From Fimbriimonadales bacterium (GTDB lineage: Bacteria > Armatimonadota > Fimbriimonadia > Fimbriimonadales > GBS-DC): 64,000 nucleotides of DNA. Position 1 is the first letter of the stretch. The number at the start of each line of letters is the position of its first letter. The notes under the pieces are model-generated. The model made no database searches and was not told the DNA's origin. It worked only from the letters and a program-made list of their open reading frames with translations. The stretch is taken from positions 459,221-523,220 of the forward strand of contig AP024673.1 of assembly GCA_025998675.1 (NCBI GenBank), in the 5' to 3' direction. A program made the translations under genes and the position numbers. Below are positions 1 to 64,000 of this stretch, piece by piece.

Positions 1-897
1 GCCTACGCGCCGGAAACCCACCGCGCCAAAGAGGGAACGCCCACGATGGGCGGGCTGTTGCTTATACTCGGGGTGGCGGTGGGGCTGGCGCTGGGAGGCT
101 GGCAGGCGCGCGACGCGCTGGTTCCTATGCTGGTAATTTTCTCAGGCGCGGCGTGGTTCGCGCTGATTGGTCTGGTGGACGACTACTGGATTCGTCGCTG
201 GACCGGGCAGCGTGGGCTGGAGTGGAAACAGAAGCTCGCGCTGCAGCTGGCGGCGGCGGGCGTGAGTGTGTATGTGCTGTGGCTTGCGGCGTCGGGGACG
301 CCGAGTACCGGCTCCCTGTTCGGGATTGCCAGTGGTGGGGAAGGGGCGCGGCTGCCGCTCTCCGCGCTGAGTCTGGCGGTGGGGGTGTTGTGGGTGGTCG
401 GTTGGGTGAATGCGTTCAACCTGACGGATGGGCTGGATGGGCTGGCGGCGGGACTGACCGCGCTGGCGATGGGAGGAGTCTATGCGATTAGTTCGGGGCA
501 CGGCGGCTGGACGCTCTACGCGCTGATGGTCGCAGGCGCGTGTGTGGGCTACCTGTGGTGGAATGTTTACCCTGCGCGCGTGTTCATGGGCGACACGGGG
601 TCGATGTTTCTGGGTGCCAGTTTCGGGCTGCTGACGCTTCGTTCGCTGATTCACGCGCCTGAGGCGCACTGGTGGGGCGCGTTTACGCTGATGGGACTGG
701 TGTTCGCGGCGGAGATACTCAGCGTCGTGGTGCAACTCAGCTCGGTCAAGCTGCGGGGCGGCAGGCGTATCTTTCGGGCGACTCCGATCCACCATCATTT
801 TGAGTTGCTGGGCTGGGCGGAGCCGACGATTGTGATGCGGTTCTGGCTGGTGGGCGCGATTGCCGCCGCGTGCGGCGTTGTGGTGAGCCGATGGTGA
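1..897 (+). CDS. mraY: Phospho-N-acetylmuramoyl-pentapeptide transferase MraY, 5' end cut by window edge
   Basis: The frame is open from nt 1 (AYAPETHRAKEGTPTMGG...), so the listed Met at 46 is internal. Polytopic membrane protein with NAFNLTDGLDGLA and VFMGDTGS motifs. First gene of a dcw-type cluster. Confidence 0.9.
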   Translation, partial: AYAPETHRAKEGTPTMGGLLLILGVAVGLALGGWQARDALVPMLVIFSGAAWFALIGLVDDYWIRRWTGQRGLEWKQKLALQLAAAGVSVYVLWLAASGTPSTGSLFGIASGGEGARLPLSALSLAVGVLWVVGWVNAFNLTDGLDGLAAGLTALAMGGVYAISSGHGGWTLYALMVAGACVGYLWWNVYPARVFMGDTGSMFLGASFGLLTLRSLIHAPEAHWWGAFTLMGLVFAAEILSVVVQLSSVKLRGGRRIFRATPIHHHFELLGWAEPTIVMRFWLVGAIAAACGVVVSRW

Positions 898-903
898 ACC
901 GAC

Positions 904-2268
904 ATGGATGAGTTTGCAGGCAAACGCGTGGTGGTTCTTGGAGCAGGGCGCAGCGGCGTCGCGGCGGCAAGTGCGCTCGCGCGACGCAACGCGCGGGTGG
1001 AAGTGTACGACCGAAAGCCCCTCACGGAACTGCCGCACGCCGATGCCCTCCTGGCGCAGGGCATTCCGATTCACACCGAATGTGACGCGCCCGCCAGCCT
1101 GCAGGGGTACGACCTTGTCGTGGTCAGCCCGGGCGCGCCGCCCAGCCACCCGATTTTCGCACTGGCGGATGCGGCGGGCGTGCCCGTGTGGAGCGAGATT
1201 GAACTCGGCTACCGTATCGCGCGTGCGCCGATTATCGCGATTACGGGCACGAACGGCAAGACGACAACCACGATGCTGATTCACCACATCCTGCGCGCGA
1301 TGGGGCAGCAGGCGCACCTGTGCGGCAATATCGCGGGGATTGAGGACGAGCAGACGCTCACCGAAGCCGCCGAACGCGCCGCGCCCGATGCATGGCTCGT
1401 GGCAGAGGTTAGCTCGTTCCAGTTGTTGCACACACACGCTTTCCGTCCCAAAATCGCCGTGATCACCAACATTCGGAACGACCACCTGGACTATCACGGC
1501 AGCTGGGAGGCTTACGCACTTGCGAAGGCGAAGATTCTGGCGAACCAGACGCCCAACGATTGGGCAGTGCTGAATGCGGATGACCCAGGCGTGCAGTGGG
1601 TGGTGGAGAGGGGGCACGGGGAAGCGGGCAAAATCCTCTACTTCTCCACCGCTTCGCCATTTGTAAAAGTTTCGGGCGAAAACCTGAATATTGCTGACAT
1701 GTTCAAGCCTGCCTTACATGGGGTGCATGGTCTGGAAAACGCGCTCGCCGCGGCATGCGTCGCCAGTATTCTGGGATGCACTGCCGGGCAATTGCGTGAA
1801 GCGTTCGCAAGTTTCAGAGGCGCGCCCCATCGAATGGAGTTCGTCGGCGAGTGGGGCGGCGTGCGCTACATTAACAATTCGATGTGTACCAACGCGGACG
1901 CGCTGGAGAAGTCGCTTCAGGCGACGCCCAAGCCGTGTCTGGTGATTGCTGGCGGGGTGGACAAAAACGAGAGCATTCCTCAGCTGGCGGAGTCGCTGGC
2001 GCGCCATGCGAGGTATGTGCTGCTCATCGGGAGAGACGGGCAGGCGATTGCCGACGCGCTGCAGGCGCTGGGATACACGCACTGGGAGTATGTGGAGAGC
2101 CTCGCGCGGGCGGTTTCTGAAACCTCTCGGCTTGTTCGCGCTGGGGATACGGTAATCCTCGCGCCGGGCTGTGCCAGCTTCGACCAGTTCCGCAACTTCG
2201 CCGACAGAGGGGAGCAGTTCAGACGCCTGATACGGGAGGTGCATGAATGCGACGGTCGCACACACTGA
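904..2268 (+). CDS. murD: UDP-N-acetylmuramoylalanine--D-glutamate ligase
   Basis: N-terminal Rossmann loop VVVLGAGRSG and Mur-ligase P-loop GTNGKTTT. Located between mraY and ftsW. Confidence 0.9.
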   Translation: MDEFAGKRVVVLGAGRSGVAAASALARRNARVEVYDRKPLTELPHADALLAQGIPIHTECDAPASLQGYDLVVVSPGAPPSHPIFALADAAGVPVWSEIELGYRIARAPIIAITGTNGKTTTTMLIHHILRAMGQQAHLCGNIAGIEDEQTLTEAAERAAPDAWLVAEVSSFQLLHTHAFRPKIAVITNIRNDHLDYHGSWEAYALAKAKILANQTPNDWAVLNADDPGVQWVVERGHGEAGKILYFSTASPFVKVSGENLNIADMFKPALHGVHGLENALAAACVASILGCTAGQLREAFASFRGAPHRMEFVGEWGGVRYINNSMCTNADALEKSLQATPKPCLVIAGGVDKNESIPQLAESLARHARYVLLIGRDGQAIADALQALGYTHWEYVESLARAVSETSRLVRAGDTVILAPGCASFDQFRNFADRGEQFRRLIREVHECDGRTH

Positions 2269-3479
2269 GAAACGGTTATTATTCGATAGAGCCGCCTCAC
2301 TCTGCGCTGGCTCCCGCGGCGGGGGGCGCTGGGCGTGTGCCAGCTGCCCTCTGGTGGGCGCCGCTCGCGCTTGCGCTCGTGGGGCTTTTTTTTCAGGGCA
2401 GTGTGGTGATTGTGGAGCTGGGGCGCCTGGGCAAAGACGGCTCGATGCCCGATGTTGCAGGCGCCGTGCGCCCCGTGCTGATGCAGCTGCTGTGGCTGCT
2501 GATCGGCGTGGGCGCGCTGTGGGGCTGCAGCCGTGTCAAGGGGCGTTTCTGGCTGGCGAGCGCGTGGCTGTGGCTCCTGTTGAGCTGGGGCGCGCTCCTG
2601 TGGCTCGCGCTGGATTTGCCGGGCGCACTCACCATCAATGGCGCGACGCGCTGGATTGGTCTGCCCCTGCTAAACGGCGCGACGCTGCAGCCTGCCGAGT
2701 TCTACAAGCTGGCGACGCTGCTGTGGATGACCGCGGTCTGGAGCGCGCCGCGCGTCGGGCGCGGGGTATGGATAGGCGTTCTGCTGTGGCTTTCGGGGGC
2801 AGCGCTCATCGTGCTTCAACCCGACAAGGACACGGCGACGCTGGTGTTGATGCTGGGCTTTGGGGTCGCCTTCCTTGGCGGCTTGCGCTCCCAGTGGGTT
2901 CTCTTATCGATGCTGGCGGGCGGGGTGTTCGCAGGCGCGCTTATCGCGACGCCGCTGCTGCTGGGCGCGCTGCGCAGCCAGCCGTGGGAGACGCAGCCGG
3001 GCGCGTATGTGGTGAAGCGGATTCAAGCGACGCTGAACCCGTGGGCGCACGAGCGTGAGGTGGGCTACCAGATGGTGCGCGCGCAGATTGCGGTGGGCAG
3101 CGGTGGGCTGTTCGGCGTGGGCATCGGCGAGGGGCGCGAGAAGCGCAGCTTGCCCGCGGTCGAGAGCGACTATATCTTCGCCGCAATCGCTGAGGAGTTC
3201 GGACTGGCGGGCAGTCTGAGCGTGATGACGCTGTTCGGGATACTGGTGTGGGCATGTTTTGCAAGTGCGCGGCGTGCGCCCACGCGCGCAGGCAGGCTCT
3301 ACCTGGCAGGATTGGGCGTATGGATTGGCGTCGGCGCGCTGATGAACCTCAGCATGGCGGTGGGCTTGTTGCCCACGATGGGCTTGCCGTTGCCGTTCGT
3401 GAGTGCGGGCGGCTCCGCGCTGGTGAGCCTGATGGCTGCTGTGGGGATAGGCGTCGCGCTCACGAGAGAATCGCCATGA
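2247..3479 (+). CDS. ftsW: SEDS-family peptidoglycan polymerase / lipid II flippase FtsW
   Basis: Multi-TM protein with the SEDS C-terminal signature (LPTMGLPLPFVSAGGSALV). Its stop overlaps the murG start (ATGA). The start is uncertain (22-nt overlap with murD). Confidence 0.85.
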   Translation: MRRSHTLRNGYYSIEPPHSALAPAAGGAGRVPAALWWAPLALALVGLFFQGSVVIVELGRLGKDGSMPDVAGAVRPVLMQLLWLLIGVGALWGCSRVKGRFWLASAWLWLLLSWGALLWLALDLPGALTINGATRWIGLPLLNGATLQPAEFYKLATLLWMTAVWSAPRVGRGVWIGVLLWLSGAALIVLQPDKDTATLVLMLGFGVAFLGGLRSQWVLLSMLAGGVFAGALIATPLLLGALRSQPWETQPGAYVVKRIQATLNPWAHEREVGYQMVRAQIAVGSGGLFGVGIGEGREKRSLPAVESDYIFAAIAEEFGLAGSLSVMTLFGILVWACFASARRAPTRAGRLYLAGLGVWIGVGALMNLSMAVGLLPTMGLPLPFVSAGGSALVSLMAAVGIGVALTRESP

Positions 3480-4588
3480 AGATTGCAATCGCGGGCGGGA
3501 TTACAGGCGGGCATCTGTTCCCAGCGTTGGCGGTAGCGCAGGCGTTGCAGGCGCGGGGACACGAGGTGCTGTATCTTGGGGCGCAGCACGGCATCGAAGG
3601 GCGCGTCGAGCTGCCTGTGCCGCATGCGCTGCTGGAGATGAGCGGGCTACGCTCCACACGGCGCACCCTGTGGTCTGTGCCGCTCGCGCTCTGGCGCGCG
3701 CGACGCGCGGCTTACAGGTATCTGCACGCATTTGGCGCAGAGCTGCTGTTCACCACGGGCGGCTATGCCTCCATCCCCATCGCGATGGCGTTTTTGCGAT
3801 TGAGCGAGCGGCTGGCGCTGCTGGAGCCAGACGCGCTGCCTGGCAAAGCGAACCGCTGGCTGGCGCGTCGCGCGATACGGGTCTGCGTGAACTTTGAGGA
3901 GGCGGCGCAGGTGTTTGGCGGCGCGAAGACGGTGCGTACCGGGCTACCCGTGCGCTCCGAGGTCTACCTGCCCGAAGTGGCGCCTGCCGAAGCGCGCGAT
4001 TACTTCGGGTTGAAGCGCGACCGATTCACCGTGCTGGTGGTCGGAGGCAGTCAAGGCGCACAGGCGTTGAACGAAGCCGTGCTGAACACTGTGCAGTACC
4101 TGCCGTCGGGCGAACTGCAGTGGCTCCATCTCACGGGCGAGGCGAATTTTGAACTGGTGCGCAGCACAGCGGAGCGACTGGGGCTGAACGGAAACTATCA
4201 CCCGCATCCGTTTCTGACGGGGCGCGCGATGGGGCTGGCGTATCGCGCAGCGGATGTGGTCATCGGGCGCGGCGGCGCGGGCAGTCTCACCGAGTTCGCG
4301 CTCAACGGATTGCCCATGATTGTGATTCCGTACCCCCATGCGGCGGGGGGGCATCAGCGGTATAATTGCGAGGCGCTGGCGATGCGGGGCGCGGCGGAGG
4401 TGATGGACCAATCCGCGCTCACACCCCAGCGACTGGCAGAGCGGTTGCTCGACCTGCGCAATTGCCCCCAACTGCGCGCGCAGATGCAGGCAGCTGGACA
4501 GGCATGGGCGATTCCAAACGCGACCGAGCGCATCGTGCAACTGCTGGAGGAGGTTGGCAGGTGTACACACCCACAGGCATCCGTCTGA
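3476..4588 (+). CDS. murG: UDP-GlcNAc:lipid I N-acetylglucosaminyltransferase MurG
   Basis: Starts MKIAIAGGITGGHLFPALAVAQAL (MurG G-loop). Start taken at ATG 3476 inside the longer listed ORF 3248..4588 because it is translationally coupled to the ftsW stop. Confidence 0.9.
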   Translation: MKIAIAGGITGGHLFPALAVAQALQARGHEVLYLGAQHGIEGRVELPVPHALLEMSGLRSTRRTLWSVPLALWRARRAAYRYLHAFGAELLFTTGGYASIPIAMAFLRLSERLALLEPDALPGKANRWLARRAIRVCVNFEEAAQVFGGAKTVRTGLPVRSEVYLPEVAPAEARDYFGLKRDRFTVLVVGGSQGAQALNEAVLNTVQYLPSGELQWLHLTGEANFELVRSTAERLGLNGNYHPHPFLTGRAMGLAYRAADVVIGRGGAGSLTEFALNGLPMIVIPYPHAAGGHQRYNCEALAMRGAAEVMDQSALTPQRLAERLLDLRNCPQLRAQMQAAGQAWAIPNATERIVQLLEEVGRCTHPQASV

Positions 4589-4614
4589 CGACAAATCGGG
4601 AACCGAGCCTTGCG

Positions 4615-6963
4615 ATGCAGTTCCACTTTGTTGGGATTGGCGGCGCGGGGATGTCGGCGCTGGCGCGCTGGCTGCGGCACAAAGGGGCGACCGTGAGCGG
4701 CTCCGACCTCGCCGAGTCGCCCACGCTGGACGCCCTGCGCCAGATTGGAGTGGACGCCTACGCCGCGCACGACGCCACCCGCCTGGGACGCCCCGATTGG
4801 GTGGTGGTCTCCGACGCCATCCACCCGGACAACCCCGAAGTGATTGAGGCGCTGCGGCGGGAAATCCCCATCTGGCGACGCTCGCAACTGATGGGGTGGC
4901 TCCTGCGCGACTATAAAGTCATCGCGATTGCGGGGACGCACGGCAAGTCCACCACGACCGCCATGACCGCGACGATACTGGAAGCCGCGGGCTACGACCC
5001 CACCGTGCTGATCGGCGCGGATGTGCCCATGCCGCCTCCGTGGCAGGGCAACCTGCGGCTGGGCAGCAGCGAGTGGGCGGTGGTGGAAGCCTGCGAAGCC
5101 TACGAGTCGTTTCTGGACATCAAGCCGTACCTCGCGCTTATCACCAACATCGAGCCCGACCATCTGGACTATCACGGCACTTACGAGCGACTCCTCAAAA
5201 GCTTTGTGAACTTTGGCAAGCATGTCTCCCATGAGGGCTACCTGATTGCCTGCGGCGACAGTCCGGGCGTGCGCGAAATGCTGAAGATGCTACACGGGAT
5301 GGGCGGGCATGAGCGTCCCCCGATTCTGTACGGGCTGGCGTCGCACAACGACCTGCGCGCCGAGATACGTGAACGCACGCCGACCTACACCGAGTTTCAA
5401 GTTTACAACAGCCACTGGCTCTCGGACTCCGAGCCGACGCTGCGGATCCCCTATCTGGGCGAGCAAAATGTGCAAAACGCGCTGGGGGCGACCTGCATCG
5501 CGCTGTTGCTCCAGATACCGACGGAGGTCATCGCGTCCGCGCTGGCGAGCTTTCGCGGGGTCAAGCGCCGGCAGGAAATCGTCGGCGAGGCGATGGGCAT
5601 CACAGTGGTGGACGACTACGCGCACCACCCGACCGAGATACGCGCGGCGTTGCGCGCGTTGCGCCAGCGATTTCCCAATCGCCGACTGGTGGTACTCTAT
5701 CAGCCGCACCTTTACAGCCGCACGCGCGACCAGCTGCACGGGTTGATTGATAGCCTGAGCGCGGCGGATTTTGTGGTCATCACCGACATCTACCCCGCCC
5801 GCGAGCAACCGATCCCGGGCGTGAGCGCGTCGTTGATTGCCGAGGGACTGCTGGAGCGCGACAGCCCGCCCACGCTCTATGTGCCGATAAAAGAGCAGAT
5901 TCCCTCGCGGCTGACGCCCCACCTGCAGCCCAACGATGTGGTGGCGGTGATGGGGGCGGGGGATATCGAAAAAGTTGCACCCGCGCTCCTGCGTCGACTG
6001 GAGACGCGTGGTCAGGCGCGACGGCTCACAGTCGCCGTTCTGATGGGCGGCGATTCGCCTGAGCGCGATGTGTCGCTCCTGTCGGGGCTGCGCGTGATGC
6101 AGGCGCTGAACCCCGACAGGTATCACGCTGTAGCCGTAGACCCTGCCCTGATTAAGGGCAAGGAGGGCTACTGGGGCTTGCAGGAGTTGCTGACGCGCGA
6201 GCGCCCCGATGTCGCGTTCATCGCGCTCCACGGCAAGCACGGCGAGGACGGCGCGGTGCAGGGGCTGCTGGAGCTGCTGGGCATTCCCTACACAGGCTCT
6301 GGCGTGTTGCCCAGCGCGCTCGCGATGAACAAATACATCGCGAAGATGGTGTTCCGCGAGGTGGGGCTGACCACGCCGAACGCGCTGCTGGTGGGCGACG
6401 CTTCCGACGAGACGATTGAGCGCGTGCAGCGACGGCTGCGCCTGCCCATCATCGTGAAGCCGAATCAGGGCGGCTCGACGCTGGGGGCAACGCGGGTGTT
6501 CGAATGGGACGCGCTCCCGCGCGCGCTACGCAAGGCGTTCGCCTACGACGAAAACGCGCTGGTCGAGGAGCTTATCGAGGGCGTCGAGGTCTCCGTGCCC
6601 GTGCTGGGTCGGCGCGAGCCGTATGCGCTGCCTCCCGTGGAGATTGCACCCAGGAGCGGCTATTACGACTTCCATGCCAAGTATGTGCCTGGGGAGACCG
6701 AAGAGATAGTGCCTGCGCGCCTGCCCACCGAGATCCTCGACCTGTTACAGCAGACCGCTGTCGCCGCGCACCTCGCGCTGGGCTGTCGGGGGATGAGCCG
6801 CGTGGATATGATTGTGCGCGAGACGACCCCGTATGTGCTGGAGGTGAACACGATTCCGGGGCTGACGCCCACCTCGCTGTTGCCGCGCAGCGCGGAGACC
6901 GCAGGGCTGAGCTTCGGCGAGCTGGTCGAGCGCATCCTCTGCGATGCGCTGGAGGAGGTATAG
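4615..6963 (+). CDS. murC: Bifunctional UDP-N-acetylmuramate--L-alanine ligase / D-alanine--D-alanine ligase (MurC-Ddl fusion, about 782 aa)
   Basis: The N-terminal half begins MQFHFVGIGGAGMSALA and has GTHGKSTTT (MurC). From about nt 6020 a Ddl-type ATP-grasp follows in the same ORF (RLTVAVLMGGDSPERDVSLLSG ... HGKHGEDGAVQGLLELLGIPYTGSGV ... EVNTIPGLT). No stop codon lies between the halves. An in-frame GTG at 4561 is an alternative start. Confidence 0.85.
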   Translation: MQFHFVGIGGAGMSALARWLRHKGATVSGSDLAESPTLDALRQIGVDAYAAHDATRLGRPDWVVVSDAIHPDNPEVIEALRREIPIWRRSQLMGWLLRDYKVIAIAGTHGKSTTTAMTATILEAAGYDPTVLIGADVPMPPPWQGNLRLGSSEWAVVEACEAYESFLDIKPYLALITNIEPDHLDYHGTYERLLKSFVNFGKHVSHEGYLIACGDSPGVREMLKMLHGMGGHERPPILYGLASHNDLRAEIRERTPTYTEFQVYNSHWLSDSEPTLRIPYLGEQNVQNALGATCIALLLQIPTEVIASALASFRGVKRRQEIVGEAMGITVVDDYAHHPTEIRAALRALRQRFPNRRLVVLYQPHLYSRTRDQLHGLIDSLSAADFVVITDIYPAREQPIPGVSASLIAEGLLERDSPPTLYVPIKEQIPSRLTPHLQPNDVVAVMGAGDIEKVAPALLRRLETRGQARRLTVAVLMGGDSPERDVSLLSGLRVMQALNPDRYHAVAVDPALIKGKEGYWGLQELLTRERPDVAFIALHGKHGEDGAVQGLLELLGIPYTGSGVLPSALAMNKYIAKMVFREVGLTTPNALLVGDASDETIERVQRRLRLPIIVKPNQGGSTLGATRVFEWDALPRALRKAFAYDENALVEELIEGVEVSVPVLGRREPYALPPVEIAPRSGYYDFHAKYVPGETEEIVPARLPTEILDLLQQTAVAAHLALGCRGMSRVDMIVRETTPYVLEVNTIPGLTPTSLLPRSAETAGLSFGELVERILCDALEEV

Positions 6964-6966
6964 CCG

Positions 6967-7902
6967 ATGCGTTTGCAGGAACGAGGCAAGCGAGTGCGGA
7001 TTCGGAGCCGGGCAAGCGCGCCACGGTACGCTCCTGTGCTGGAGCCGACGGGGCGGTTCAGCCTGCCTGCGCCCGCACCCGCGCCTGCGCGCGCCGCTGG
7101 GCGCGTTCGGCGTCGGGCAAGGCGTGCGTCGCCGCTCTGGGCGTGGCTGTGGCGCAATACGGAACCGCTCCTGTGGTGCGCCGTGCTGAGTGCGCTCTCG
7201 CTGAGCCTCTGGTTCTCGCCGCGCACGCAGTTGACACGACTGGATGCCGCGGGCGCGCCGTCGGAGGCGCATACCGCGCTCTATGCGCTGCTTGAGGCGT
7301 ACATAGAATCGCCGATTCCCCTGAGCGACACGCCGCGCCAGCTGGAACGCGCCGCCGAGTCGCTGGACTGGGTACAACAGGCGCGCTGGCAGGCGCGAGG
7401 CGTCGGGAAGGCGCGCCTGCAGATTACCCCGCGCGAACCGTTCGTTGAGATTCAGGGCGCAAATGGCGACCGATTGTTCGCCGACTCCACAGGATTCGTA
7501 TTTCAATCGCCGAATCCATCCATGAAGCCGATTGCAGGCGTGATTCGCTACGCGCAGGATATGGCGCCCATAAACAGCGGCTGCACTGTAGAGGGCGAGA
7601 TGCAAGCAGCGCTGAAGATTCTGGAGGAGATTCGAAACCATTCGGAGGTGAAGCATCCGCGGGTGCGTGTGTCCCGTGCAGGCGGGATACAGCTCTTCGC
7701 GGCGGTACAACGCGGCGCGGAGCCGCCCGTCGCGGTGCAGATCCGCTTCGGCGATGCAACCGCACTGGACGCCCAGCTGAAAACGATGCGCCGCCTGCTC
7801 AATACGCCCCTGACGGAGCTGCGCCAGTGGGAATACATCGATATCAGCACGCCGAACGCGGAAGCCGTCAAACCGCGTGCGGCGGCGGGGGGTGAGCCAT
7901 GA
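6967..7902 (+). CDS. ftsQ: Cell division protein FtsQ/DivIB-like
   Basis: Position between ddl and ftsA. Basic N-terminus, a single TM (LLWCAVLSALSLSLWF), then a POTRA-like segment (ITPREPFVEIQG). Sequence similarity is weak, so the call rests mostly on context. Confidence 0.6.
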   Translation: MRLQERGKRVRIRSRASAPRYAPVLEPTGRFSLPAPAPAPARAAGRVRRRARRASPLWAWLWRNTEPLLWCAVLSALSLSLWFSPRTQLTRLDAAGAPSEAHTALYALLEAYIESPIPLSDTPRQLERAAESLDWVQQARWQARGVGKARLQITPREPFVEIQGANGDRLFADSTGFVFQSPNPSMKPIAGVIRYAQDMAPINSGCTVEGEMQAALKILEEIRNHSEVKHPRVRVSRAGGIQLFAAVQRGAEPPVAVQIRFGDATALDAQLKTMRRLLNTPLTELRQWEYIDISTPNAEAVKPRAAAGGEP

Positions 7903-8654
7903 GCGACAATAAACTGAAGCAGATGACCGTCTTTTTCGCCATCTGGCTGGTCGTAGGGCTGCTGGTCGGCATGGCGTTCAAGGAGCAGACGCGCATCCGT
8001 ACCGCTGAGCTGCCCAGCGCCCGCCTGCCCGACCTGGCGCGCGCCTATGTGCAGGAGAAGCGCTCCAACGCGGCGCTGGAAGAGGAGATTCGCCAGCTGC
8101 GCCAGCGCATCAACGAACTGGAGAACGCCTTCGCCAGCGGCACCAAGCAGGCGCAGGTGCTGAACCAGAGCCTGCAGGAAGCGAAGATGATTGCGGGCTT
8201 GCTGGAGGTGGAGGGTCCCGGAATTGAGCTAACCCTGCAGGACAGCAAAAAGCGTCCGTCGGGCGACTCGCCCGAACTGCTGCCTGAACTCTACACGATA
8301 CACGATTACGATCTGTTGCGTGTGGTGAACGAGCTGCGTCAGGCAGGCGCGGAGGCTATCAGCATCAACGGGCAGCGTATTGTCTCGACGACGGGCATCC
8401 GCTGCACGGGTCCCGTCGTGTTTGTCAACGATGTGAAGATGGCGTCGCCGTTCGTGATTTTAGCGATTGGCGACCCGAAAACGCTGGTGGGCGCGCTGGA
8501 GATGCCGGGCGGCGCGCTGGCAGACCTCAAGAGCGTCGACCCGAAAATGGTGCAGATACGACGGCTGGATACGGTGCGCATCCCCGCGTTCAGCGGCTCG
8601 ACGCAGTTTCGCTATGCACGCCCCGTGACTCTGGAAGGAGGGACTGAGCCGTGA
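7899..8654 (+). CDS. DUF881-family division-cluster protein (YlxW/YlxX-like)
   Basis: N-terminal TM, a coiled-coil, then VEGPGIELTLQD and DYDLLRVVNELRQAGAEAISINGQRI motifs, which I recognise as DUF881. Overlaps the ftsQ stop. Confidence 0.7.
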   Translation: MSDNKLKQMTVFFAIWLVVGLLVGMAFKEQTRIRTAELPSARLPDLARAYVQEKRSNAALEEEIRQLRQRINELENAFASGTKQAQVLNQSLQEAKMIAGLLEVEGPGIELTLQDSKKRPSGDSPELLPELYTIHDYDLLRVVNELRQAGAEAISINGQRIVSTTGIRCTGPVVFVNDVKMASPFVILAIGDPKTLVGALEMPGGALADLKSVDPKMVQIRRLDTVRIPAFSGSTQFRYARPVTLEGGTEP

Positions 8655-9010
8655 TTGCTGTGGGCTTGATTGGCTTATTGCTGGGCGTGATGATTGCCTC
8701 GGTCGCGCTGGACATCCCACTGCCTGAGGAGTGGGCGGCGTATCTGTCGCTGGCGGCGCTGGCGGGGCTCGACACAGCGTTCGGGGGCTGGCGTGCCGCG
8801 CTGGAGGGGCGATTCCACCCCGATGTGTTCGTGTCGGGCTTCATCGTGAACGCGCTGCTGGCGGCGCTGCTGGCGTATCTGGGCGATCGGATCGGCGTGG
8901 ACCTGTTTCTGGCGGCGGTGGTGACGCTCGGCGGGCGGATGTTTCTGAACCTGTCGCTCATTCGGCGCTACTATCTCAACCAAATCGCACTCAGGCGGCA
9001 ACGAGGATGA
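8651..9010 (+). CDS. sbp: Small basic protein Sbp (DUF1290)
   Basis: 119-aa membrane protein between DUF881 and ftsA, as in Firmicutes/Actinobacteria-type clusters (LDTAFGG ... FLNLSLIRR). GTG start. Confidence 0.6.
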   Translation: MIAVGLIGLLLGVMIASVALDIPLPEEWAAYLSLAALAGLDTAFGGWRAALEGRFHPDVFVSGFIVNALLAALLAYLGDRIGVDLFLAAVVTLGGRMFLNLSLIRRYYLNQIALRRQRG

Positions 9011-10239
9011 CGCTAATCACAGGGCTCGATATCGGCACGACGAAGGTGTGCTGCTTCGCGTTGCAGCGCGGGGCGGATGGAACGCTGCACCCTGCGGGCT
9101 ACGGCGTTGCGCCCTGTCGCGGGCTGAAGCAGGGGCAGGTGGTCGATATGGAGCAGACCGTCGCCGCCATCCAGCAAGCCGTCCATGAGGCGCAGGCGAT
9201 GGGCGAAATCAATATCACCGGCGTCGTGCTGGGCGTCACGGGCGAACATATCGAGTCGATTCAACGGCGCGCCGAGATTACCATCACCCGCCCCGACCGC
9301 GAGGTGCTGCCCGAAGACCTGGAGCGACTGCGCTACAACCTGCAGCAAATCCATCTGCCCCCTGACCGCGAGCTGGTGCATACGCTGATTCGGCAATACA
9401 TTCTCGATGGGCAGTCGGGTATTCTTAACCCCCTCGGCATGAGCGCCTCGCATCTGCAGGCGGAGGCGACGCTCGTGACGGGCGGGCTGACTTTCCTGCA
9501 GAATCTGCGTCGTTGCGTGGAGCGCGCGGGGCTGGAGGTGCAGGCGTTAGCGCTGGAGCCGCTGGCGTCGGGACTGGCGACGCTGACCCCCGAAGAGCGC
9601 GAAATTGGCGTCGCGCTGATTGACATCGGCGGGGGCACGACCGATGTGGCGATTTTCATGGACGGCGCGCTCGTCTACACCAGCGCCGTGCCCTACGGCG
9701 GGAATCAGGTCACCCGCGATGTCTATATCATGTTTCGCCTGGCGGACCCACAGGAAGCCGAGCGATTGAAACACGAATTCGGGAGCGCGCTGGCGGCGCG
9801 TGTGCCCGAAACCGAGAGGGTATCCTATCGGGAAATGGGAACCAACGAGGAGCGTCGGGTACCCCGGCGGCTATTTACGGAGGTTATCGAGGAGAGGATG
9901 CGCGAGATTCTGGAGCTTGCCCGCGAGGAGTTGGAGCGCTCTGGGCTGTACGACCGTCTGGCGGCAGGCGTCGTGCTGACTGGGGGCGGCTCGTGTCTGC
10001 CATGCACCACCGAGCTGGGGCGGCAGGTGTTCGACGCGCTGCCGGTGCGACTGGGGACGCCGCAGCCGCGTGAAGTCGCGCTGCCCAGCGCGCTCCAGAA
10101 ACCCGCATACGCGACAGCGGTCGGGCTTGCCCTCTACGGCGTGCAGCTCTTCCCAGAGACCGACCACCCGAGCGCGCCCACTCGTTTATGGAAACAACTC
10201 GTTCGTACCGTGCAACGCTGGTTCCAACGCAACCGCTAA
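9007..10239 (+). CDS. ftsA: Cell division protein FtsA
   Basis: Starts MTLITGLDIGTTKVCCF (actin-fold phosphate-1 loop) and has a later ALIDIGGGTTDVAIF. ATG 9007 overlaps the sbp stop. The listed ORF 8731.. is an upstream extension. Confidence 0.9.
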   Translation: MTLITGLDIGTTKVCCFALQRGADGTLHPAGYGVAPCRGLKQGQVVDMEQTVAAIQQAVHEAQAMGEINITGVVLGVTGEHIESIQRRAEITITRPDREVLPEDLERLRYNLQQIHLPPDRELVHTLIRQYILDGQSGILNPLGMSASHLQAEATLVTGGLTFLQNLRRCVERAGLEVQALALEPLASGLATLTPEEREIGVALIDIGGGTTDVAIFMDGALVYTSAVPYGGNQVTRDVYIMFRLADPQEAERLKHEFGSALAARVPETERVSYREMGTNEERRVPRRLFTEVIEERMREILELAREELERSGLYDRLAAGVVLTGGGSCLPCTTELGRQVFDALPVRLGTPQPREVALPSALQKPAYATAVGLALYGVQLFPETDHPSAPTRLWKQLVRTVQRWFQRNR

Positions 10240-10263
10240 TCCCACCGTTTCAGGAGACTCGTC

Positions 10264-11457
10264 ATGGCAAAGGATCGCACGAATCATCGGGATACTGAAC
10301 TACTGGAAGTGCAAGCCGTGTTGAAAGTGGTCGGCGTCGGCGGCGGCGGCGGCAACGCCGTGAACCGCATGATCGAGGTCGGCGTGCAGGGCGTGGAGTT
10401 TATCGCCATGAATACCGATGCACAGGTACTCAACAAATCGCGTGCGCCGATCAAGATGCAGCTGGGCGTCGGAATTACCCGCGGGCTGGGGGCAGGGGGC
10501 AATCCCGAAGCGGGTCGAAGCGCCGCCGAAGAGAGCCGCCACGAAATCCGCAAGGTGCTGGAAGGCGCAGACCTCGTGTTCATCACCGCCGGGCTGGGGG
10601 GCGGGACGGGCACAGGCGCCGCGCCTATTATCGCGGAAATCGCCCAGGAACTGGGCGCGCTTACCATCGCAGTCGTCACCAAACCGTTCAAATTCGAAGG
10701 ACCTCGACGCTGTAAAGTCGCCGAGGAAGGCGCGCAGCAACTGCGCAAACATGTAGACGCAATGATCGTGGTGCAAAACGACCGCCTGATTGATGTGTCG
10801 GAGCGCACCACGACAATGACCGAGGCGTTTCGAATGGCGGACGATGTGCTGCGCAGCGGCGTGCAGGGCATCTCCGACATTATCAACTACGCAGGCGAGA
10901 TTAATGTGGACTTCGCGGATGTACGCACCATCTTCGAGAACGCAGGCACCGCGCTGATGGGCATCGGCAAAGGCACGGGCGAGACCCGCATGATTCAAGC
11001 CGTGCAGGAGGCGTCCACCAGCAAGCTGCTCGAGTCGTCCATCTTCGGCGCGCGTCGGCTGCTGGTGAACATCACCACAGGCGAGGACATCGGCATCTTC
11101 GAAGTGCAGGAGGCGATGAATCTGCTCTACCAGATGACCGACCCGAACGAGGCGAACATCATCTTCGGGCATGTGATCAAGCCGGGCATGACCGATGTGG
11201 TGCAGGTCACTGTGCTGGCGACGGGTTTTCCTGAGGAGCCGTTGCCCCATGAGGCGGCGGTGCAACTCAAGGCGCAGCCGGAGCCGCACCCGCTGGATTT
11301 CCTGCGCACGCGCCCGGAGACGCCAACGCCAACGCGCACGCCTGCGCCAGAACCGCCCCGTGCGGTGAATCCCACCCCCGAACGCCCCAAGCCAGAGACG
11401 CGCGTGTCGCGGGAGGATCTGGAAGTGCCTACCTTTCTGCGCCGGCGCGGGCAGTAG
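10264..11457 (+). CDS. ftsZ: Cell division GTPase FtsZ
   Basis: LKVVGVGGGGGNAVNRM and the tubulin signature GLGGGTGTGAAP, a Pro-rich linker, and the C-terminal peptide DLEVPTFLRRRG. Confidence 0.97.
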   Translation: MAKDRTNHRDTELLEVQAVLKVVGVGGGGGNAVNRMIEVGVQGVEFIAMNTDAQVLNKSRAPIKMQLGVGITRGLGAGGNPEAGRSAAEESRHEIRKVLEGADLVFITAGLGGGTGTGAAPIIAEIAQELGALTIAVVTKPFKFEGPRRCKVAEEGAQQLRKHVDAMIVVQNDRLIDVSERTTTMTEAFRMADDVLRSGVQGISDIINYAGEINVDFADVRTIFENAGTALMGIGKGTGETRMIQAVQEASTSKLLESSIFGARRLLVNITTGEDIGIFEVQEAMNLLYQMTDPNEANIIFGHVIKPGMTDVVQVTVLATGFPEEPLPHEAAVQLKAQPEPHPLDFLRTRPETPTPTRTPAPEPPRAVNPTPERPKPETRVSREDLEVPTFLRRRGQ

Positions 11458-11482
11458 ACGCCTGCGGTAGCATAACTCATCT

Positions 11483-11513
11483 GCACAGCCCCCGAAGGTA
11501 TCGGGGGCTGTGC
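11483..11513 (+). terminator. Stem-loop downstream of ftsZ (putative intrinsic terminator)
   Basis: Perfect 11-bp stem gcacagccccc / gggggctgtgc with a 9-nt loop, 26 nt after the ftsZ stop. The trailing sequence (ttaatt) is only weakly U-rich. Confidence 0.55.
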
Positions 11514-11549
11514 TTAATTGAGGAGTGGGGTACAATACGGCGGGGAGCG

Positions 11550-12638
11550 ATGACGAGGAACGGCACGACAGACACCGACGCGCCCGCTGAGCGATTGATG
11601 CGCGAGGCAGTGGCGCTGTACGAGCAGGGGCGACTGGAGGAGGCGCTGCTGGCGTGCGAGGGCGCGCTGGCGCTGGACGACAAATACGCCCCCGCTCTGT
11701 CGCTGAAGGGGCTGATTCACGAGCGCCGCGGTCAGGTCGCGGAAGCCATCGACGCCTACGAGCGCGTGCAGGCAGTGAACCCGCTGGGGGTCGCCGAGCG
11801 TGCGCGGCTGGAGGCGTTGCGTCGCCAGACTCGCGCGGCGGTGCGCCCTGCGCCCGTGCGTCCCCTGTGGCAGGAGACGCTGCCCGTCGCGCTGGCGTTT
11901 CTGGGGGTGGGGCTGGTGCTGCTGATTGGTTTCGCGCTGATTTTGCGCTGGAGCGCGCCGACGCCTGCGCCCGCGCCTGTCCCGTCGGCGGCGACAAGTG
12001 GGGAGACTGTGGCGCCGATCAACCCGCCGTCCAGCACAATCCCCGCGCCGCCTGCGGAGCCGCCCCAGCAAAGTCCGCCGCAGGCAATCGTCCCCCCCGT
12101 GATGGTGGACCCCTCCCGATTGGCGCTGGCGCCTGCGGAGCCTGCGCCGCCGCGCGGCGCGATTCCGACCCTGCCCGCGCCCGACTCCGAAGCCAAGCCT
12201 GCGCCCAAGCAAGAGACGCCCAAAACCAACGGCGCTGCCAGCCGCGACTCTGAGGTGATGCCCGATGTGAAGGTGGAGGAGACCCAGCGCGGCGTGTACG
12301 AAATCCGTGTGGAGCGCGCGCCCTCTCAGTCGCAAAGTCGTCCTGCCAATCGCGCCTCTGATGCGCTGACGCAGGCGCAGAACCTGCAGCGCGCGGGCAA
12401 CTATCGCGAGGCGATTCAGGCATACCTGCAGGCGTTGCCCACCGCGCCCAACTCCGCCGAAGTGCATCAGCAGATTGCGACCTGCTACCTGCGCCTGAAC
12501 GAGAAGGCAAACGCGCGCACGCACTTCCTGCAGGCGATTGCCGAGTACGAGCGACAGATTCAGGCGGGGCGCGATGTGGAGACGGCGCGACAGGGCATCG
12601 CCGCCTGTCAGAACGGGCTACTGTTATGCAACGAGTAG
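11550..12638 (+). CDS. TPR-repeat membrane protein with Pro/Ala-rich linker
   Basis: TPR-like helices at both ends (EALLACEGALALDDKYAPAL...; AIQAYLQALPTAPNSAEVHQQIATCY), one TM (LPVALAFLGVGLVLLIGFALIL), and a long P/A-rich low-complexity middle. Confidence 0.6.
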   Translation: MTRNGTTDTDAPAERLMREAVALYEQGRLEEALLACEGALALDDKYAPALSLKGLIHERRGQVAEAIDAYERVQAVNPLGVAERARLEALRRQTRAAVRPAPVRPLWQETLPVALAFLGVGLVLLIGFALILRWSAPTPAPAPVPSAATSGETVAPINPPSSTIPAPPAEPPQQSPPQAIVPPVMVDPSRLALAPAEPAPPRGAIPTLPAPDSEAKPAPKQETPKTNGAASRDSEVMPDVKVEETQRGVYEIRVERAPSQSQSRPANRASDALTQAQNLQRAGNYREAIQAYLQALPTAPNSAEVHQQIATCYLRLNEKANARTHFLQAIAEYERQIQAGRDVETARQGIAACQNGLLLCNE

Positions 12639-14083
12639 TCGCGCTGCTGGGGCTTGCACTCACGCTGTGGGCAGTTAGCTGGGCGCAGCCGATACTGCTG
12701 ATTTTTCCCGATCCCGCGCCGCCGACGCAACACAACGACCAGCCCTACGACCCCAATATCGACCTCAAGCCGCACCTGACGCCGTTCCTGCAGGAGCTGC
12801 GCAAGGTGCGCGTGGAGTGGTACGCGCCCAGCCATCGGGCAGCGCAACAACTGGCTGCCGCGCGTGGACTGAATGCGGAGCAGCTGGCGAACCCAACGCC
12901 TGCCCTGCGCGGGCAACTGGCGCGCGCGTGGGGCGCGGAATTCGTGATGACGGTGCGCTGTACCCGCGCGCCCGAACAGACCAGCTACGAGTACGCCATT
13001 CGGGTCTGGCGGCTGGGCGCACGCGCGCCTGTGTGGGAGAGCGAGGGCTTCCAGCAGGTCGCCTCCCAGCAGGGACGGTCGGACGATACGACCGCGCTCC
13101 AAACGCTGGGGCGCACAGTCGCCATGCGTTTGGACATCGAGCTGTGGGACACACTCCCGCGCGTCGCCGAGCAAATTCAGACTCCCGCCCCTTCTGTCCC
13201 GCCCAGCGGGGGCGCACCGCCCGATGAGCCGAAGGCGCTTGCGGAGCAACTGCTGCGCGAGGGGAAACTGACGCAGGCGTTGCCCCATCTGCGCGCCGCC
13301 GTGAATGCGCAGCCCGACGACGCCAGCCTGCGTATGGAGCTGATTCGTCTCTACCGTCGCCTGAACCTGAACGAGCAGGCGCAACGCGAGCTGGCGCGCG
13401 TGATACAACTGCGCCCCGAGGACGAGCGATTCGCGCTGGAGTGGGCGTCGCTGCTGCAAGCGGAGGGGAAAGCGACGGAGGCGATTGCTCGCCTGCAGGA
13501 AGCCCTGAATGCACAGCCCGATTCGGTCGCGCTGCGCCTGGCGCTGGTCGATCTGCTTCTCGAGCAGGGCGACGCGAGCGCCGCCGCCCGAACCCTGCAG
13601 CCGATTGCCGAGCAGAACGGCGCGGAGGTTGCCTACCGACGCTACCTGCTTCTGGGAGCGACACGCGCGCTGGGGAGTCTGCCCGACGGGACCTACGAAC
13701 TTACCGACGCGCGCGCCGCGCTGTGGCTGCAAATCGCCAGTGGGCTGCTCACTGACCTCGCCAGCGAGTTGCTGGATCTGCGCCGGCTCGCCAGCGATCC
13801 CAGCCCGAACTGGAGCGCACTGCGCACACGGGGCGAGCAAGCGGTGCTGCACGCGCTGGACATCGGGCGTTGGCTGGAGCGCGTCCAGCCTGCCGAATCG
13901 ACCCGCCGCACAGTCGCCCATGCCCGCTTTGCCAGCCAGATGCTGGTGCAAGCGGCGCAGCAAATGGCACGATATTTGCTGTCGCGCAACCCGGAGGAGG
14001 AGGCGCGCGCCAGCCTGCTGCGCGTGGAAGCCCTGCGCGAACTGGAGTCGGCGCGAAACGCGCTTCCGAAACGCACGCCATGA
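12626..14083 (+). CDS. Secreted TPR-repeat protein
   Basis: Signal-peptide-like N-terminus (MQRVVALLGLALTLWAVSWAQP) and TPR-like repeats (KLTQALPHLRAAVNAQPDDASLRMELIRLY...). Overlaps the neighbouring genes at both ends. Confidence 0.55.
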   Translation: MQRVVALLGLALTLWAVSWAQPILLIFPDPAPPTQHNDQPYDPNIDLKPHLTPFLQELRKVRVEWYAPSHRAAQQLAAARGLNAEQLANPTPALRGQLARAWGAEFVMTVRCTRAPEQTSYEYAIRVWRLGARAPVWESEGFQQVASQQGRSDDTTALQTLGRTVAMRLDIELWDTLPRVAEQIQTPAPSVPPSGGAPPDEPKALAEQLLREGKLTQALPHLRAAVNAQPDDASLRMELIRLYRRLNLNEQAQRELARVIQLRPEDERFALEWASLLQAEGKATEAIARLQEALNAQPDSVALRLALVDLLLEQGDASAAARTLQPIAEQNGAEVAYRRYLLLGATRALGSLPDGTYELTDARAALWLQIASGLLTDLASELLDLRRLASDPSPNWSALRTRGEQAVLHALDIGRWLERVQPAESTRRTVAHARFASQMLVQAAQQMARYLLSRNPEEEARASLLRVEALRELESARNALPKRTP

Positions 14084-14745
14084 CCGACTGGACTTCGCTG
14101 GGGATTGGGTTGGGACTCGCGCTTGCAGGAGGGATGCTCATCGCTCTGGGCAGCCGCCGCTGGAGTCTGTGCCCCCTGCAGAGCTGTCCCGCGCTGGAGA
14201 CGGGGCAGCGTGTGGCGTTCACGGTCGCAGGGAAACAGTACGCAACGGCGCTGCAGGGTGTGGAGGGCGATTCACTGATTCTTGCGCCCCCGTTAGAGCG
14301 CGGGTTGCCCGTGTCGTTTGAGGTGGGAACCTTCGCTGAAGTGCGCCTGACGACTCCTGCGGGCGTGTACGAGGCGCGCGTCCAGTTTGTGGGGCGTCGG
14401 GCGCAGCCCCAGCCGTGTCTGATGGCGCGGGTCGCCTCGCGCTGGCGGCACATCCAGCGACGCCGCTACGAGCGCGTACTGCTGCCCGATGAGGTGACGG
14501 TCGCGTTGCAGGTGGGCGACGACTGCTGGGTCGGCTGGGCGCACGACGCCAGTCAGGGTGGACTGCGTTTGAACGCGCCCGTCGCGGTCGCCCCCAGCGC
14601 GCCTGTGGTGGTGGAGATACCCGCTGCGTTGAGCGGCGTCCTCTGTTGCACGGGCGCGTGCCGCGCGCGCGTGGTCGCCTGCGAGCGCGCCCCGACACGC
14701 TACGGCTACATGTACCAGCTGCGACTTGCGTTCGTCGATGGATAG
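14080..14745 (+). CDS. PilZ-domain (c-di-GMP-binding type) membrane-anchored protein
   Basis: N-terminal TM, then QRRRYERV (RxxxR) followed by DASQGGLRL (D/NxSxxG), the two PilZ signature motifs. ATG 14080 overlaps the upstream stop. Confidence 0.65.
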   Translation: MTDWTSLGIGLGLALAGGMLIALGSRRWSLCPLQSCPALETGQRVAFTVAGKQYATALQGVEGDSLILAPPLERGLPVSFEVGTFAEVRLTTPAGVYEARVQFVGRRAQPQPCLMARVASRWRHIQRRRYERVLLPDEVTVALQVGDDCWVGWAHDASQGGLRLNAPVAVAPSAPVVVEIPAALSGVLCCTGACRARVVACERAPTRYGYMYQLRLAFVDG

Positions 14746-15664
14746 TCGCCCCGATGTGTCTGTGGTTATCGTCAGCTACAACACGCGCGAGCTGCTGCGT
14801 GAGTGTCTGGAGTCGGCGCTGTGTGGGCAGGAGAGCAACGGCGCGCCTGCAGTGGAAGCAATCGTCGTGGACAACGCCTCTGCCGACGGTAGCGCGCAGA
14901 TGGTCGCCGAGCAGTTTCCCCATGTGCGCCTGATTGCCAATCCCGACAATCGCGGGTTCGGCGCGGCGTGCAATCAGGGGCTGGAGGCGGCGCAGGGACG
15001 ATACGCCCTCATCCTCAACGCCGACATTCGTGCGCAGCCGAGTGCGCTGCGACGGCTGGTACAGTTTATGGACGCCCATCCCGACGCCGCGATGTGCGGG
15101 GGACAGTTGCGCTATCCCGATGGGCGCATTCAGCCCTCCTGCGCGCGTGAACTGACCCTCTGGTGGGTCTTCTGCGAGCAGAGCATGCTGGCGAAGCTGT
15201 TCCCGCGCGCGCGCCTCTTCGGGGGCTACTGGCGCACGGAGTGGGACTTCAGCGCAACCATCGAGACGGAGCAGGTGATGGGCGCGTGCATGCTATTGCG
15301 TCGCCCGTTCCCGCGCTTTGACGAGGCGTACTTTCTCTATTGCGAGGATACCGACCTGTGCTACCGCGTGCGCCAGTCGGGCGGCAGGATTTACTATGTG
15401 CATGACGCGGTCTTCGTGCATCATCTGGGCGCGAGCGGCGAACCCCAGCGCGCACAGATGGTGATTTACTACAATCGGGGCAAGGAGCGCTACTTCCGCA
15501 AGTTTCACGGGGCGTGGCAGGCGCGGGTCTGCCGCTGGCTGAATAAAGGCGGCGCGCTGCTGCGCGTAGCAATAGGCGTGCTGGGAACCGCGTTCACGCT
15601 GGGCAGGCGTCCGCGCTTACGTCAATACGCTGCGACTTTCTGGCAGGTGTGGCGCGGGTCATAG
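14738..15664 (+). CDS. Family-2 glycosyltransferase
   Basis: VSVVIVSYNTRELLRECLES ... VVDNASADGS ... NRGFGAACNQG ... CEDTDLCYR, a typical GT2 (GT-A, DxD) layout. Start taken at ATG 14738 rather than TTG 14726. Confidence 0.8.
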   Translation: MDSRPDVSVVIVSYNTRELLRECLESALCGQESNGAPAVEAIVVDNASADGSAQMVAEQFPHVRLIANPDNRGFGAACNQGLEAAQGRYALILNADIRAQPSALRRLVQFMDAHPDAAMCGGQLRYPDGRIQPSCARELTLWWVFCEQSMLAKLFPRARLFGGYWRTEWDFSATIETEQVMGACMLLRRPFPRFDEAYFLYCEDTDLCYRVRQSGGRIYYVHDAVFVHHLGASGEPQRAQMVIYYNRGKERYFRKFHGAWQARVCRWLNKGGALLRVAIGVLGTAFTLGRRPRLRQYAATFWQVWRGS

Positions 15665-16498
15665 TCCCAGCGCGTGCAGGGCGGCGTCGCGCATCACCGA
15701 CACAGGCGCAGGCGCGCCCGTCCAGCGTTCGAACGCCAGCGCGCCCTGATGCGCCAGCATGCCCAGTCCGTCGATGGTTTTCAAGCCGTGCGCCTTCGCC
15801 GCCTGTAGCAGGCGCGTCTCCAGCGGGCGGTACACCAGATCGCACACCCAGCACGCTTCAGGCAGCGCCTCCAGCGGCAGGGGCGGCATGCTCGCTTCAT
15901 TGGGCGTCATCCCCAGCGCGGTACAGTTCACGACGCCGTGGATTTGCGCCGCATGCGGGGCGAGCGCGTCGCGTTCCAGCGGCAGCACGGTTCCAACCCC
16001 AAACGCCTCCGCCAGCGCATGCGCCCGATCCAGCGAGCGATTCGCCAGAATCACCGTACAACCCTCTGTCTGCAGGGCATACACCACTGCACGCGCCGCG
16101 CCGCCCGCGCCCAGCACAAGCACCGTCTGGTGTGCTGGGTTCACGCCTCCCTCGCGGAGCACGCGCAGGAACCCCTCCGCGTCGGTGTTGTCGCCCATCA
16201 GTCGATCGCCGTCCCAGAAGAGCGTGTTGACCGCGCCGATGCGACTGGCGGCGTCTGTCAGCCCGTCGAGCAGCGGGATGACCGCCTCCTTATGCGGGAT
16301 CGTGAGGTTCAGCCCGCGTATCTTCAGCCCGCGCATGCCCTGAATGGCGTCCGCGAGCCTGTCGGGAGCGACTTCGAACGCCAGATAGACCCCGTTCAGC
16401 CCCAGCGATTGGAACGCCGCGTTGTGCATCGCAGGGGAGAGCGAATGGCGCACGGGGTAGCCCAGCACGCCCGTTAGCCATGTGTGCGCGTCTATCAT
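15659..16498 (-). CDS. aroE: Shikimate 5-dehydrogenase
   Basis: Starts MIDAHTWLTGVLGYPVRHSLSPAMHNAAF and has LNLTIPHK, NTD and VLGAGGAARA motifs. The rest of listed ORF 15659..16855 is an upstream extension. Confidence 0.9.
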   Translation of the reverse strand: MIDAHTWLTGVLGYPVRHSLSPAMHNAAFQSLGLNGVYLAFEVAPDRLADAIQGMRGLKIRGLNLTIPHKEAVIPLLDGLTDAASRIGAVNTLFWDGDRLMGDNTDAEGFLRVLREGGVNPAHQTVLVLGAGGAARAVVYALQTEGCTVILANRSLDRAHALAEAFGVGTVLPLERDALAPHAAQIHGVVNCTALGMTPNEASMPPLPLEALPEACWVCDLVYRPLETRLLQAAKAHGLKTIDGLGMLAHQGALAFERWTGAPAPVSVMRDAALHALGL

Positions 16499-17040
16499 CA
16501 GCCGTCCTCTGTGCGGTAGGGTTCCAGCCGCTTCAGGAGCCACTTCTCCACCTGACGGCTGAGCTTCGTGCCGATGAATTCGCGCGGGTGCATCGGATGC
16601 ACCCAGATGGTATAAATCCCCAGCCGATTCCCGCCCCAAACATCGGTAAACAATTGGTCGCCGACGATGGCGGCGTGTTCGGGCGCGACGCCGAGCATTT
16701 CCAGCGCGCGGCGGAGCATGGTACGGCGCGGCTTCATGGGACCCCGCGCATAGGGGATGCCCAACTGCTCGCTGAGCCACTGTAGCCGCCCCAGGTTGCG
16801 CGTGTTGGACACAAAGCAGAGCTGGATGCCTGCCGCCTGCATCTGCCGCACCCACGCCGCGACTTCGGGGGGCACTTTGCGACTGCGCCAGGGCGTGATG
16901 GTGTTGTCCAGATCCAGCAGCAGCGCACGGATGCCCCGCGCCTGCAGGCGTTCGGGCGTAATCTCCGCCACACTCGGCACATGTTCATCCGGGCACCAGC
17001 GCTTGAGCCAGCGCGGGGGCGCATCCTTCCGAAACCGCAT
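16498..17040 (-). CDS. YqeG-type HAD-IIIA phosphatase
   Basis: LLLDLDNTITPW (HAD motif I) ... VSNT ... GDQLFTDVWGGN, about 180 aa, immediately upstream of aroE as commonly seen for yqeG. Confidence 0.7.
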   Translation of the reverse strand: MRFRKDAPPRWLKRWCPDEHVPSVAEITPERLQARGIRALLLDLDNTITPWRSRKVPPEVAAWVRQMQAAGIQLCFVSNTRNLGRLQWLSEQLGIPYARGPMKPRRTMLRRALEMLGVAPEHAAIVGDQLFTDVWGGNRLGIYTIWVHPMHPREFIGTKLSRQVEKWLLKRLEPYRTEDG

Positions 17041-17048
17041 ACTAACTA

Positions 17049-18278
17049 TTATGGCATGGCGTCGTAGGCTTTCGCCAGAATCTCCATCGGGTGGAGCACC
17101 TCGACGGGCGCGCCCGCCTCCTGCAAGCCCTGCTGGATCCAGAGTGTGCAGCCGGGGTTCGCGCTCGCCACGATGGTTGCGCCCGTCTGTTGAATCGCGC
17201 GTACCTTGCGCTGGAGCGCGTCGCGCGCGAGTCTGGGCTGCAGGAGATTGTAAATGCCCGCCGAGCCGCAGCACATCTCCGCGCCGTCCATCTCGACGAG
17301 CTTGAGGTTGGGCAGGCGACGGAGCAGGGCGCGCGGCTGTTCGCGAATGCCCTGCCCGTGTACCAGATGGCACGCGTCGTGATAGGTGATGGTCAGCGAG
17401 TCCTCACGCGGTGGATCGGGCAACTCGGCGTCGGCGAGCAACTCATGCACATCGCGCACACGCTGGGCAAACTGTTCTGCCGCCGCGTGCAGGGGCGTCT
17501 CGCGAAAGAGCAAGCCGTACTCTTTCATCGTAGAGCCGCAGCCCGCCGCGTTCACTGCGATATAGTCCACCTCACGGAACGCTTTCAGTAACCGTTGGGC
17601 GTTGCGCCGCGCCTGCTGTGGGTAGCCGTTATGCACCCACAGTGCGCCGCAACAACCCTGTGCCCGCGGAATATGCACCTCATAGCCCGCCAGCGTGAGC
17701 ATGCCCACTGTCGCGCGATGCACGCGCCCGAACAGTACCTGCATCGCGCACCCCAGCAGCAGCCCCACACGCGCACGCGGCTGCGCTGTTCGGGCAGGGT
17801 ACACCGATTGCGTCGGTCGCCACGCCTGCTGGGGCAGATGCGGCAGGCGCACCACCGACTCGCCCGCGCCCAGCAGACGCGCCATCCAGCGCGGCGTGCG
17901 CCGTATGCCCAGCGCGCCCGCCATGCGCAACATCAGGCGCAGCTGAGTCGGGTTTGTGAAGCGCGCAATCGCCTGCTGACGCACGAATCGCTGGAAGGGC
18001 GTGCGGGCGCGTTGTTCGACTGCGGCGCGCGCCCCCTCGATGAGCGTGGCATAGGGCACGCCTGACGGACACGCCGTCTGGCAGCCCAGACACCCCATGC
18101 AGGCGTCGATATGGACGCGCGCCTGCGCCCACTGAATGCGCCCCTCAACTGCCTGTCGCATCAAATAAATCCGCCCACGCGGCGACTCGACCTCCTGACC
18201 CGTGGACACATAGGTCGGACACGCCTGTAAACACAAGCCGCAGTGAATGCACTTCTGAAGGTCGCGCTGGTCGAGCAT
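17049..18278 (-). CDS. (Fe-S)-binding oxidoreductase subunit, GlcF-like
   Basis: Two ferredoxin-type clusters (CIHCGLCLQACP, CMGCLGCQTACP) followed by Cys-rich CCG-type repeats (GCCG, MCCGSAG). No glcD/glcE neighbour is present. Confidence 0.7.
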   Translation of the reverse strand: MLDQRDLQKCIHCGLCLQACPTYVSTGQEVESPRGRIYLMRQAVEGRIQWAQARVHIDACMGCLGCQTACPSGVPYATLIEGARAAVEQRARTPFQRFVRQQAIARFTNPTQLRLMLRMAGALGIRRTPRWMARLLGAGESVVRLPHLPQQAWRPTQSVYPARTAQPRARVGLLLGCAMQVLFGRVHRATVGMLTLAGYEVHIPRAQGCCGALWVHNGYPQQARRNAQRLLKAFREVDYIAVNAAGCGSTMKEYGLLFRETPLHAAAEQFAQRVRDVHELLADAELPDPPREDSLTITYHDACHLVHGQGIREQPRALLRRLPNLKLVEMDGAEMCCGSAGIYNLLQPRLARDALQRKVRAIQQTGATIVASANPGCTLWIQQGLQEAGAPVEVLHPMEILAKAYDAMP

Positions 18279-18358
18279 CGTAAGGGGAGTATACCTGCTT
18301 GATGGAATTCAGGGAACTTTTTCGCGTCCCAAGCGTATAGATATATGCACATCGGTCT

Positions 18359-18673
18359 ATGAAAGAGCGACGCGAGTTGACGGAGCGACAGGCAACTCAG
18401 GTGGCGCGGGCGCTGGCAGACCCGACGCGCCTGAGCATTCTGCGCACGCTGCTGCAGCACGGGGAACTTTCGTGCGGCGAGCTGGCGGAGCGGTTCCCCA
18501 TCGCGCAATCTACCGTATCCCACCACCTCAACGCGCTGATGCAGGCGGAGCTGGTCGCCATGCGCAAACAGGGGCAGCACCACTACTTTCGTGCGCAGCG
18601 CGACACCCTCTGCGCCTTCGCCCGCTGGCTTGCGGCGCTCGATGAGCCCGAGTGCGAAAACATTCCACTCTAA
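18359..18673 (+). CDS. ArsR/SmtB-family transcriptional regulator
   Basis: About 100-aa wHTH protein: LADPTRLSILRTLLQHGELSCGELAERFPIAQSTVSHHLNAL. Confidence 0.85.
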   Translation: MKERRELTERQATQVARALADPTRLSILRTLLQHGELSCGELAERFPIAQSTVSHHLNALMQAELVAMRKQGQHHYFRAQRDTLCAFARWLAALDEPECENIPL

Positions 18674-18684
18674 GGAGGAGGTTG

Positions 18685-19278
18685 ATGATGCGTAAACACA
18701 CCCGAGGTTTGGCGTATCTAACAGTTCTGGCGATGCTGGTCGGCTCCCTGCAGTCGGTGCAGGCGCAAGCGGTGACCTACCGCATCGACCCCGTTCACTC
18801 GTTCATCATTTTCCGTGTGAAGCACCTGAACACGGGCTTCGCCTATGGACGCTTCAACACCTTTTCGGGCACGATCGTGGTGGACGAGCGCAACCCCGCG
18901 AACAGCTCCATCGAGCTGGAGATTGACGCGAACAGCGTGGACACGGGCAACAGCCAGCGCGACGACCACCTGCGCAATCCCGATTTCTTCAACACGCGCC
19001 AGTTCCCCAAGATTACCTTCAAGAGCACGCGCGTGCGCAAGATAAACGACACGACCGTCGAGGTGCAGGGCAACCTGACCGCTCGCGGCGTGACGCGCCC
19101 TGTCACGGCGCGAGTCACCTTCACGGGCAAGGGGCGCAACCAGCGCGGACAGGAGATTATCGGCTTCGAGACCACCTTCACCATCCGCCGCAGCCAGTTC
19201 AACATCAACTACGGCTTGAACGGCGGTCTGGCGGATGAGGTGCGCGTCACCTTCGCCGTGGAGGGCATTCGCCAGTGA
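18685..19278 (+). CDS. YceI-family periplasmic polyisoprenoid-binding protein
   Basis: Signal peptide, then YRIDPVHSFIIFRVKHL ... GNSQRDDHLRNPDFFN ... TARGVTRPV. Start at ATG 18685 is preceded by aaggaggag. Confidence 0.85.
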   Translation: MMRKHTRGLAYLTVLAMLVGSLQSVQAQAVTYRIDPVHSFIIFRVKHLNTGFAYGRFNTFSGTIVVDERNPANSSIELEIDANSVDTGNSQRDDHLRNPDFFNTRQFPKITFKSTRVRKINDTTVEVQGNLTARGVTRPVTARVTFTGKGRNQRGQEIIGFETTFTIRRSQFNINYGLNGGLADEVRVTFAVEGIRQ

Positions 19279-20138
19279 GCGTTGTGATTGAAAGTGCGCT
19301 GACGGCGGGGCTGGCGTCTCTGGCGGCTGGTCTGTTCTGGCTGCTGGGCTGGCGGCTCCGCCGCGCCCACGCGCTGATGAGCGCGCTGGGCGTGAGCGTG
19401 GGCTTTCTCGTGCTTTACTGGCGCGTGCAGGGACGCCCGGACTTTCCCCCGATAGACGCGACGCAGTGGGTCTTCTGGCACGCGCTGTTTGTGCTGCCGC
19501 TCGGCTGGCTCGCGGGGATTGGCGCGTCCTATCGATGGGTGTGGGTATGGGGCGCACTGCTGGGCGCGCTGTGGCTGTTCGCGCCGCCGTTCCTACCGCT
19601 GCTGGAGTCGGGCTTCTGGCAGATGCCTGTGGGCGTGGGATACATCGTGGGCTTCGCGCTGGCGACCTGGCTGCTGATGACGCTGAGCGCGCCGCTGGGT
19701 GAGGAGCGCGGGCTTGCGACGCCGTTTCTGATTGCTCTAGTGGGCGGGGTGAGCGCGGGCGTGCTGTTCTACGGCGGCAAGAGCGCGTCGCTGGCGCAAC
19801 TGGCGGGCACGCTGGGTGCGGTCGTGGGCGTCGGTGTGCCGCTGGCGTTCCTGCGTGGGTTCGCGATTGGGCGCGGCGCGGTGGCTGTGGCGATGTTCCT
19901 GTTTATGCTGTTGTGGACGACTGCGCTGGGCTTTGCGAACCTCACACTGGGGCAGCTGGCGCTACTGTACCTGCTTGCCCTGACGCCTGCACTGCGGCTG
20001 TTGCCCTTTGTGCAGCGCTGGTCGCCCATCGCGCGGTTTGCCCTGCCTGCAGCAATTCTATTGCTGGTCGGCGGCGCGTTCGTCGGAATCGCCTACAACG
20101 CGTACATGGCGCAGAGCGGCGACTACTATAGCTACTGA
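19275..20138 (+). CDS. Polytopic membrane protein, unknown function
   Basis: Hydrophobic throughout (at least 7 predicted helices by eye). GTG start overlapping the yceI stop. No motif recognised. Confidence 0.5.
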   Translation: MSVVIESALTAGLASLAAGLFWLLGWRLRRAHALMSALGVSVGFLVLYWRVQGRPDFPPIDATQWVFWHALFVLPLGWLAGIGASYRWVWVWGALLGALWLFAPPFLPLLESGFWQMPVGVGYIVGFALATWLLMTLSAPLGEERGLATPFLIALVGGVSAGVLFYGGKSASLAQLAGTLGAVVGVGVPLAFLRGFAIGRGAVAVAMFLFMLLWTTALGFANLTLGQLALLYLLALTPALRLLPFVQRWSPIARFALPAAILLLVGGAFVGIAYNAYMAQSGDYYSY

Positions 20139-20214
20139 ATGAAAACCGCGTGAAATCCTCGCTTCTGTGGGCACGCAGGTATACTTCAGGGCGTCTAAGG
20201 TTCTGGAGGCGACT

Positions 20215-21633
20215 ATGCGAATTGTGGCGTGCTGGACACTGATGATTGGATTGTTGGGAACGATGGGTGCTCAGTCCGTGCAAGAGGCGGTCAACCTCGC
20301 CAATCAGGGCAAAACGCAGGAGGCGATTGAACGGTTTGAGGCGCTCTATCAGCGCGATGAGAACAACCCGACCGTCGTGAACTGGCTGGGATACCTGTAC
20401 CTCAAAGCAGGCAAGTACGCTGAAGCGGTTCCCATGCTGGAGAAGGCGACTCAGCTCGCGCCGCGCAACGCAGAGGCGTGGAACAATCTCGGCAACGCCT
20501 ACCTGCACACCAACCAGCTGGAGAAGTCCATCAACGCCTACCGCAAGGCGATAGAAATCAAGCCCAGCGACGCCGACGCGCACTACAATCTGGGCAACCT
20601 GTATACAAAAACGCGCCAGTATCAGAAGGCGGTGGAGCATTATCAGCAAGCCATCCAGTCCAATCCGCGCGATGCGAACGCGCACAACAACCTCGGCTAC
20701 GCTTATCAGATGATGCGGCTGCCTGCGCGAGCGGCGCAACATTACAAACGCGCGACCGAGTTAGACCCGAACAACGCCACCTTCAAGTTCAACTACGCGC
20801 TGGTGCTGGCGGAGCAGGGTCAGTGGCAGCAGGCGGCGAACCTGCTGGAGCAGGCGATGCCCAAAATGCCCAACGAAGCCAGCGGCTGGCTCAAACTGGG
20901 CGAAGCGTACGCACGCCTGCGTCAGCCTGAGAAAGCCATCCAGACCCTGCAGAAGGGCGTCGCGGCGAATCCCGACAATCCCGACCTGCACTACAATCTG
21001 GGCGTGGCGCATGTGCAGCGGGGCAATCTGGCGGCGGCGGCGACCGCGTTCGAGAACGCGCTGAACCTGCGCCCCAACGATGCCGACGCGCTCAACCAGC
21101 TCGGTTTTGTGCAGCTGCGCCAGCGACGGCTTGATGACGCCGAAGCCACACTCCAGCGCGCGCTTGAAGTCAACCCGCGCCTGACCAGCGCACGGCTGAA
21201 CCTTGCGACGGTCAAACGGCTGAAGGGCGACAGCGAGGAGGCGCTCAAGCTCTACCAGCAGGTGGTCGCCGAGAACCCCAAGAGTCAGGAGGCGCGGCTG
21301 GCAATTGGCGACCTGTTGATGGAGAAGGGCGACCTGCGCGGCGCGGAGGCGCAGTATCGCGCCGTGCTGAAAGAGAACGAGCGCTCGCATGTGGCGTGGA
21401 ATAATCTGGGGCTGGCGCTGATGCGCGCCAACCGTTTTCAGGAGGCGATTCAGGCGCTGGAGCGTGCGGTCGCGCTCAGCCCGCGCACGGCGATTTATCA
21501 CAATAACCTTGGCGCGGCTTACGAACGCGCGGGGCAGGTCGCCAAAGCGCGCACGATGTATCAGGAGGCGCTCAAACTTGACCCCAAATTGGAAGATGCC
21601 CGCAAAAACCTGCAACGGCTGGCGAATCGATAA
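20215..21633 (+). CDS. Secreted TPR-repeat protein
   Basis: Signal peptide MRIVACWTLMIGLLGTMGAQS, then more than 10 canonical 34-aa TPR units (AEAWNNLGNAYLHTNQLEKSINAYRKAIEIKP...). ATG 20215 is preceded by ggagg. Confidence 0.85.
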   Translation: MRIVACWTLMIGLLGTMGAQSVQEAVNLANQGKTQEAIERFEALYQRDENNPTVVNWLGYLYLKAGKYAEAVPMLEKATQLAPRNAEAWNNLGNAYLHTNQLEKSINAYRKAIEIKPSDADAHYNLGNLYTKTRQYQKAVEHYQQAIQSNPRDANAHNNLGYAYQMMRLPARAAQHYKRATELDPNNATFKFNYALVLAEQGQWQQAANLLEQAMPKMPNEASGWLKLGEAYARLRQPEKAIQTLQKGVAANPDNPDLHYNLGVAHVQRGNLAAAATAFENALNLRPNDADALNQLGFVQLRQRRLDDAEATLQRALEVNPRLTSARLNLATVKRLKGDSEEALKLYQQVVAENPKSQEARLAIGDLLMEKGDLRGAEAQYRAVLKENERSHVAWNNLGLALMRANRFQEAIQALERAVALSPRTAIYHNNLGAAYERAGQVAKARTMYQEALKLDPKLEDARKNLQRLANR

Positions 21634-22484
21634 TGGCGGATGTGCTGATAGTGTTTAATGTGGGCAAGCCCGAAGCGGCGCGCCACGCGCAGGAGACGGC
21701 GCAGTGGCTGCGCGCGGCAGGGTACGGCGCGGTGCTTGCCGATCAGCCGACCGCCGCCCGCTGGAGCGAGCCGCCAGACCCGAATATCGCGCTGGTCATC
21801 ACACTGGGCGGGGACGGCACGCTGCTTACAGGCGCGGCAATCGCCGCCCCCGCAGGCGCGCCCCTGCTGGGCGTGCATCTGGGCAGGTTCGGCTTCATCG
21901 CGCAGGTCGAGCCAGAGAACATCACCGCCGCGCTCCAGCGCTGGCAGGCGGGCGACTATCAGGTGCAGGAGCGGTTGATGGCGCAGGCGCGAGTCGACGA
22001 CGAGGCGCGCGTCGCTATCGCGCTGAACGAGATCACGCTGCTGCGGATGCCCACCGCGCCGATGCTGGACTTCACGATTTGCGTGAATAACCTGCTGTTG
22101 ACCACCTACCCTGCCGACGGCTCGCTGGTCGCCACGCCGACGGGTTCAACGGCGTATGCGCTCTCGGCGGGCGCGCCCGTGGTGCATCCGCAGACGGAGG
22201 CGCTGATACTCACGCCCATCTCGCCGCACACGCTCGGCGCGCGCCCGCTGGTGCTGCCCCCCACGGCGCGTATCAGTATCACGCTCCACTGCGCGGCGAC
22301 GAACGAGCCAAACGCGCAAGCCATCATGACCGCCGACGGCAGACGCCATCGGACGCTGGAGATGGGGCAGACGGTGCATATCACCGCCGCCCCCTACCGC
22401 GTGAAGCTGCTTTCGTTCAACGAAGGGGAGTTTTTTGAGAAGCTGCGCGACCGCCTGCTCTGGGGCGCACGGGTGAACGAGTAG
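21633..22484 (+). CDS. nadK: NAD kinase
   Basis: GGDGTLL motif, NEITLLR, and GSTAYALSAGAPVVHP, typical of NadK/PpnK. Confidence 0.9.
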   Translation: MADVLIVFNVGKPEAARHAQETAQWLRAAGYGAVLADQPTAARWSEPPDPNIALVITLGGDGTLLTGAAIAAPAGAPLLGVHLGRFGFIAQVEPENITAALQRWQAGDYQVQERLMAQARVDDEARVAIALNEITLLRMPTAPMLDFTICVNNLLLTTYPADGSLVATPTGSTAYALSAGAPVVHPQTEALILTPISPHTLGARPLVLPPTARISITLHCAATNEPNAQAIMTADGRRHRTLEMGQTVHITAAPYRVKLLSFNEGEFFEKLRDRLLWGARVNE

Positions 22485-23622
22485 CGCGGATGCGGGCAAC
22501 CTCCTGACGCAACACCTCCACCGTGTAGGCGAGGTCGTCCCATGTCGTGTCGCGTCCCAGCGTGAAGCGCACGCCTTCCTGCGCCGCCGTCTCGTCCCAG
22601 CCCAGCGCGAGCAGCACATGTGACGGCTCCAGCGACCCCGCGCTGCACGCCGCGCCGCTGCTGGCGGCAATCCCCGCCCGATCGAGCGCAATCAGCAGGC
22701 TATCGGCGGGCGCGCCCGCAAACCGAAAGTGCGCGTTGCCGGGCAGCCGCTCCGTCGGGTGTCCCGTCAGCGCGGCGTCGGGGATGGTCTCCAGCACAGC
22801 GTGAATGAACTGGTCGCGCAGGGCGGTCTGGCGTTCGGCTTCGGCGGGAATGGTCGCCTGCGCGAGTCGCACCGCCTCTGCGAAGCCCACGATGCCCGCG
22901 ACATGCTCCGTGCCCGCCCGACGGTCGCGCTCCTGCCCGCCGCCCACCATCAGCGGCTGCAGAGGGGTCAGCGCCCGCACATAGAGCGCGCCGACGCCCT
23001 TCGGTCCGTAGAGCTTGTGCGCCGAGACGCTCAGCAGGTCGCAGCCAATCGTCGCCACATCCACAGGCAGCAGCCCGAAGGTCTGCACCGCGTCCACATG
23101 GAACCACACGCCGCGCTCCCTGCAGATTCGGGCAATCGCCTCGACGGGCTGCAGCGTACCCATCTCGTTGTTGGCGTGCATAATCGACGCCAGCCATGTC
23201 TCGTCGCGGATGCGGGCGCGCACGGCGTCGGGGTCTACCTGCCCGTAGCGGTCCACGGGGATGTAGTCCACCGTGTAGCCCAGCGAGATGAGCCACTCGG
23301 CGGCGTGTAACACGCAGTGATGCTCAATCGCCGAAACAAGGATGTGCCTGCGATGGGGCGGAGCCTTGAGGGCGCAGCCGATGACGGCAAGGTTGCACGA
23401 CTCCGTGCCCGACGAGACGAAGAGAATCTCAGCGGGGTCGGCGTTCAGCGCGGCGGCGACGGTCTCGCGGGCGGCGTCCAGCGCCATCCGCGCGCGCCTG
23501 CCCCAGCGATGCAAACTGGACGGGTTGCCGTACTCCGCCTTCAGGTACGGCTCCATCGCCCGCCGCACCCGCGGGTCTAACGGAGTCGTCGCCGCATGGT
23601 CTAAATAAACCGCGCGCATCAT
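22417..23622 (-). CDS. Cysteine desulfurase (NifS/IscS class V aminotransferase)
   Basis: Starts MMRAVYLDHAATTPLDP and has SAHKLYGPKGVGALYVR (PLP-lysine) and SSGAACS (active-site Cys loop). The rest of listed ORF 22417..24054 is an upstream extension. The 3' end overlaps nadK convergently by 68 nt. Confidence 0.88.
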   Translation of the reverse strand: MMRAVYLDHAATTPLDPRVRRAMEPYLKAEYGNPSSLHRWGRRARMALDAARETVAAALNADPAEILFVSSGTESCNLAVIGCALKAPPHRRHILVSAIEHHCVLHAAEWLISLGYTVDYIPVDRYGQVDPDAVRARIRDETWLASIMHANNEMGTLQPVEAIARICRERGVWFHVDAVQTFGLLPVDVATIGCDLLSVSAHKLYGPKGVGALYVRALTPLQPLMVGGGQERDRRAGTEHVAGIVGFAEAVRLAQATIPAEAERQTALRDQFIHAVLETIPDAALTGHPTERLPGNAHFRFAGAPADSLLIALDRAGIAASSGAACSAGSLEPSHVLLALGWDETAAQEGVRFTLGRDTTWDDLAYTVEVLRQEVARIRATRSPVRPRAGGRAASQKTPLR

Positions 23623-24695
23623 CGGATGAGTTTGCCCGTGAGCAGTTTGTAGATGTCGAGCGAAAAGACCGTCACGAAAATCATCAGCACGATAATCAGC
23701 CCTGCGAACTGCACGCGCGCCATCGCTTCGGGGCTGAGCTTGCGGCGGCGGATGGCTTCCACCGTGAATATCATCAGATACCCGCCGTCCAGCACGGGAA
23801 TCGGCAGCAGGTTGATGATGCCCAGCATCACGCTGAACTTGGCGGCGAAGTCGGCGACCTCCACGATGCCCAGCTTCGCCGTTGCGTTGGTCGCGCTGGC
23901 GATGGAGATGATACTGCCCACCTCGTGAATGCTGCCCTCGCCGAACACCATGCGGCGCAGCCCGTCCACAATCGCGACGGTCATCCCGACGGTCATCAGC
24001 CCCGCGTGCGCCAGCACTTGCACGAACGGCTCGCGCTTGCGCTGTACATGCCACAGCACGCCGATTTGACCGATTTTCTGCGGCTTGCCGTCTATCTCGG
24101 CGTCCACCTCTTTCGGCGTGATGGCGACGGTGAACGGCTCGCCGTCGCGCTCAAGGGTCAGGCGCAGGGGCTTGTTGGCGCTGGCGCGAATCATCTGCCC
24201 CGCCTGCTCGGTCGTCTTCACAGGCTCGCCGTTGATGGCAATCAGCACATCGCCCGTGCGCAGTCCCGCCGCCTGCGCGGGCGAGTCGGGCATCACCATC
24301 CGCACCTGCGGCGTCGGGTCGTCCAGCGAAGGCAGCCCCGCCGTCAGCCCAATCGCCACAAACAGCAGGTAGCCAAACAGAATGCTCGCCAGCGGTCCCG
24401 CCAGCACGGTCAAAAACCGCGCATAGAGCGGCTTGGACTGGAAACTGCCCTCCAGATGCTCCTCGTCGGGCATCATGCCGGGGATTTTGACGAACCCGCC
24501 GATGGGCAGCGCGCGCAGGGTATAGAGCGTGCCGTCGCGCCCGCGCCAGAGCCGCAGCAGGATGGGACCAATCCCGATGGCGAACTCTTCGACCTTCATC
24601 TTGAACCGCTTGGCGACCCACATGTGCCCGAACTCGTGCGCCGCCACCAGCAGCGTGAAAATCCCCACTAAGTAGACAATCGTCAGCAGCGTCAT
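23619..24695 (-). CDS. rseP: Site-2 zinc metalloprotease RseP
   Basis: HEFGH zinc motif in TM1, a central PDZ (GLRTGDVLIAINGEPV), and a C-terminal NLLPIPVLDGG motif. Confidence 0.9.
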   Translation of the reverse strand: MTLLTIVYLVGIFTLLVAAHEFGHMWVAKRFKMKVEEFAIGIGPILLRLWRGRDGTLYTLRALPIGGFVKIPGMMPDEEHLEGSFQSKPLYARFLTVLAGPLASILFGYLLFVAIGLTAGLPSLDDPTPQVRMVMPDSPAQAAGLRTGDVLIAINGEPVKTTEQAGQMIRASANKPLRLTLERDGEPFTVAITPKEVDAEIDGKPQKIGQIGVLWHVQRKREPFVQVLAHAGLMTVGMTVAIVDGLRRMVFGEGSIHEVGSIISIASATNATAKLGIVEVADFAAKFSVMLGIINLLPIPVLDGGYLMIFTVEAIRRRKLSPEAMARVQFAGLIIVLMIFVTVFSLDIYKLLTGKLIR

Positions 24696-24824
24696 GGTAG
24701 TCCTCTGCAGGGGCGTACCCCACCTCTATATTATGGCACATGCGGGGCGTCTGGCATGCGTTGGCGGAAAACCTGCCCCGTGCTGGCAGGAAACGCCCGC
24801 GCACGTGCGAATCATTAATACTTT

Positions 24825-25391
24825 ATGTGCGCAGACTCTGGATGTGTGCCAGCGATGGAAGTGCAGGGCGTGGAGATTGAGGCGACCATCCCGTGCGCGG
24901 AGGGCAAGACGCATCCTGTTCGCCTGCGGTTCACAGGCTGGGGCGAGTACGAGGTCGTGCAGAACCCCTGTGCGGAGGTGCTGGGGGAGGCGCTGGCGCG
25001 GATGGCTACCTGCAGCCACGCCCTGCAGGACAAGAGCTGGTGGGCAAGCACCGCATCGAGAAAACAAGTCGTGGAATCGCTGAGGCAGTCGGGCGCGCTT
25101 GCCGTACCCATCCTCATTCAGGCGCTGGGGGATGGGGATAGTGGTGTTCGCGTGGCGGCGTGTAGGGCGTTGGGGCAGATAGGCGATTCGCAAGCTGTGC
25201 CCGCGCTCATAGAACGGCTGGGGGATGAAGAACAGAGCGTTCGCGCGGCGGCGTGTGGGGCGTTGGGGCAGATTGGCGACTCCCAAGCCGTGCCTGCGCT
25301 TATTGGGGCAACGAGAGACTCAAGCAGTGAGGTTGTCAACGCGGCGCGTGAGGCGCTGCAGCAGATTCTGGCGAAAAACACGCAGGGTTAG
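24825..25391 (+). CDS. HEAT-repeat (PBS-lyase type) protein
   Basis: Tandem units of about 31 aa: GDSGVRVAACRALGQIGDSQAVPALIERL / EEQSVRAAACGALGQIGDSQAVPALIGAT. The Cys-containing N-terminal region is unassigned. Confidence 0.7.
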   Translation: MCADSGCVPAMEVQGVEIEATIPCAEGKTHPVRLRFTGWGEYEVVQNPCAEVLGEALARMATCSHALQDKSWWASTASRKQVVESLRQSGALAVPILIQALGDGDSGVRVAACRALGQIGDSQAVPALIERLGDEEQSVRAAACGALGQIGDSQAVPALIGATRDSSSEVVNAAREALQQILAKNTQG

Positions 25392-25459
25392 CCTCTGCTT
25401 GCCGCCGCCCTGCCCAACCCGCTGTGAACGGGCTGGCCAGTAGCCCTCACCCCTTTTGT

Positions 25460-25487
25460 CCCCTCTCCCAAGGGGTTGGGAGAGGGG
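25460..25487. repeat. Perfect 12-bp-stem palindrome (REP-like hairpin) in the IS left end
   Basis: cccctctcccaa-gggg-ttgggagagggg. It lies 69 nt after the stop of the HEAT-repeat gene and could also act as its terminator. Confidence 0.6.
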
Positions 25488-25768
25488 GATGGCGCGTCGT
25501 GCGAGGCTTGCACGGCTCCCCTCTCCCGCCGCGCGGGCTTAAAGGGGTAGGTTTTTTCGCAGGGGCACAAACCAGCCTCCCCAACACCGCCAAAAACCCT
25601 GAAAAACGCCACATCACCACAGCCGTCTCCCCCCAATACGCGCCCAACTAAGCCACACATCAGCCATACCCCACCCCTAAACACCTCTGCACACACCCGC
25701 CACGCGCCAACAACCGCACACGCCTGCCCCACACAGCACGCAGACGCGCCGCACACACAACGCATAAC

Positions 25769-26896
25769 CTACTTGCCCCGACGCGGCGGCGCACGCGACG
25801 AACGCTCCCAATCCGACAACATACCCCACGCCCCAGCATCCCCCGAAAGCCACTGCGCCCACAACGCCAGCCGCCCCAACCGAAAACAACTCACCTTGCC
25901 ACGCGCCCCCAACCGCGCCTCGTCCACAGAACCCCCAACGCTCATCACCCACAGCGTCGCTATCGCCAACGCCAACCACACACGCGCCGCACGCGCACCA
26001 TCCTGCATCTGCGTCCTGTGCCACTGCCAGCCCCGACGCTTCAAGTCCGAAAACCCGCTCTCTATCCACGCCCGCTTCGCGTACCACGCAACGCACGCCT
26101 CCTCAGGCGACAGGTCGGTCACAATCAGCCACGCTTCTTTGTGCCCAACTTCCCAGCACGCCAACAGCGTACACGGCAACGGGTTCGCTTTGAAACACAC
26201 CACACGCCCGCACCAGTGCGTGCCCGCGCACGGCGCAACCGTCGCCAACTCGCGCACCGTCGGGTCGTTCTCCAGATGATACTGCCCTTGTGCGTTGATG
26301 CGCAAAAACGGATGCCACCCCAGCGCCGTAATCAACTCAAACAGCCACGGGGCGTACAGCCCTCTATCGGCGCAGACCAACACCGTCCAAGAAGCAGGGA
26401 TGCTCCCCTGCAACGCGCGCAGCAGGGCTTCCCAGTGGGGACGCCAGCTGCCCTGTTGCGTGGCAGGGAGTATCTTCCACGCGACAGGCAGAGCGCGTCC
26501 GCGATACAGCACACTGACCGTGAGGGCGGTAAAGCGTTGTCCGAGAGTGGTGGCGTCTAAGGCAAGTATCAGGCGTGTATCGCTCCAGAGGTGGGTAATC
26601 CAGCGCATCAGGGGCGCGAAGCAGGTGGCGGGGTCAAGTTCGCGTCGGTGGGTTCCTTTTTTGTGGGAGGCGTCTTTATAGTATTCGCGCAGGCGTTGGC
26701 GGACGGTGTTGAAGGGTTGGTTGAGCAGGAGAGCGAGGCAAGTCGCGAGGGTGGTCAGTCCGCAGGTACTGGTCGCGACGATCCCGAAGCTGTAGAGGGC
26801 GAGGGTGTAGGCTTGGGGTTTTGTGAGGTGTGGCAGATGGGTGCGGATGGTCAGGTATAGTTGTTCCAGTCGTTCGAGAGCCGTCGTTGTGTGCAT
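25769..26896 (-). CDS. DDE transposase (IS4/IS701-like)
   Basis: LALDATTLGQRF (D1), VLVCADRGLYAPW (D2), and the C-terminal YAKRAWIESGFSDLKRRGWQWHRTQ (Y-x2-R-x3-E-x6-K type block). Confidence 0.85.
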   Translation of the reverse strand: MHTTTALERLEQLYLTIRTHLPHLTKPQAYTLALYSFGIVATSTCGLTTLATCLALLLNQPFNTVRQRLREYYKDASHKKGTHRRELDPATCFAPLMRWITHLWSDTRLILALDATTLGQRFTALTVSVLYRGRALPVAWKILPATQQGSWRPHWEALLRALQGSIPASWTVLVCADRGLYAPWLFELITALGWHPFLRINAQGQYHLENDPTVRELATVAPCAGTHWCGRVVCFKANPLPCTLLACWEVGHKEAWLIVTDLSPEEACVAWYAKRAWIESGFSDLKRRGWQWHRTQMQDGARAARVWLALAIATLWVMSVGGSVDEARLGARGKVSCFRLGRLALWAQWLSGDAGAWGMLSDWERSSRAPPRRGK

Positions 26897-27070
26897 AGTA
26901 GGGATTGTATCCCATCGGTTGGCGGCTCTCTTTTTTTGTGTGTCGGGCTACCCCCAAAAAACCTACCCCTTTAAGCGCCGCGCGGGAGAGGGGCTGGGGG
27001 TGAGGGCAAACAGTGCGTGGCTCTGACTGTAAGCGCACAGCAATTACGAAGCGTGACGCGCCGATTGATA

Positions 27071-27307
27071 TTAGCACCCATCCCCAAAGCTAAACAACAC
27101 CGTCAGCAAGTCCGCGTCGTCCACAATGCCGTCGTTGTTGAGGTCTTCCGCGCCGCCGCTGTTGCCAAATGCGAACAGCACCGCGAGCAGGTCAGCGTCG
27201 TCCACACAGCCATTCTGGTCAACATCTCCTGAATGCGCCGCGCAACCAACGAAACCGGCAAGGTCTCCCGGACCGCTGTTGTATCCACCACGATGCGCTG
27301 AAAGCAC
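27071..27307 (-). CDS. Dockerin-only mini-ORF (likely gene remnant)
   Basis: The 78-aa ORF consists of two Ca-loop/helix repeats: GDVDQNGCVDDADLLAVLFAFG and EDLNNDGIVDDADLLTVLFSFG. It has no signal peptide and no catalytic or structural partner domain. Confidence 0.45.
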   Translation of the reverse strand: MLSAHRGGYNSGPGDLAGFVGCAAHSGDVDQNGCVDDADLLAVLFAFGNSGGAEDLNNDGIVDDADLLTVLFSFGDGC

Positions 27308-27378
27308 ATCAGATCTGGGGCTAAGGTTCGTCTTTGCAGGGAGTCCCGCGTCCGTATGCTCTGGTCTACCACCCGTGC

Positions 27379-27782
27379 CTACCAGGGTTCTGACACGATG
27401 CGTAGTCCCTCAACACGCTCGAAATGGCGCGGATTCGTCGTCAGCAAGATGAGGTTATGGTGAACACAGGTTGCAGCTATCAACAAGTCTATATCCCCAA
27501 TTAACAGATTCTGCTGACGCAGACGCGCGCGCTCCTGACCAAACCAGCGCGCGATGGGTTCCGTTATTGACAAAATCTCCTTACTGAAATAAAAGCCAAC
27601 AACGCCTGCTCTGCTGTTTGCGGCTCACGAGCGCGGAACACCCCTTCGTAAAGCTCGGCCAGTGAGAGAATGCTAATAGCCACTTGTTCAGAGCCGAGTT
27701 TCAGCAAGTTGTCTGTGTACGCCTGTATGCCGCGCAGATGCCGCACAATCCAGCCCGTGTCCAGCAAATAGGCTGGGTTCAC
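27379..27782 (-). pseudogene. vapC: PIN-domain toxin VapC, interrupted by a 1-nt frameshift
   Basis: The N-terminal part (VNPAYLLDTGWIV...LSLAELYEGV...LAFISV) ends at stop 27564. The C-terminal part (SITEPIARWFGQ...IGDIDLLIAATCVHHNLILLTTNPRHFERVEGL) continues in another frame to 27379. The total span of 404 nt is not divisible by 3. The shift lies near 27575-27580 (gtaaggag). Confidence 0.75.
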
Positions 27783-28015
27783 AGATGCACCTCCGAGCGT
27801 GTGTTCACAAGGCGATTGGCGTACAACTCCTGCTCGAATGCTTCGCAGTCCAGCAGCTCTGCCCACGCACCCGCAGTTGTCTTGATAGTCTCGTCTGCTC
27901 CTGCCATATCCCCCAGTGCAGGTATCATCACGGTCAGCTCGACGCCTTCTTCCAGCCCCAGCGGCTCCAGAACGCCGCCGCGATACTTCACCTTGACTAC
28001 CCTGACCATCGCCAT
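27779..28015 (-). CDS. Antitoxin (DUF104/AF2212-like) of the vapBC pair
   Basis: The 78-aa protein starts MAMVRVVKVKYRGGVLEPLGLEEGVELTVMI, the beta-rich N-terminus typical of this antitoxin family. Its stop overlaps the vapC GTG start (GTGA). Confidence 0.6.
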   Translation of the reverse strand: MAMVRVVKVKYRGGVLEPLGLEEGVELTVMIPALGDMAGADETIKTTAGAWAELLDCEAFEQELYANRLVNTRSEVHL

Positions 28016-28118
28016 TCCCCGATAAAAGTATACCCCCTTCAGGTCTGTTGGCGGCGGTCAAAGCATCCCCAAAGCAGGATTCGCTCAAAAGGAAGCGTAT
28101 TTGTACACAGGTGGAACC

Positions 28119-29234
28119 ATGTTCAAAGGCGTGCCGTTGACGCTGGGCGTCGAGGAGGAGTACCAGATTATCGACGCGGAGAGCCGCGCGCTCGATTCGT
28201 ATGTGTCCAAAATCCTGCCCGATGGGCGCGTGCGCTTGCAGGATCAGGTGAAGGAAGAGTTCATGATGTCGCAGATCGAGGTGGGCAGCCAGGTCTGCGC
28301 GAATGTTCACGAGGTGCGCACGGAGCTGTGTCGCCTGCGCGGCGCGCTGGTGGAGATTGCCGAGTCGCAGGGCAAGCGCATCGTGGCGGCGGGCACACAC
28401 CCCTTCTCGCGCTGGATGGAGCAGACCATCACCCCGCGCCTGCGCTACAAAGCCCTCGAAGAGAACATGCAGGACATCGCTCGACGCCTGCTGATTTTCG
28501 GCATGCATGTGCATGTGGGGATTGGCGATCTGGAGCTGACGATTGATATTTTCAATCAGGCGCGCTATTTTCTGCCGCATTTGCTTGCGCTCTCGTGCAG
28601 CTCGCCCTTCTGGGACGGCAGGCGCACGGGGCTGATGTCCTATCGAAGCGTGGTGTTCGAGACCCTGCCGCGCACGGGCATCCCCGACTTTTTCGAATCC
28701 TACGCCGACTACGACCGCTTCATGAGTACGCTGGAGCGCGTCGGGGTGATTGACGACCGCACGAAGGTGTGGTGGGATGTGCGCCCGCACCCGAAATACA
28801 AGACGCTGGAGTTCCGCGTGTGCGATGTGTGTACGCGCATCGACGATGCGGTATGCATCGCGGCGATTGTGCAGGCGCTGGTCGCGTTTCTGGTGGATTT
28901 GCGGCTGGGCAACCGCTCGTGGCGGATTTATCACCGCGACCTCATCCGCGAGAACAAGTGGCGTGCGGTGCGGCATGGCGTGCGCGGGGACCTTATCGAC
29001 TTCGGCGCAGGCAAGAGCGTGCCCTTCGATGAACTTGTAGAGGAGATGCTCGCCCTGCTGCGCCCCTACGCGGAGCAGCTCGGCAGCTGGGAAGCGGTCA
29101 AGCACGCCCGCAAAATCGTCAAGGAGGGAACCAGCGCCGACATGCAACTGCGCGTGTACGACGAATCGGGCGGCGACCTCAAGGCGGTGGTGGACTGGCT
29201 GGCGGAGGCGACCTGCGCGGGCGCATGCTCTTAA
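28119..29234 (+). CDS. ybdK: Carboxylate-amine ligase YbdK (glutamate-cysteine ligase family 2)
   Basis: LTLGVEEEYQIID ... MSQIEVGS ... GMHVHVGI ... EFRVCD, motifs of the GCS2/YbdK family. Confidence 0.85.
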   Translation: MFKGVPLTLGVEEEYQIIDAESRALDSYVSKILPDGRVRLQDQVKEEFMMSQIEVGSQVCANVHEVRTELCRLRGALVEIAESQGKRIVAAGTHPFSRWMEQTITPRLRYKALEENMQDIARRLLIFGMHVHVGIGDLELTIDIFNQARYFLPHLLALSCSSPFWDGRRTGLMSYRSVVFETLPRTGIPDFFESYADYDRFMSTLERVGVIDDRTKVWWDVRPHPKYKTLEFRVCDVCTRIDDAVCIAAIVQALVAFLVDLRLGNRSWRIYHRDLIRENKWRAVRHGVRGDLIDFGAGKSVPFDELVEEMLALLRPYAEQLGSWEAVKHARKIVKEGTSADMQLRVYDESGGDLKAVVDWLAEATCAGACS

Positions 29235-29272
29235 CCTGTTCTTAACATTTCAGCGGGCATGCTTTAAAAGCC

Positions 29273-30304
29273 ATGAAACTCAGCATCGGATGGATTCTTG
29301 CGGCAAGCGTGGCAGTTCTGACGCTTGCCGCGTGTGGCACGCAGTCTTCGGAAGGCAGCAAGACCGAGCAATCGTCCCTCTCGGGCACGATTCGCATCGA
29401 TGGCTCCAGCACCGTGTTGCCGATTTCGGAAGCCGTCGCGGAAGAGTTCGCCAAGAATCACCCGAATGTGCAGCCGACGGTCGGCAAGTCGGGCACGGGC
29501 GGCGGTTTTAAGAAATTCGCCAACGGCGAGATAGACATTACAGGCGCGTCGCGCCCCATCCGTGAGGACGAAGACGCGCTCTGCAAAAAGAATGGGATTG
29601 AATACATCGAAATCCCTATCGCCTACGACGCGATGGCGGTGGTGGTGAACCCCGAAAACACCTGGTGCGATTCGCTGACCGTCGCGGAGCTGAAAAAAAT
29701 CTGGGAGCCAGCCGCGCAGGGCAAAATCACCAACTGGTCGCAGGTGCGTCCTGGTTTCCCCAATGAGCGGCTGGTGCTGTTCGGCGCGGGTACCGATTCG
29801 GGCACTTTCGACTACTTCACGGCGGCGATTGTCGGCGAGGAGAAAGCCAGCCGCGGCGATTACACGGGCAGCGAGGACGACGACATTCTGGTGCAGGGCG
29901 TCTCGCGCACCAGAGGCGCGCTGGGCTACTTCGGGCTGGCGTACTACGAAAACAATCAGGACAAGCTCAAGCTCGTGTCTATCGACAACGGCAACGGTCC
30001 CGTGAAGCCCTCGCGCGAGACGGTGCTGGACGGCACTTACCAGCCGCTGGCGCGCCCGCTGTTTCTGTATGTGAATGTGAAGTCGCTGGAGCGCCCCGAA
30101 GTCGCCGCGTTTGTGCAGTTCTGCCTGGAGAACGCGGGCAAGCTCGCGGACGAGGTGGGCTACATCGGGTTGCCAGAGCAGATTTATGAGCTGATTCGCC
30201 AGCGTGTGGAGAAACGCATCACAGGCTCCGCGTTCGGCGCGCACGGCTCGCAGGTGGGCGTCAAGCTGGAAGACCTGTATAAGATCGAGGAGGGTTCAAA
30301 CTAA
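29273..30304 (+). CDS. pstS: Phosphate ABC transporter substrate-binding lipoprotein PstS
   Basis: Lipobox (LTLAACG), then [18 protein letters not shown] ... [26 protein letters not shown]. Confidence 0.88.
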
Positions 30305-30305
30305 G

Positions 30306-31268
30306 GTGCCCAATCACGCGCCCACGGAGGTTGGAGTGGCGTACTCGCGCGCAGTGGTGCAGGTCGGCGTAAGTAGTCGCAACCGCCGCCGCGTGCGCCT
30401 TGAGGAGCGCATCGTGCGGGGCTTCCTCTTTCTGTGTGCGCTGGTCGGCGTGCTGACGACTTTCGCCATCGTCGCCATCCTGTTCACTGAGAGTCTGGGC
30501 TTTTTCGAGCAGGTTTCCGTATGGGAGTTCCTGACGGGCACGGTGTGGACGCCGACCTTCGCGAACAAGTCGTTTGGCGTGCTGCCGCTGGTGACGGGCA
30601 CGCTGCTGACCTCGCTGATTGCGCTTGTGCTGGCGGGACCAGTGGGGCTGCTGACCGCTGTTTACCTCAGCGAGTACGCCTCGCCGCGGGTGCGCCGTGT
30701 GGTCAAGCCGATTCTCGAGGTGCTGGCGGGCATTCCGACGGTGGTGTACGGCTACTTCGCGCTGACCTTCCTGACGCCGCTCTTGCAGCGGTTCATCCCC
30801 GCGCTGGAAGGGTTTAACGCGCTTTCAGCGGGGCTGGTGATGGGCGTGATGATTCTGCCGACGATTGCCTCGCTGAGTGAAGACGCGCTGTACGCCGTGC
30901 CGAACAGCCTGCGCTATGCCTCGCTGGCGCTGGGGGCGACGCGCTTCCAGACGGTGTGGGGCGTGGTCGTGCCTGCGGCGATGTCGGGCGTGTCGGCGTC
31001 GTTCCTGCTGGGCGTCTCCCGCGCGATTGGCGAGACGATGATTGTCGCCATCGCCGCAGGGCAGCAGCCCAACTTCACTTTCAATCCGCTGATTGCAGTG
31101 GAGACGATGACCGCCTACATCGTGCGCATCACGATGGGCGACACGCCGCACGGCTCGGTGGAGTACCGCACGATTTTCGCCGTCGGGCTGCTGCTGTTCT
31201 TCATCACGCTGCTGCTGAACCTCGCCAGCGAGATGGTGCGGCGGCGCTATCGGGGGGCGCGCGTATGA
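30306..31268 (+). CDS. pstC: Phosphate ABC transporter permease PstC
   Basis: Six-TM permease with an EAA-type loop ([29 protein letters not shown]). GTG 30306 lies directly after the pstS stop. Listed ORF 30204.. overlaps pstS. Confidence 0.85.
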
Positions 31269-32143
31269 TTCAGGTCGCCAGCACGCCGCAGTGGCGCGCC
31301 CGCGAGCGCCGACGCGAGCAGCTGTTCCAGCTGCTGGGCGCGCTGATTGTGCTGTTCGCGCTCACAACACTGGTCGTGCTGCTGGCGAAGATTCTGCTGG
31401 ACGGCTTCGCGCGGCTGAATCCCGAATTTTTCACCAGTTTCCCCTCGCGCCGTGCGGCGAACGCGGGGATCCTGCCTGCGCTGGTCGGCAGCGCGTACCT
31501 GCTACTGCTCACGGCGGCGATTGCCATTCCCATCGGCGTCGGCGCGGCGGTCTATCTGGAGGAGTTCGCGCGGCGCAACTGGTTCACCCGCCTGATTGAG
31601 ATTAACATCACCAACCTGGCAGGCGTGCCCTCCATCATCTACGGGCTGCTGGGATTGCAGGTGTTCGTGCGCACCCTGATGATGGACAGGAGCCTGATAG
31701 CGGGCGCGTGTACGATGGCGTTGCTCGCGTTGCCTGTGATTATCACGGCGGCGCGCGAGGGATTGCGCACCGTGCCCAAGAGCCTGCGCGACGGCTCGCT
31801 GGCGCTGGGCGCGACGCAGTGGCAGACCGTGCGCTACACTGTGCTGCCTGTCGCGATACCGTCTATCCTCACGGGGGTTATCCTGTCGCTCTCGCGTGTG
31901 GTGGGCGAGACGGCGCCTCTGCTGGTGATTGGCGCGGTGGTCTACATCAGCAGGCTGCCCGACGGTCTCACCTCGCCGTTCACCGTGCTGCCTGTGCAGA
32001 TTTACAACTGGACGACACGCCCGCAACACGCCTTTCACGAAAACGCGGCGGCAGGGATTATCGTGCTGCTCGCGCTGCTGCTGACGATGAACGCCGTCGC
32101 CATCTACCTGCGCAACAGATACCAGAAGCGGCTGCCGATATAA
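31265..32143 (+). CDS. pstA: Phosphate ABC transporter permease PstA
   Basis: [33 protein letters not shown] loop. ATG 31265 overlaps the pstC stop. Confidence 0.85.
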
Positions 32144-32151
32144 TTAATCCC

Positions 32152-32919
32152 ATGCTTACTCCGGTCTGGCAGGAGTCCCTGCCGAAAGACACGCTCAGCT
32201 TCGATGTGTTGCGGCTGCCGCGCCAGCCTGCGCAACTGCTGACCCTCGACGAGGTGCGGATTCAATTTCGCGTGTGGGAGGGCAGGCAGTGGCGCACCGT
32301 GCGCGCCGCGACGCACCTTATGCAACGCGACCTGTACGCCCTGCACCCTGCGCACGAGGGCAAGACGCTGATTTTCACCGACGGCGGATGCTGGATTTAT
32401 ACCGAGAAGGAAATCATCTCCAGCGACCCCAGCCGCACCGTGCCCATCGGACGCATGGTGGACAAAGAGGGCGTTGCACGGATTGTCTGCTTTGACCATC
32501 AGGAGCAATCGCCCTACTACTATGTGCTGGAGAAGCCCCTGCTGAACGACCAGTTCTACCTTGCGCCTGACGACCTGCTGGGGGACGAGATTCAGAGCCT
32601 CGTGATGCAGATTCCCCGTCGGGCGCGGGCGTGGAGCGTGTTCTACACGAACGGTTATCGGTTTATCGTGCTGTTGCGTCCGAAGGAGAAGTTGCCCGCG
32701 CAAATTTATGGCGTGACGCAGGATCGTCTCGTGCGGCTGGAGATTCGCCAAAGCCGTCCGTATCCTCTGCAGCGGGTGAGCCTGCCTGAGGTGGGACCCC
32801 TGCGCCGCGAGATGCCCCTGTGTGTGCGCTTCGGCGACCCCAAAAACGAAGAGGCGACGCGCCTGCTGGTGATGCAAGCCACGCGCGAGAAGGTATTGCT
32901 GACGGCGTATGGGGTATGA
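32152..32919 (+). CDS. Hypothetical protein (255 aa) in the position where pstB is expected
   Basis: Clean ORF 8 nt after pstA. No Walker A/B, TM or signal peptide and no recognisable motif. Confidence 0.5.
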   Translation: MLTPVWQESLPKDTLSFDVLRLPRQPAQLLTLDEVRIQFRVWEGRQWRTVRAATHLMQRDLYALHPAHEGKTLIFTDGGCWIYTEKEIISSDPSRTVPIGRMVDKEGVARIVCFDHQEQSPYYYVLEKPLLNDQFYLAPDDLLGDEIQSLVMQIPRRARAWSVFYTNGYRFIVLLRPKEKLPAQIYGVTQDRLVRLEIRQSRPYPLQRVSLPEVGPLRREMPLCVRFGDPKNEEATRLLVMQATREKVLLTAYGV

Positions 32920-32924
32920 GGCTC

Positions 32925-33686
32925 TTAGCACCTCACGGCGACGCCCCGCGCGGCGAGGTACTCTTTCAGGGCGCGGATGGTGTAGACCCCGTCGTGGACG
33001 ATGGAGGCGACCAGCGCGGCGGCGGCATGCCCCTCGGTGAGCGCGTCGTAGAGGTGTTCAGGCGCGCCCGCTCCGCCCGACGCTATCACAGGAACCGACA
33101 CGGCGTCTGCGACCTGTCGCGTGAGGGTGAGTTCGTAGCCTGCCTGCGAGCCGTCGCGATCCATGCTGGTCAGCAGGATTTCGCCCGCGCCGAGCGCAAC
33201 GACGCGCCGCGCCCACTCGACAGCGTCCAGCCCGGTTGGCGTGCGCCCGCCGTGCGTGTAGACCTCGTAGAATGCGCCGTTCCAGCGGGCGTCGATGGCG
33301 ACCACCACACACTGGCTGCCGAACTGTTCAGCGGCGGCGCGGATAAGGTCGGGATTCTCCACCGCAACGGTGTTCAGGCTCACCTTGTCCGCGCCTGCGT
33401 GCAGAATCGCGCGAATATCGTCCAGCGTGCGGATGCCCCCGCCGACGGTGAAGGGGATAAATACCTGCTCGGCGACTCGCGCGGCGAGTTCGAACACGGG
33501 CGCGCGTCGTTCGTGGCTGGCGGTGATGTCCAGAAAGACCAGCTCGTCCGCGCCTTCGCGGTCGTACAGACGCGCCAGCTCGACGGGGTCGCCTGCATCG
33601 CGCAAGCCGACGAACTGCACCCCCTTGACCACCCGCCCGTTCTTGATGTCGAGGCAGGGGATGATGCGTCGGGTCTCGGCGGACAT
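32925..33686 (-). CDS. hisF: Imidazole glycerol phosphate synthase cyclase subunit HisF
   Basis: [19 protein letters not shown] ... [11 protein letters not shown] ... PFTVGGGIR ... ASGGAG. The listed ORF extends upstream spuriously. Confidence 0.93.
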
Positions 33687-33687
33687 G

Positions 33688-36600
33688 CTACTCCTCCTCG
33701 CCGGGGCGGCGCCACTGAATGGCGATGATGGGCGTCTCGGTAGGGGCAGGCGCGTCGACCTGTGCTGTGCGCTCCGACTTGCCTCTGCGTCTGCCGCGGG
33801 CGCGTCGGCGAGCGCGGCGTGCGGACCTCGGCGCGGGCGTTGACGGCTCAACCAGCTCCATCGCCTCGTCCGTGTTGTCCACATCCAGCGCGTCGATCGC
33901 CTCAATCGGCTCAAAGGGCGACTCCTCAAGTTGAATCGGCTCCAGCACAGGCTCTTCCCAGTCGGACTCCGCTTCAAGCGCGATCGGCTCTGTACCTTCC
34001 GGCGTTTCGGGCGTGGCAATCAGTTGGAAATATGGCTCCAGTGTGATGGGTTCGCCCTGCAGGAGGCGCAGCAGCTGCTCGTGGGGGGCAGTCAGCATCA
34101 GGCGGCTCTCGCCCTCCTGCAGGTACAGCGTATGCTCCATCACGCTCTCGGCGACGATGGCGTCCTCGGCGGGGTCGTAGACGCTGAGGGGGAGCGGGAA
34201 CTGCAGCGTGCGCGTCCCACCCTTACGGGCATGCACATGCACCCATGGGTAGCGCGCCTGCACCAGGTCGCCCGTGTCCAGCCAGATGTGTCCGCCTGCC
34301 CAGCGCACCAGCGCGCGCACAATCTCAGGCGTCAGGCGTCGCTCGCCCAGAAAGACCGCCTTCCAGGTGCGGTGGTCGCATACCGCGAGCGAGGGCAGCC
34401 CCGTGTCGATATACTCGCCGATAGTGTCGCAGCCTTCGGCAATCGCGTAGAAGGACGGCTCCCACGGTTCGGGCGCGCCGAGTTTATCCACGCCGAGAAA
34501 CCGCGCGAGTGGATGTCCCTTGTTCACAATTTGCGTGCCCTGCAGGCTCGCCCATGGCTGACGCGCAATCGCCACGCCCAGCGTTTCACGCGCGCTTGCC
34601 AGCGCGTCGCGATGCCCGTGAAACAGTGTGCTGGCGTAGACCCAGACCAGCACGCGCCCATCGCGTTGCAGGCGTTTACGAATCGCCGCGTGCGCCGCGC
34701 GCGACATCCGCCAGGCGTTCAGGAAAATGACCACACGGCTGGGCGGGAAGTCGTTGCGGGCGACATCCTCCAGCAGGTAGAAACCGACCGACGCGCCGCT
34801 GCGCAGAACCGCCTCACGCGCCTGAACAACCATCTGCTCAATCAGCGGCGAGCCTGTGCGCACATAGCGGGTACTTTCGGGGTCAATCACGATCGCCACT
34901 TCCGGCGGAGTCGACGGCGTGCGTTCGCGCAGGCGCCAGAGCGTTTGCGCCTCGCGCGCGGCTGCCCACGCATCGGGATGCGCGAGCCAGCCCTCGCCCC
35001 AGGTGTCCATCCACATCTCCCCGTGCCCCAGCGCCAGCGACTGCGCCAGCGAGCGGCGATGCGCCTGCTGAACCGCTTGCGCGGTGTGCAGGGGCGGGTT
35101 ATAGTCGGCGTCGGGGGTCGCCTCCGCCAGCGCCGAACCCAGATGATGCCCTGTAGAGGGATCGGTCAACCGCGACGCCCTGCCGAACGGCGTGCGGTAG
35201 TCTTCCTCGGACAGAAAGAGCTTCTCGTGCAGATTCAGCGAGTCCACAGGCAGGGGCAGCGCGCCCAGCTCGCCCGGCAGACGGTTCGCGTAGCTGAGCG
35301 GCGCGGAGAGAAAGTCGATATGCTCCGAGCGCACCAATTGGCTCAGCGCGAAGTGTCCTGCGTGCGGGTGCTTCCACTCCAGCACATAGCCATACGGCGC
35401 GCCGACCAGCGCGCGCCCCTGCGAGGTTTCCTTGACCGCCTGCGCCAGCCCCAGAATGCGCCGCGCCGTCGTGTCGGACAGGAACCGATGGTAGTCAATC
35501 CAGCGTCCTTCGCGGCGGGGGTGATAAAAGTGCTTCACGCGCCCGTGCGGCAGGCTCGGCTGGAACGGCGGGATGGTCGCCGTGCTGAAGGAGACCTCGC
35601 CGTTGAACCAGCAGGCGCGCAGCACCACGCTGTCGCCCTTGTACTGGCGGCGGAGCCAGTCGCGGAACGCCTGCAGCGCCGCTTCGCTGGTATCGTAGCC
35701 GCCCGATTCGGACAGGAACCATTCGCCGTAGTCCAGATGGTAGCCAATCGTCGCGGCGCCCTCGTCTTCTTGCTCCACCAGCTTCACCAGCGCGATGAGT
35801 TGCTCTTTCGCCAGCTGCCACCAGCGGTCGGCGCAGACCGACGGACCCCCGACGCTGCCGTCCGCAAAGCGGATGACCGCTTCGGGATACTCCGCCTGCC
35901 ATTTGCCCACGGGCGCGAAGGTAATGCGCCACAGGAAATGCGCGTCGGGATTGGTCTCGCGCCCCAGAGTTGTCCAGTAGCGAATCTGGTCAAACGCCTC
36001 GATTGCGCCTGTCTCACGCACAGGGAGCGTGATGAGCAGGGAGTAGAGATGCACGCCCGATTCGCAGGCGAGTTGCATCTGCTGATGCACGCGCACGCCT
36101 GCTTCGGTCGTGAACGGATTGCCAAAAAAGAGCATCGGGGGGAACGCGCGCTCGCCAAAAAGGATGCTCGGCGCGCCGTTCTGAAACTGTACGCGGACGA
36201 AGGGATGACGCACGGGCGGCAGTGGCTCAGGCGCGGGGGCTTCCTCAACAACAGCGGGGGTTTCGATCGCCGCGACTGCCGATTCCTCAGCCGTTGTTTT
36301 CCTGCGTCGACGGGCGCGTCGGCGTCGAGGGGGCGTCGGTTCGGGTTCCGCCGCTGTCTCAGTCGCTTCAAGGGCGACTGGTTGCGCGTCGGGCGCGGGC
36401 GTCTCAGCCTCAGGCGCAGGCTCCATTTTTTTGCGTCGGCGGGTGCGTTTGGGGGCTTCGGTTTCGGCAGACGGCGCTTCCGCAGCGGGCGACTCAGCGG
36501 CGACAGGCTCTGCAGAAGCAACCTCTTCCGCAGCGCGTCGTCGGGTGCGTCGGCGTTTTGCGGGCGCTGGTTCGGTAGGGGGCGTTTCAACGACGGTCGC

Positions 36601-36975
36601 CGCCGCAGGCTCAACGGTTTCAGGCGCAGACTCCGTTTTTTTGTGTCGGCGCGCGCGTTTGGGGGCTTCGGTTTCGGCAGGCGGCGCTTCCATAGCAGGT
36701 AGTTCGGCGGCGACTGGCTCTGCTGGAGTCGCCTCGGTCGCCTTGCGTCGACGGGCGCGTTTCACGGGGGCAGGGGATTCGGCGGCAGTGTCCTGCGCCG
36801 ACGCCGTTGCGGGCGTTAACGCCCTCTCAGGCGCGTCCGTCTTGCGTCGTTGCCGTCGCCGGGGTGCAGACTCGGGCGCCGATTCCGCCTCAGCCGGTGT
36901 CGCCTCCTGTAGCGGCGCCGATTCGAGCGGCGCGCTCGGTTCCGATTCCGAAATCGTCTTCTTTCGCCTTGGCAT
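33688..36975 (-). CDS. Large (1095 aa) protein: repetitive K/R/E/P/A-rich N-terminus (about 250 aa) plus a large globular region, tentatively glycoside-hydrolase-like
   Basis: Long ORF with protein-like composition after residue 250. A segment ([46 protein letters not shown]) resembles the GH42-type beta-galactosidase pattern, but I cannot confirm this. No signal peptide. The C-terminus is again E/R/A-rich. Confidence 0.5.
36421..36735. repeat. Intragenic direct repeats (about 95 bp, 220-bp period) encoding the charged N-terminal repeats
   Basis: 36421-36515 and 36641-36735 are near-identical (ctcc[a/g]ttttttt g[c/t]gtcggcg...gcgtttgggggcttcggtttcggcag[a/g]cggcgcttcc...). They encode ...AE(A/T)EAPKR(A/T)RR(H/R)KK(T/M)E(S/P)APE... 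on the minus strand. Confidence 0.8.
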
Positions 36976-37654
36976 GGTCTTCTATCACTGGCAACTGCTC
37001 GACCCACTCGAGCAGGTCCGCAGGCGTTTCGAAATAGTAGTCGGGCTGTGTCGCGCGCAGGTCTTCGGGCAGGTGCGCGCCCCAGGCGACCGCGGCGACC
37101 TGCACGCCCGCCGCGCGTCCACAACTGATGTCGAACACAGTATCGCCGATGTAGATCGCGCGTTCAGGCGCAATTTGCAAACGCTCCAGCGCCTTCTGCA
37201 CCGGGTCGGGATTGGGCTTATGGCGTTCCGTGTCGTCGGCGGTCACCACCGTGTCTACGAACGACTCCAGCCCCAGCTTGCGCCAGCTGAGCATCAGCTC
37301 CTCGCGATTTTTGGAGGTGACCAGCCCGACCGCATAGCCCTTGCGATACGCGGTCTGTACCGCCTGCACCGCTTCGGGGATGACGCGCTCCAGATGGCGA
37401 TTGGCGGCATAGTACGCCACCTCATCGGCTTCCATGCGCTGGTGCGGCACATCGCCCGACACGCGGTCATCCAGATAGTGCATCTGCGCTTTGAGGGGCA
37501 GCCCGATCAGGCGACGAATCTCGTCGCGGGGCAGGGCAATCCCCAGATGCTTGCGGTAGGTGTAATCCAGCGCCTTGACAATCAAATCGACCGTATCGAT
37601 AAGCGTGCCGTCTATGTCAAACAGCACCGCGCACAACGGTTCGGGTTTTCCCAT
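36890..37654 (-). CDS. HAD-superfamily phosphatase (phosphoglycolate phosphatase/PPase-like)
   Basis: AVLFDIDGTLIDT (motif I), LVTSK (motif II), and K...YIGDTVFDI (motifs III/IV). The 3' tail overlaps the start of the 1095-aa ORF by 86 nt. Confidence 0.8.
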   Translation of the reverse strand: MGKPEPLCAVLFDIDGTLIDTVDLIVKALDYTYRKHLGIALPRDEIRRLIGLPLKAQMHYLDDRVSGDVPHQRMEADEVAYYAANRHLERVIPEAVQAVQTAYRKGYAVGLVTSKNREELMLSWRKLGLESFVDTVVTADDTERHKPNPDPVQKALERLQIAPERAIYIGDTVFDISCGRAAGVQVAAVAWGAHLPEDLRATQPDYYFETPADLLEWVEQLPVIEDHAKAKEDDFGIGTERAARIGAATGGDTG

Positions 37655-37669
37655 CGACCTGAGTATACC

Positions 37670-38053
37670 TCACGACAGTTCGGCGGGCACTGCCTGCGCT
37701 TTGAAGGGCAGATACTGAACAATCTGGTTCTTTTCGTTGACCAGCACCATTTTGGGTTCGACCCACTCGTCGGTAAACACCGTGCTGGCGATAATCACGC
37801 GATGCCCTTTCTGCGCTTTGTGCGCGGCAGAGCCGTAAATGGCAATCTCGCCCGATCCGGGCGGCGCGGGAATCGCATAGGTCTGGAATCGCTCGCCGTT
37901 ATCCATGACCCACACATGCACCATTTCGCCGGGCTCCAGCCCGATTGCGTCCATCAAATCTTCGTCGATGGCGATGCTGCCGATATAGTCCAGGCGGGAT
38001 TCGGTGACCCGCGCCATATGAATCTTGCCTTTTAGTCGCTCGACCAATCGCAT
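37670..38053 (-). CDS. panD: Aspartate 1-decarboxylase proenzyme
   Basis: KGKIHMARVTESRLDYIGSIAIDEDLMDA with the self-cleavage G-S site, about 127 aa. Confidence 0.92.
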   Translation of the reverse strand: MRLVERLKGKIHMARVTESRLDYIGSIAIDEDLMDAIGLEPGEMVHVWVMDNGERFQTYAIPAPPGSGEIAIYGSAAHKAQKGHRVIIASTVFTDEWVEPKMVLVNEKNQIVQYLPFKAQAVPAELS

Positions 38054-38116
38054 AAACGCTTCCTCCGAGAATAGGCAGTTGATACCGAGTCTATGATACC
38101 CAACGGCGTGCGATGT

Positions 38117-38941
38117 TCAGTCCTCTTCGCCGAGCGGAAGCGTCGGCTCGCTGGGCGTGCGCTTGATGAGGCGGTGTTCGTCGGCGATGCGCCCGCGCGC
38201 CAGACGCTGTTCAATCATCTCGTGATACTTGGGGTCAATCTCCGCCGACACGAACCGCCGCCCCAGCCGCTGGCACACCTCCAGCTCCGAACCGCTCCCG
38301 CCGAAATGCACCAGCACCACATCGCCCGCCTGCGTACAGCTGAGGATGAGCATCTCTGCCAGCTTCTGAGGAATCTGGCAGGCATGGAAGGTCTTCTCGC
38401 GGCTCACATTTTTCACCAGATCATAGTAGAACCAGCTGTAGGGCATCCGCCCCTTCTGCCCCTGCGCCATCCGCTGGCGAATGCGCCTGTCCGTTGGGTT
38501 CTGATAGGGCTGCGCCACGGCGTCCTTGAAAAACTTATTGTGGCGCGTCTTGCGGCAGTGCAGAATGCTCCGATGCGCCGTCGTGAAACGCTTCGGGCTG
38601 TGCCCGATGTTGGTGTTGTAGCACCACACATAGTCCAGCACCTCGTAGCACGCCGAGTCGAGGTAGCGCACGCGCAGGTAGGCGTTTTGCCTGGGGTAGT
38701 TGATGAAAAACATGTTCCCGTCGTCTTTGAGGACGCGCAGGGATTCACGCGCCAGCTCGATGTACCACTCGATATACTCTTCAAAGGAGCGCGTGTAGGA
38801 GCGGTCGTTGTAGCGCACGCCGACATTGTAGTCGGGGTCGCTGTAGACCATATCCACCGAACCGTCGGGCAACTGACGCATCAGGTCAAACACATCGCCC
38901 AGATAGACCCGATTGATGAGATGTTCTGGAATTGCGTTCAT
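38117..38941 (-). CDS. DNA methyltransferase, beta-class N6A/N4C type (type II R-M)
   Basis: Motif IV-like VDMVYSDPDYNVG sits near the N-terminus and motif I (VLVHFGGSGSELEVC) near the C-terminus, the circular permutation typical of beta-class amino-MTases. Start taken at ATG 38941. Confidence 0.8.
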   Translation of the reverse strand: MNAIPEHLINRVYLGDVFDLMRQLPDGSVDMVYSDPDYNVGVRYNDRSYTRSFEEYIEWYIELARESLRVLKDDGNMFFINYPRQNAYLRVRYLDSACYEVLDYVWCYNTNIGHSPKRFTTAHRSILHCRKTRHNKFFKDAVAQPYQNPTDRRIRQRMAQGQKGRMPYSWFYYDLVKNVSREKTFHACQIPQKLAEMLILSCTQAGDVVLVHFGGSGSELEVCQRLGRRFVSAEIDPKYHEMIEQRLARGRIADEHRLIKRTPSEPTLPLGEED

Positions 38942-38945
38942 CCAC

Positions 38946-39743
38946 CTACCTCCTGACCAGGCGATACTCTGCCTTGCCCTCCAGCACAATAGAGTCTATC
39001 CGATCCAGGTCAGTGAATCGGTAGAGGTACATGCGTACCCGCACGGTGCTTTTTCGCTTTTGGCGCAGTACATAGCAGGCGTTTATCTCTTGCGGTTGCA
39101 GTTCGACCTCTTGTAGCTTCTGGCTATAATATTTTATAGGGTGAAAAATTTGGTAGATAGAAAAGTCTTTCCTAAAACTGTTCTTTGCTTCTACGACCGT
39201 GACGACCCCGTTACACTCTATGGTAAGGTCAATTTCCATTTGCTGAGAGGTAAGGTTCAACTGCGTATTCCCTACCCAGTAGCTCAAGTCTGCACGAGTG
39301 CGACCAGGAATGTAGATTCGCGGCGCTGCTGTGATGTCCTCATAAAGGAAGTCGTGCAGAATCCGCTGATTGAATGCAAGCGAGAGTGTGCTGGCTTCGC
39401 CTGCTTCCAAGTCGTTCAGAAGACTGCTCCGATAGCGCCAGATCCACTTTTCGTTATCGTCTATAGGCTCGAAGTCATGGTACCATTTATCAAGTGCCTG
39501 CACGAATTGGTGTTGTCCTTTGCCAAGGTGCGCGATACAGTAATTTCCTTGTATCATAACATCAGGGAGCGTAGATTTACTGTCTATCTTGGTCGCATCG
39601 AAAGGATTGCCAAAACCAAATCGTTGGCAAACAGACTTTACCGCACTGTTATTGAACACAGGATTGCCTGTGCGTTGGTATTGCTGAAATAGCGCCTCCA
39701 GAACCTGCCGTTTTTTCGACGGACTCGATTGCTTGGCTGCCAT
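38946..39743 (-). CDS. Putative type II restriction endonuclease
   Basis: 265-aa ORF ending 4 nt upstream of the MTase start on the same strand. Visibly AT-richer than its flanks. Contains a PD-(D/E)xK-like pattern (EIDLTIECNGVVTVVEAKN). No family assignment is possible by eye. Confidence 0.55.
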   Translation of the reverse strand: MAAKQSSPSKKRQVLEALFQQYQRTGNPVFNNSAVKSVCQRFGFGNPFDATKIDSKSTLPDVMIQGNYCIAHLGKGQHQFVQALDKWYHDFEPIDDNEKWIWRYRSSLLNDLEAGEASTLSLAFNQRILHDFLYEDITAAPRIYIPGRTRADLSYWVGNTQLNLTSQQMEIDLTIECNGVVTVVEAKNSFRKDFSIYQIFHPIKYYSQKLQEVELQPQEINACYVLRQKRKSTVRVRMYLYRFTDLDRIDSIVLEGKAEYRLVRR

Positions 39744-39853
39744 GCGCAGCTAAATTCGCCGCCATACGCCCATTTCCTCCACGAACAAGGGGCGTTCTTC
39801 TCGCATTCTGGGTATACTCATGCACGCCCGAAGCTGGGCAGGAGAGAGGTTCT

Positions 39854-41629
39854 ATGGCGGAAGTGCGCTCGATACTGGCGACCGACTGCGGCAGCACGAC
39901 CACGAAGGCGATTTTGATAGAGAAGCGCGGCGAGGAGTACCGTCTGGTGAATCGCGGCGAAGCGCCCACCACCGTCGAAGCCCCGTTCGACGATGTGACG
40001 ATTGGGGTGCTGAACGCCACACGCGAGCTGGAAGACCTCACGGGACGCCAGCTGATTCAGGACGGCAAAATCCTCACGCCGCAGCAGGATGAGAAGCGCG
40101 GGGTGGACCTGTACCTCTCCACCTCCAGCGCGGGCGGCGGGCTGCAGATGATGGTAATGGGCGTGGTGCGCCAGATGTCCGCCGAGAGCGCACAGCGCGC
40201 CGCTCTGGGCGCAGGCGCGATTATTATGGATGTAATCGCCATCGATGACGGGCGCAAAGACTATCAGAAGATTCAACGCCTGCGCGAGCTGCGTCCCGAT
40301 ATTGTGCTGCTGTCGGGCGGCACGGACGGAGGCACAATTACGCACCTCGTGGAGCTGGCGGAGCTGCTGATTGCCGCCGACCCGCGCCCGCGCTTTGGCA
40401 CGATGAACCTGCCCGTTATCTTCGCCGGCAACAGAGACGCCCGCGAGGAAATCCAGCGCGTGCTGGGCGAGCGGTTCGACCTGCGCATCGTGGACAACCT
40501 GCGCCCTGAACTGGATCGCGAGAACCTCGGACCCGCCCGCGAAGCCATCCACGAGCTGTTTCTGGAGCATGTGATGCAGCAGGCGCCGGGCTACTCCAAG
40601 CTGATGACCTGGACCTCCGCCGATATTATGTCCACGCCGAACGCGGTGGGCAAGATTATGGTCACCATCGCCGAGCAGCGCGGGATTAACATTCTGGGCG
40701 TGGATATTGGCGGCGCGACGACCGATGTGTTCTCGGTGTTCGAAGGCAACTACACGCGCACGGTGAGCGCGAACCTGGGCATGAGCTACTCGATTTGTAA
40801 TGTGATGCTGGAGGCGGGCATTCAGAACATCCGCCGCTGGCTGCCGTTTGATATTGAGGAGTACGAGGTGCGCAACCGCCTGCGCAACAAGATGATTCGC
40901 CCGACCACTATCCCGCAGACTTATGAAGACCTCTTGCTGGAGCAGGCGGTCTCGCGTGAGGCGTTGCGGCTGGCGTTCATTCACCACAAGCAGCTGGCGC
41001 GCGGGCTGAAAGGCGTGCAGCAGCAGCGCACGATTGGCGAGGCGCTGGATCAGACCGAGACGGGCAGAACGCTGGTGCAGATGATGACGCTGGATATGAT
41101 TATCGGCAGCGGCGGGGTGCTGAGCCACGCGCCCAAACGCGCCCAGTCCGCGCTGATGATGATGGACGCCTACCAGCCTGAGGGCGTCACGATGCTGGCG
41201 GTCGACTCTATTTTTATGATGCCGCAGCTGGGGGTGTTGTCGACGGTGCATCCGGAGGCGGCGGCGCAGGTGTTCGACCGCGACTGCTTGATTCGGCTTG
41301 GTTCGTGCGTGGCGCCTGTGGGGCAGGGCAAGGACGGCGAGCCGTGCCTCACGATTGACTACAACGGCAAGAGCGAGACCTTCCGCTACGGTGAGTTGCG
41401 CGTGTTGCCGCTGGGCGTCGGCGAGACGCTGCAGGCGACTCTCAAGCCGGCGCGCGGATTCGATGTCGGCGCAGGTAAGGGACGCCCTGTGGAGGCGACG
41501 CTGGAGGGCGGCGTGGTCGGGATTGTGGTGGACACGCGCGGACGACCACTGCAACTGCCCGCCGACGACGCGGCGCGCCGCCAGAAACTCATCGACTGGA
41601 TGAGCGCGCTGGGGCTGCCCAAACCGTAG
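39854..41629 (+). CDS. GlmL/MutL-family (glutamate-mutase-accessory-like) ASKHA ATPase-fold protein
   Basis: ILATDCGSTTTKAILI N-terminus and a second VDIGGATTDVFSV phosphate loop, about 590 aa. This architecture matches what I recall for the MutL (PF13941) family. No mutase subunits are adjacent. Confidence 0.55.
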   Translation: MAEVRSILATDCGSTTTKAILIEKRGEEYRLVNRGEAPTTVEAPFDDVTIGVLNATRELEDLTGRQLIQDGKILTPQQDEKRGVDLYLSTSSAGGGLQMMVMGVVRQMSAESAQRAALGAGAIIMDVIAIDDGRKDYQKIQRLRELRPDIVLLSGGTDGGTITHLVELAELLIAADPRPRFGTMNLPVIFAGNRDAREEIQRVLGERFDLRIVDNLRPELDRENLGPAREAIHELFLEHVMQQAPGYSKLMTWTSADIMSTPNAVGKIMVTIAEQRGINILGVDIGGATTDVFSVFEGNYTRTVSANLGMSYSICNVMLEAGIQNIRRWLPFDIEEYEVRNRLRNKMIRPTTIPQTYEDLLLEQAVSREALRLAFIHHKQLARGLKGVQQQRTIGEALDQTETGRTLVQMMTLDMIIGSGGVLSHAPKRAQSALMMMDAYQPEGVTMLAVDSIFMMPQLGVLSTVHPEAAAQVFDRDCLIRLGSCVAPVGQGKDGEPCLTIDYNGKSETFRYGELRVLPLGVGETLQATLKPARGFDVGAGKGRPVEATLEGGVVGIVVDTRGRPLQLPADDAARRQKLIDWMSALGLPKP

Positions 41630-41656
41630 GCGCGACTTCAGGTATTATTGTCAGCG

Positions 41657-43435
41657 ATGGAACGCTGGGCAGAACGGCAGGAAGTTCTCTCGATACAGTG
41701 GTTGGCGGATGCGCTGCGCCGGCAGTGGAGGTGGGTCGCGGCGGGCGTCGTGCTGGGCGTCGTGCTGGCGCTGGCAATGGTGGTATTCGGCGAGCGGCGC
41801 TACGAGGCGGAGGCAAAACTGCTGGTGGAAAGCCCAACAGGCGCGGGGTTGGGAGGCGGCAGCGGCGCGCTCGCGTCCCTCATAGGCGCAGGCAGCCCGG
41901 ACCTGAATACGCAGGTGGAGATTCTGCTCTCGCGACCGCTGCTTGAGCAGGTGCGACAGCGATCTGGCATCGACGAGCCGTACCGCGACTTCGCGAAGCG
42001 GTTCCGTGCGTCCGCCCTGCGCAACACGAATGTCGTGCAGCTGACCACATCGGATGCCACTGCCGAAGGCGCGCAAAGGCTGGCGCAGACCTGGGCGCAG
42101 ACCTATCTGCGGTATGTGCGCACCCTGTACGAGCAAAATCCCACCACACTGGTCGAGAAACTCAGTCGCGAGCTGGACGCGCAGGAAAAACGCCTGCAGG
42201 AAGTGAGCCAACAGCTCACGGCATTTCTCAAGCGACAGCAGATGGTCGCTCCCGAAGCGGAGTTGACCAAAGCGATCGAAAAGTACGCTGATTTGCAGGA
42301 GCAAAGACGCACGCTGGAATCGCAGCGCCTCGCGCTGGAGCAGCAGATCGACGCCATTCAGAAACAGCTCCAGCGTCAGCCGCGCTTTTACGAAGCGGCG
42401 CGTAACCTTGCTGTCCCGCCTGAGGTGCAGCAGTTAAATGCCCAAATTGCGGAGCTGGAAATTGAACGCAGCGGCTTGCTGCAGGAATTCCAACCCAGCG
42501 CGCCCGAAGTTAAGATTCTGGAAGAGCAGATTAGGCAGGCAACGCGCGAGCGCGAAGCTATCCTCGCCCGTGCCATAGACCAGCAGTTTTTAACCCTGTC
42601 CAAGCAGGAATCGGTCAATCCTGTGTATCAGGATTTGTTGAAAGCGTTGTTGGAGGCACAGAGCAATCTCCAGGCAACTCAGGCGTCACTGGGTGTGTTG
42701 GGGCAGCAGCAAGCGCAGTTCGAGCGTCTGTTCCGCCAGACGCCCGATGTGATGGCAGAGTACGCCGACCTGAAGCGCCAGTACGACGCCGCGCTCACCA
42801 TCTGGACAGAGAAAACGCGCGCCTACGAGCAGGCGCGCGCGCAGCAACTCATCGGCAAGGTCTCGCCTATTTTGTTGCAGCCGCCTGCTGTACCAGACCG
42901 TCCTGTGTTCCCGCGCCCCGTGTTTTCTACAGGGCTGGGCATGGTGTTGGGGCTCATGCTGGGGATTTTTATAGCGCTGGCTGCGGCGTTGCGCAACCGC
43001 GCGTTGACCAATCGCTGGGAGGTGGAGCGCTTGCTGGGTGCGCCTGTGCTGCTGGAAGTACGCGGTTCGATAGAGCCTGCACAGGCTCAATTGCTTGGCT
43101 GGCAGCTGCGCGCGCTGGGTGGTGGCGAGGGCTGGCACACCGCCGCGGTGATGCCTCTTGACGCGCATGCGAAACCCTTTGCCCAGCAGCTGGCGCGCAC
43201 TTTTGAGCCGGGAGGCGCGTCCGATTTGGAGCCGAGCCTGCCTGCTGTACCGTCTGCGAACGGGGTATTGCGTCTGCAGGCAGCTTCGCCCGACGCGCCA
43301 AATGCGCCTGCTGCAGAGCGGCTGATTCTCGTCGCGCCCAGAGGCTACCGACTGGATGAAGCGACCTATCGAATGCTGCAACAGACGGGCGACCGACTGG
43401 TGGGCGTGGTGCTTGTGGAGGAGGGCGGCGTATGA
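41657..43435 (+). CDS. Polysaccharide co-polymerase (Wzz/GumC-like) with degenerate C-terminal kinase-like region
   Basis: N-terminal TM (WVAAGVVLGVVLALAMVVF), a long coiled-coil periplasmic region, and a second TM (GLGMVLGLMLGIFIALAAAL). The C-terminal domain lacks a G-x4-GK[ST] Walker A. Confidence 0.7.
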   Translation: MERWAERQEVLSIQWLADALRRQWRWVAAGVVLGVVLALAMVVFGERRYEAEAKLLVESPTGAGLGGGSGALASLIGAGSPDLNTQVEILLSRPLLEQVRQRSGIDEPYRDFAKRFRASALRNTNVVQLTTSDATAEGAQRLAQTWAQTYLRYVRTLYEQNPTTLVEKLSRELDAQEKRLQEVSQQLTAFLKRQQMVAPEAELTKAIEKYADLQEQRRTLESQRLALEQQIDAIQKQLQRQPRFYEAARNLAVPPEVQQLNAQIAELEIERSGLLQEFQPSAPEVKILEEQIRQATREREAILARAIDQQFLTLSKQESVNPVYQDLLKALLEAQSNLQATQASLGVLGQQQAQFERLFRQTPDVMAEYADLKRQYDAALTIWTEKTRAYEQARAQQLIGKVSPILLQPPAVPDRPVFPRPVFSTGLGMVLGLMLGIFIALAAALRNRALTNRWEVERLLGAPVLLEVRGSIEPAQAQLLGWQLRALGGGEGWHTAAVMPLDAHAKPFAQQLARTFEPGGASDLEPSLPAVPSANGVLRLQAASPDAPNAPAAERLILVAPRGYRLDEATYRMLQQTGDRLVGVVLVEEGGV

Positions 43436-44562
43436 GAGCGTTCTGGGGCTTGCTAACGGCGCTGATGGTGGTTATGGTTTATGCGCAATCCGCCGATTAC
43501 ACCCTCGACACGAGCGATGTGATTACCGTGGTGGTGCTGCGCCATGAGCAGTTCAGCGGCGAATATACCGTGCCGCCTGATGGAAGTGTGGTGTTTCCCG
43601 GCGTGGGCAGCGTGCAGGTGCGTGGGCTGACCTTACAGCAACTGAGCGAGTTGTTACGGGAGCGGCTGGCGAGTAGGTTGCGCAATCCTGAAGTGTTCGT
43701 TTCGCTCAAGCAGGCGCGCCCGCAGCTGGTGTTCGTGGAGGGGCAGCTGAATCGACCGGGCGCGTATCCGATTCAACCGCGCTGGCGTGTGGCGGACGCC
43801 ATCGCGGCTGCGGAAGGCTTGAAAGCCCTCCCGGAGCGCACTGTGGCGACCCTCATTCGTGGGGAGCAGACCCTTTCTATTGACCTGCCTGCGATTCTCC
43901 ATCGCGGCGATCAGCGCACGAACTACCTCCTGCAACCGGGCGACCTGCTGAGCGTGCAGCAGAAGCCCGCCATTCGAGTCGCCATTCTGGGCGAAGTGAA
44001 GCGTCCGGGCAACTACGACCTCGACGCTGGTGTGCGCGCCCTACAGGCAATTGCGCAGGCGGAGGGCGTCACGGAGTCCGCTGCTCTCAAGCGCGCCTTC
44101 ATCGATCGGCAAGGAGTCATTATCCCCTTCGACCTTTACCGCGCCAGTGTGCAGGGCGACACCAGCGAAAGCAATAACCCAGCCCTGCAGGACGGCGATG
44201 TGATTGTCGTGCCGCAGAACCTGCAACGGTATGCCATCGTGGGGCAGGTGGCGCAACCAGGCTATTACTCTATCCCCGAAGGCAAGCCGTTTCTGCTTTC
44301 CGATGCGATTGCGCAGGCAGGCGGTATGACCCCCCGCGCGATTACCTCGTCCGTGACCGTGTTGCGCCTTGAGGGCGACTCCCTCAAACGCCTGCGTGTG
44401 CCCTACCAGCAGTTCCTCAAGCGCGGCAAACTGGAGGCGAACCCGCCCGTTCAGGAAGGGGATGTAATCTACCTTTCAGAAGTGAACCGCCTCGAACTGG
44501 GACAGATTTTGACGGCGGTCTCCATTCTCAATCTCGCGGATCGATTGGGCTGGGTGCGGTAA
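43432..44562 (+). CDS. Polysaccharide export protein (Wza-like; Poly_export + SLBB repeats)
   Basis: Signal peptide, then YTLDTSDVITVVV ... VPPDGSVVFPGVGSVQVRGLTLQQL, and repeated SLBB-like units (GDVIVVP, GDVIYLS). Confidence 0.8.
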   Translation: MRAFWGLLTALMVVMVYAQSADYTLDTSDVITVVVLRHEQFSGEYTVPPDGSVVFPGVGSVQVRGLTLQQLSELLRERLASRLRNPEVFVSLKQARPQLVFVEGQLNRPGAYPIQPRWRVADAIAAAEGLKALPERTVATLIRGEQTLSIDLPAILHRGDQRTNYLLQPGDLLSVQQKPAIRVAILGEVKRPGNYDLDAGVRALQAIAQAEGVTESAALKRAFIDRQGVIIPFDLYRASVQGDTSESNNPALQDGDVIVVPQNLQRYAIVGQVAQPGYYSIPEGKPFLLSDAIAQAGGMTPRAITSSVTVLRLEGDSLKRLRVPYQQFLKRGKLEANPPVQEGDVIYLSEVNRLELGQILTAVSILNLADRLGWVR

Positions 44563-44571
44563 AATTAGGGC

Positions 44572-46404
44572 ATGCAGTTCCAGTCGCTGGGGGCGTTGCT
44601 CTGGTTCATACCCGTGGCAGGGTTTATCATCCTGCTGTACCTGCTGAAGGTGCGGCGGCGCGAGGTGCGCGTGCCCGCGAAGTTCCTCTTTCCCGCAATT
44701 ACGACCGATGTGCGGGCGAACGCGCTGTTTCAGAAGCTGCGCCCGAACCTGCTTCTGTTTTTGCAACTGCTGGCGGCGCTCTTATTGCTGACCGCCCTCG
44801 CGCGCCCGATGATGCAGGCAAAGGGGCTGCCCGGACAATCGGTCATCGTGGTGGACACCTCCGCCAGCATGCGGGCGACGGATGTGTCGCCCTCGCGCCT
44901 CGACGCCGCCAAAAACCGCCTGCGCCGATTCGTGCAGGAACTCAATCCGGGCGAGCAGCTGGCAATCATCGAGGCGGGCGCGCAGGTGCGTGTGCTGGCG
45001 TCGCTCACCAGCGATAAGCAGAAGCTGCTCAGCGCCATCCAGCAAATCCGCCCAACGGACACGGCGGGCGCCCTGGACGAGGCGCTACGCCTCGCCGCCG
45101 CGCTGGTGGGCAAATCGAACGAGAGCCGTATCGTGCTGCTCTCCGACGGCGCGTTCCCGCCCGTGAGCGACTTTTCGGCGGGCAGCGCAAAGCTGGTGTT
45201 CGAGTCGCTGGGCGCAAGCCGCGACAACCTCGCGATTACCGCGATGGATGTGCAGGAGCGCGGCGGCGGGCTGGAATGGTTCGTCGGCGTCCGCAACTAC
45301 GGCGAGCAGCGCAAGCAGGCTGTGCTGGAGTTCTACGCAGGCGACAAACTCATCGACGCGCGCGCCGTCACGGTCGAAGGCGGGCAAACTGTCGGGCAGA
45401 CGCTGACGGCGCGTCAGCTGCCCGAACCGCTGGAGGCGCGCCTCAAGGTGGACGATGCGCTGGAGACGGACAACCGCGCCTTCCGCGTGGGCGTGCTGCA
45501 GAAGCCCGTCCGTGTGCTGCTGGTGGGCGAGGGGAACTTCTTTCTGGAGCGCGCGCTCGCGCTGGAGCCGAATGTGAAGCTGGAAAAATCGCCCAGTGTG
45601 CCCGACAGCGAACGCGGCGAGCGCGTGGGCGGGAGCAATTATGAGCTGATCATTTTTGATAGGGTTGCGCCTGTACCCGTCAGAGCGCGCGCGGTGATGG
45701 TCATCAAAGCGCCGGGCGGTCCGATTGCCGCGCTGGGGCAGCCCGTGCGTGCGCCGCGCGTCGTGCTGTGGGAGCGCGAACACCCGCTGATGCGCTATCT
45801 GGAGCTGGGGAGCCTTCTGATTGACAGCGCGCCGCGCATCACGCCCGCGCCGTGGGCGAAACCGCTCGCTGAGAGTCAGCAGACGCCCCTGATTGTGGCA
45901 GGCGAGCATCAGGGCAGGCGGTGGGTCGGTATTGGATGGGACCTGCTGGAGTCAGATTTCCCGCTGCAGCCCGCGTTTCCGATTTTCATCGCGAACCTGT
46001 TGCGCTGGGCGGTCGGCGAGCTGCAGACCGCAACGGATTTGACCGTGCGCACGGGCGCGCCCTTCAACCTCGCCGTTGACCCCGCCGAGACCGAACTCAC
46101 TCTGCGCGACCCCGACGGCAACACGCGCGCCTTCCCCGTGAATGAGGGCGCGGTCGTGATTCCCGGACTGGAGCGCGTCGGCGTGCATACCCTGCAGGGG
46201 CGCAAAACCGAGATTCGGCTTGCCGCGAACCTGATGCACGCCGACGAGTCGAACATTCAGCCGCGCACGAGTATTCAGCTGGGCGGCAAATCGATCGCGG
46301 CGCAGAACACGCTCACCACCCTGCGCGATTTGTGGAAGCCGATTGCGCTCGCGCTGCTTGCGCTGCTGATGGTAGAGTGGTGGGTGTTTGTAAAGCGGTC
46401 GTGA
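44572..46404 (+). CDS. BatA-type membrane protein with von Willebrand factor A domain
   Basis: N-terminal double-TM Bat-type motif (LLWFIPVAGFIILLYLLKVRRREVRV), VWA MIDAS (VIVVDTSASM), and a C-terminal TM. Confidence 0.75.
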   Translation: MQFQSLGALLWFIPVAGFIILLYLLKVRRREVRVPAKFLFPAITTDVRANALFQKLRPNLLLFLQLLAALLLLTALARPMMQAKGLPGQSVIVVDTSASMRATDVSPSRLDAAKNRLRRFVQELNPGEQLAIIEAGAQVRVLASLTSDKQKLLSAIQQIRPTDTAGALDEALRLAAALVGKSNESRIVLLSDGAFPPVSDFSAGSAKLVFESLGASRDNLAITAMDVQERGGGLEWFVGVRNYGEQRKQAVLEFYAGDKLIDARAVTVEGGQTVGQTLTARQLPEPLEARLKVDDALETDNRAFRVGVLQKPVRVLLVGEGNFFLERALALEPNVKLEKSPSVPDSERGERVGGSNYELIIFDRVAPVPVRARAVMVIKAPGGPIAALGQPVRAPRVVLWEREHPLMRYLELGSLLIDSAPRITPAPWAKPLAESQQTPLIVAGEHQGRRWVGIGWDLLESDFPLQPAFPIFIANLLRWAVGELQTATDLTVRTGAPFNLAVDPAETELTLRDPDGNTRAFPVNEGAVVIPGLERVGVHTLQGRKTEIRLAANLMHADESNIQPRTSIQLGGKSIAAQNTLTTLRDLWKPIALALLALLMVEWWVFVKRS

Positions 46405-46431
46405 GCGCGAATCGGGTACACTTCAGCCTCG

Positions 46432-48039
46432 ATGCCCGTTCTGCAGAGCAATATCAACCCGAACGACGAGGAGTTTCGCGCGAATCGGGCGCACTTCGAG
46501 ACGCTTTTGCAGCAATACCGCGACGCGCTGGCGTGGGCGCAGGCAGGCGGCGGCGCGGACGCGCTCGCCAAGCACCGCGCCCGCAACAAACTCACTGCCC
46601 GCGAGCGCATCGACGCGCTAATTGACCCCAACACGCCCTTTCTGGAGCTTGCGCCGCTGGCGGCGTATGGCATGTACGGCAACGAGGCGCCATGCGCAGG
46701 CATCGTGTGCGGCGTCGGCGTCATTCACGGCAAAGAGTGCATGATTGTCGCCAACGATGCGACGGTCAAGGGCGGCACTTACTTCCCCATCACGGTCAAA
46801 AAGCACCTGCGCGCGCAGGAGATTGCGCTGGAGAACCGCCTGCCGTGCCTCTATCTGGTCGACTCGGGCGGCGCGTACCTGCCGCTGCAGGCGGAGGTGT
46901 TCCCCGACCGCGACCATTTCGGGCGTATTTTCTACAATCAAGCGCGCATGTCCGCGCTGGGCGTCCCGCAGATTGCGCTGGTGATGGGTTCCTGCACGGC
47001 GGGGGGCGCGTATGTGCCCGCGATGAGCGACCAGGCGATTATCGTCAAGCAGCAGGGCACGATTTTCCTGGGCGGCCCGCCGCTGGTGAAAGCCGCCACG
47101 GGCGAGGTGGTGAGCGCGGAAGAGCTGGGCGGCGCGGAGGTGCATACCCGCATCTCAGGCGTCGCGGACTACTTCGCCGAGAACGACCTGCACGCCATCC
47201 AGATTGCCCGCGACATCGTGGCGCACCTGAATATCACTAAACACCTCCCCGCCGACCTGCAACCGCCCGAAGAGCCGCGCTACGATCCCGCCGAAATCTA
47301 CGGCATCCTGCCGCGCGACCTGCGCCAGCCGTTCGAAGTGCGCGAGGTGATTGCCCGCATCGTGGACGGCAGCCGCTTTCTGGAGTTCAAGGCGCGATTC
47401 GGGCAGACGCTGGTGTGCGGCTTCGCCCACATTCACGGCTTCCCCGTTTGCATCGTCGCCAACAACGGCATCCTGTTTTCCGAGAGCGCGCAGAAGGGCG
47501 CACACTTTATCGAGCTGTGCTGCCAGCGGCGCATTCCGCTGGTGTTCCTGCAGAACATCACGGGCTTTATGGTGGGCAAAAAGTACGAGAACGAGGGCAT
47601 CGCCAAGCACGGCGCGAAGATGGTGACGGCGGTCGCCAGCGCGGAAGTGCCCAAGTTCACGGTGGTGATGGGCGGCTCGTATGGCGCGGGCAACTACGCG
47701 ATGTGCGGGCGCGCCTACCAGCCCCGCTGGCTGTGGATGTACCCCAACGCCCGAATCTCAGTGATGGGTGGGGAGCAGGCGGCGAATGTGCTGCTGACGG
47801 TTAAGTTAGACCAGCTGGCGGCGAAGGGGCAAACCATGAGCGAGGAAGAGCAAGTCGCCTTCAAGCAGCCCATTCTGGACAAGTACGCCGAAGAGAGCAG
47901 CGCGTTTTACAGCACGGCGCGCCTGTGGGACGACGGGATTATCGACCCTGCGGATACGCGCACGGTGCTGGCGCTGGCGCTTGCCGCTGCCTACAACGCG
48001 CCCATCCCAGAAACCCGCTTCGGCGTGTTTCGGATGTAG
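46432..48039 (+). CDS. Acyl-CoA carboxylase carboxyltransferase (beta) subunit, methylcrotonyl-CoA carboxylase MccB-like
   Basis: 535 aa. Two crotonase-like CT halves ([19 protein letters not shown] ... [15 protein letters not shown] ... [16 protein letters not shown]). Confidence 0.85.
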
Positions 48040-48041
48040 CC
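47899..48041 (+). repeat. Left copy of the 143-bp direct repeat (3' end of the carboxyltransferase gene)
   Basis: Hand alignment with 56687-56829 gives 134/143 identical positions and the same length. Both copies end with the stop codon followed by cc. Confidence 0.85.
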
Positions 48042-48128
48042 CAGTTAACGCGCCCGCGCCGCCGCCCCCGTGAACCCGAAATCGGCAAATCTTGCGCACA
48101 CTGGCAGGATTTGGGGGCGTTGAGGGCG

Positions 48129-48134
48129 TATAAT
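48129..48134 (+). promoter_or_regulatory. Candidate -10 box (TATAAT) upstream of the sigma-like gene
   Basis: Perfect tataat 30 nt upstream of ATG 48164. No convincing -35 at 17-nt spacing. Confidence 0.3.
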
Positions 48135-48163
48135 CTTTTCACTCGCATCGCCCGAAAGGGGCT

Positions 48164-48632
48164 ATGAATCTTTCATCGGAAACACTGGCAACGCTGGAGC
48201 AGTGGTTCCAGACCGCTGTTGCCATCTGTCGTCGGAAAGGGCTGACCGAGCAGGACGCCGAAGACTGCGCCGCTGAAGTGCGTCTGCACCTGCTGCGCCA
48301 CTTGCAGCGGGGCGGACTCCTCTCGTATGCATACTTCCTGCGCGTGCTACAGGGCTGCCTGGCTGACTTCTGGAGCGCTCAACTGCCCACCGTGCCCCTT
48401 GAGGTCGCCGATTTGTGCGGGGGGGGGGGCGTTCTGCGAGCTGGCAATCACGGTACGCCTTGCGCTGGAGCAGCTGGAACCTGCCGATAGAGACCTCCTC
48501 TGGCGGCACGATGGGGAAGGCTATACCCTGAAAGAGCTGGCGCTCCATTTTGGCTGCACTGAGGTGTGCCTGCGGCAGCGGTTGCATCGCGCCCGCCAGC
48601 GCCTCAAGCGCCTGCTCGCCGACACCGAATAG
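48164..48632 (+). pseudogene. ECF-like sigma-70-family factor split by a frameshift in a G11 tract
   Basis: The 5' ORF (48164-48490) looks like region 2 (DAEDCAAEVRLHLLRHL...FLRVLQGCLADFW). The 3' ORF (to 48632, other frame) is a region-4 HTH (LEPADRDLLWRHDGEGYTLKELALHFGCTEVCLRQRLHRARQRLKRLL). Removing one G (G10) joins them into a single protein of about 155 aa. Confidence 0.6.
48419..48429 (+). repeat. Homopolymeric G11 tract
   Basis: tgc-ggggggggggg-c, counted from both overlapping ORF translations (CGGGGV / CAGGGAF). Confidence 0.9.
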
Positions 48633-48726
48633 CCCTTTTTGCCCCCAAATCGGCAACCCCCTGTCACATTTTGGCGGTTTTTGGGGATTCTAAAGACGGA
48701 TTTCGCACACAGGAGGTTTGAGGGCA

Positions 48727-50589
48727 ATGCGAGTGTTCTGGGTTTTTGGGCTGATAAGTGCGCTGCTGCTGGGCGGCGCGGCGCAGACGCTGGTGCTGAC
48801 CAACGGCGACGCGAACGGCGATAATGTGGTGGATGACGCCGATTTGCTTGCAGTGTTGTTCGCGATGGGGCAATCGTGTCCGAGTGGTTGCCCAGAGGAT
48901 TTGAACGGGGATGGCGTGGTGGACGACGCAGATATGCTGCTTGTGCTTTTCAATCAGGGGGCGCAGGGGGCGTCGGCGTTTGCGGGCACGGTGCAGTCGC
49001 CGTCGGGGTCGTTTGGGCGCACGATAGGCGTGCGGTTGGGCGACTGGGTTGGGAGTGCGCAGTCGGTGAAGGTGCAGCTCAAGCCTGTGGGCGCGGAGGA
49101 TGACCCGAATGTGCCGATTTACGAGTGGACTTTTTCGGTGGGGGGCACGCCGCAGGATGTGCAGCTGGTCAATCTGCCTGCGGGGGCGTACACGGTGCGG
49201 GCGTTTGTGGCGAGTGGCGCGCGCTGGCTGCGGACAGAGGGTAAAATCGTGACGGAGGTGCCGTGGATCTTCGCGGCGCCGACGGGGGCGAATAAGGTGA
49301 CAGTCTACTGGGATCCAGTGCCGGGTGCGACGGGTTATCGGGTGCGCTGGGGGACGGTGAGTGGGAGTTATCCCAGCGCAAGTGGGCTGTTATCGGGTTC
49401 GGCGCGGCGCTACACGGTGTCGGGCTTGGTGAGTGAGCGGGAGTATTACTTTGTGGTGGAGGCGGAGTGGAATGGGGTTTGGGGTCCGCCTTCGGAGGAA
49501 GATAGCGCAGTGCCGCATGTGGGGGCGATCCGATGGGATTCTGGCAATGTTAGCTGGATTATGAAGGATGTTCGGCGTGTGATTGGCTCTATGGCAGGGT
49601 ACGATATGCTCGATGTGTTAGGTCCTGACGGTCTAATCTATACTGACAGTGGGGTAAGGCAGCCGACGACCTTCTTTGACACGAATCGGCAGGTTTTCCT
49701 TTTTACCGACTTTCCTAATTTGCAAGTTCCAGCGGTTGACGCAGGGCGTGAAGAGTTAGAGAACACCTGCACCGGACCCTACCGTCGTGTGCGGACAAGA
49801 GGGGATCGAGGTATCACAGCTGTTTGTGGAACTTTTTGGGTACCCTCCACAACTTCACCGCGCTGGCCGTTCATTCAGATTTCCATACTTCCAGTCGTGG
49901 ATGACCCCAACAACAACTTTAGAACCGCAGATACACCATACATGTACTTTGGTTTCGCATTTGGCAACACGGATGTTGAAGGTGGTTTGATGTATCATCG
50001 GGCGGGTAGAGCTGGTTTGGGCTACCCACGCTGGCAGGCTTATATGAAGGTTGTGCATCAAGGTCGTGTTAGAAATGTAGCGATTACAGATACCAGCAAT
50101 ATGAGAGGGCACATCTTGGATAATGTATATGGTGGGACACCTACTGTAGTCGAGCTGTACGCTTTTAGTCGGGATCGGGCAGCAATGCTCCGCATACAGC
50201 CTATAGATCCCAAATACGGCAACACAATTTTCCTCAGGGAGATTTTTGCTACTGCCAAGCTCAGACAAAATATATCAGGAGCACGTTTTCGGCGTGTTTT
50301 CTCGATAGCTCAAAGAAGGGAGTCAATGCCAGGGTGCCCACTAATGCCCGGCTATGTAAGAACGGGTAGTTATGTAAGCGGAATGGGAATAGGGTATAAT
50401 CCTATTGAGGGTTCTCCTTTAGATCCACCTGGGCAGATTTCAACGGCTCCCTTTCTTTGGTTCGAGTGGATAAGACGCGATTATACCGATCAAGCTGGCT
50501 CATATCCAGGTTCAAATGCTGGGATTGTTTCGTGGGTCGAGATAATCCAAGATTCACGGGAAGCAGTCACTATATACTTAGGAAATTGA
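48727..50589 (+). CDS. Secreted protein: signal peptide + dockerin-like double Ca-loop + FN3 + about 370-aa unassigned C-terminal domain
   Basis: MRVFWVFGLISALLLGGAAQ signal. NGDANGDNVVDDADLLAVLF / EDLNGDGVVDDADMLLVLF dockerin repeats. FN3 (VTVYWDPVPGATGYRVRWGTVSGSYP...YYFVVEAEWNGVWGPPS). The C-terminal part has markedly lower GC. ATG 48727 is preceded by aggagg. Confidence 0.75.
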   Translation: MRVFWVFGLISALLLGGAAQTLVLTNGDANGDNVVDDADLLAVLFAMGQSCPSGCPEDLNGDGVVDDADMLLVLFNQGAQGASAFAGTVQSPSGSFGRTIGVRLGDWVGSAQSVKVQLKPVGAEDDPNVPIYEWTFSVGGTPQDVQLVNLPAGAYTVRAFVASGARWLRTEGKIVTEVPWIFAAPTGANKVTVYWDPVPGATGYRVRWGTVSGSYPSASGLLSGSARRYTVSGLVSEREYYFVVEAEWNGVWGPPSEEDSAVPHVGAIRWDSGNVSWIMKDVRRVIGSMAGYDMLDVLGPDGLIYTDSGVRQPTTFFDTNRQVFLFTDFPNLQVPAVDAGREELENTCTGPYRRVRTRGDRGITAVCGTFWVPSTTSPRWPFIQISILPVVDDPNNNFRTADTPYMYFGFAFGNTDVEGGLMYHRAGRAGLGYPRWQAYMKVVHQGRVRNVAITDTSNMRGHILDNVYGGTPTVVELYAFSRDRAAMLRIQPIDPKYGNTIFLREIFATAKLRQNISGARFRRVFSIAQRRESMPGCPLMPGYVRTGSYVSGMGIGYNPIEGSPLDPPGQISTAPFLWFEWIRRDYTDQAGSYPGSNAGIVSWVEIIQDSREAVTIYLGN

Positions 50590-50599
50590 GGAGGTTCTT

Positions 50600-51592
50600 A
50601 TGAACAACTTGCTGGCAGTAACTGACCCGAAGATACCAGACCGATTTCGGTTTGTGGTGTTTGATGGGCGAAGGGGTGTTGCTTTCTATCAGGTGTCAGA
50701 CGGCAAGCTCATACAGAAGGAATGGCTTGTCCAGTTTTCTGGTTACTGGTACATCTCTGGGGCAAATCCCACCCTTTCACCGAATGGGCGATGGATCTAC
50801 CTGCCCCTGCACGCTGATACTGCCTTGATCGACATCCAAACAAAAAGGTTGCACTGGCTGGGACGCGCCCGCCGCCTGCCGGAAGGAGGATACATTCCAG
50901 AGGTCTATCGGCTACGCTGGTCACCCAATAGCCGCTACCTGTTGGGACAATCGGCGCCTCAAGGGCGCGACTTGATTTTGTGTCAACCTTTAGGACAGGC
51001 TTATCGGGTGCTGGTGAAAGACGGGGTGTATGGTTATGGCTGGTATCCTGATAGTCGGCACATCTGGTATGTGCAAAAGGATGGAAGGGGATATTTCCAG
51101 TGGTATCGACGGGATCTGCAATCGGGTCGCGTGGAGCGATTGAGAGCATCAGAGCGGCAGCGAATCAATAGCGATTGGGATTTGACGTTAGGTCCGTTTC
51201 GGTGGATGGAGGTGGAAGTTCGTCGGCTGCTTAAGCCGGCTGAATGGACGGCTTTGATGGTGATTGCATGTACGGCAGATAGGCAGTTGCGGGTTCTGCT
51301 GCCAGCGCAGAACCTGCACCGTCGGATGTTGATTGAGTGGCGGAATGGGCATTCAGTAGTGCTGGAGGCACCTCCGACAGTGCGCGCGATGAGCTTGTGG
51401 GATTTATCGGCGGACAAGCAGTGGGCACTTGTGTGGAGCCAAGAGCAAGGCGATGGGCACTGGTATGTGGTGCATCTGGAGCGTGGTCACTGGGAGCGAC
51501 TGGTTTTTTCTGCAGAGGTGGAGCAGGCCTTGTCGGTTGTTGATGGGGTAATTCGCGCAGATTTTGAACCAAGCGCACGCCTTCTGCGATAG
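50600..51592 (+). CDS. Island paralog P1 (330 aa), PD40/TolB-like repeat protein without signal peptide
   Basis: LSPNGRWIYL, RWSPNSRYLLG, GWYPDSRHIWYV and LSADKQWALVW repeat cores. Shares the family motifs with P2-P4. RBS gaggagg. Confidence 0.7.
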   Translation: MNNLLAVTDPKIPDRFRFVVFDGRRGVAFYQVSDGKLIQKEWLVQFSGYWYISGANPTLSPNGRWIYLPLHADTALIDIQTKRLHWLGRARRLPEGGYIPEVYRLRWSPNSRYLLGQSAPQGRDLILCQPLGQAYRVLVKDGVYGYGWYPDSRHIWYVQKDGRGYFQWYRRDLQSGRVERLRASERQRINSDWDLTLGPFRWMEVEVRRLLKPAEWTALMVIACTADRQLRVLLPAQNLHRRMLIEWRNGHSVVLEAPPTVRAMSLWDLSADKQWALVWSQEQGDGHWYVVHLERGHWERLVFSAEVEQALSVVDGVIRADFEPSARLLR

Positions 51593-51703
51593 ATTAGCAT
51601 TCCTTCGACGGGTATAATCAGCGTCGAACAGCCGATTAGACAGTGGAACCGCGAGGTGGTAAATATTGATCTACGCTAACTTCGTACGAGGAGGTACCAA
51701 ACT

Positions 51704-52782
51704 ATGGTTCGGCAGAAGAGACAAGAAGGGGTATCACCGCCGCCTGTTGTTTATGTCTTCTTGGACGTAGACCTAAACCAACCCGCACCTGAAGGGCATT
51801 ACTGGATTAGCCTCCATCGTAAAATCTTACGCTATCGCGAAGGGGAAGTCGTTGAGGAACCTCTGCAAAGTATCCCCCTTTTTCTCGATCCGATAAAGAA
51901 CGAGTTTCGCCATAAGGACCTCTCGCCTGATGGTCAGTATTACTACTATGCGGGGGTATCTTTCACCTATTGCGGCAGAGTGGGCGACGCGAGTTCCAAA
52001 CCGATTGTGCTGAACAGCCTCTATCGCTGCAAGTTCTCGCCTGATGGTCGTTTCCTGTGCGGATACGGAGGGGGCGAGGAAGAGGAGATGATAGTGGTAG
52101 ACTGTGCCACGCGCCGTGTGCGCCGCTTGGCAACGCCAGAGTATCCGCGCGACACCGAGGATCCAAATGCCGACTATCGGTTTGGGTGGTATCCAGACAG
52201 TCGGCATATCTGGTATCAGGAAGATGTCGGGGCGCTCGATTATCATCGGCTGCGGGCTTCCAAGCAGGATGTGGTCAGTGGGCGTCGCTGGGTGTTGAAA
52301 GGGCGCCAGCTGGATGAGGTGTACCGCGAGTGGGCGTTGTTGGATCCACGCTACCGACGGGTCCTGTGGGGATGGATAATAACTGTGCCTTCCGCTACTC
52401 TCCCCGTCAACAGGTTCGGGCGCGGGTGGAGCCGCTCGCCGCGGCTTCGTATCTTGAATACCGCCCGAGGCGTCAGCAAGTGTCGGTAGAGTGGCGGTAT
52501 GGGCGTTCGCGCGTGGGGATAGAGCGAGGGCAACACCCCTGGGTACGGATACTTCCGCGAGATGTGACGGAGGATGGGCGCTGGGTGCTTCTTTCCGTTG
52601 GGAAACAGAAGGATGAGGAGAACTTTCATAGCGAGCTGCTTGCAGTAGAAGTGCCGATGGGCAGGAGGTACAGCTATGTTCAATTATCGGGGAAAGGTGT
52701 TGGTCTGGTTGGTATCCCGCGGCTGGCAACTCCATACGATAGACCTTTGTACCAGTTTTGGCGAGGCGAGGCAAATACTTGA
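51704..52782 (+). pseudogene. Island paralog P2, frameshifted
   Basis: The N-terminal 2/3 (KFSPDGRFLCG, FGWYPDSRHIWY, LLDPRYR) is in one frame up to about 52356. The family C-terminus (AFRYSPRQQVRARVEP...DVTEDGRWVLLSV...ELLAVEV) continues in listed ORF 52330..52782. The span of 1079 nt is not divisible by 3. Confidence 0.7.
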
Positions 52783-52800
52783 GGGCGTCGCTATCTCGCT

Positions 52801-52870
52801 ACAGTCTACAGGGATGAGGCGCCAGGTGCGATGAGGTATCGGGTGCGCTGGGAGATGGTGAGCGGGAGTT
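52801..52870 (+). pseudogene. Relic of the FN3-coding segment of gene 48727..50589
   Basis: 58/70 nt identical by hand alignment to 49300-49369 (TVYWDPVPGATGYRVRWGTVSGS versus TVYRDEAPGAMRYRVRWEMVSGS). No ORF context. Confidence 0.75.
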
Positions 52871-52977
52871 CGCCCGGTTTTCTCGATCGATGAGGATGCT
52901 GGTGAGCAAACTTGGGGTGGGACAAGTCCAAGATATTATCGCGAAACAGTTGGCGTCGATCTGAGGAGGCGGTAGAT

Positions 52978-54027
52978 ATGGGGATAGCTCAAGAAACCGT
53001 AGAGAAACGGCTGCCGCCGATAGAATATTTTTCGGTTTCCTCGCACCCGAAACGCAAAGGCTTTCGAACGCTATATCTCGCTCGATTGCAGCAAGGGCAC
53101 CAGCACCTCAAGAGAAGAATCGCCACCTTCAACGAAGCCGCAATGGTGGACCCCTTCTGGGGGCTGGCTGTGCTGTCGATAGTCCTTTCACCTGACCAGC
53201 AGTACTACTGCATCACAGGCGCCAGTCAGAGCATCATCGGGCAGATAGGGCAGCCTCCGTTCAAAACGATAGACGACGCTTTTTACGGTCGTTTCTCGCC
53301 CGATAGCCGCTACCTGTTGGGCTACCGTGCCCTCAGTGGCAATCTGGAGCTGGTAGACTGCAGACGCAGGCAAACCCGTCGGCTAACAGAAGCGAACAGC
53401 ACACTGGATCGGGATGCCAGCAAAGAGTACTTCTACCACTTTGGCTGGTATCCCGATGGGCGCGCGGTCTGGTTTCGTCTTGACTGGATTACCCCGACAG
53501 GACCGCTGCCCGAACGCTACTATCGGCTGGAGCTAACAACAGGGCGTAAGCAGGTGTTGGGCGCCGCACAAAGCCGCCAGTTGCATACCGACTGGCAGTT
53601 GCTCAACCCACGCTATCGCTACTGCAGTCCCTTTTTGCAGGGCAATCGGTTGTATGCCTACTCGCGTGATGGGCGATGGCGTGTACGGGTGGAGCCTTAT
53701 TATCCCTATTCGGTTGATCATCCTGAGGACAGGGCAAGGGTGTATGTGGAACAACGAGGTGGGGTTTCGCGGTTGGTGGTGCAGGCGGAGCGGCATGGGT
53801 GGGCAAAGGTGTATCCGCAGGATGTGTCGGTGGATGGGCGGTGGGTGTTGTTGATAGTGGAACGCTGGGGTGTGGATGGAAACGGGCAGCGGGTGTTGCA
53901 GGGAGAGTTAGTGGCAGTGGAGGTGGCGCGTAGGACGGTGCTATATCCGCTGGTGAAGGGTGGGAAGCGTGTTGCCCAGTTCGTGCGGACGAACCAACTG
54001 GAGCCAGCATACTGGTTCAGCAAGTGA
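52978..54027 (+). CDS. Island paralog P3 (349 aa)
   Basis: RFSPDSRYLLG, FGWYPDGRAVWF, DWQLLNPRYRY, DVSVDGRWVLL, ELVAVEV. ATG 52978 is preceded by gaggagg. No signal peptide. Confidence 0.7.
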   Translation: MGIAQETVEKRLPPIEYFSVSSHPKRKGFRTLYLARLQQGHQHLKRRIATFNEAAMVDPFWGLAVLSIVLSPDQQYYCITGASQSIIGQIGQPPFKTIDDAFYGRFSPDSRYLLGYRALSGNLELVDCRRRQTRRLTEANSTLDRDASKEYFYHFGWYPDGRAVWFRLDWITPTGPLPERYYRLELTTGRKQVLGAAQSRQLHTDWQLLNPRYRYCSPFLQGNRLYAYSRDGRWRVRVEPYYPYSVDHPEDRARVYVEQRGGVSRLVVQAERHGWAKVYPQDVSVDGRWVLLIVERWGVDGNGQRVLQGELVAVEVARRTVLYPLVKGGKRVAQFVRTNQLEPAYWFSK

Positions 54028-54116
54028 AAGGCTGTCCAGAGGGCGATTCTGATGGCGGGAATGCTCTGTTGCAAAGAGGATCAGGTAAAATGTGAGGCGG
54101 TCAGGAGGAGACTGGC

Positions 54117-55157
54117 ATGAAACATCACCCACCTGTTGAACTGATGACGATGCGCGAAACGAGCAATCCTCCTTACTATGATCTCTATCTGGCTCGCTAT
54201 CAACAACTATGGACGCTCCAAAAACTGCTCACGGTTGGGATTACTATCTTTAGCGACGACCTCTCGTGGGACAAACAGTGGTACTATCTCGCCTCGGTAA
54301 ACAACGGCACCTTTCTGTGCAAGGTGGGACAACCAAAACTCAAAAAAATCAGTGAGGAGCTGCTGAACTGTCGTTTCTCCCCTGACAGCCGCTTTCTGCT
54401 GGGAACTACTCATTTCAGAGGAGGAATGGTTCTCTTTGATCTCAAGTATGACACTCATAAAGTAATTGACAGGGGCTACGCAGAATATACCTCCCATGCG
54501 TCCAGCTTTCCCTTCGGCTGGTATCCTGATGGGCGTGCCGTCTGGTATTGCCGCCCAGCGAGAGGTGGAGAAGAAAACGATGTCTACTTTCGGGTGGTGG
54601 TTGGGAGCTGGCAGAGTCAACGGCTTTCAGCTCGTGAGGTCAGGCAAATTCAGATGGGCTGGGATTTGTTAGACCCGCGTTTCCGCTACCCCAGCGAGCC
54701 AGTCCTGACATTGCACCGCCCTAAAACAGCCCCAAAGGGATACTATGCAGCTGAGGTTAGATATGCGTATTCACGGAACTGTCAGTTCCGACTGCGAGTA
54801 GTGCGGTATCGGGAGGATTTAGCTCCTGAAGCGATACCTACGCCAGAGCAACTCCCGCAGGTGAAACATGAAGTCGTGCTGGAGAGCCGCAGTGGACGCT
54901 CACAGGCGCTGGTCAGCCTGAACGACCCCCCGTGGACCGATGCGGAGCGGATCATCCCGCAGGCAGTATCTAATGATGGGCAGTGGGTGCTGTGGGCAGC
55001 GGAGCGCCCCCTGTACGATCCTTTGCGGAGGGAAGAGGGGTTTCGGATGCTGGGCGTGTTGATGAATGTTCAATCAGGAGAAAAACAGTTCCTGCCCGAT
55101 GAAATTCCAGGCATAGGAAGGTATTCGTCTGCCCGTATGTGGTTTGATGAGGGGTGA
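54117..55157 (+). CDS. Island paralog P4 (346 aa)
   Basis: RFSPDSRFLLG, FGWYPDGRAVWY, GWDLLDPRFRY, AVSNDGQWVLW. RBS ggaggag. No signal peptide. Confidence 0.7.
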   Translation: MKHHPPVELMTMRETSNPPYYDLYLARYQQLWTLQKLLTVGITIFSDDLSWDKQWYYLASVNNGTFLCKVGQPKLKKISEELLNCRFSPDSRFLLGTTHFRGGMVLFDLKYDTHKVIDRGYAEYTSHASSFPFGWYPDGRAVWYCRPARGGEENDVYFRVVVGSWQSQRLSAREVRQIQMGWDLLDPRFRYPSEPVLTLHRPKTAPKGYYAAEVRYAYSRNCQFRLRVVRYREDLAPEAIPTPEQLPQVKHEVVLESRSGRSQALVSLNDPPWTDAERIIPQAVSNDGQWVLWAAERPLYDPLRREEGFRMLGVLMNVQSGEKQFLPDEIPGIGRYSSARMWFDEG

Positions 55158-55253
55158 GTCTGTGCGTATTCCGACTATCCAGTTGATCGGCTCCGGCCCC
55201 TGTGGACAAAAACGGCACTCCCACAGGGCAGAGCTTCGTGGAGCACGACAGGC

Positions 55254-55919
55254 GTGCTTGGGCAACTATACGCAACTACCCGTACAGGCGAATTGCAGAA
55301 CCCCTGTGCGCGGCTGTATCGTTCGGGCAAGAACTTTGCGGAGCAGAACTGGAACCTGGTGGTATCGTTTGCGGTGTGGGGGTATAATACCGCTGACCCG
55401 AACGCCGATGCGGGTGTGGTGTACCTGTCGGGTGTGGACGCCCTGTCGCGGTTGTTGCTGGTGGGCAGCGAGTGGGGCAGCTATGCGACAGGTGTGGGCG
55501 GTGTGCGCCGGGGCGGCGTGGCGCGCGGGGCAGCCAAGCTCAGCGGCGGCTCTCGGCTGGCGGGGCAATCTGCAGAGCTGCCAACGCCGCGAGCAGGGCA
55601 AAAAGTCTACCGTGTATACGGGGGCGAACCGACGGAGGTCAATGCTTGGATGCGGAAGGAGTATTCGGGACCAATGGGAAGGTACTGGACGCCTGTGGAC
55701 CCGCGCACTGTGCGGAACTATAGGTACAAAGCTGGCTTACCCAAAGAAAATAGGGGACGCTTTCTGATTATTGGACGGATCGTGGATCCCACTGGTGTAG
55801 AGGTGGGACGCGCCGCGCCTATTTGTAGCAATCGCGGCGGGTTGGTTGAATACAAAATCCCAGACCCAGAACGACAAATCGAGATTCTGCGAGTACTAGG
55901 CTTAAATCCGCCTCTGTGA
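55254..55919 (+). CDS. Toxin-like protein (orphan C-terminal effector module?), start uncertain
   Basis: The frame is open from 55158, immediately after and in frame with the P4 stop. GTG 55254 is the listed start. After a G/A/R-rich linker, a compact His-free C-terminal domain: KVYRVYGG...GRYWTPVDP...AGLPKENRGRFLIIGRI...NRGGLVEYKIP. This pattern reminds me of ART/TNT-fold NAD-utilising toxins. It is followed by a small acidic helical ORF. Confidence 0.45.
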   Translation: MLGQLYATTRTGELQNPCARLYRSGKNFAEQNWNLVVSFAVWGYNTADPNADAGVVYLSGVDALSRLLLVGSEWGSYATGVGGVRRGGVARGAAKLSGGSRLAGQSAELPTPRAGQKVYRVYGGEPTEVNAWMRKEYSGPMGRYWTPVDPRTVRNYRYKAGLPKENRGRFLIIGRIVDPTGVEVGRAAPICSNRGGLVEYKIPDPERQIEILRVLGLNPPL

Positions 55920-55946
55920 TTGCTCCTTGCATGTTGGGAGGCAGTT

Positions 55947-56330
55947 ATGAGAAGTGACTATTACTCGCTGGTGAAGGTACTTGAGCGGATTGCTCGGTTC
56001 TTTGAGCAGCTTTCGCAACCCAACAGAGGAGAATACTTCAATCTACTTGCCGGGATGATCCGCGAGGGGAGATACGAGGAAGCGATTGAAGAGTTAACTG
56101 GCTTGCGCCTATGGGGAGGTGCAGGGTCGTATGTGGATCTTGTACTCTACCCTAAAGATGGGTTTGTTTTCGGCGAAGAGGATTTCGGACGAATAAACGC
56201 TGAATATTGTTCTCTACTTCTCGATCTGCTAACCCAGCTGGAGCGGATAGCGCCACGTTCGTGGATGGGAGACATGAAGGACTCGTTAATTCGTTTGAAA
56301 GATTATTACTCGGCGATTAATAGGTGCTGA
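55947..56330 (+). CDS. Putative cognate immunity protein (127 aa)
   Basis: ATG 55947 is preceded by gggagg, 27 nt after the toxin-like stop. Low GC, helical-looking, no signal peptide or TM (MRSDYYSLVKVLERIARFFEQL...). Confidence 0.4.
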   Translation: MRSDYYSLVKVLERIARFFEQLSQPNRGEYFNLLAGMIREGRYEEAIEELTGLRLWGGAGSYVDLVLYPKDGFVFGEEDFGRINAEYCSLLLDLLTQLERIAPRSWMGDMKDSLIRLKDYYSAINRC

Positions 56331-56686
56331 GATGTAGTGAGGCGTCTGCTTGCCTCGATTTCGATGCTTGTGGGGTAGGCGCTGCGGCTGACAGGTGTCT
56401 CTGCTCTACAAAGATGGGTATCGCCGCGAGTGTATTGCCTGTGAAGGGCGTGTCAGTCGGGGGCACTTGAACTCGTGAGAAAACCCGATCGGAGTCCCCT
56501 TCAAAAGCGCAGGTGTCTCTGTTGCCGAAGCAGGCTACCTCTCAGCCGATCCTTCCGCTCCTGAAGGCATAGCCTTTCTGAAAGCGCTGCACGCCAGCGC
56601 AGGGATTGCCCAGATTGCGCTGGAGATAGAGGGCTATGCTTCCCTGCTCCGTGCGCTGGGCGCTGTGGGCGTGGATACGCATAGGC

Positions 56687-56829
56687 AGCGCGTTCTACAG
56701 CACGGCGCGCCTGTGGGACGATGGGATTATCGACCCTGCGGACACGCGCACCGTGCTGGCGCTGGCGCTCTCTGCCGCCTACAACGCGCCCATCCCCGAA
56801 ACCCGCTTCGGCGTGTTTCGGATGTAGCC
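56687..56829 (+). repeat. Right copy of the 143-bp direct repeat: orphan 3' fragment of the carboxyltransferase gene
   Basis: Encodes [46 protein letters not shown] with no upstream carboxyltransferase coding sequence. Confidence 0.85.
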
Positions 56830-56831
56830 GA

Positions 56832-57821
56832 CTATTCACGCACGGGCAGAGGCATGCCGTACTCGGCGGCGCGATAGGCGGCTAAGGCGACGGCGGCGGC
56901 GCGGTAGCCGTCCTCGCCGGTCGCCAGCGTCTGGCGCGGCTCGCCCGCAACCACTCGCACGAACTCGTCCACCATCAGGTAGTCGATGTTGTCGCCCCAG
57001 AACGCCTGTCGGATACGCTCGGCGCGGTCGTCGTAGTGAACGAGGTGCTGCGCGAACATGTCCATCTCGATAATCCCGCGCGCGCCGACGGCGGCGAGGG
57101 TCACATCGCCCCAGGTGGGGAAGGTCTTCGGGCGCGACCAGCTGGCGTCCAGCGTCGCGAACACGCCGTTCTGCAGGGTCATGCTGAGCATCGCCGTGTC
57201 GTCATACGCGCCGTGAAACATGTTGTTGCCCGTCTCGGCGTACACTTCGGTAATCTCCTGTCCCGTGAGCAGGCGTATCAGGTCGGCGACATGCACCGTG
57301 TGGTCAATCAGCGCGCCGCCGCCCGATTGTGCGGGGTCAGTGAACCAGCCGCCGGGGTTCGAGCCGCGGTTCGTGCCGCGCAGCGCGAGCAGCTCGCCGA
57401 TAGCGCCCGATTCGTAGAGCTGGCGCATCTGCTGAAACGCGGGGCTGAATCGGCAGGGAAAGGCGGTGAACAGGTGGACGCCTGCGCCCTGCGCGGCGGC
57501 GAGCATCGCCTTGCCGTCCTCCTCGCGGGTCATCAGCGGCTTCTCGCACAGGATATGCTTCCCTGCCGCCGCCGCCATCTGCGCCAGCGGCGCGTGGCGC
57601 ACATTTTCCGAGCAGATAATCACCGCCTGCACCTCGGACGCCAGCAACGCCTCATAACTATCGAACGCCTGCGTCTCCCACTGGAGCGCCTTCGCCTGCG
57701 CACGCTGTTTATCGTGGTCGGCGATGCCGACCAGCTCCGCGCTGGGGTGTGTCTTGAGGCAGTGCGCGTAGCTGTCGGCGTGCAGGTGCGCGAAACTCAT
57801 GATGCCCACTTTGACCTTCAT
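56832..57821 (-). CDS. Gfo/Idh/MocA-family NAD(P)-dependent oxidoreductase
   Basis: MKVKVGIMSFAHLHADSY ... ILCEKPL, a Rossmann N-terminus plus the GFO C-terminal domain. Start ATG 57821 with a ggaggg RBS. The listed ORF extends far upstream spuriously. Confidence 0.85.
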   Translation of the reverse strand: MKVKVGIMSFAHLHADSYAHCLKTHPSAELVGIADHDKQRAQAKALQWETQAFDSYEALLASEVQAVIICSENVRHAPLAQMAAAAGKHILCEKPLMTREEDGKAMLAAAQGAGVHLFTAFPCRFSPAFQQMRQLYESGAIGELLALRGTNRGSNPGGWFTDPAQSGGGALIDHTVHVADLIRLLTGQEITEVYAETGNNMFHGAYDDTAMLSMTLQNGVFATLDASWSRPKTFPTWGDVTLAAVGARGIIEMDMFAQHLVHYDDRAERIRQAFWGDNIDYLMVDEFVRVVAGEPRQTLATGEDGYRAAAVALAAYRAAEYGMPLPVRE

Positions 57822-58795
57822 AGTCGAACAACCCTCCCTGTTTGCGCCGATTCGATCGCGGCGAGCGCGAGCCGCACAGCGTTGTAGCCGTCCTCGACGG
57901 TGATTTCGGGCGTCTGCCCCGACTGCACGCAGTCCACGAAGTGGCGCAACTCCAGATAGTAGGGGTTCTGCACGGCGGGGCTTTCGGGAACCTGCACGCC
58001 GCCTGCGCCGTTCTCCGCGCGTGTGGCAATCTGCAGGGCGACCTGGCGCGTCGAGTCGTACTCCAGCATGCCCGAATCGCCGCACACCTCGAAGTTCACC
58101 TTGAAGCCGCTGGGGTCGCACCATGTGCCCTCGATATGCCCGACTGCGCCGTTTTTGAACTTCAGCGTGACGAGCGTGTAGTCCAGATGGCGCAGGTTGC
58201 GGAAGGTGAGCGCTTTCGCGTAGACGCGCTCGACCGCCCCCAGCGTCCAGAGCATCCAGTCGAAATCGTGGATAATCAGATCCAGGATAACGCCGCCGCT
58301 TTTCTCGAAGTCGGCGTACCAGTCGCTTTTGGTGCGCGGGAAGTCGCCGCCGCGTCGCATGCGCACCGCCGCGATGGCGCCCAGCGCGCCGCTTTTCACC
58401 AGCCGATTCGCCGCGCGGTACTCCGGGAAAAAGCGCAGCACATGCGCGGGCATAAACGGCGTGTTGTGTTGCCTGACCGCCTGCACAATCCGCTCGCAGT
58501 CTTCCAGCGTGCGTGCGAGCGGCTTCTCGCACACGACCGCCCTGCCTGCCTCAATCGCAGGGAGCGCGTACTCCGCATGACGATAGGTGGGCGTGCAGAT
58601 GTCGACAATCTCGCACGCTTTCAGCAGCGCGTCGTAATCGTCTGCGACGGGTACGTCGTACTCCTGCGCGAACGCGGCGGCGCGATCCGTGTGGTGGTCG
58701 TACACCGCTGCGATTTCTACATCGGGCATCTGACGGTAGGCGTCCATGTGTTGCCGTCCCATCGTGCCCAAGCCAACAATCCCAACTTTTACCAT
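57818..58795 (-). CDS. Gfo/Idh/MocA-family NAD(P)-dependent oxidoreductase
   Basis: MVKVGIVGLGTMGRQH ... VVCEKPLA. Its stop overlaps the downstream paralog's start. Confidence 0.85.
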   Translation of the reverse strand: MVKVGIVGLGTMGRQHMDAYRQMPDVEIAAVYDHHTDRAAAFAQEYDVPVADDYDALLKACEIVDICTPTYRHAEYALPAIEAGRAVVCEKPLARTLEDCERIVQAVRQHNTPFMPAHVLRFFPEYRAANRLVKSGALGAIAAVRMRRGGDFPRTKSDWYADFEKSGGVILDLIIHDFDWMLWTLGAVERVYAKALTFRNLRHLDYTLVTLKFKNGAVGHIEGTWCDPSGFKVNFEVCGDSGMLEYDSTRQVALQIATRAENGAGGVQVPESPAVQNPYYLELRHFVDCVQSGQTPEITVEDGYNAVRLALAAIESAQTGRVVRL

Positions 58796-58872
58796 CGCGT
58801 CCGCCCGATTCGCGCCTGCGCGCGAAACTCCTGCTCTGAAGAAATCGCCCGCTGCACGCCAGAATTACCAGT

Positions 58873-59136
58873 ATGAGTCAGGGCGAAGTGCTGGAGGCGG
58901 CGCGTCAGGCGATGATGGTTGGGTTGCAAGTGGCGATGCCCGTGCTGCTCGCTGCGCTGGTGGTGGGGCTGATTGTGAGCGTGTTTCAAGCCGTCACGCA
59001 GATTCAGGAGATGACGCTGCAGTTTATCCCGAAGATGATTGCTGTTGGGCTGGTTGCGTTGTTTGCGGGCGGCTGGATGCTGACCCAGATCGTCGAGTTC
59101 ACCGTGCGCGTATTCACGAACCTACCGCCGCGATGA
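58873..59136 (+). CDS. fliQ: Flagellar/T3SS export-gate protein FliQ
   Basis: 87 aa, two TM, and the conserved VFQAVTQIQEMTLQFIPK motif. Confidence 0.88.
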   Translation: MSQGEVLEAARQAMMVGLQVAMPVLLAALVVGLIVSVFQAVTQIQEMTLQFIPKMIAVGLVALFAGGWMLTQIVEFTVRVFTNLPPR

Positions 59137-59912
59137 GTCTGGACACGGAGTGGTTCTGGGCGTTTCTGGTCGCATTTGTGCGGGCGTCGGGGCTGGCGCT
59201 GGTCGCGCCTGTTTTTGGCAGTCGGCTCGTGCCCGCGCCGATACGGGTGGGGCTGTCGGCGGTGCTGGCGTTTGCGCTCGCGCCGCTGATTCAGCCATAC
59301 ACGGGCGCGCCGCCCACGGACTGGGTTCCGCTCATTCTGCGGATTGCAGGGGAGGCGATTGTTGGAGTGGCGCTGGGCTATGGGGTGAGTCTGATTATCG
59401 GCGCGGCAGTGATGGCGGGCGAGGTGCTGGACACGATGATTGGTTTTAACCTGATGCAGGTGCTGAACCCTGTGTCCACCTTCCCGACCACGCTGCTGGC
59501 GCAGTTCCATTACCTGCTGGCGATGACGCTGTTCGCGCTGGTGAACGGGCACTACTGGCTGGTGCACGCGCTGGCGCGGAGTTTTGAGACGCACGCGGGG
59601 CTGGGCAGCCTGAGCGTGTGGTCGGAGGCGAGCCTCGCGACGGCGACTCAGCTGGGCGGCGAGGTGATGATGCTCTGCGTGCAGATTGCCGCGCCTGCGG
59701 GTGGGGTGCTGCTGGTGGTGGACGCGGCGATGGCGGCGGTCTCGCGCGCTGTGCCCCAGATTCCCGTGTGGCTGATTGGGATGCCCGCCAAAATCGCCGT
59801 CGGGATTGTCGCGCTGGGGGCGAGCCTGCCTGCGCTGGTGAGCGTCAGCGCGCGCATGACCGACCTCTCCGTGCGCTATCTGGAGCAAATCCTGCGCTTG
59901 CTGGGGATCTAA
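59133..59912 (+). CDS. fliR: Flagellar/T3SS export-gate protein FliR
   Basis: About 259-aa polytopic protein (FLVAFVRASGLALVAPVFG ... GEAIVGVALGY ... MPAKIAVG). ATGA overlap with fliQ. Confidence 0.82.
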   Translation: MSLDTEWFWAFLVAFVRASGLALVAPVFGSRLVPAPIRVGLSAVLAFALAPLIQPYTGAPPTDWVPLILRIAGEAIVGVALGYGVSLIIGAAVMAGEVLDTMIGFNLMQVLNPVSTFPTTLLAQFHYLLAMTLFALVNGHYWLVHALARSFETHAGLGSLSVWSEASLATATQLGGEVMMLCVQIAAPAGGVLLVVDAAMAAVSRAVPQIPVWLIGMPAKIAVGIVALGASLPALVSVSARMTDLSVRYLEQILRLLGI

Positions 59913-59937
59913 AGCTGTTAACTGATTGCAAATCATT

Positions 59938-60327
59938 CTATATAAAAATCACCTGAACCCCAAGCTTTGCAACATGTTGGAAGTGTGAGTCGCGCGTCAG
60001 CAACGGCAACTGATGTGTTGTTGCAAAAGCCGCCATCCACAAATCATTTTCTGGTATAGGAGTACCGCCTTGCTTGAGTGCGCGCTTCAGTTCTGCATAC
60101 ACTGCTGCTACAGATTCATCGGTATGCAAGATGGGATAACTCGACAGGAACTGCTTCAACTGCTGCAGATTGTGCTCGGGACGCCCTGATATTAACGCAC
60201 CGTAGTACAGCTCTCCTACTGCAATCACGCAGACAATCAGTTCGGTTTCTGGGGGAAACGCAAGCTGCAGAGAGCCTCGTATCAACTCCACAAGCACGCT
60301 CGTATCCGCCAGATACTTACCATTCAT
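59938..60327 (-). CDS. vapC: PIN-domain toxin VapC (intact)
   Basis: YLADTSVLVELIRG ... IAVGELYYGA ... ENDLWMAAFATTHQLPLLTRDSHF. Confidence 0.85.
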   Translation of the reverse strand: MNGKYLADTSVLVELIRGSLQLAFPPETELIVCVIAVGELYYGALISGRPEHNLQQLKQFLSSYPILHTDESVAAVYAELKRALKQGGTPIPENDLWMAAFATTHQLPLLTRDSHFQHVAKLGVQVIFI

Positions 60328-60544
60328 CGGGGTCTACCTGTTCACATCCTGCTTCGATAGCCTGCAGGATTGCATCGGCGTCTTCTGCACTGAGCAACCC
60401 TGCATGTTTCTCAAACTCTGCCAGTGGAATCCCTCGCAGGGGGACATTCTGAGACAGCCGCTGCGCGTATTCCAGTACCTGCTGCTGCAGCGGCTCTGGC
60501 AGACGCTCGACCATCTCGCGTACACGATCCGCGATAGTACTCAT
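60317..60544 (-). CDS. Antitoxin of the second vapBC pair (DUF2281-like)
   Basis: 75 aa, MSTIADRVREMVERLPEPLQQQVLEYAQRL. Overlaps the vapC start by 11 nt. Confidence 0.6.
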   Translation of the reverse strand: MSTIADRVREMVERLPEPLQQQVLEYAQRLSQNVPLRGIPLAEFEKHAGLLSAEDADAILQAIEAGCEQVDPDEW

Positions 60545-60627
60545 CGCTTCGATTATACCGCCCACACCTGCAGCAGCAGGAATATTGCTCTCGACGCCGA
60601 ATCATCCCCGCTATCAGGGGGATACTG

Positions 60628-61635
<1,008 letters not shown>

Positions 61636-61657
61636 GTGGAGAAGCCTCCACGGGATA

Positions 61658-61684
61658 GTACGGGCGCGATGTCTGCGCCCGTAC
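61658..61684. terminator. Bidirectional stem-loop between convergent moxR and the YHS gene
   Basis: Perfect 10-bp stem gtacgggcgc / gcgcccgtac with a 7-nt loop. A second 6-bp hairpin (gtggag-aagc-ctccac) lies at 61636-61651. Confidence 0.55.
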
Positions 61685-61695
61685 CTGCAGGGTGG

Positions 61696-62367
61696 TTAGT
61701 TCGTATCCGCTTTCTCTGGCTTGCCCTGAAGCGCGGAGAGTTGTTCGGCTTTCTTCGCGTAGGTTTCAGGGTCTTTGAGGAACTTGTTCTTGCAGCCGTT
61801 GCAGCAGGTGTAGTAGACCTTGCCGTTGTAGGTGAAGCGCACGGCGTCGGCTTCGGTCAGTTCCTCGCCCGACACAGGGCACATGAGTTTGTTTGCAGGC
61901 GCGGCGGCAGCGGTCTGGGTGGTCTGTGCCTCCTTCTTGTCGCTGCAGCACGACGCGCTTGCGGTCGCCTTCTCGCCGCCGCTGCAGCAGGATGCGCCAG
62001 CGGCTTTCTCAGCGCTGTTGCAGCACGATTCGCCTTCCTTCTTCGCAGGGGCGTTGCTCACCGTGCGCACAGCAGCCGCTTGCTTCACATACTTGTCGGG
62101 GTTCTTTTTGAACTCGGCAAGGCAGCTCTGGCAGTTGAAGTAGTAGGTCTTACCGCGATAAGCATACTTGGGCGCCTTGTTGGTATCCGTGATGACCTTG
62201 CCCGAGACAGGGCAGCGTACCTCCTGCTTGGACGCAGTTTGCTTGGTCGCCTGCGTCTTCTGGGGGGACTGCTTCTGATTGCTGGACTTATTTGTCTGCA
62301 CAAATGCGATGGCGCTGAGTGCAAAGCTCATCGCAAACACAGCTACGGTTAATCCGAAGTTTCTCAT
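61696..62367 (-). CDS. Secreted protein with two YHS-type domains and a Cys-Cys-rich linker
   Basis: Signal peptide. Two modules CPVSG-x-(I/L)...Y-x-G-K-x-YY-(F/T)-(N/C)C..C...F.K(N/D)P(D/E).Y. The linker carries CCNS, CCSGG and CCSD doublets. Confidence 0.65.
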   Translation of the reverse strand: MRNFGLTVAVFAMSFALSAIAFVQTNKSSNQKQSPQKTQATKQTASKQEVRCPVSGKVITDTNKAPKYAYRGKTYYFNCQSCLAEFKKNPDKYVKQAAAVRTVSNAPAKKEGESCCNSAEKAAGASCCSGGEKATASASCCSDKKEAQTTQTAAAAPANKLMCPVSGEELTEADAVRFTYNGKVYYTCCNGCKNKFLKDPETYAKKAEQLSALQGKPEKADTN

Positions 62368-62434
62368 GAGATTACCTCCGTGCGTATTATACCCCGCGCG
62401 GTATGCTTTTGCAAGGGTATAATTGAGCGCGTTT

Positions 62435-62518
62435 GCCCAGGTGGCGGAACGGTAGACGCGGGGGACTTAAAATCCTCTGGGGCAACCCGTGCGGGTTCGA
62501 ATCCCGCCCTGGGCACCA
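62435..62518 (+). tRNA. tRNA-Leu (anticodon TAA), CCA encoded
   Basis: Acceptor stem GCCCAGG/CCTGGGC, anticodon loop cT-TAA-aa, long variable arm (tggggcaacccgtgc), T-arm GGGTTCGAATCCC, 3' ACCA. Confidence 0.9.
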
Positions 62519-62880
62519 TACCCCACAGGTTGCACAACCCCTGCGCCCAACCTACTACTCCTTGCCCTTGTGTGTCCATCACTGAAACGCCCTGAATCAT
62601 AAATCCCCAGGTCGAAACCTGTCCCTTTCGCGCCTGTTATTATTGGAGTTGCAGGCTCTCCAGAATGAGGGGCTTTCAGTGGCTATACCGTGAGGGGGGC
62701 AGTGAGGTACAATACCTGCGCTGCTGCAACCGCACTGCAGTAGCCACGCCCGCCGTGCCCCTAACACGGGCGGGCACTCATATTATACCGCGCTTAATGG
62801 AAGATTCCTGCCAGAAACGCGCCGAAAATGCACGGCTTTTCGCCCCGTTTGCGGGCAATTGTTGCAGGCGCGTAGGTTCA

Positions 62881-62942
62881 TTTGTCTACTTTGTCTACAG
62901 GCGTGCGCCCCCATTTTAGGTACGTTTGTCCAATTTGTCCAA
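62881..62942 (+). repeat. Two pairs of tandem 9-mers (TTTGTCTAC x2; TTTGTCCAA x2)
   Basis: 62881-62898 and 62925-42, in a non-coding stretch between tRNA-Leu and the phage-like genes. Confidence 0.8.
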
Positions 62943-63147
62943 TGGTTTCGGGGCAATTTCGCGCGAATGCACTCGCAACAGGGCGACAGGAACGCCCCGT
63001 ATTTTCCCTCTCCGCAGGCTTTGGCGCAAGGGGGTAGAGATGTACCCCTGCGCTCTCAGAGGGGCTTCAGAGGGCGAATACGGGGCAAGTTCATGCGCTT
63101 TCAGGAGCGATTCTGCGCAGGTTCGTTGCGCGAAAGTGAGTTCAAAA

Positions 63148-63165
63148 TCTGACACATCTGACACA
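63148..63165 (+). repeat. Tandem 9-mer TCTGACACA x2
   Basis: Read directly. It lies 10 nt from the stop of the VRR-NUC gene. Confidence 0.8.
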
Positions 63166-63175
63166 AAGCGGGGTT

Positions 63176-63535
63176 TCAAGGCGTGTCGGGCGACAGAGTT
63201 GCCACGATGGACGCCCAGTCCGATGGACGCCAAAGGTAGACTTCCACGCCGTTGCACGCTCTGAGCGCGTCCAACCACGCCTGCTGCTCTTTGGACACCC
63301 TTCCTTTCTCGCTTTTGAGTTCGGCGAATACAAGGCGGGGCGGTCTTAGCAGAATGAGGTCGGGTAGACCCGCTTCGCCTTGAAGTGGAGTCGCCCACCT
63401 GCCACTGCGGTACTGGGCGGGGCGTGAGTGGTACACGCGCCAACCGCATAGGCGGGCGAGTTGAATCACACGCGCCTGAAACTCACGCTCAGGAACGGCG
63501 TCGCTGAGCAGGAGCGGTAGATGTTTTTTGCTCAT
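63176..63535 (-). CDS. VRR-NUC domain nuclease (phage-type)
   Basis: EREFQARVIQLARLCGWRVYH...GLPDLILLRPPRLVFAELKSEKGRVSKEQQAWLDAL, a D...E-x-K core with the VRR-NUC layout. Start at ATG 63535 (MSKKHLP). Confidence 0.75.
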   Translation of the reverse strand: MSKKHLPLLLSDAVPEREFQARVIQLARLCGWRVYHSRPAQYRSGRWATPLQGEAGLPDLILLRPPRLVFAELKSEKGRVSKEQQAWLDALRACNGVEVYLWRPSDWASIVATLSPDTP

Positions 63536-63692
63536 GGCGGGACGGCTCTGCTTCAACATCGAGCGGGACGGCGCGAAGTAGCACCACATTCGTAGGAAGC
63601 CAGCCGACGGCGTGGCAGGCGTCGTGGAAACTGAGCGCGTCCACCACCACACGCCGACGGGACTCGATGTGCTGGAGTTCGTAGCGTTTCAT
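63489..63692 (-). CDS. Small hypothetical protein (67 aa)
   Basis: ATG 63692 (MKRYELQHIE...) lies 5 nt after the upstream gene's stop and the ORF overlaps the VRR-NUC start, a compact phage-like arrangement. No motif recognised. Confidence 0.35.
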   Translation of the reverse strand: MKRYELQHIESRRRVVVDALSFHDACHAVGWLPTNVVLLRAVPLDVEAEPSRHEQKTSTAPAQRRRS

Positions 63693-63696
63693 CACA

Positions 63697-64000
63697 TCAC
63701 ACCTCCAGCAGGGCGAGTTGCGGTTGCTGTTGCGCTGCAGCAGGGTCATGGCAGTGCCAATACCGCAGGGGGCAGGCATACTGGGGTGGGAACCCGCCGC
63801 GCTGAATCGTGAACCGCTTGGCGTCATACACACTCGCACTGATGGTATACACACGCCCAGACTCTTCATCAGTGAACTCCAGCGTGTGAAACTGGGCACG
63901 GTAGGCGTCGTATAAACCCGCGTCGATGCAGAGGGCGGGCGGTTTCTGGAGAAGATGGCGGGACGCTCTGAATCGTCGCTTAAGGACGCCATTCTCCAGC
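63697..64000 (-). CDS. 3' end of a gene running off the window (100 codons visible)
   Basis: My own translation of the minus strand from 63999: LENGVLKRRF...LCIDAGLYDAYRAQFHTLEFTDEESGRVYTISASVYDAKRFTIQRGGFPPQYACPLRYWHCHDP...LLEV*. It is absent from the ORF track because the start is outside the window. Function unknown. Confidence 0.5.
   Translation of the reverse strand, partial: LENGVLKRRFRASRHLLQKPPALCIDAGLYDAYRAQFHTLEFTDEESGRVYTISASVYDAKRFTIQRGGFPPQYACPLRYWHCHDPAAAQQQPQLALLEV

Follow-up and report, generated by a model that had tools for sequence, protein, structure and literature searches.

Simple-repeat phase variation is a textbook property of host-adapted pathogens, where it mostly affects surface or DNA-modification genes. 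Phasevarions, reportedly described by Srikhanta and colleagues in 2010 (reference 51 of PMC3711429), involve phase-variable Mod methyltransferases. As for sigma factors, the textbook promoter motif of the ECF type is GGAAC/CGT, B. subtilis SigO-RsoA is a two-subunit sigma, and the phase-variation-like mechanism of S. aureus SigH is a chromosomal rearrangement. One review counts a phase-variation-like mechanism among the two by which SigH production is controlled (PMC7911514, citing Morikawa et al. 2012). Our literature searches turned up no homopolymer-switched ECF or other sigma factor.

Here we describe an ECF-type sigma gene that is split by a run of 11 Gs in a Fimbriimonadales genome (contig AP024673.1; "the window" below means the whole stretch of DNA that was analysed, 64,000 nucleotides long). 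Based on comparative data, we consider it fairly probable that a slipped-strand contingency tract makes sigma factors of this type phase-variable.

The sigma gene and its poly-G tract

The features of the split gene are as follows:

48164..48418, + strand: N-terminal sigma-2-like coding part, 85 codons, in the frame of ATG 48164 (ORF list, weak Pfam Sigma70_r2 match, family profile)
48419..48429, + strand: G11, putative slipped-strand switch in the sigma-2/sigma-4 linker (homologous tracts of 7-13 G at the same site in relatives)
48430..48632, + strand: C-terminal sigma-4 coding part in the +1 frame, with TAG at 48630-48632 (Pfam Sigma70_r4_2 and Sigma70_r4, dN/dS)
48488..48490, + strand: premature stop in the G11 frame, which ends a 108-aa truncated product (ORF 48164..48490 and its translation)

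The G11 homopolymer at 48419-48429 (+ strand) is the longest homopolymer of the window, which contains no G/C run of 8-10 and only two runs of 7. None of 100 dinucleotide shuffles matched it, and a G/C run of at least 11 was reached in 8 of 200 third-order Markov simulations; GGG accounts for only 27% of the Gly codons in the window. As the initial annotation had claimed, the tract splits the sigma gene and leaves its halves in different frames, a sigma-2-like half before the run and a +1-frame sigma-4 half after it. The ORF that opens the gene (48164..48490, 108 aa) crosses the G11 run and stops 58 nt further on, with the out-of-frame tail GGGGVLRAGNHGTPCAGAAGTCR. Replacing G11 in silico by G10, G13 or G7 gives a single ORF of 155, 156 or 154 aa, respectively, which contains DLCGGGAFCELAITV; the earlier frame arithmetic, by which G10 or G13 would yield one ORF 48164..48632, is borne out by this replacement. 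The DNA around the tract reads TTGTGC-G(n)-CGTTCTGCGAG, and the linker-spanning sigma peptide is DLCGGGAFCELAITVR.

The C-terminal half matched Pfam Sigma70_r4_2 (E 1.6e-10; 38.8-40.9 bits, cut-off 25.7) and Sigma70_r4 (E 2.5e-9; 34.5-37 bits, cut-off 24.1), both above the gathering score, and these matches provide the region 4 HTH domain expected of a group 4 (ECF) sigma. The N-terminal half alone gave a weak Sigma70_r2 match (E 0.016), which for the single sequence amounts to 13.8-15.4 bits against a cut-off of 24. Region 2 was recognized through a profile of the reconstructed family, whose positions 10-155 cover both domains of solved ECF sigma structures, with matches to M. tuberculosis SigE (9m9d_F, E 2e-11); SigH (5zx2, E 3e-7); and RpoE (2q1z). 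The earlier reading of the two halves as sigma-70 regions 2 and 4 therefore stands for region 4 with Pfam models, whereas for region 2 the single sequence stays below the Pfam threshold and the family profile, which covers both domains, bears the reading out. Aligned to solved ECF sigmas, this profile places the Gly run in the sigma-2/sigma-4 linker, and intact homologues have Gly-Gly-Gly at this site as well, in agreement with the inter-domain position proposed at the outset.

Other features also point to the ECF type. The DAEDCAAEVRL motif in the sigma-2-like part is invariant, and the NCBIfam model TIGR02937 (sigma70-ECF) scored 42.1 bits, slightly below its cut-off of 42.9. The reconstructed protein has 155 aa, within the size expected of such sigmas (about 150-200 aa), and has a short linker and neither region 1.1 nor region 3. 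Judged by sequence, the split gene encodes a single ECF-type sigma, one half being its sigma-2 domain and the other its sigma-4 domain, and this sigma is predicted to bind core RNA polymerase and to direct promoter use. Upstream, the gene is flanked by a carboxyl transferase gene, and downstream by the gene for an fn3/dockerin secreted protein. A scan of island proteins detected no anti-sigma domain; a nearby anti-sigma gene is typical of ECF sigmas and not universal. No second copy of the sigma gene, or of the candidate promoter described below, was found in the window.

Tract length in relatives and selection on the split gene

Fimbriimonadales/Armatimonadota MAGs and hot-spring metagenomes yielded about 80 related loci in which a G run occupies this same point of the linker; the metagenomes include the sample series Ga0079992-Ga0079998 and Ga0308389-Ga0308417 and the runs DRR101367 and SRR30649425. 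Tracts of G7 to G13 at this site are, like the G11 of the window, uninterrupted long simple repeats inside a coding region, and occur in both in-frame and out-of-frame versions. The comparison with relatives that had been suggested as a check on the switch thus returned a tract of 7 to 13 G at a conserved position, differing between strains with identical flanks. Within 252 kb of related loci, 19 of the 23 G/C runs of at least 8 are the linker tract, and pure G runs persist over lineages with saturated synonymous sites (dS above 1).

The frame of the gene goes with tract length: 17 of 18 distinct alleles with a run of at most 6 G are in frame and one is out, as compared to 4 in frame and 16 out among the 20 alleles with a run of at least 7 G (Fisher p = 3e-6). 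ON alleles are therefore a minority (4/20) of those with long tracts, and this in-frame share of 20% is compatible with a random one-third (p = 0.24). The out-of-frame long-tract alleles are distributed equally over the two wrong frames (8 and 8), as expected under random length change.

Tract length also differs between closely related strains. Loci L046 (G9) and L047 (G10) share flanks that are 100% and 99.5% identical, and the G8 of L054 compares with the G7 of L056/57 in flanks that are 100% identical. In the species of locus L003, length toggles an otherwise intact frame between ON and OFF: G9 (OFF) recurs in independent samples (at least 24 contigs, among them an Illumina assembly of 104x coverage and one contig of 3 Mb), and G10 (ON, 156 aa, GIV12938.1) was found in 3 contigs, these being one MAG (GCA_026003155.1), a Logan assembly of DRR101367 and a third contig, possibly with a shared read set. 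The G10-bearing assembly is also +1 in a poly-A tract, so that platform bias is conceivable. L003 has an A9 tract at 4496-4504. Compared over 6471 bp as G9 versus G10, L068 and L003 differ by 0 substitutions and 2 homopolymer indels. Protein tails suggest two more pairs of within-species variants, P0005 (G8-like, OFF) with P0025 (ON) and P0012 (G11) with L040 (G12). OFF lengths are remarkably stable between samples (the G9 contigs above, G7CG4 in 8 samples, G11 in 2 samples), as seen in look-ups by exact protein sequence, which are biased to one length; such stability may point either to strong selection for OFF or to switching that is slower than in classical contingency loci. In public MAGs the gene is routinely annotated as a "hypothetical protein" and a 60-aa "sigma-70 family" fragment, and annotators should be aware that tract-split sigma genes appear there in two pieces.

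A miscalled count could produce a split gene in the window only, as an assembly or sequencing artefact in an organism that is truly in frame (for example with G10). On most platforms, errors are most frequent at homopolymers of at least 10 bases, and the island has one more frameshift, near 52360, where the 261-aa paralogue reads G3 and L003 has G4. Since the species of the window was not found in the public collection, there is no second assembly to compare with, and the window's G9, G10, G11 and G12 products had no exact-sequence match in that collection. However, FtsW, MurG, MurC-Ddl, the carboxyl transferase and BatA/VWA in the window gave intact full-length matches, the out-of-frame state is the commonest one in relatives and is repeated by independent assemblers and platforms, and G11 itself is out of frame also in L055 and in L080/L081. 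We rejected an error-ridden assembly on the grounds that the dcw-cluster and other housekeeping genes checked were intact, though with the one further island frameshift. The sequencing error that the initial annotation had named as the trivial alternative may still apply to the exact count here, which we consider quite improbable, but it cannot account for the family-wide pattern (G9 in at least 24 contigs).

Both halves of the sigma gene are under purifying selection in OFF alleles. The sigma-2-like part has a dN/dS of 0.2-0.4, and the sigma-4 half of out-of-frame alleles has a dN/dS of about 0.1-0.3, with 0.115 between the window and its L003 orthologue (dS 0.37), and dN 0 with dS 0.15 between L046 (G9) and L048 (G12). 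Median dN/dS of the sigma-4 half was 0.24 in OFF-OFF pairs versus 0.17 in ON-ON pairs, and no extra stops or indels were found in the sigma-4 frame of 16 distinct out-of-frame alleles. These values bear on the possibility that the gene is a decaying pseudogene, a sigma that a frameshift at a fragile site has knocked out and that is now being lost. Several loci do look degraded. In L054 an IS630-like element has inserted immediately 3' of the tract, and in L056-59 and L062 the truncated gene is followed by the sequence that flanks this element. L016, L052/53/58 and L066 carry N-terminal fragments, L071 has a deletion of the sigma gene, the L070 copy has no sigma gene upstream of it, and the island has its second frameshift. 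Yet the downstream half is equally constrained in OFF and ON alleles at dS up to and beyond 1, the 16 out-of-frame alleles are otherwise undamaged in this half, and ON alleles exist in the same species. We therefore rejected decay, which we regard as very improbable.

Another possibility is that sigma-2 and sigma-4 are made as separate, translationally coupled polypeptides that assemble on RNA polymerase, for which SigO-RsoA is a precedent. In G9 alleles of the L003 species the stop is the TGA of a TGATG, whose overlapping ATG opens a 60-aa sigma-4 ORF that gene callers annotate as a gene of its own. This overlap is limited to that one species, however; the sigma-4 frame of the window has no ATG, GTG or TTG after the tract, the stop/start positions are not conserved in other out-of-frame alleles, and no conserved start or coupling signal belonging to each half was found. 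The two-polypeptide sigma was accordingly rejected, and we give it hardly any credence.

A further explanation is recoding: by slippage of RNA polymerase along the Gs, or by a ribosomal frameshift at GGG GGG G, every allele would yield some full-length sigma. Tract length would then be a rheostat on the amount of sigma, and the DNA length variation would be largely incidental. The predominance of out-of-frame alleles among long tracts (16/20), their stability over many samples and the purifying selection that still acts on the sigma-4 half all agree with this scenario. Slippage-rescued homopolymer frameshifts are known from endosymbionts and from Thermus dnaX (PMC5009743; Antonov et al., PMC3711429). 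In thermophile hosts such as these, an rG:dC hybrid would presumably realign more easily. On the other hand, the shift that would be needed is not conserved, with 8 alleles needing +1 and 8 needing +2, and in-frame alleles exist within the same species; we therefore rejected a programmed frameshift of fixed direction. Programmed frameshifting or transcriptional realignment would be expected to keep one shift direction, and here the site is conserved and the direction is not. There is also no sign of a stimulatory element, as the 121 nt that surround and follow the tract show no more RNA structure than shuffles do (z = +1.12) and no Rfam family matched, and the slippage sites in the literature are A or T runs, not G (PMC3711429). 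Overall, recoding appears unlikely.

Candidate target promoter and downstream genes

The following features surround the sigma gene:

48129..48134, + strand: TATAAT, a sigma-70-type -10-like box, presumed housekeeping promoter of the sigma gene (box read directly, role presumed)
48645..48695, + strand: promoter-like element CCAAATCGGCAA...cccTGTCACATTTTG-N11-GGGGATTCTAA between the sigma and secreted-protein genes (unique in the window)
48727..50589, + strand: secreted protein gene, next after the sigma gene (Pfam, synteny, AlphaFold)
50600..55157, + strand: array of four paralogous genes (pairwise BLASTP paralogy, tblastn synteny)

The housekeeping role of the TATAAT box is presumed because no complete pair of promoter hexamers turned up when the window was scanned for the consensus. 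At the corresponding place, TATAAT or a TATAAT-like box is present in most relatives, and L021 has a full TTGACA-N16-TATAAT. The promoter-like element downstream of the sigma gene follows a conserved pattern, TGTCACATTTTG-N10-11-GGGGATTCTAT, and was found at the corresponding place in 26 distinct related loci; its position and conservation make it a candidate target promoter of the sigma. In L071, where the sigma gene is deleted, the TTGACA promoter of that gene is fused to the target -10 region and replaces the -35 half of the element, an arrangement that fits a sigma whose job is to drive the downstream secreted-protein gene. The word AAATCGGCAA is found on both sides of the sigma gene, and occurs also at 29417 on the - strand, apparently in coding sequence.

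The secreted protein has a signal peptide, two dockerin-like Ca-binding repeats, an fn3 domain (E 3.9e-7) and a beta-rich C-terminal domain of about 350 aa; the Pfam match to Dockerin_1 (E 1.2e-3) is below threshold. Its AlphaFold model has a pLDDT of 87, with PDB matches to fn3 only. The secreted-protein gene follows the sigma gene by synteny in 32 loci, and the target element and this gene are kept downstream in every locus long enough to show both. The paralogues of the array measure 330, 261 (plus a frameshifted continuation), 371 and 346 aa, and have no Pfam family, bar a sub-threshold PD40 hint. At least one array member comes after the secreted-protein gene in relatives (tblastn synteny). 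The sigma gene indeed lies upstream of the secreted protein and the paralogue array, as first described, in an order that is syntenic in relatives. Its placement at the head of an island was roughly right: from about 49.0 to 56.5 kb the GC content is 0.49-0.58, down from about 0.63, in a block that covers the array and lies just downstream of the sigma gene.

A putative phase-variable sigma and its relation to known systems

The slipped-strand ON/OFF switch first put forward for this gene gains strong comparative support from the family-wide variable tract, the length differences with identical flanks, the coexisting ON and OFF alleles and the purifying selection on both halves in OFF alleles. 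In such a phase-variable sigma, the G run would be hypermutable, with slipped-strand mispairing at replication gaining or losing Gs and each length change moving the sigma-4 domain into or out of frame with the sigma-2 domain. The sigma would be heritably and reversibly ON at G7, G10 or G13 in the species of the window, and OFF at G11, and switching may be frequent within a population. Because no recognizable anti-sigma-domain gene adjoins, activity would be set mainly by whether the sigma is made at all. When ON, it would steer RNA polymerase to the conserved TGTCACA...GGGGATTCTAT element directly downstream, its candidate target, and the dockerin/fn3 secreted protein and the paralogue array would be expressed. 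The outcome would be a phase switch of one operon, acting at the level of the sigma.

The evidence is evenly balanced on a wider proposal, by which this whole family of ECF sigmas without anti-sigma neighbours in free-living thermophilic Armatimonadota would be run by a selection-maintained linker poly-G, forming a "sigma phasevarion" and the first homopolymer-switched sigma. The switching would be stochastic and heritable, and the regulated proteins would presumably function as a secreted or surface module. Lineages would shift between switchable forms with a pure tract, locked-ON forms (an interrupted tract, or loss of the sigma with fusion of the housekeeping promoter to the target) and forms locked OFF by IS insertion. 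If true, sigma factors would join the regulator classes that can be wired as mutational switches, and there would be a natural answer to how an ECF sigma without an adjacent anti-sigma gene is regulated. Tract length would also be a simple, sequence-readable marker of population heterogeneity in hot-spring mats, where contingency-locus bet-hedging might operate, perhaps against phage or in public-goods conflicts.

The sigma shares with group 4 ECF sigmas the two-domain sigma-2/sigma-4 build, the length of about 155 aa, the end-to-end profile match to SigE/SigH and the DAED... motif of region 2. It differs from them in a divergent sigma-2, below the Pfam threshold as a single sequence, in having no recognizable anti-sigma-domain gene nearby, and in its candidate promoter, TGTCACA...GATTCTAT, which bears no likeness to the GGAAC/CGT motif. 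S. aureus SigH is likewise an alternative sigma under phase-variation-like control, with only a subpopulation expressing the competence machinery (PMC7911514), but the available text of that review does not describe a homopolymer frameshift inside the sigma gene. In the slippage-rescued ancient frameshifts of Buchnera/Blochmannia (poly-A) and Thermus dnaX (A9; PMC5009743), out-of-frame homopolymers also persist with downstream coding sequence under purifying selection; those are A/T runs with a consistent frame requirement, whereas here the run is of G, the shift differs and in-frame alleles coexist.

The locus resembles phase-variable regulators (Bordetella bvgS poly-C, C. jejuni flgS/flgR and the Mod phasevarions) in that a repeat in a regulator would turn one mutation into a coordinated expression change, although here the regulator is an ECF-type sigma and the apparent regulon is a single adjacent operon. 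With the poly-G contingency loci of Campylobacter jejuni, Neisseria and Haemophilus it shares a pure run of G7-13 in a coding region, one-base changes that toggle the frame, a length that differs between otherwise identical strains, and a gene that is otherwise intact and under selection. Unlike in those loci of host-adapted pathogens, the host is a free-living thermophilic member of the Armatimonadota, the gene product is a transcription initiation factor and not a surface or modification enzyme, and the tract, known here from consensus assemblies, is conserved at one position over a whole gene family. The case stands apart in that the mechanism apparently resides in the linker of an initiation factor, at one conserved position family-wide, in uncultured, free-living thermophile hosts.

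A sigma factor gene split at a run of G

The window contains one long homopolymer:

48419-48429, + strand, G11 homopolymer, 11 consecutive G read from the sequence

An ORF starting at ATG 48164 crosses this run and ends at the stop codon at 48488-48490, giving a 108-aa product, and the +1 frame is open after the run up to TAG 48630-48632. Substituting G10, G13 or G7 for G11 in silico produced one ORF of 155, 156 or 154 aa, respectively, with the junction of the restored single ORF reading ...PLEVADLCGGGAFCELAITVRLALEQ...; with G8, G9, G11 or G12 the sigma ORF was truncated in every case. The frame arithmetic of the initial annotation, by which G10 or G13 would each give a continuous ORF, is therefore right. 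The run is no chance feature, since it was matched in none of 100 dinucleotide shuffles, only ~0.04 G/C runs of 11 or more are expected per window (200 third-order Markov simulations, 8 of which reached 11), and the real window has no G/C runs of 8-10.

The coding part after the run (the sigma-4 half) scores above the Pfam curated thresholds for Sigma70_r4_2 and Sigma70_r4. The part before it (the sigma-2 half) by itself has a weak Pfam region-2 match (E 0.016-0.05), and the NCBIfam sigma70-ECF superfamily model gave 42.1 bits, slightly under its 42.9-bit cut-off. The expectation that both halves match sigma-70 domain models thus held for region 4 and only weakly for region 2 alone; a family profile (A1), built from the reconstructed window protein and its homologues, covers both domains. 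Its positions 10-155 align with ECF sigma factors of solved structure (M. tuberculosis SigE 9m9d_F, E 2e-11; also SigH 5zx2 and R. sphaeroides RpoE 2q1z), placing the invariant DAEDCAAEVRL motif on the ECF region-2 'DAEDL.QE.F' segment and the Gly run in the poorly conserved sigma-2/sigma-4 linker, in agreement with the inter-domain position first proposed for the tract. As the profile spans both domains with the Gly run between them, the two halves belong to a single ECF-type sigma factor, split within the linker.

Tract length, reading frame and selection

Protein searches recovered homologues of two kinds. Full-length ones have 152-157 aa and about 55% identity, and the closest relatives, whose N-terminal halves are 61-78% identical (P0005, P0007, P0012, P0016, P0017, P0018 and P0020), all end just after ...CGGG. 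DNA of 81 related loci (handles beginning with L) was gathered by exact-protein look-ups, which favour one tract length per query, together with one GTDB representative-genome scan and one JGI metagenome scan. The sources were Fimbriimonadales/Armatimonadota MAGs (HR15, KatS3mg016, KatS3mg021, JP3_11, 'Armatimonadetes bacterium GBS') as well as metagenomes, many of them apparently from hot springs. The two halves were located separately by tblastn, and tract lengths throughout are those of consensus assemblies. In most of the 81 loci a G run directly follows the codons for ...PLE.AD(L/S/W)(C/H), and 252 kb of related loci hold 23 G/C runs of 8 or more, 19 of which are this linker tract; the tract is a property of the gene family and not of the window alone. 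A comparison of relatives, which the initial annotation had suggested, revealed varying tract lengths with both in-frame and out-of-frame alleles.

Distinct alleles by longest G run and frame of the two halves
Longest G run; in-frame; out-of-frame
6 or fewer; 17; 1
7 or more; 4; 16

Run length and frame state are associated (Fisher p = 3e-6, distinct alleles), and the one short-run allele that is out of frame carries a separate lesion upstream. The two wrong frames are represented 8 and 8 times among the 16 out-of-frame long-run alleles, and 20% of long tracts are in frame, which does not differ significantly from the 1/3 expected under free length drift (p = 0.24). A functional sigma made of two separate polypeptides is barely credible, being disfavoured by the stops and starts around the tract in out-of-frame alleles. 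Interrupted tracts are in frame in L031 (GGTGGGGG) and L038 (G7-AGGTGG) and out of frame in L072-79 (G7CG4). Pure G runs endure across lineages with saturated synonymous sites (dS above 1) although GGG makes up only 27% of Gly codons (GGC, 54%), from which we infer that selection, or continual slippage-driven homogenisation, keeps the run pure.

Length also varies between nearly identical loci. L046 (G9) and L047 (G10), like L054 (G8) and L056/57 (G7), have 200-nt flanks 99.5-100% identical, and the closely related contigs L049, L046, L047 and L048 carry G7, G9, G10 and G12, respectively. In the best-documented case, the species of L001-L010, at least 24 contigs encode the 95-aa truncated product of the G9 allele; they come from independent JGI, ENA and NCBI samples, and one is a metaSPAdes contig at 104x while another measures 3.03 Mb. 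An exact-sequence look-up of hypothetical alleles showed that its G10 product also exists (156 aa, GIV12938.1, KatS3mg021). The three contigs that carry it, of which two were read, are from a MAG, from the Logan assembly of run DRR101367 and from one further source, and they may share a read set. Over 6471 bp, L068 (G10) and L003 (G9) show 0 substitutions and two homopolymer indels, in the sigma G tract and in an intergenic poly-A. That poly-A (A8-A10, L003 4496-4504), upstream of the LacI-family regulator gene preceding the sigma gene, is the one other place where assemblies of the L003 species, identical elsewhere, differ by an indel. Public annotation of L001-L010 lists a 95-aa 'hypothetical protein' (6001-6288) and a 60-aa 'sigma-70 family RNA polymerase sigma factor' (6288-6470), the two ORFs overlapping as TGATG.

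Protein tails suggest that P0025 is an in-frame (ON) allele of the P0005 lineage, itself G8-like and out of frame (OFF), and that the L040 species, which has G12, also has a G11 allele, P0012. The in-frame length is G10 in both the L003 species and the window; the common allele of the former is one G short and the window one G long, so the direction of the defect is not conserved. That G11 in this assembly is a miscounted homopolymer seems quite unlikely, and a miscount here would leave the family-level conclusion unchanged.

Substitution rates were calculated by the Nei-Gojobori method for each half on its own.

Substitution rates in the sigma-4 half
Comparison; dN; dS; dN/dS
Window vs L003; 0.043; 0.374; 0.115
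L046 (G9) vs L048 (G12); 0; 0.149; 0
Median of 38 OFF-OFF pairs; dN/dS 0.24
Median of 44 ON-ON pairs; dN/dS 0.17

In the sigma-4 frame, the 16 out-of-frame alleles are free of further stops and indels. This, together with the low dN/dS, indicates that sigma-4 has been translated often enough for selection to keep it in currently OFF lineages; the split gene does not appear to be decaying, and the low ratio in OFF alleles makes a pseudogene very improbable. The main alternative, rather unlikely, is that polymerase or ribosome slippage on the G run yields full-length sigma from OFF alleles, with the tract tuning rather than switching: OFF lengths predominate and are stable across samples, and slippage-rescued frameshifts have precedent (PMC5009743, PMC3711429), but the needed shift differs from allele to allele, a single species can have ON alleles too, the tract is just 7-8 G long in several OFF alleles and a stimulatory structure is lacking. 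Such slippage and slipped-strand switching are not mutually exclusive.

The adjacent operon and its candidate promoter

Downstream of the sigma gene lie:

48727-50589, secreted protein, 620 aa, with a signal peptide, two dockerin-like repeats and an fn3 domain
50600-55157, paralogue family without Pfam assignment, four members in the window

In every locus with a long enough contig, the sigma gene is followed by a secreted-protein homologue and then by at least one paralogue-family member. No terminator was found between the sigma gene and the operon, and no recognisable anti-sigma domain in the genes adjacent to the sigma gene. The AlphaFold model of the secreted protein is confident (pLDDT 87), with PDB neighbours found for the fn3 part only. 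A copy 94% identical to that of the window, without ~100 N-terminal residues, lies in a different genomic context in L070 (8001-9572; GCA_037444405.1, JBBIML010000012.1), with a 331-aa gene downstream and no sigma gene or TGTCAC element upstream.

Common to 26 distinct loci, between the sigma stop codon and the secreted-protein gene, is a promoter-like element, cccTGTCACATTTTG-N10-11-GGGGATTCTAT, which occurs once in the window (48662-48693) and often has CCCCAAATTT repeats in front. Just upstream of the TGTCACA element in L046 (600-660), L048, L055 and other loci, CCCCAAATTT(N) is repeated in tandem two or three times; these repeats could be an UP-like element or the binding site of another regulator. 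The sigma gene itself has TATAAT-type boxes upstream. In the window, a partial copy of the element also precedes it (48078-48125 vs 48645-48690, AAATCGGCAA ... CACA.TGGC(A/G)G.TTTGGGG), which could mean autoregulation in this species; the partial copy was not seen there in most relatives.

In a natural variant, L071 (JGI Ga0599199_00155, 3895-4003; vs L021 1250-1345), the sigma gene is precisely deleted, leaving the TTGACA -35 box and spacer of the sigma promoter joined directly to the GGGTATTCTATAGGTGCGATTC (-10/5'UTR) part of the element. The fusion directly precedes the secreted-protein gene and thereby gives it a housekeeping-type promoter. This arrangement fits two proposals: that the element is a promoter with a -35 half specific to this sigma, and that the sigma serves mainly to drive the secreted-protein operon.

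The genomic context of the module of sigma and secreted-protein genes differs between species, and in the window the module coincides with a low-GC block (~49.0-56.5 kb); both observations fit the 'island' described initially. Other lesions were seen as well. The 261-aa paralogue gene of the window (51704-52782) is frameshifted near 52355-52365 and continues in another frame from ~52360 (ORF 52330..52782); its L003 orthologue is intact (381 aa, 89% identity). The window has CGACGGGTCC for CGATGGGGTCC in L003, G3 for G4, which is due either to true mutational inactivation or to an indel in the assembly. In L054 (3121-3970), and also in L056, L057, L059 and L062, a common insert (…TATACCAATCGCGCGTCCAAAGTTCACTATTTGCC…) cuts the sigma gene immediately after the G tract; judged by eye, the ORF after it resembles a helix-turn-helix transposase and may be IS630-like, and the truncated gene would be a locked-OFF form.

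Proposed switching and known systems

The best explanation, which we consider reasonably likely, is that the G tract is a slipped-strand contingency locus, which would turn the sigma factor heritably and reversibly ON or OFF. The secreted-protein operon next to it would follow the state of the sigma, and G11 in the window would be an OFF state.

Full-text literature searches found nothing on sigma factors in Fimbriimonadales and no sigma factor, ECF or other, that is switched by a homopolymer. The review PMC7911514 describes the control of one alternative sigma, S. aureus SigH, as 'PV-like'. The proposed mechanism is that of the classical contingency loci, and the closest functional analogues are phase-variable regulators such as bvgS, flgS/flgR and the Mod phasevarions. 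The mechanism is ordinary; what is unusual is the target, a sigma factor switched through its linker, along with its conservation across the gene family and the ecology of the host.

Follow-up and report, generated by a model that had tools for sequence, protein, structure and literature searches.

The gene described here specifies a putatively exported protein, the C-terminal domain (C-domain) of which is inherited and exchanged together with the next downstream gene, as a cassette that recombines at a conserved junction. On the evidence of sequence and structural models we lean, by a modest preference, towards the gene supplying both the delivery stem and the tip of a polymorphic effector-immunity locus, and it is called the effector below. 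The locus lies in an 8.6-kb island of the window (the whole stretch of DNA analysed, 64,000 nucleotides); judged by analogy, it has the layout of a toxin-antidote competition system and is built from parts not seen there before. The source organism is a hot-spring bacterium of the Fimbriimonadales (Armatimonadota). The features are collected in Table 1.

Table 1. Features of the effector locus and of the surrounding island (positions in the window).
Feature	Position	Strand	Basis or remarks
Left direct repeat: 3' end of carboxyltransferase gene (46432..48039) plus 20 nt	47897..48059	+	163 nt
ECF-like sigma gene, split in two frames	48164..48632	+	Region-2-like part from 48164; region-4 part ends at 48632
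Poly-G tract (G11) between the sigma halves	48419..48429	+	Sequence reading
Effector gene	48727..50589	+	620 aa; ORF list and exact look-up
Putative Sec signal peptide, residues 1-20, MRVFWVFGLISALLLGGAAQ	48727..48786	+	Read by eye; same pattern in homologs
Dockerin-like module, two F-hand Ca-binding loops	48808..48933	+	Pfam Dockerin_1 sub-threshold; PDB 2y3n_B
Domain X, β-sandwich, residues 86-178	48982..49260	+	AF2 strands; common to RHS toxins
FN3 domain, residues 179-261	49261..49509	+	Pfam fn3; AF2 pLDDT >90
Conserved junction, GPPSEEDSAVPHVGAIRWD	49480..49540	+	Both breakpoints map inside; anchors recombination
Variable C-domain, residues 262-620: ~90-aa N-terminal lobe, then YrpD/YncM-like β-sandwich	49510..50589	+	AF2, Foldseek, profile
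par1, cognate partner, 330 aa, β-propeller, no signal peptide	50600..51592	+	Starts 10 nt after effector stop
par2, partner paralog, frameshifted near 52360-52375	51704..52782	+	Partner HMM in two frames
FN3 remnant, relic of a second effector gene	52801..52875	+	81% nt to 49300-49374; tblastn to FN3 of L006 and L005
par3, intact orphan partner	52978..54027	+	ORF opens at 52912, likely ATG 52978; partner HMM E 1.7e-110
par4, intact orphan partner, 346 aa, BCW94950.1	54117..55157	+	Partner HMM E 5.8e-108; exact look-up
Remnant of a fifth partner, first ~42 codons	55162..55285	+	Type of L006 and L002
Orphan RHS C-terminal toxin module, WHS44_08020, 221 aa	55254..55919	+	Homologous part is residues 55-220
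Candidate immunity gene for orphan RHS tip, 136 aa	55920..56330	+	Position only; start abuts toxin stop
Pre-toxin-region remnant of another RHS-type tip, type L007_183	56536..56673	+	74% aa to L007_183 residues 3-48
Right direct repeat, displaced copy of carboxyltransferase 3' end	56685..56847	+	Pairs with left repeat

The open reading frame was confirmed, and its product is identical to BCW94945.1/MEJ5384805.1 of a Fimbriimonadales MAG, which NCBI labels 'fibronectin type III domain-containing protein / hypothetical protein KatS3mg018_0427'. An in-frame TTG, which annotators do not use, is present at 48718, upstream of the start. The order of the parts is signal peptide, two dockerin Ca-loops, a β-sandwich (domain X), FN3 and a C-domain of 359 amino acids. 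The first-pass annotation had read the signal peptide, the loops and the FN3 domain but had missed the β-sandwich at residues ~86-178, and the large C-terminal domain which it put at ~370 aa is real but shorter (residues 262-620).

The F-hand loops of the dockerin span D28-D39 (DANGDNVVDDAD) and D58-D69 (DLNGDGVVDDAD), and both fit D-x-N-x-D-(4)-D-x-x-D by eye. As in cellulosomal type I dockerins (PF00404), each of the two D-x-N-x-D…D loops is followed by a helix (DLLxVL); unlike them, the module is N-terminal, has a putative effector and not a carbohydrate-active enzyme as its fusion partner, and scores sub-threshold (Pfam Dockerin_1, 19.5 bits, cut-off 22.9). The same domain is annotated or above the cut-off in the close homologs P0002, P0014 and P0055, and PDB dockerin 2y3n_B matches the effector at E 0.004. 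AF2 confidence is low over this region (pLDDT 32-58). Modules of this type (~70% identity) sit C-terminally in S8 peptidases and other proteins, and a cohesin domain is present in one distant family member.

Domain X possesses AF2 strands at residues 96-175 (pLDDT 70-87) and has 59-68% identity to its counterparts in the DUF6531/RHS proteins P0055, P0060 and P0071. The stem of signal peptide, dockerin and X is common to the effector and these RHS toxins of the same lineage, and only the stem is, Pfam giving no RHS, YD or DUF6531 match in the effector. The FN3 domain belongs to its Pfam family (PF00041, residues 185-258, E 3.9e-7, 30.6 bits against a cut-off of 25), and PDB searches also match FN3 structures.

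The first-pass annotation had proposed that a variable cargo tip was recombined onto a conserved stem of ~250 amino acids. Among 38 homologs the mean identity to the effector is 68% in the dockerin, 55% in X and 75% in FN3 versus 38% and 30% in the two halves of the C-domain, in agreement with a conserved N-terminus and varying C-termini; for P0019 the values are 95/84/94% and 33/29%. The tips are, however, deeply diverged alleles of one fold, and the unit exchanged is the C-domain with its partner gene. The junction carries the consensus …GPPSEEDSAVPHxGAIPWD…, and mean nucleotide identity among 11 loci, 80-92% between -69 and +20, drops to ~40% beyond. In L006, a syntenic locus, the flanks are 94-95% and the stem, up to ~49535, 90.5% identical in nucleotides, and the C-domain and partner are without nucleotide similarity. 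The pattern in L001 is the opposite: the C-domain (98.8%) and partner (99.1%) are nearly identical in nucleotides (dS 0.012-0.018), the stem is 88.2% identical (dS 0.31) and the breakpoint lies at ~49480. Against L001 the C-domain has a dN/dS of 1.0, from only 13 substitutions. These two sequence patterns, with the stem shared with RHS toxins, support recombination rather than gradual drift as the source of tip variation.

The drop in GC from ~49.5 kb, also pointed out in the first-pass annotation, is real and sharp, and composition along the gene is not uniform. The stem has a GC of 0.635 and a GC3 of 0.747 versus 0.486 and 0.439 in the C-domain, the fall occurs exactly at the FN3/C-domain junction, and the GC of 300-nt windows between 49.5 and 50.7 kb is 2.5-3.9 SD lower than in the remainder of the window (mean 0.638, SD 0.044). 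Low GC outlasts the effector gene in shallower form, through the paralog array to ~56.4 kb. It is very hard to believe that the drop is a biologically meaningless by-product of amino-acid composition or MAG mis-assembly. Chimeras can arise in MAG assemblies, and homopolymers and repeats are liable to errors, but third codon positions show the strongest drop (0.75 to 0.44), it is repeated for every allele in six loci, all of which have an atypically low C-domain GC3, independent assemblies show the same arrangements (L003, L004 and L009; L006 and L007), and the window belongs to a 2.99-Mb contig.

The ORF list and a partner HMM confirm that the effector is the first gene after the sigma-like gene and lies directly 5' of four paralogs, par1 to par4. 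The partner profile matches TolB, eIF2A and WD40 propellers (E 4e-6 to 1e-4). Partners measure 330-370 aa across loci and are without a signal peptide in the effector's clade and with one in distant relatives. At every locus with downstream DNA (the window and L001-L017) a partner gene is located ~10-150 nt 3' of the C-domain. In all of the distant loci L019-L022 a gene follows immediately; the partner profile matches in L020 and L021, in L019 two genes further on match it, and in L022 none does. Par1 is 67% identical in amino acids to the partner of L002. C-domain and partner identities co-vary (pairs of 93/86, 87/88, 75/71 and 69/68; Spearman 0.43, p 0.003), and C-domain identity does not track FN3 identity (Spearman 0.06). 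In L008 and L016, both from one genome, the FN3 domains are 98% identical and the C-domains only 42%.

The frameshifted par2 matches the partner HMM at 51764-52360 (hmm 18-193) and 52375-52701 (hmm 199-307). The orphan partners par3 and par4 are intact, in contrast to the decayed effector remnant (FN3, 52801-52875), and no cognate C-domain adjoins par3. The remnant of a fifth partner shows 70-79% amino acid identity to the N-terminus of L006_par335 and 82% nucleotide identity to L006 2654-2782. In L002 an orphan C-domain fragment is accompanied by a partner of its own, and partner/remnant arrays are also present in L005, L012 and L014. A constant N-terminus with a variable C-domain, a co-varying partner, and cassette exchange with downstream orphan modules, three marks of polymorphic toxin-immunity systems, were found.

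Tail fibres have the same mosaicism: their N-terminus is constant, their C-terminus is a mosaic, and the chaperone encoded downstream co-varies. There are also weak BFVD matches to tail proteins, and Ig_J_second and IgGFc_binding domains, together with Ig-like ones, occur in distant family members. It is nevertheless highly improbable that the gene and its partner are left over from a phage or tailocin, in which they would have been a receptor-binding protein and the chaperone for its assembly: the BFVD TM-scores are ≤0.31, PHROGs matches the FN3 region only (E 1.6e-4), the partners and C-domain having no phage family, a Sec signal peptide and dockerin are foreign to tail fibres, and there are no phage structural genes in ~20 loci.

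The island is bounded by the two 163-nt direct repeats, which are 90% identical, and the same duplication flanks the island in L006. No integrase or tRNA explaining the repeats was seen among the island ORFs, and a promoter and terminator scan of the island gave no more matches than shuffled sequence. The sigma-like gene matches Pfam Sigma70_r4_2 (E 5e-10) and Sigma70_r2 (E 0.016); homologs lie 5' of the effector in L003, L004, L005, L008 and L009, and the gene is absent from L006. The tract position holds G9 in L005, G10 in L003 and G8 in L004 and L009. By reading, all of the tract-bearing genes are one base out of frame; L008, an intact single ORF, is without the tract and in frame.

At the right end of the island, the ORF at 55254 is 39% identical to the C-terminus of P0273, a protein with a PF25023 YD-shell, directly after the end of the RHS core. 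Its identification as a TNT-like toxin, suggested by its motif, was rejected: Pfam gave no match, and in its relative L007_183 the TNT and TreTu_C matches are all sub-threshold. The adjacent candidate immunity gene has no family match beyond a weak DUF6966, and PADLOC anti-phage models matched none of the effector, partners and orphan modules.

The C-domain, in which the first-pass annotation recognised no motif, is recognisable by profile and structural model as a distant relative of YrpD/YncM ('peptidase_G1-like') with a neprosin-like β-sandwich fold. Since a full-length Foldseek search was swamped by FN3 matches, the domain was modelled separately (AF2 pLDDT 90.6, pTM 0.92). The Foldseek comparison, which had been proposed at first pass, placed at the top neprosin (7zu8/7zva; E 6e-7, probability 1.00, TM 0.40-0.45, 12% identity), YncM (4hfs; E 4e-6, TM 0.65 normalised on YncM) and the di-glutamate mucinase HC7 (8pn3; E 3e-3), with legume lectins and GH16 jelly-rolls in the tail. 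The alignment to the neprosin zymogen takes in pro-domain and catalytic domain (315 columns). Profile A3, containing 49 relatives, matches B. subtilis YncM (4hfs) over the β-sandwich core (E 5.2e-14, 55.6 bits), and it is this match together with the fold that makes the C-domain a distant YrpD/YncM relative. As the function of YrpD/YncM is not known, family membership gives no mechanism.

Other searches were less productive. A PDB search with the single effector sequence found FN3 and dockerin only, and the transaldolase matches of the close-homolog profile A2 in PDB were dismissed as chance, YncM being reached by the broader A3 only. Pfam YrpD (PF15493) did not match the effector and was sub-threshold in one of 20 relatives (E 0.025) and four of 49 (best E 0.012). 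Pfam Neprosin and Peptidase_A4 gave no sequence-level match to the C-domain, and Pfam, NCBIfam and PADLOC gave nothing usable for the C-domain and partners. With YncM/YrpD (PF15493; PDB 4hfs, 8xai) the domain shares the motifs DTPYxYxG … [DE][VI][DE][AG]GLxY … WxP and apparently also secretion; the Bacillus proteins differ in being stand-alone, of ~200 aa, and without the ~90-aa lobe, the stem or a known partner gene.

Position 418 is acidic in 131 of the 135 family members (D in 68, E in 63) and Q529 is kept in 128, at an overall identity of ~25%. The free exchange of D and E at 418 would be unusual for a general base. The two positions are 111 residues apart versus 109 for E188 and E297, the catalytic dyad of neprosin, a tentative equivalence based on spacing. 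In neprosin the E297Q mutation abolishes activity; the second position of the candidate dyad is Gln, not Glu as in neprosin. The C-domain model has the β-sandwich fold of the glutamic peptidases (Foldseek, 7zu8/7zva and HC7), as in neprosin (G3), HC7 and the eqolisins (G1), but its dyad would be D/E then Gln, and the eqolisin order is Gln then Glu. The catalytic Gln/Glu positions of the eqolisin motifs, which we take to be WVGIDG…LQTG and WYEW, are seemingly not conserved in the family. The putative fixed site of the tip would include acidic 418 (D or E), Q529, R353/R354, D402, Y407, W436 and R523.

With peptidases as the closest solved folds, and YrpD and YncM being ordinary secreted Bacillus proteins, the gene could encode a secreted housekeeping enzyme, an extracellular or surface-tethered peptidase or glycan-active enzyme serving nutrient acquisition, with a dedicated cytoplasmic β-propeller (inhibitor or chaperone) that shields the producer until export, without antagonism, the diversity being substrate adaptation. 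The malectin, PA14, F5/8C, Big and PKD modules of distant family members are typical of secreted degradative enzymes, and a partner without a signal peptide, tightly coupled to the effector gene, also suits such a guard. We consider this unlikely, though the least so of the alternatives. A partner that guards its own enzyme only would hardly account for intact orphan partners beside decayed enzyme remnants, and conflict is suggested by cassette replacement between strains of 95% ANI, by the RHS tips alongside and by the RHS-shared stem. Putative site residues that are fixed when the rest is at 25% identity fit escape from a partner better than a change of substrate.

Rather less probable still is a role in recognition or adhesion between cells or at surfaces, the tip being a lectin-like ConA-fold module diversified in the manner of receptor-binding proteins and the partner its ligand or identity determinant (kin recognition), with no enzymatic damage. 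The lectins and jelly-rolls in the Foldseek tail, surface display as suggested by dockerin and FN3, and the adhesin-like arrangement of stalk plus tip after FN3, Ig-like and IgGFc_binding domains would all agree with it. A lectin that changes specificity should, however, vary at its binding site, and the polar cluster is nearly invariant across alleles; the partner, cytoplasmic in this clade, cannot be a surface ligand; and the probability-1.00 fold matches are enzymes or YncM, not lectins.

Under the favoured effector-immunity reading, the effector would be exported by Sec and held on or near the producer surface by its Ca-dependent dockerin on some anchor. The tip would be a latent hydrolase, most likely a peptidase, with the first ~90 residues of the C-domain acting as a neprosin-like pro-segment, and would damage competitors lacking the matching partner. 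The cognate β-propeller would bind and neutralise the cell's own tip, and the orphans par3 and par4 would protect against the tips of neighbours. Expression would need the adjacent ECF-like sigma factor, switched on and off by the poly-G tract. Against this reading, the tips are all of one fold and not the mix of unrelated toxins typical of Rhs/CDI, the partner is large (330-370 aa) and a β-propeller, and in this clade it is signal-less although the effector is putatively Sec-exported. No translocation domain able to carry the tip into the target cytoplasm is evident in the effector.

The locus resembles Rhs and CdiA-CT/CdiI systems (PMC3482391) in that a conserved junction motif divides a constant N-terminus from a variable tip, the tip co-varies with a partner encoded directly after it, displaced or orphan modules follow, homologous recombination occurs at the junction, and composition is atypical; the lineage's own RHS proteins carry this very stem. 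The polymorphic toxin census (Zhang et al. 2012, PMC3482391) found no β-propeller among immunity proteins. Unlike Rhs/CDI, the effector locus has no RHS repeats, TPS domain, CdiB, T6SS, T7SS or PAAR/VgrG markers, export is apparently by Sec with the dockerin, all tips share the YrpD-like fold with a 330-370-aa β-propeller as partner, and most orphans are partner-only. In the literature no paper was found that treats YrpD-like domains as toxins or β-propellers as immunity proteins of such tips, and none on structures 4hfs or 8xai.

Barnase/barstar and staphopain/staphostatin each pair a secreted enzyme with a cognate cytoplasmic inhibitor. By analogy, the effector locus would likewise specify a Sec-exported hydrolase and, co-transcribed behind it, a protein without signal peptide that binds it specifically; those pairs are not known as exchangeable cassettes with orphan arrays, and barstar and staphostatin are small and not β-propellers.

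More tentatively, these genes may represent a new class of Sec-exported, dockerin-tethered polymorphic effectors with an exchangeable YrpD-like (glutamic-peptidase-fold) latent hydrolase tip and β-propeller immunity, under a poly-G phase-variable ECF-like sigma factor, the pairing extending far beyond Armatimonadota in large FN3/Ig/malectin/PA14 stalk proteins; this would give YrpD/YncM a first functional context. If true, both an effector fold and an immunity fold (the β-propeller) would be new to the catalogue of bacterial competition systems, and the Sec-plus-dockerin logic of delivery would differ from that of Rhs shells and of T5, T6 and T7 secretion. Two structures have been solved in the YrpD/YncM 'peptidase_G1-like' family, which has no known function; the conflict context, the near-invariant residues and the cognate partner make its function directly testable. 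The natural cognate and non-cognate tip-propeller pairs would be a ready system for studying the evolution of protein-protein specificity. Armatimonadota are barely studied experimentally, and here the tip and partner would form a portable two-gene module, while the poly-G tract in the sigma gene suggests a phase-variable antagonism locus in a thermophile.

The effector gene is confirmed at the coordinates and length of the first-pass annotation, and its product is identical to the deposited BCW94945.1/MEJ5384805.1. The records give it no name more specific than "fibronectin type III domain-containing protein" or "hypothetical protein KatS3mg018_0427", BCW94945.1 being from a 2.99-Mb contig of a Fimbriimonadales (Armatimonadota) MAG. 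Judged by eye, the protein begins with what resembles a Sec signal peptide (MRVFWVFGLISALLLGGAAQ), after which come two dockerin-type F-hand loops (D28-D39, D58-D69) and an FN3 domain above the Pfam cut-off. This agrees with the architecture first proposed, from which an additional β-sandwich (domain X, residues ~86-178) was missing; the latter appears in the full-length AF2 model (pLDDT 84 overall). The Pfam Dockerin_1 score is slightly under the cut-off (19.5 vs 22.9 bits), the domain is recorded in close homologs, and PDB dockerins match this region weakly. The dockerin module alone stands at the C-terminus of S8 peptidases and of numerous further proteins from the phylum. The N-terminal 180 residues of the effector precede DUF6531 and RHS repeats in three RHS proteins (P0055, P0060 and P0071; 59-68% identity).

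The large C-terminal domain, estimated earlier at ~370 residues, measures 359 (residues 262-620). As had been anticipated, it varies on a conserved stem. Among 38 homologs the mean identity to the effector is 68% over the signal peptide and dockerin, 55% over X and 75% over FN3, as against 38% and 30% over the two halves of the C-domain; in one homolog, P0019, the corresponding values are 95, 84 and 94% vs 33 and 29%. The reported drop in GC is sharp and lies at the FN3/C-domain boundary (GC 0.635 to 0.486, GC3 0.747 to 0.439), where 300-nt windows fall 2.5-3.9 SD under the remainder of the window, and low GC continues, shallower, as far as ~56.4 kb. The GC3 of every C-domain allele examined is 0.39-0.47, vs 0.62-0.75 for the stems. 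That an artefact of composition or assembly produced this pattern is scarcely credible.

Exchange of a cassette made up of the C-domain and its downstream partner gene is well established by two loci, which bear out the suggestion that tips are recombined onto a conserved stem. The first, L006 (GCA_037442365.1), shares synteny with the window, with nucleotide identity of 94-95% over the carboxyltransferase 3' end and over 5.9 kb of flank on the right, and of 90.5% over the stem as far as nt ~49535; past this point nucleotide similarity is absent across C-domain and partner. Its island is 4.4 kb long, vs 8.6 kb in the window. The second, L001 (GCA_037444405.1), carries the same cassette on a diverged stem, as a block matching 49152-51579 set in another genomic context. 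The stem portion is 88.2% identical (dS 0.31), vs 98.8% for the C-domain and 99.1% for the partner (dS 0.012-0.018), and 42 of the 65 differences lie upstream of nt 49480. Both breakpoints fall within the junction encoding GPPSEEDSAVPHxGAI(P/R)WD, where nucleotide identity among 11 loci is 80-92% before falling to ~40%.

The "paralog array" consists of four partner genes of one family with repeated SPDxRY, GWYPDxR and DGRW blade motifs; par2, read in two frames, is a pseudogene unless a sequencing error accounts for the shift. The partner profile matches the β-propellers eIF2A, TolB, Atu1656 and WD40 (E 4e-6 to 1e-4). Separate HMMs (stem, FN3, C-domain, partner) were used to map about 20 loci. 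Each complete C-domain gene with downstream DNA is followed by a partner, except in the more fragmented L018, and in the effector's clade the partner starts 5-20 nt past the effector stop. Over 12 cassettes, the identity of C-domains correlates with that of partners (Spearman 0.43, p 0.003, the pairs being non-independent; for example 93/86, 87/88, 75/71 and 69/68%), and C-domain identity does not track that of FN3 (Spearman 0.06). Within a single genome, L008 and L016 share 98% identity in FN3 and only 42% in the C-domain.

Four distant family members (L019-L022) all have a gene directly downstream. In L020 and L021 this gene is itself a match to the partner profile, in L019 two genes lying further downstream match instead, and in L022 no downstream gene does. 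Partners of the effector's clade have no signal peptide. The directly downstream proteins of L019, L020 and L021 (three of the four distant loci) have signal-peptide-like N-termini. These genes (L019 7783-8961, L020 5657-6814, L021 6186-7436), two of which match the partner profile, encode signal-peptide or lipoprotein-like N-termini, and from these sequences the compartment in which partner and tip meet may differ between lineages. In L021 a stand-alone C-domain gene and its partner lie between two pairs of Transposase_mut (IS256-family) genes that look identical (3709-4930 and 8014-9235), a layout resembling a composite transposon.

No motif had been recognised in the C-domain, and Pfam, NCBIfam, PADLOC and single-sequence PDB searches are indeed blank; a fold and a distant family could nevertheless be found. 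Modelled in isolation, on an alignment of 20 homologs, the domain gives a confident structure (pLDDT 90.6, pTM 0.92), for which Foldseek against PDB returns the neprosin zymogen (7zu8/7zva; E 6e-7, probability 1.00, TM 0.40-0.45), Bacillus subtilis YncM (4hfs; E 4e-6, TM 0.65 on target) and HC7 (8pn3; E 3e-3). Neprosin is a glutamic peptidase with an E188/E297 dyad and an all-β pro-domain (PMC9343461), and HC7 is a di-glutamate mucinase (PMC13003899). Lower ranks are taken by generic ConA-like lectins and glucanases; that the locus is a recognition or adhesin system is quite unlikely. Searched exhaustively by HMMER, the C-domain profile gave 236 relatives at 50% clustering. The C-domain belongs to the YrpD/YncM superfamily as a distant branch, because a profile of 49 more distant relatives matches the YncM sequence (E 5.2e-14), the motifs DTPYxYxG…[DE][VI][DE][AG]GLxY…WxP are common to both, and the Pfam YrpD model hits the family recurrently, always below threshold. 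Both YrpD and YncM, proteins secreted by Bacillus, are annotated "peptidase_G1_like" and have no known function (bioRxiv 10.64898/2026.06.23.734000); 8xai is a second solved member. The YncM alignment starts only at C-domain residue ~92, the first ~90 residues forming an extra lobe which sits where neprosin has its pro-domain (315 Foldseek columns vs the zymogen).

Conservation was counted over 135 long family members in the numbering of the effector. Position 418 is acidic (D in 68, E in 63), Q529 is present in 128, R523 in 129, K/R522 in all 135 and D/E402 in 124; Y407, G409, W436 and R353 are likewise almost invariant. The spacing of 111 residues between 418 and 529 is close to the 109 of neprosin, and as a lead these two residues may be equivalent to its catalytic dyad.

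Overall, we hold it a little better than even that this is a polymorphic effector-immunity system whose YrpD-like tip is probably hydrolytic, a judgement which joins parts of unequal strength: beside the cassette exchange, the toxin-antidote relationship of tip and partner is moderately supported and the peptidase chemistry of the tip weakly so. The genetic logic is the same as in polymorphic toxin systems (PMC3482391), from which the locus differs in its YrpD-like tips and in its β-propeller partner, a fold reported absent among immunity proteins in the 2012 census (PMC3482391). A further difference is the Sec-dockerin stem, which it shares with RHS toxins; a relic of a phage tail fibre is very improbable. 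The proteins carry the annotation "hypothetical", and no literature on this tip-partner arrangement was found. The main difficulty for the effector-immunity reading is topology: the effector is probably exported by Sec, the partner of its clade is cytoplasmic, and no domain for import can be made out. A secreted enzyme with an intracellular guard is an unlikely account, if one to be kept in mind.

Upstream of the effector, the ECF-like sigma gene is cut by a poly-G tract precisely where its region-2-like part meets its region-4 part. The tract differs in length among loci, L003 and L004 being identical around it apart from the tract itself, and in our reading all versions are one base out of frame. 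The sequence is consistent with a slipped-strand phase switch, or with slippage in transcription; an assembly error at the homopolymer is another candidate for the variation. In L006 other DNA replaces the sigma gene, and two intergenic stretches of the window (25436-25561 and 26956-27061) are ~77% identical to it. A transposase-like ORF of 375 aa (25769-26896, -) adjoins a short dockerin-like coding remnant (27080-27232, -).

Coordinates of features of the effector island and of the sigma-gene poly-G tract in compared loci
Sequence	Feature	Coordinates	Remarks
Window	Direct repeats of carboxyltransferase 3' end	47897-48059 and 56685-56847	163 nt; copies 90% identical; bracket 8.6-kb low-GC island
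Window	ECF-like sigma gene	48164-48632	
Window	Poly-G tract	48419-48429	G11
L003	Poly-G tract	7684-7693	G10
L004	Poly-G tract	4107-4114	G8
L005	Poly-G tract	314-322	G9
L009	Poly-G tract	~1080-1087	G8
L008	Sigma ORF	5073-5483	Tract absent; ORF single and intact
Window	Effector gene	48727-50589 (+)	620 aa
Window	par1	50600-51592	
Window	par2	51704-52782	Frameshift near 52360-52375
Window	FN3 remnant	52801-52875	75 nt, just upstream of par3; 81% identical to 49300-49374
Window	par3	52978-54027	
Window	par4	54117-55157	
Window	Fifth partner remnant	55162-55285	First ~42 codons; L006/L002 type
Window	Orphan RHS tip	55254-55919	39% identity to C-terminus of P0273
Window	Candidate immunity gene	55920-56330	136 aa, directly after orphan RHS tip
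Window	Second tip-type remnant	56536-56673	Related to L007_183 (intact form)

The partners par3 and par4 are intact and have no adjoining C-domain. In L002 a second effector is IS-disrupted, its C-domain fragment being of the L006 allele type and followed by the matching partner type, and arrays of like kind occur in L005/L015, L011, L012, L014 and L018. Partners kept while effector pieces decay are what is expected of immunity genes. Further downstream, one ORF is an orphan RHS tip, because it aligns to the homologous C-terminal tip of the YD-shell protein P0273 directly after the end of the RHS core; L007_183, the relative of the second remnant, has sub-threshold matches to TNT and TreTu_C. 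The same carboxyltransferase 3'-end duplication brackets the shorter L006 island. No integrase stands among the island's ORFs, and the flanking repeat may have been left behind by site-specific integration long ago. Another patch of low GC (0.46-0.54; 38117-39743, -), judged from translations, holds a DNA methyltransferase-like ORF of 290 aa (DPDYNVG) overlapping one of 265 aa and is probably a restriction-modification island. In the JP3_11-type locus L003, the effector-partner pair is preceded at ~4 kb by the gene of a complete RHS protein, which three small genes follow (1-4388), so the two systems lie close together in other genomes too. The neighbourhood of the effector is probably a conflict island.
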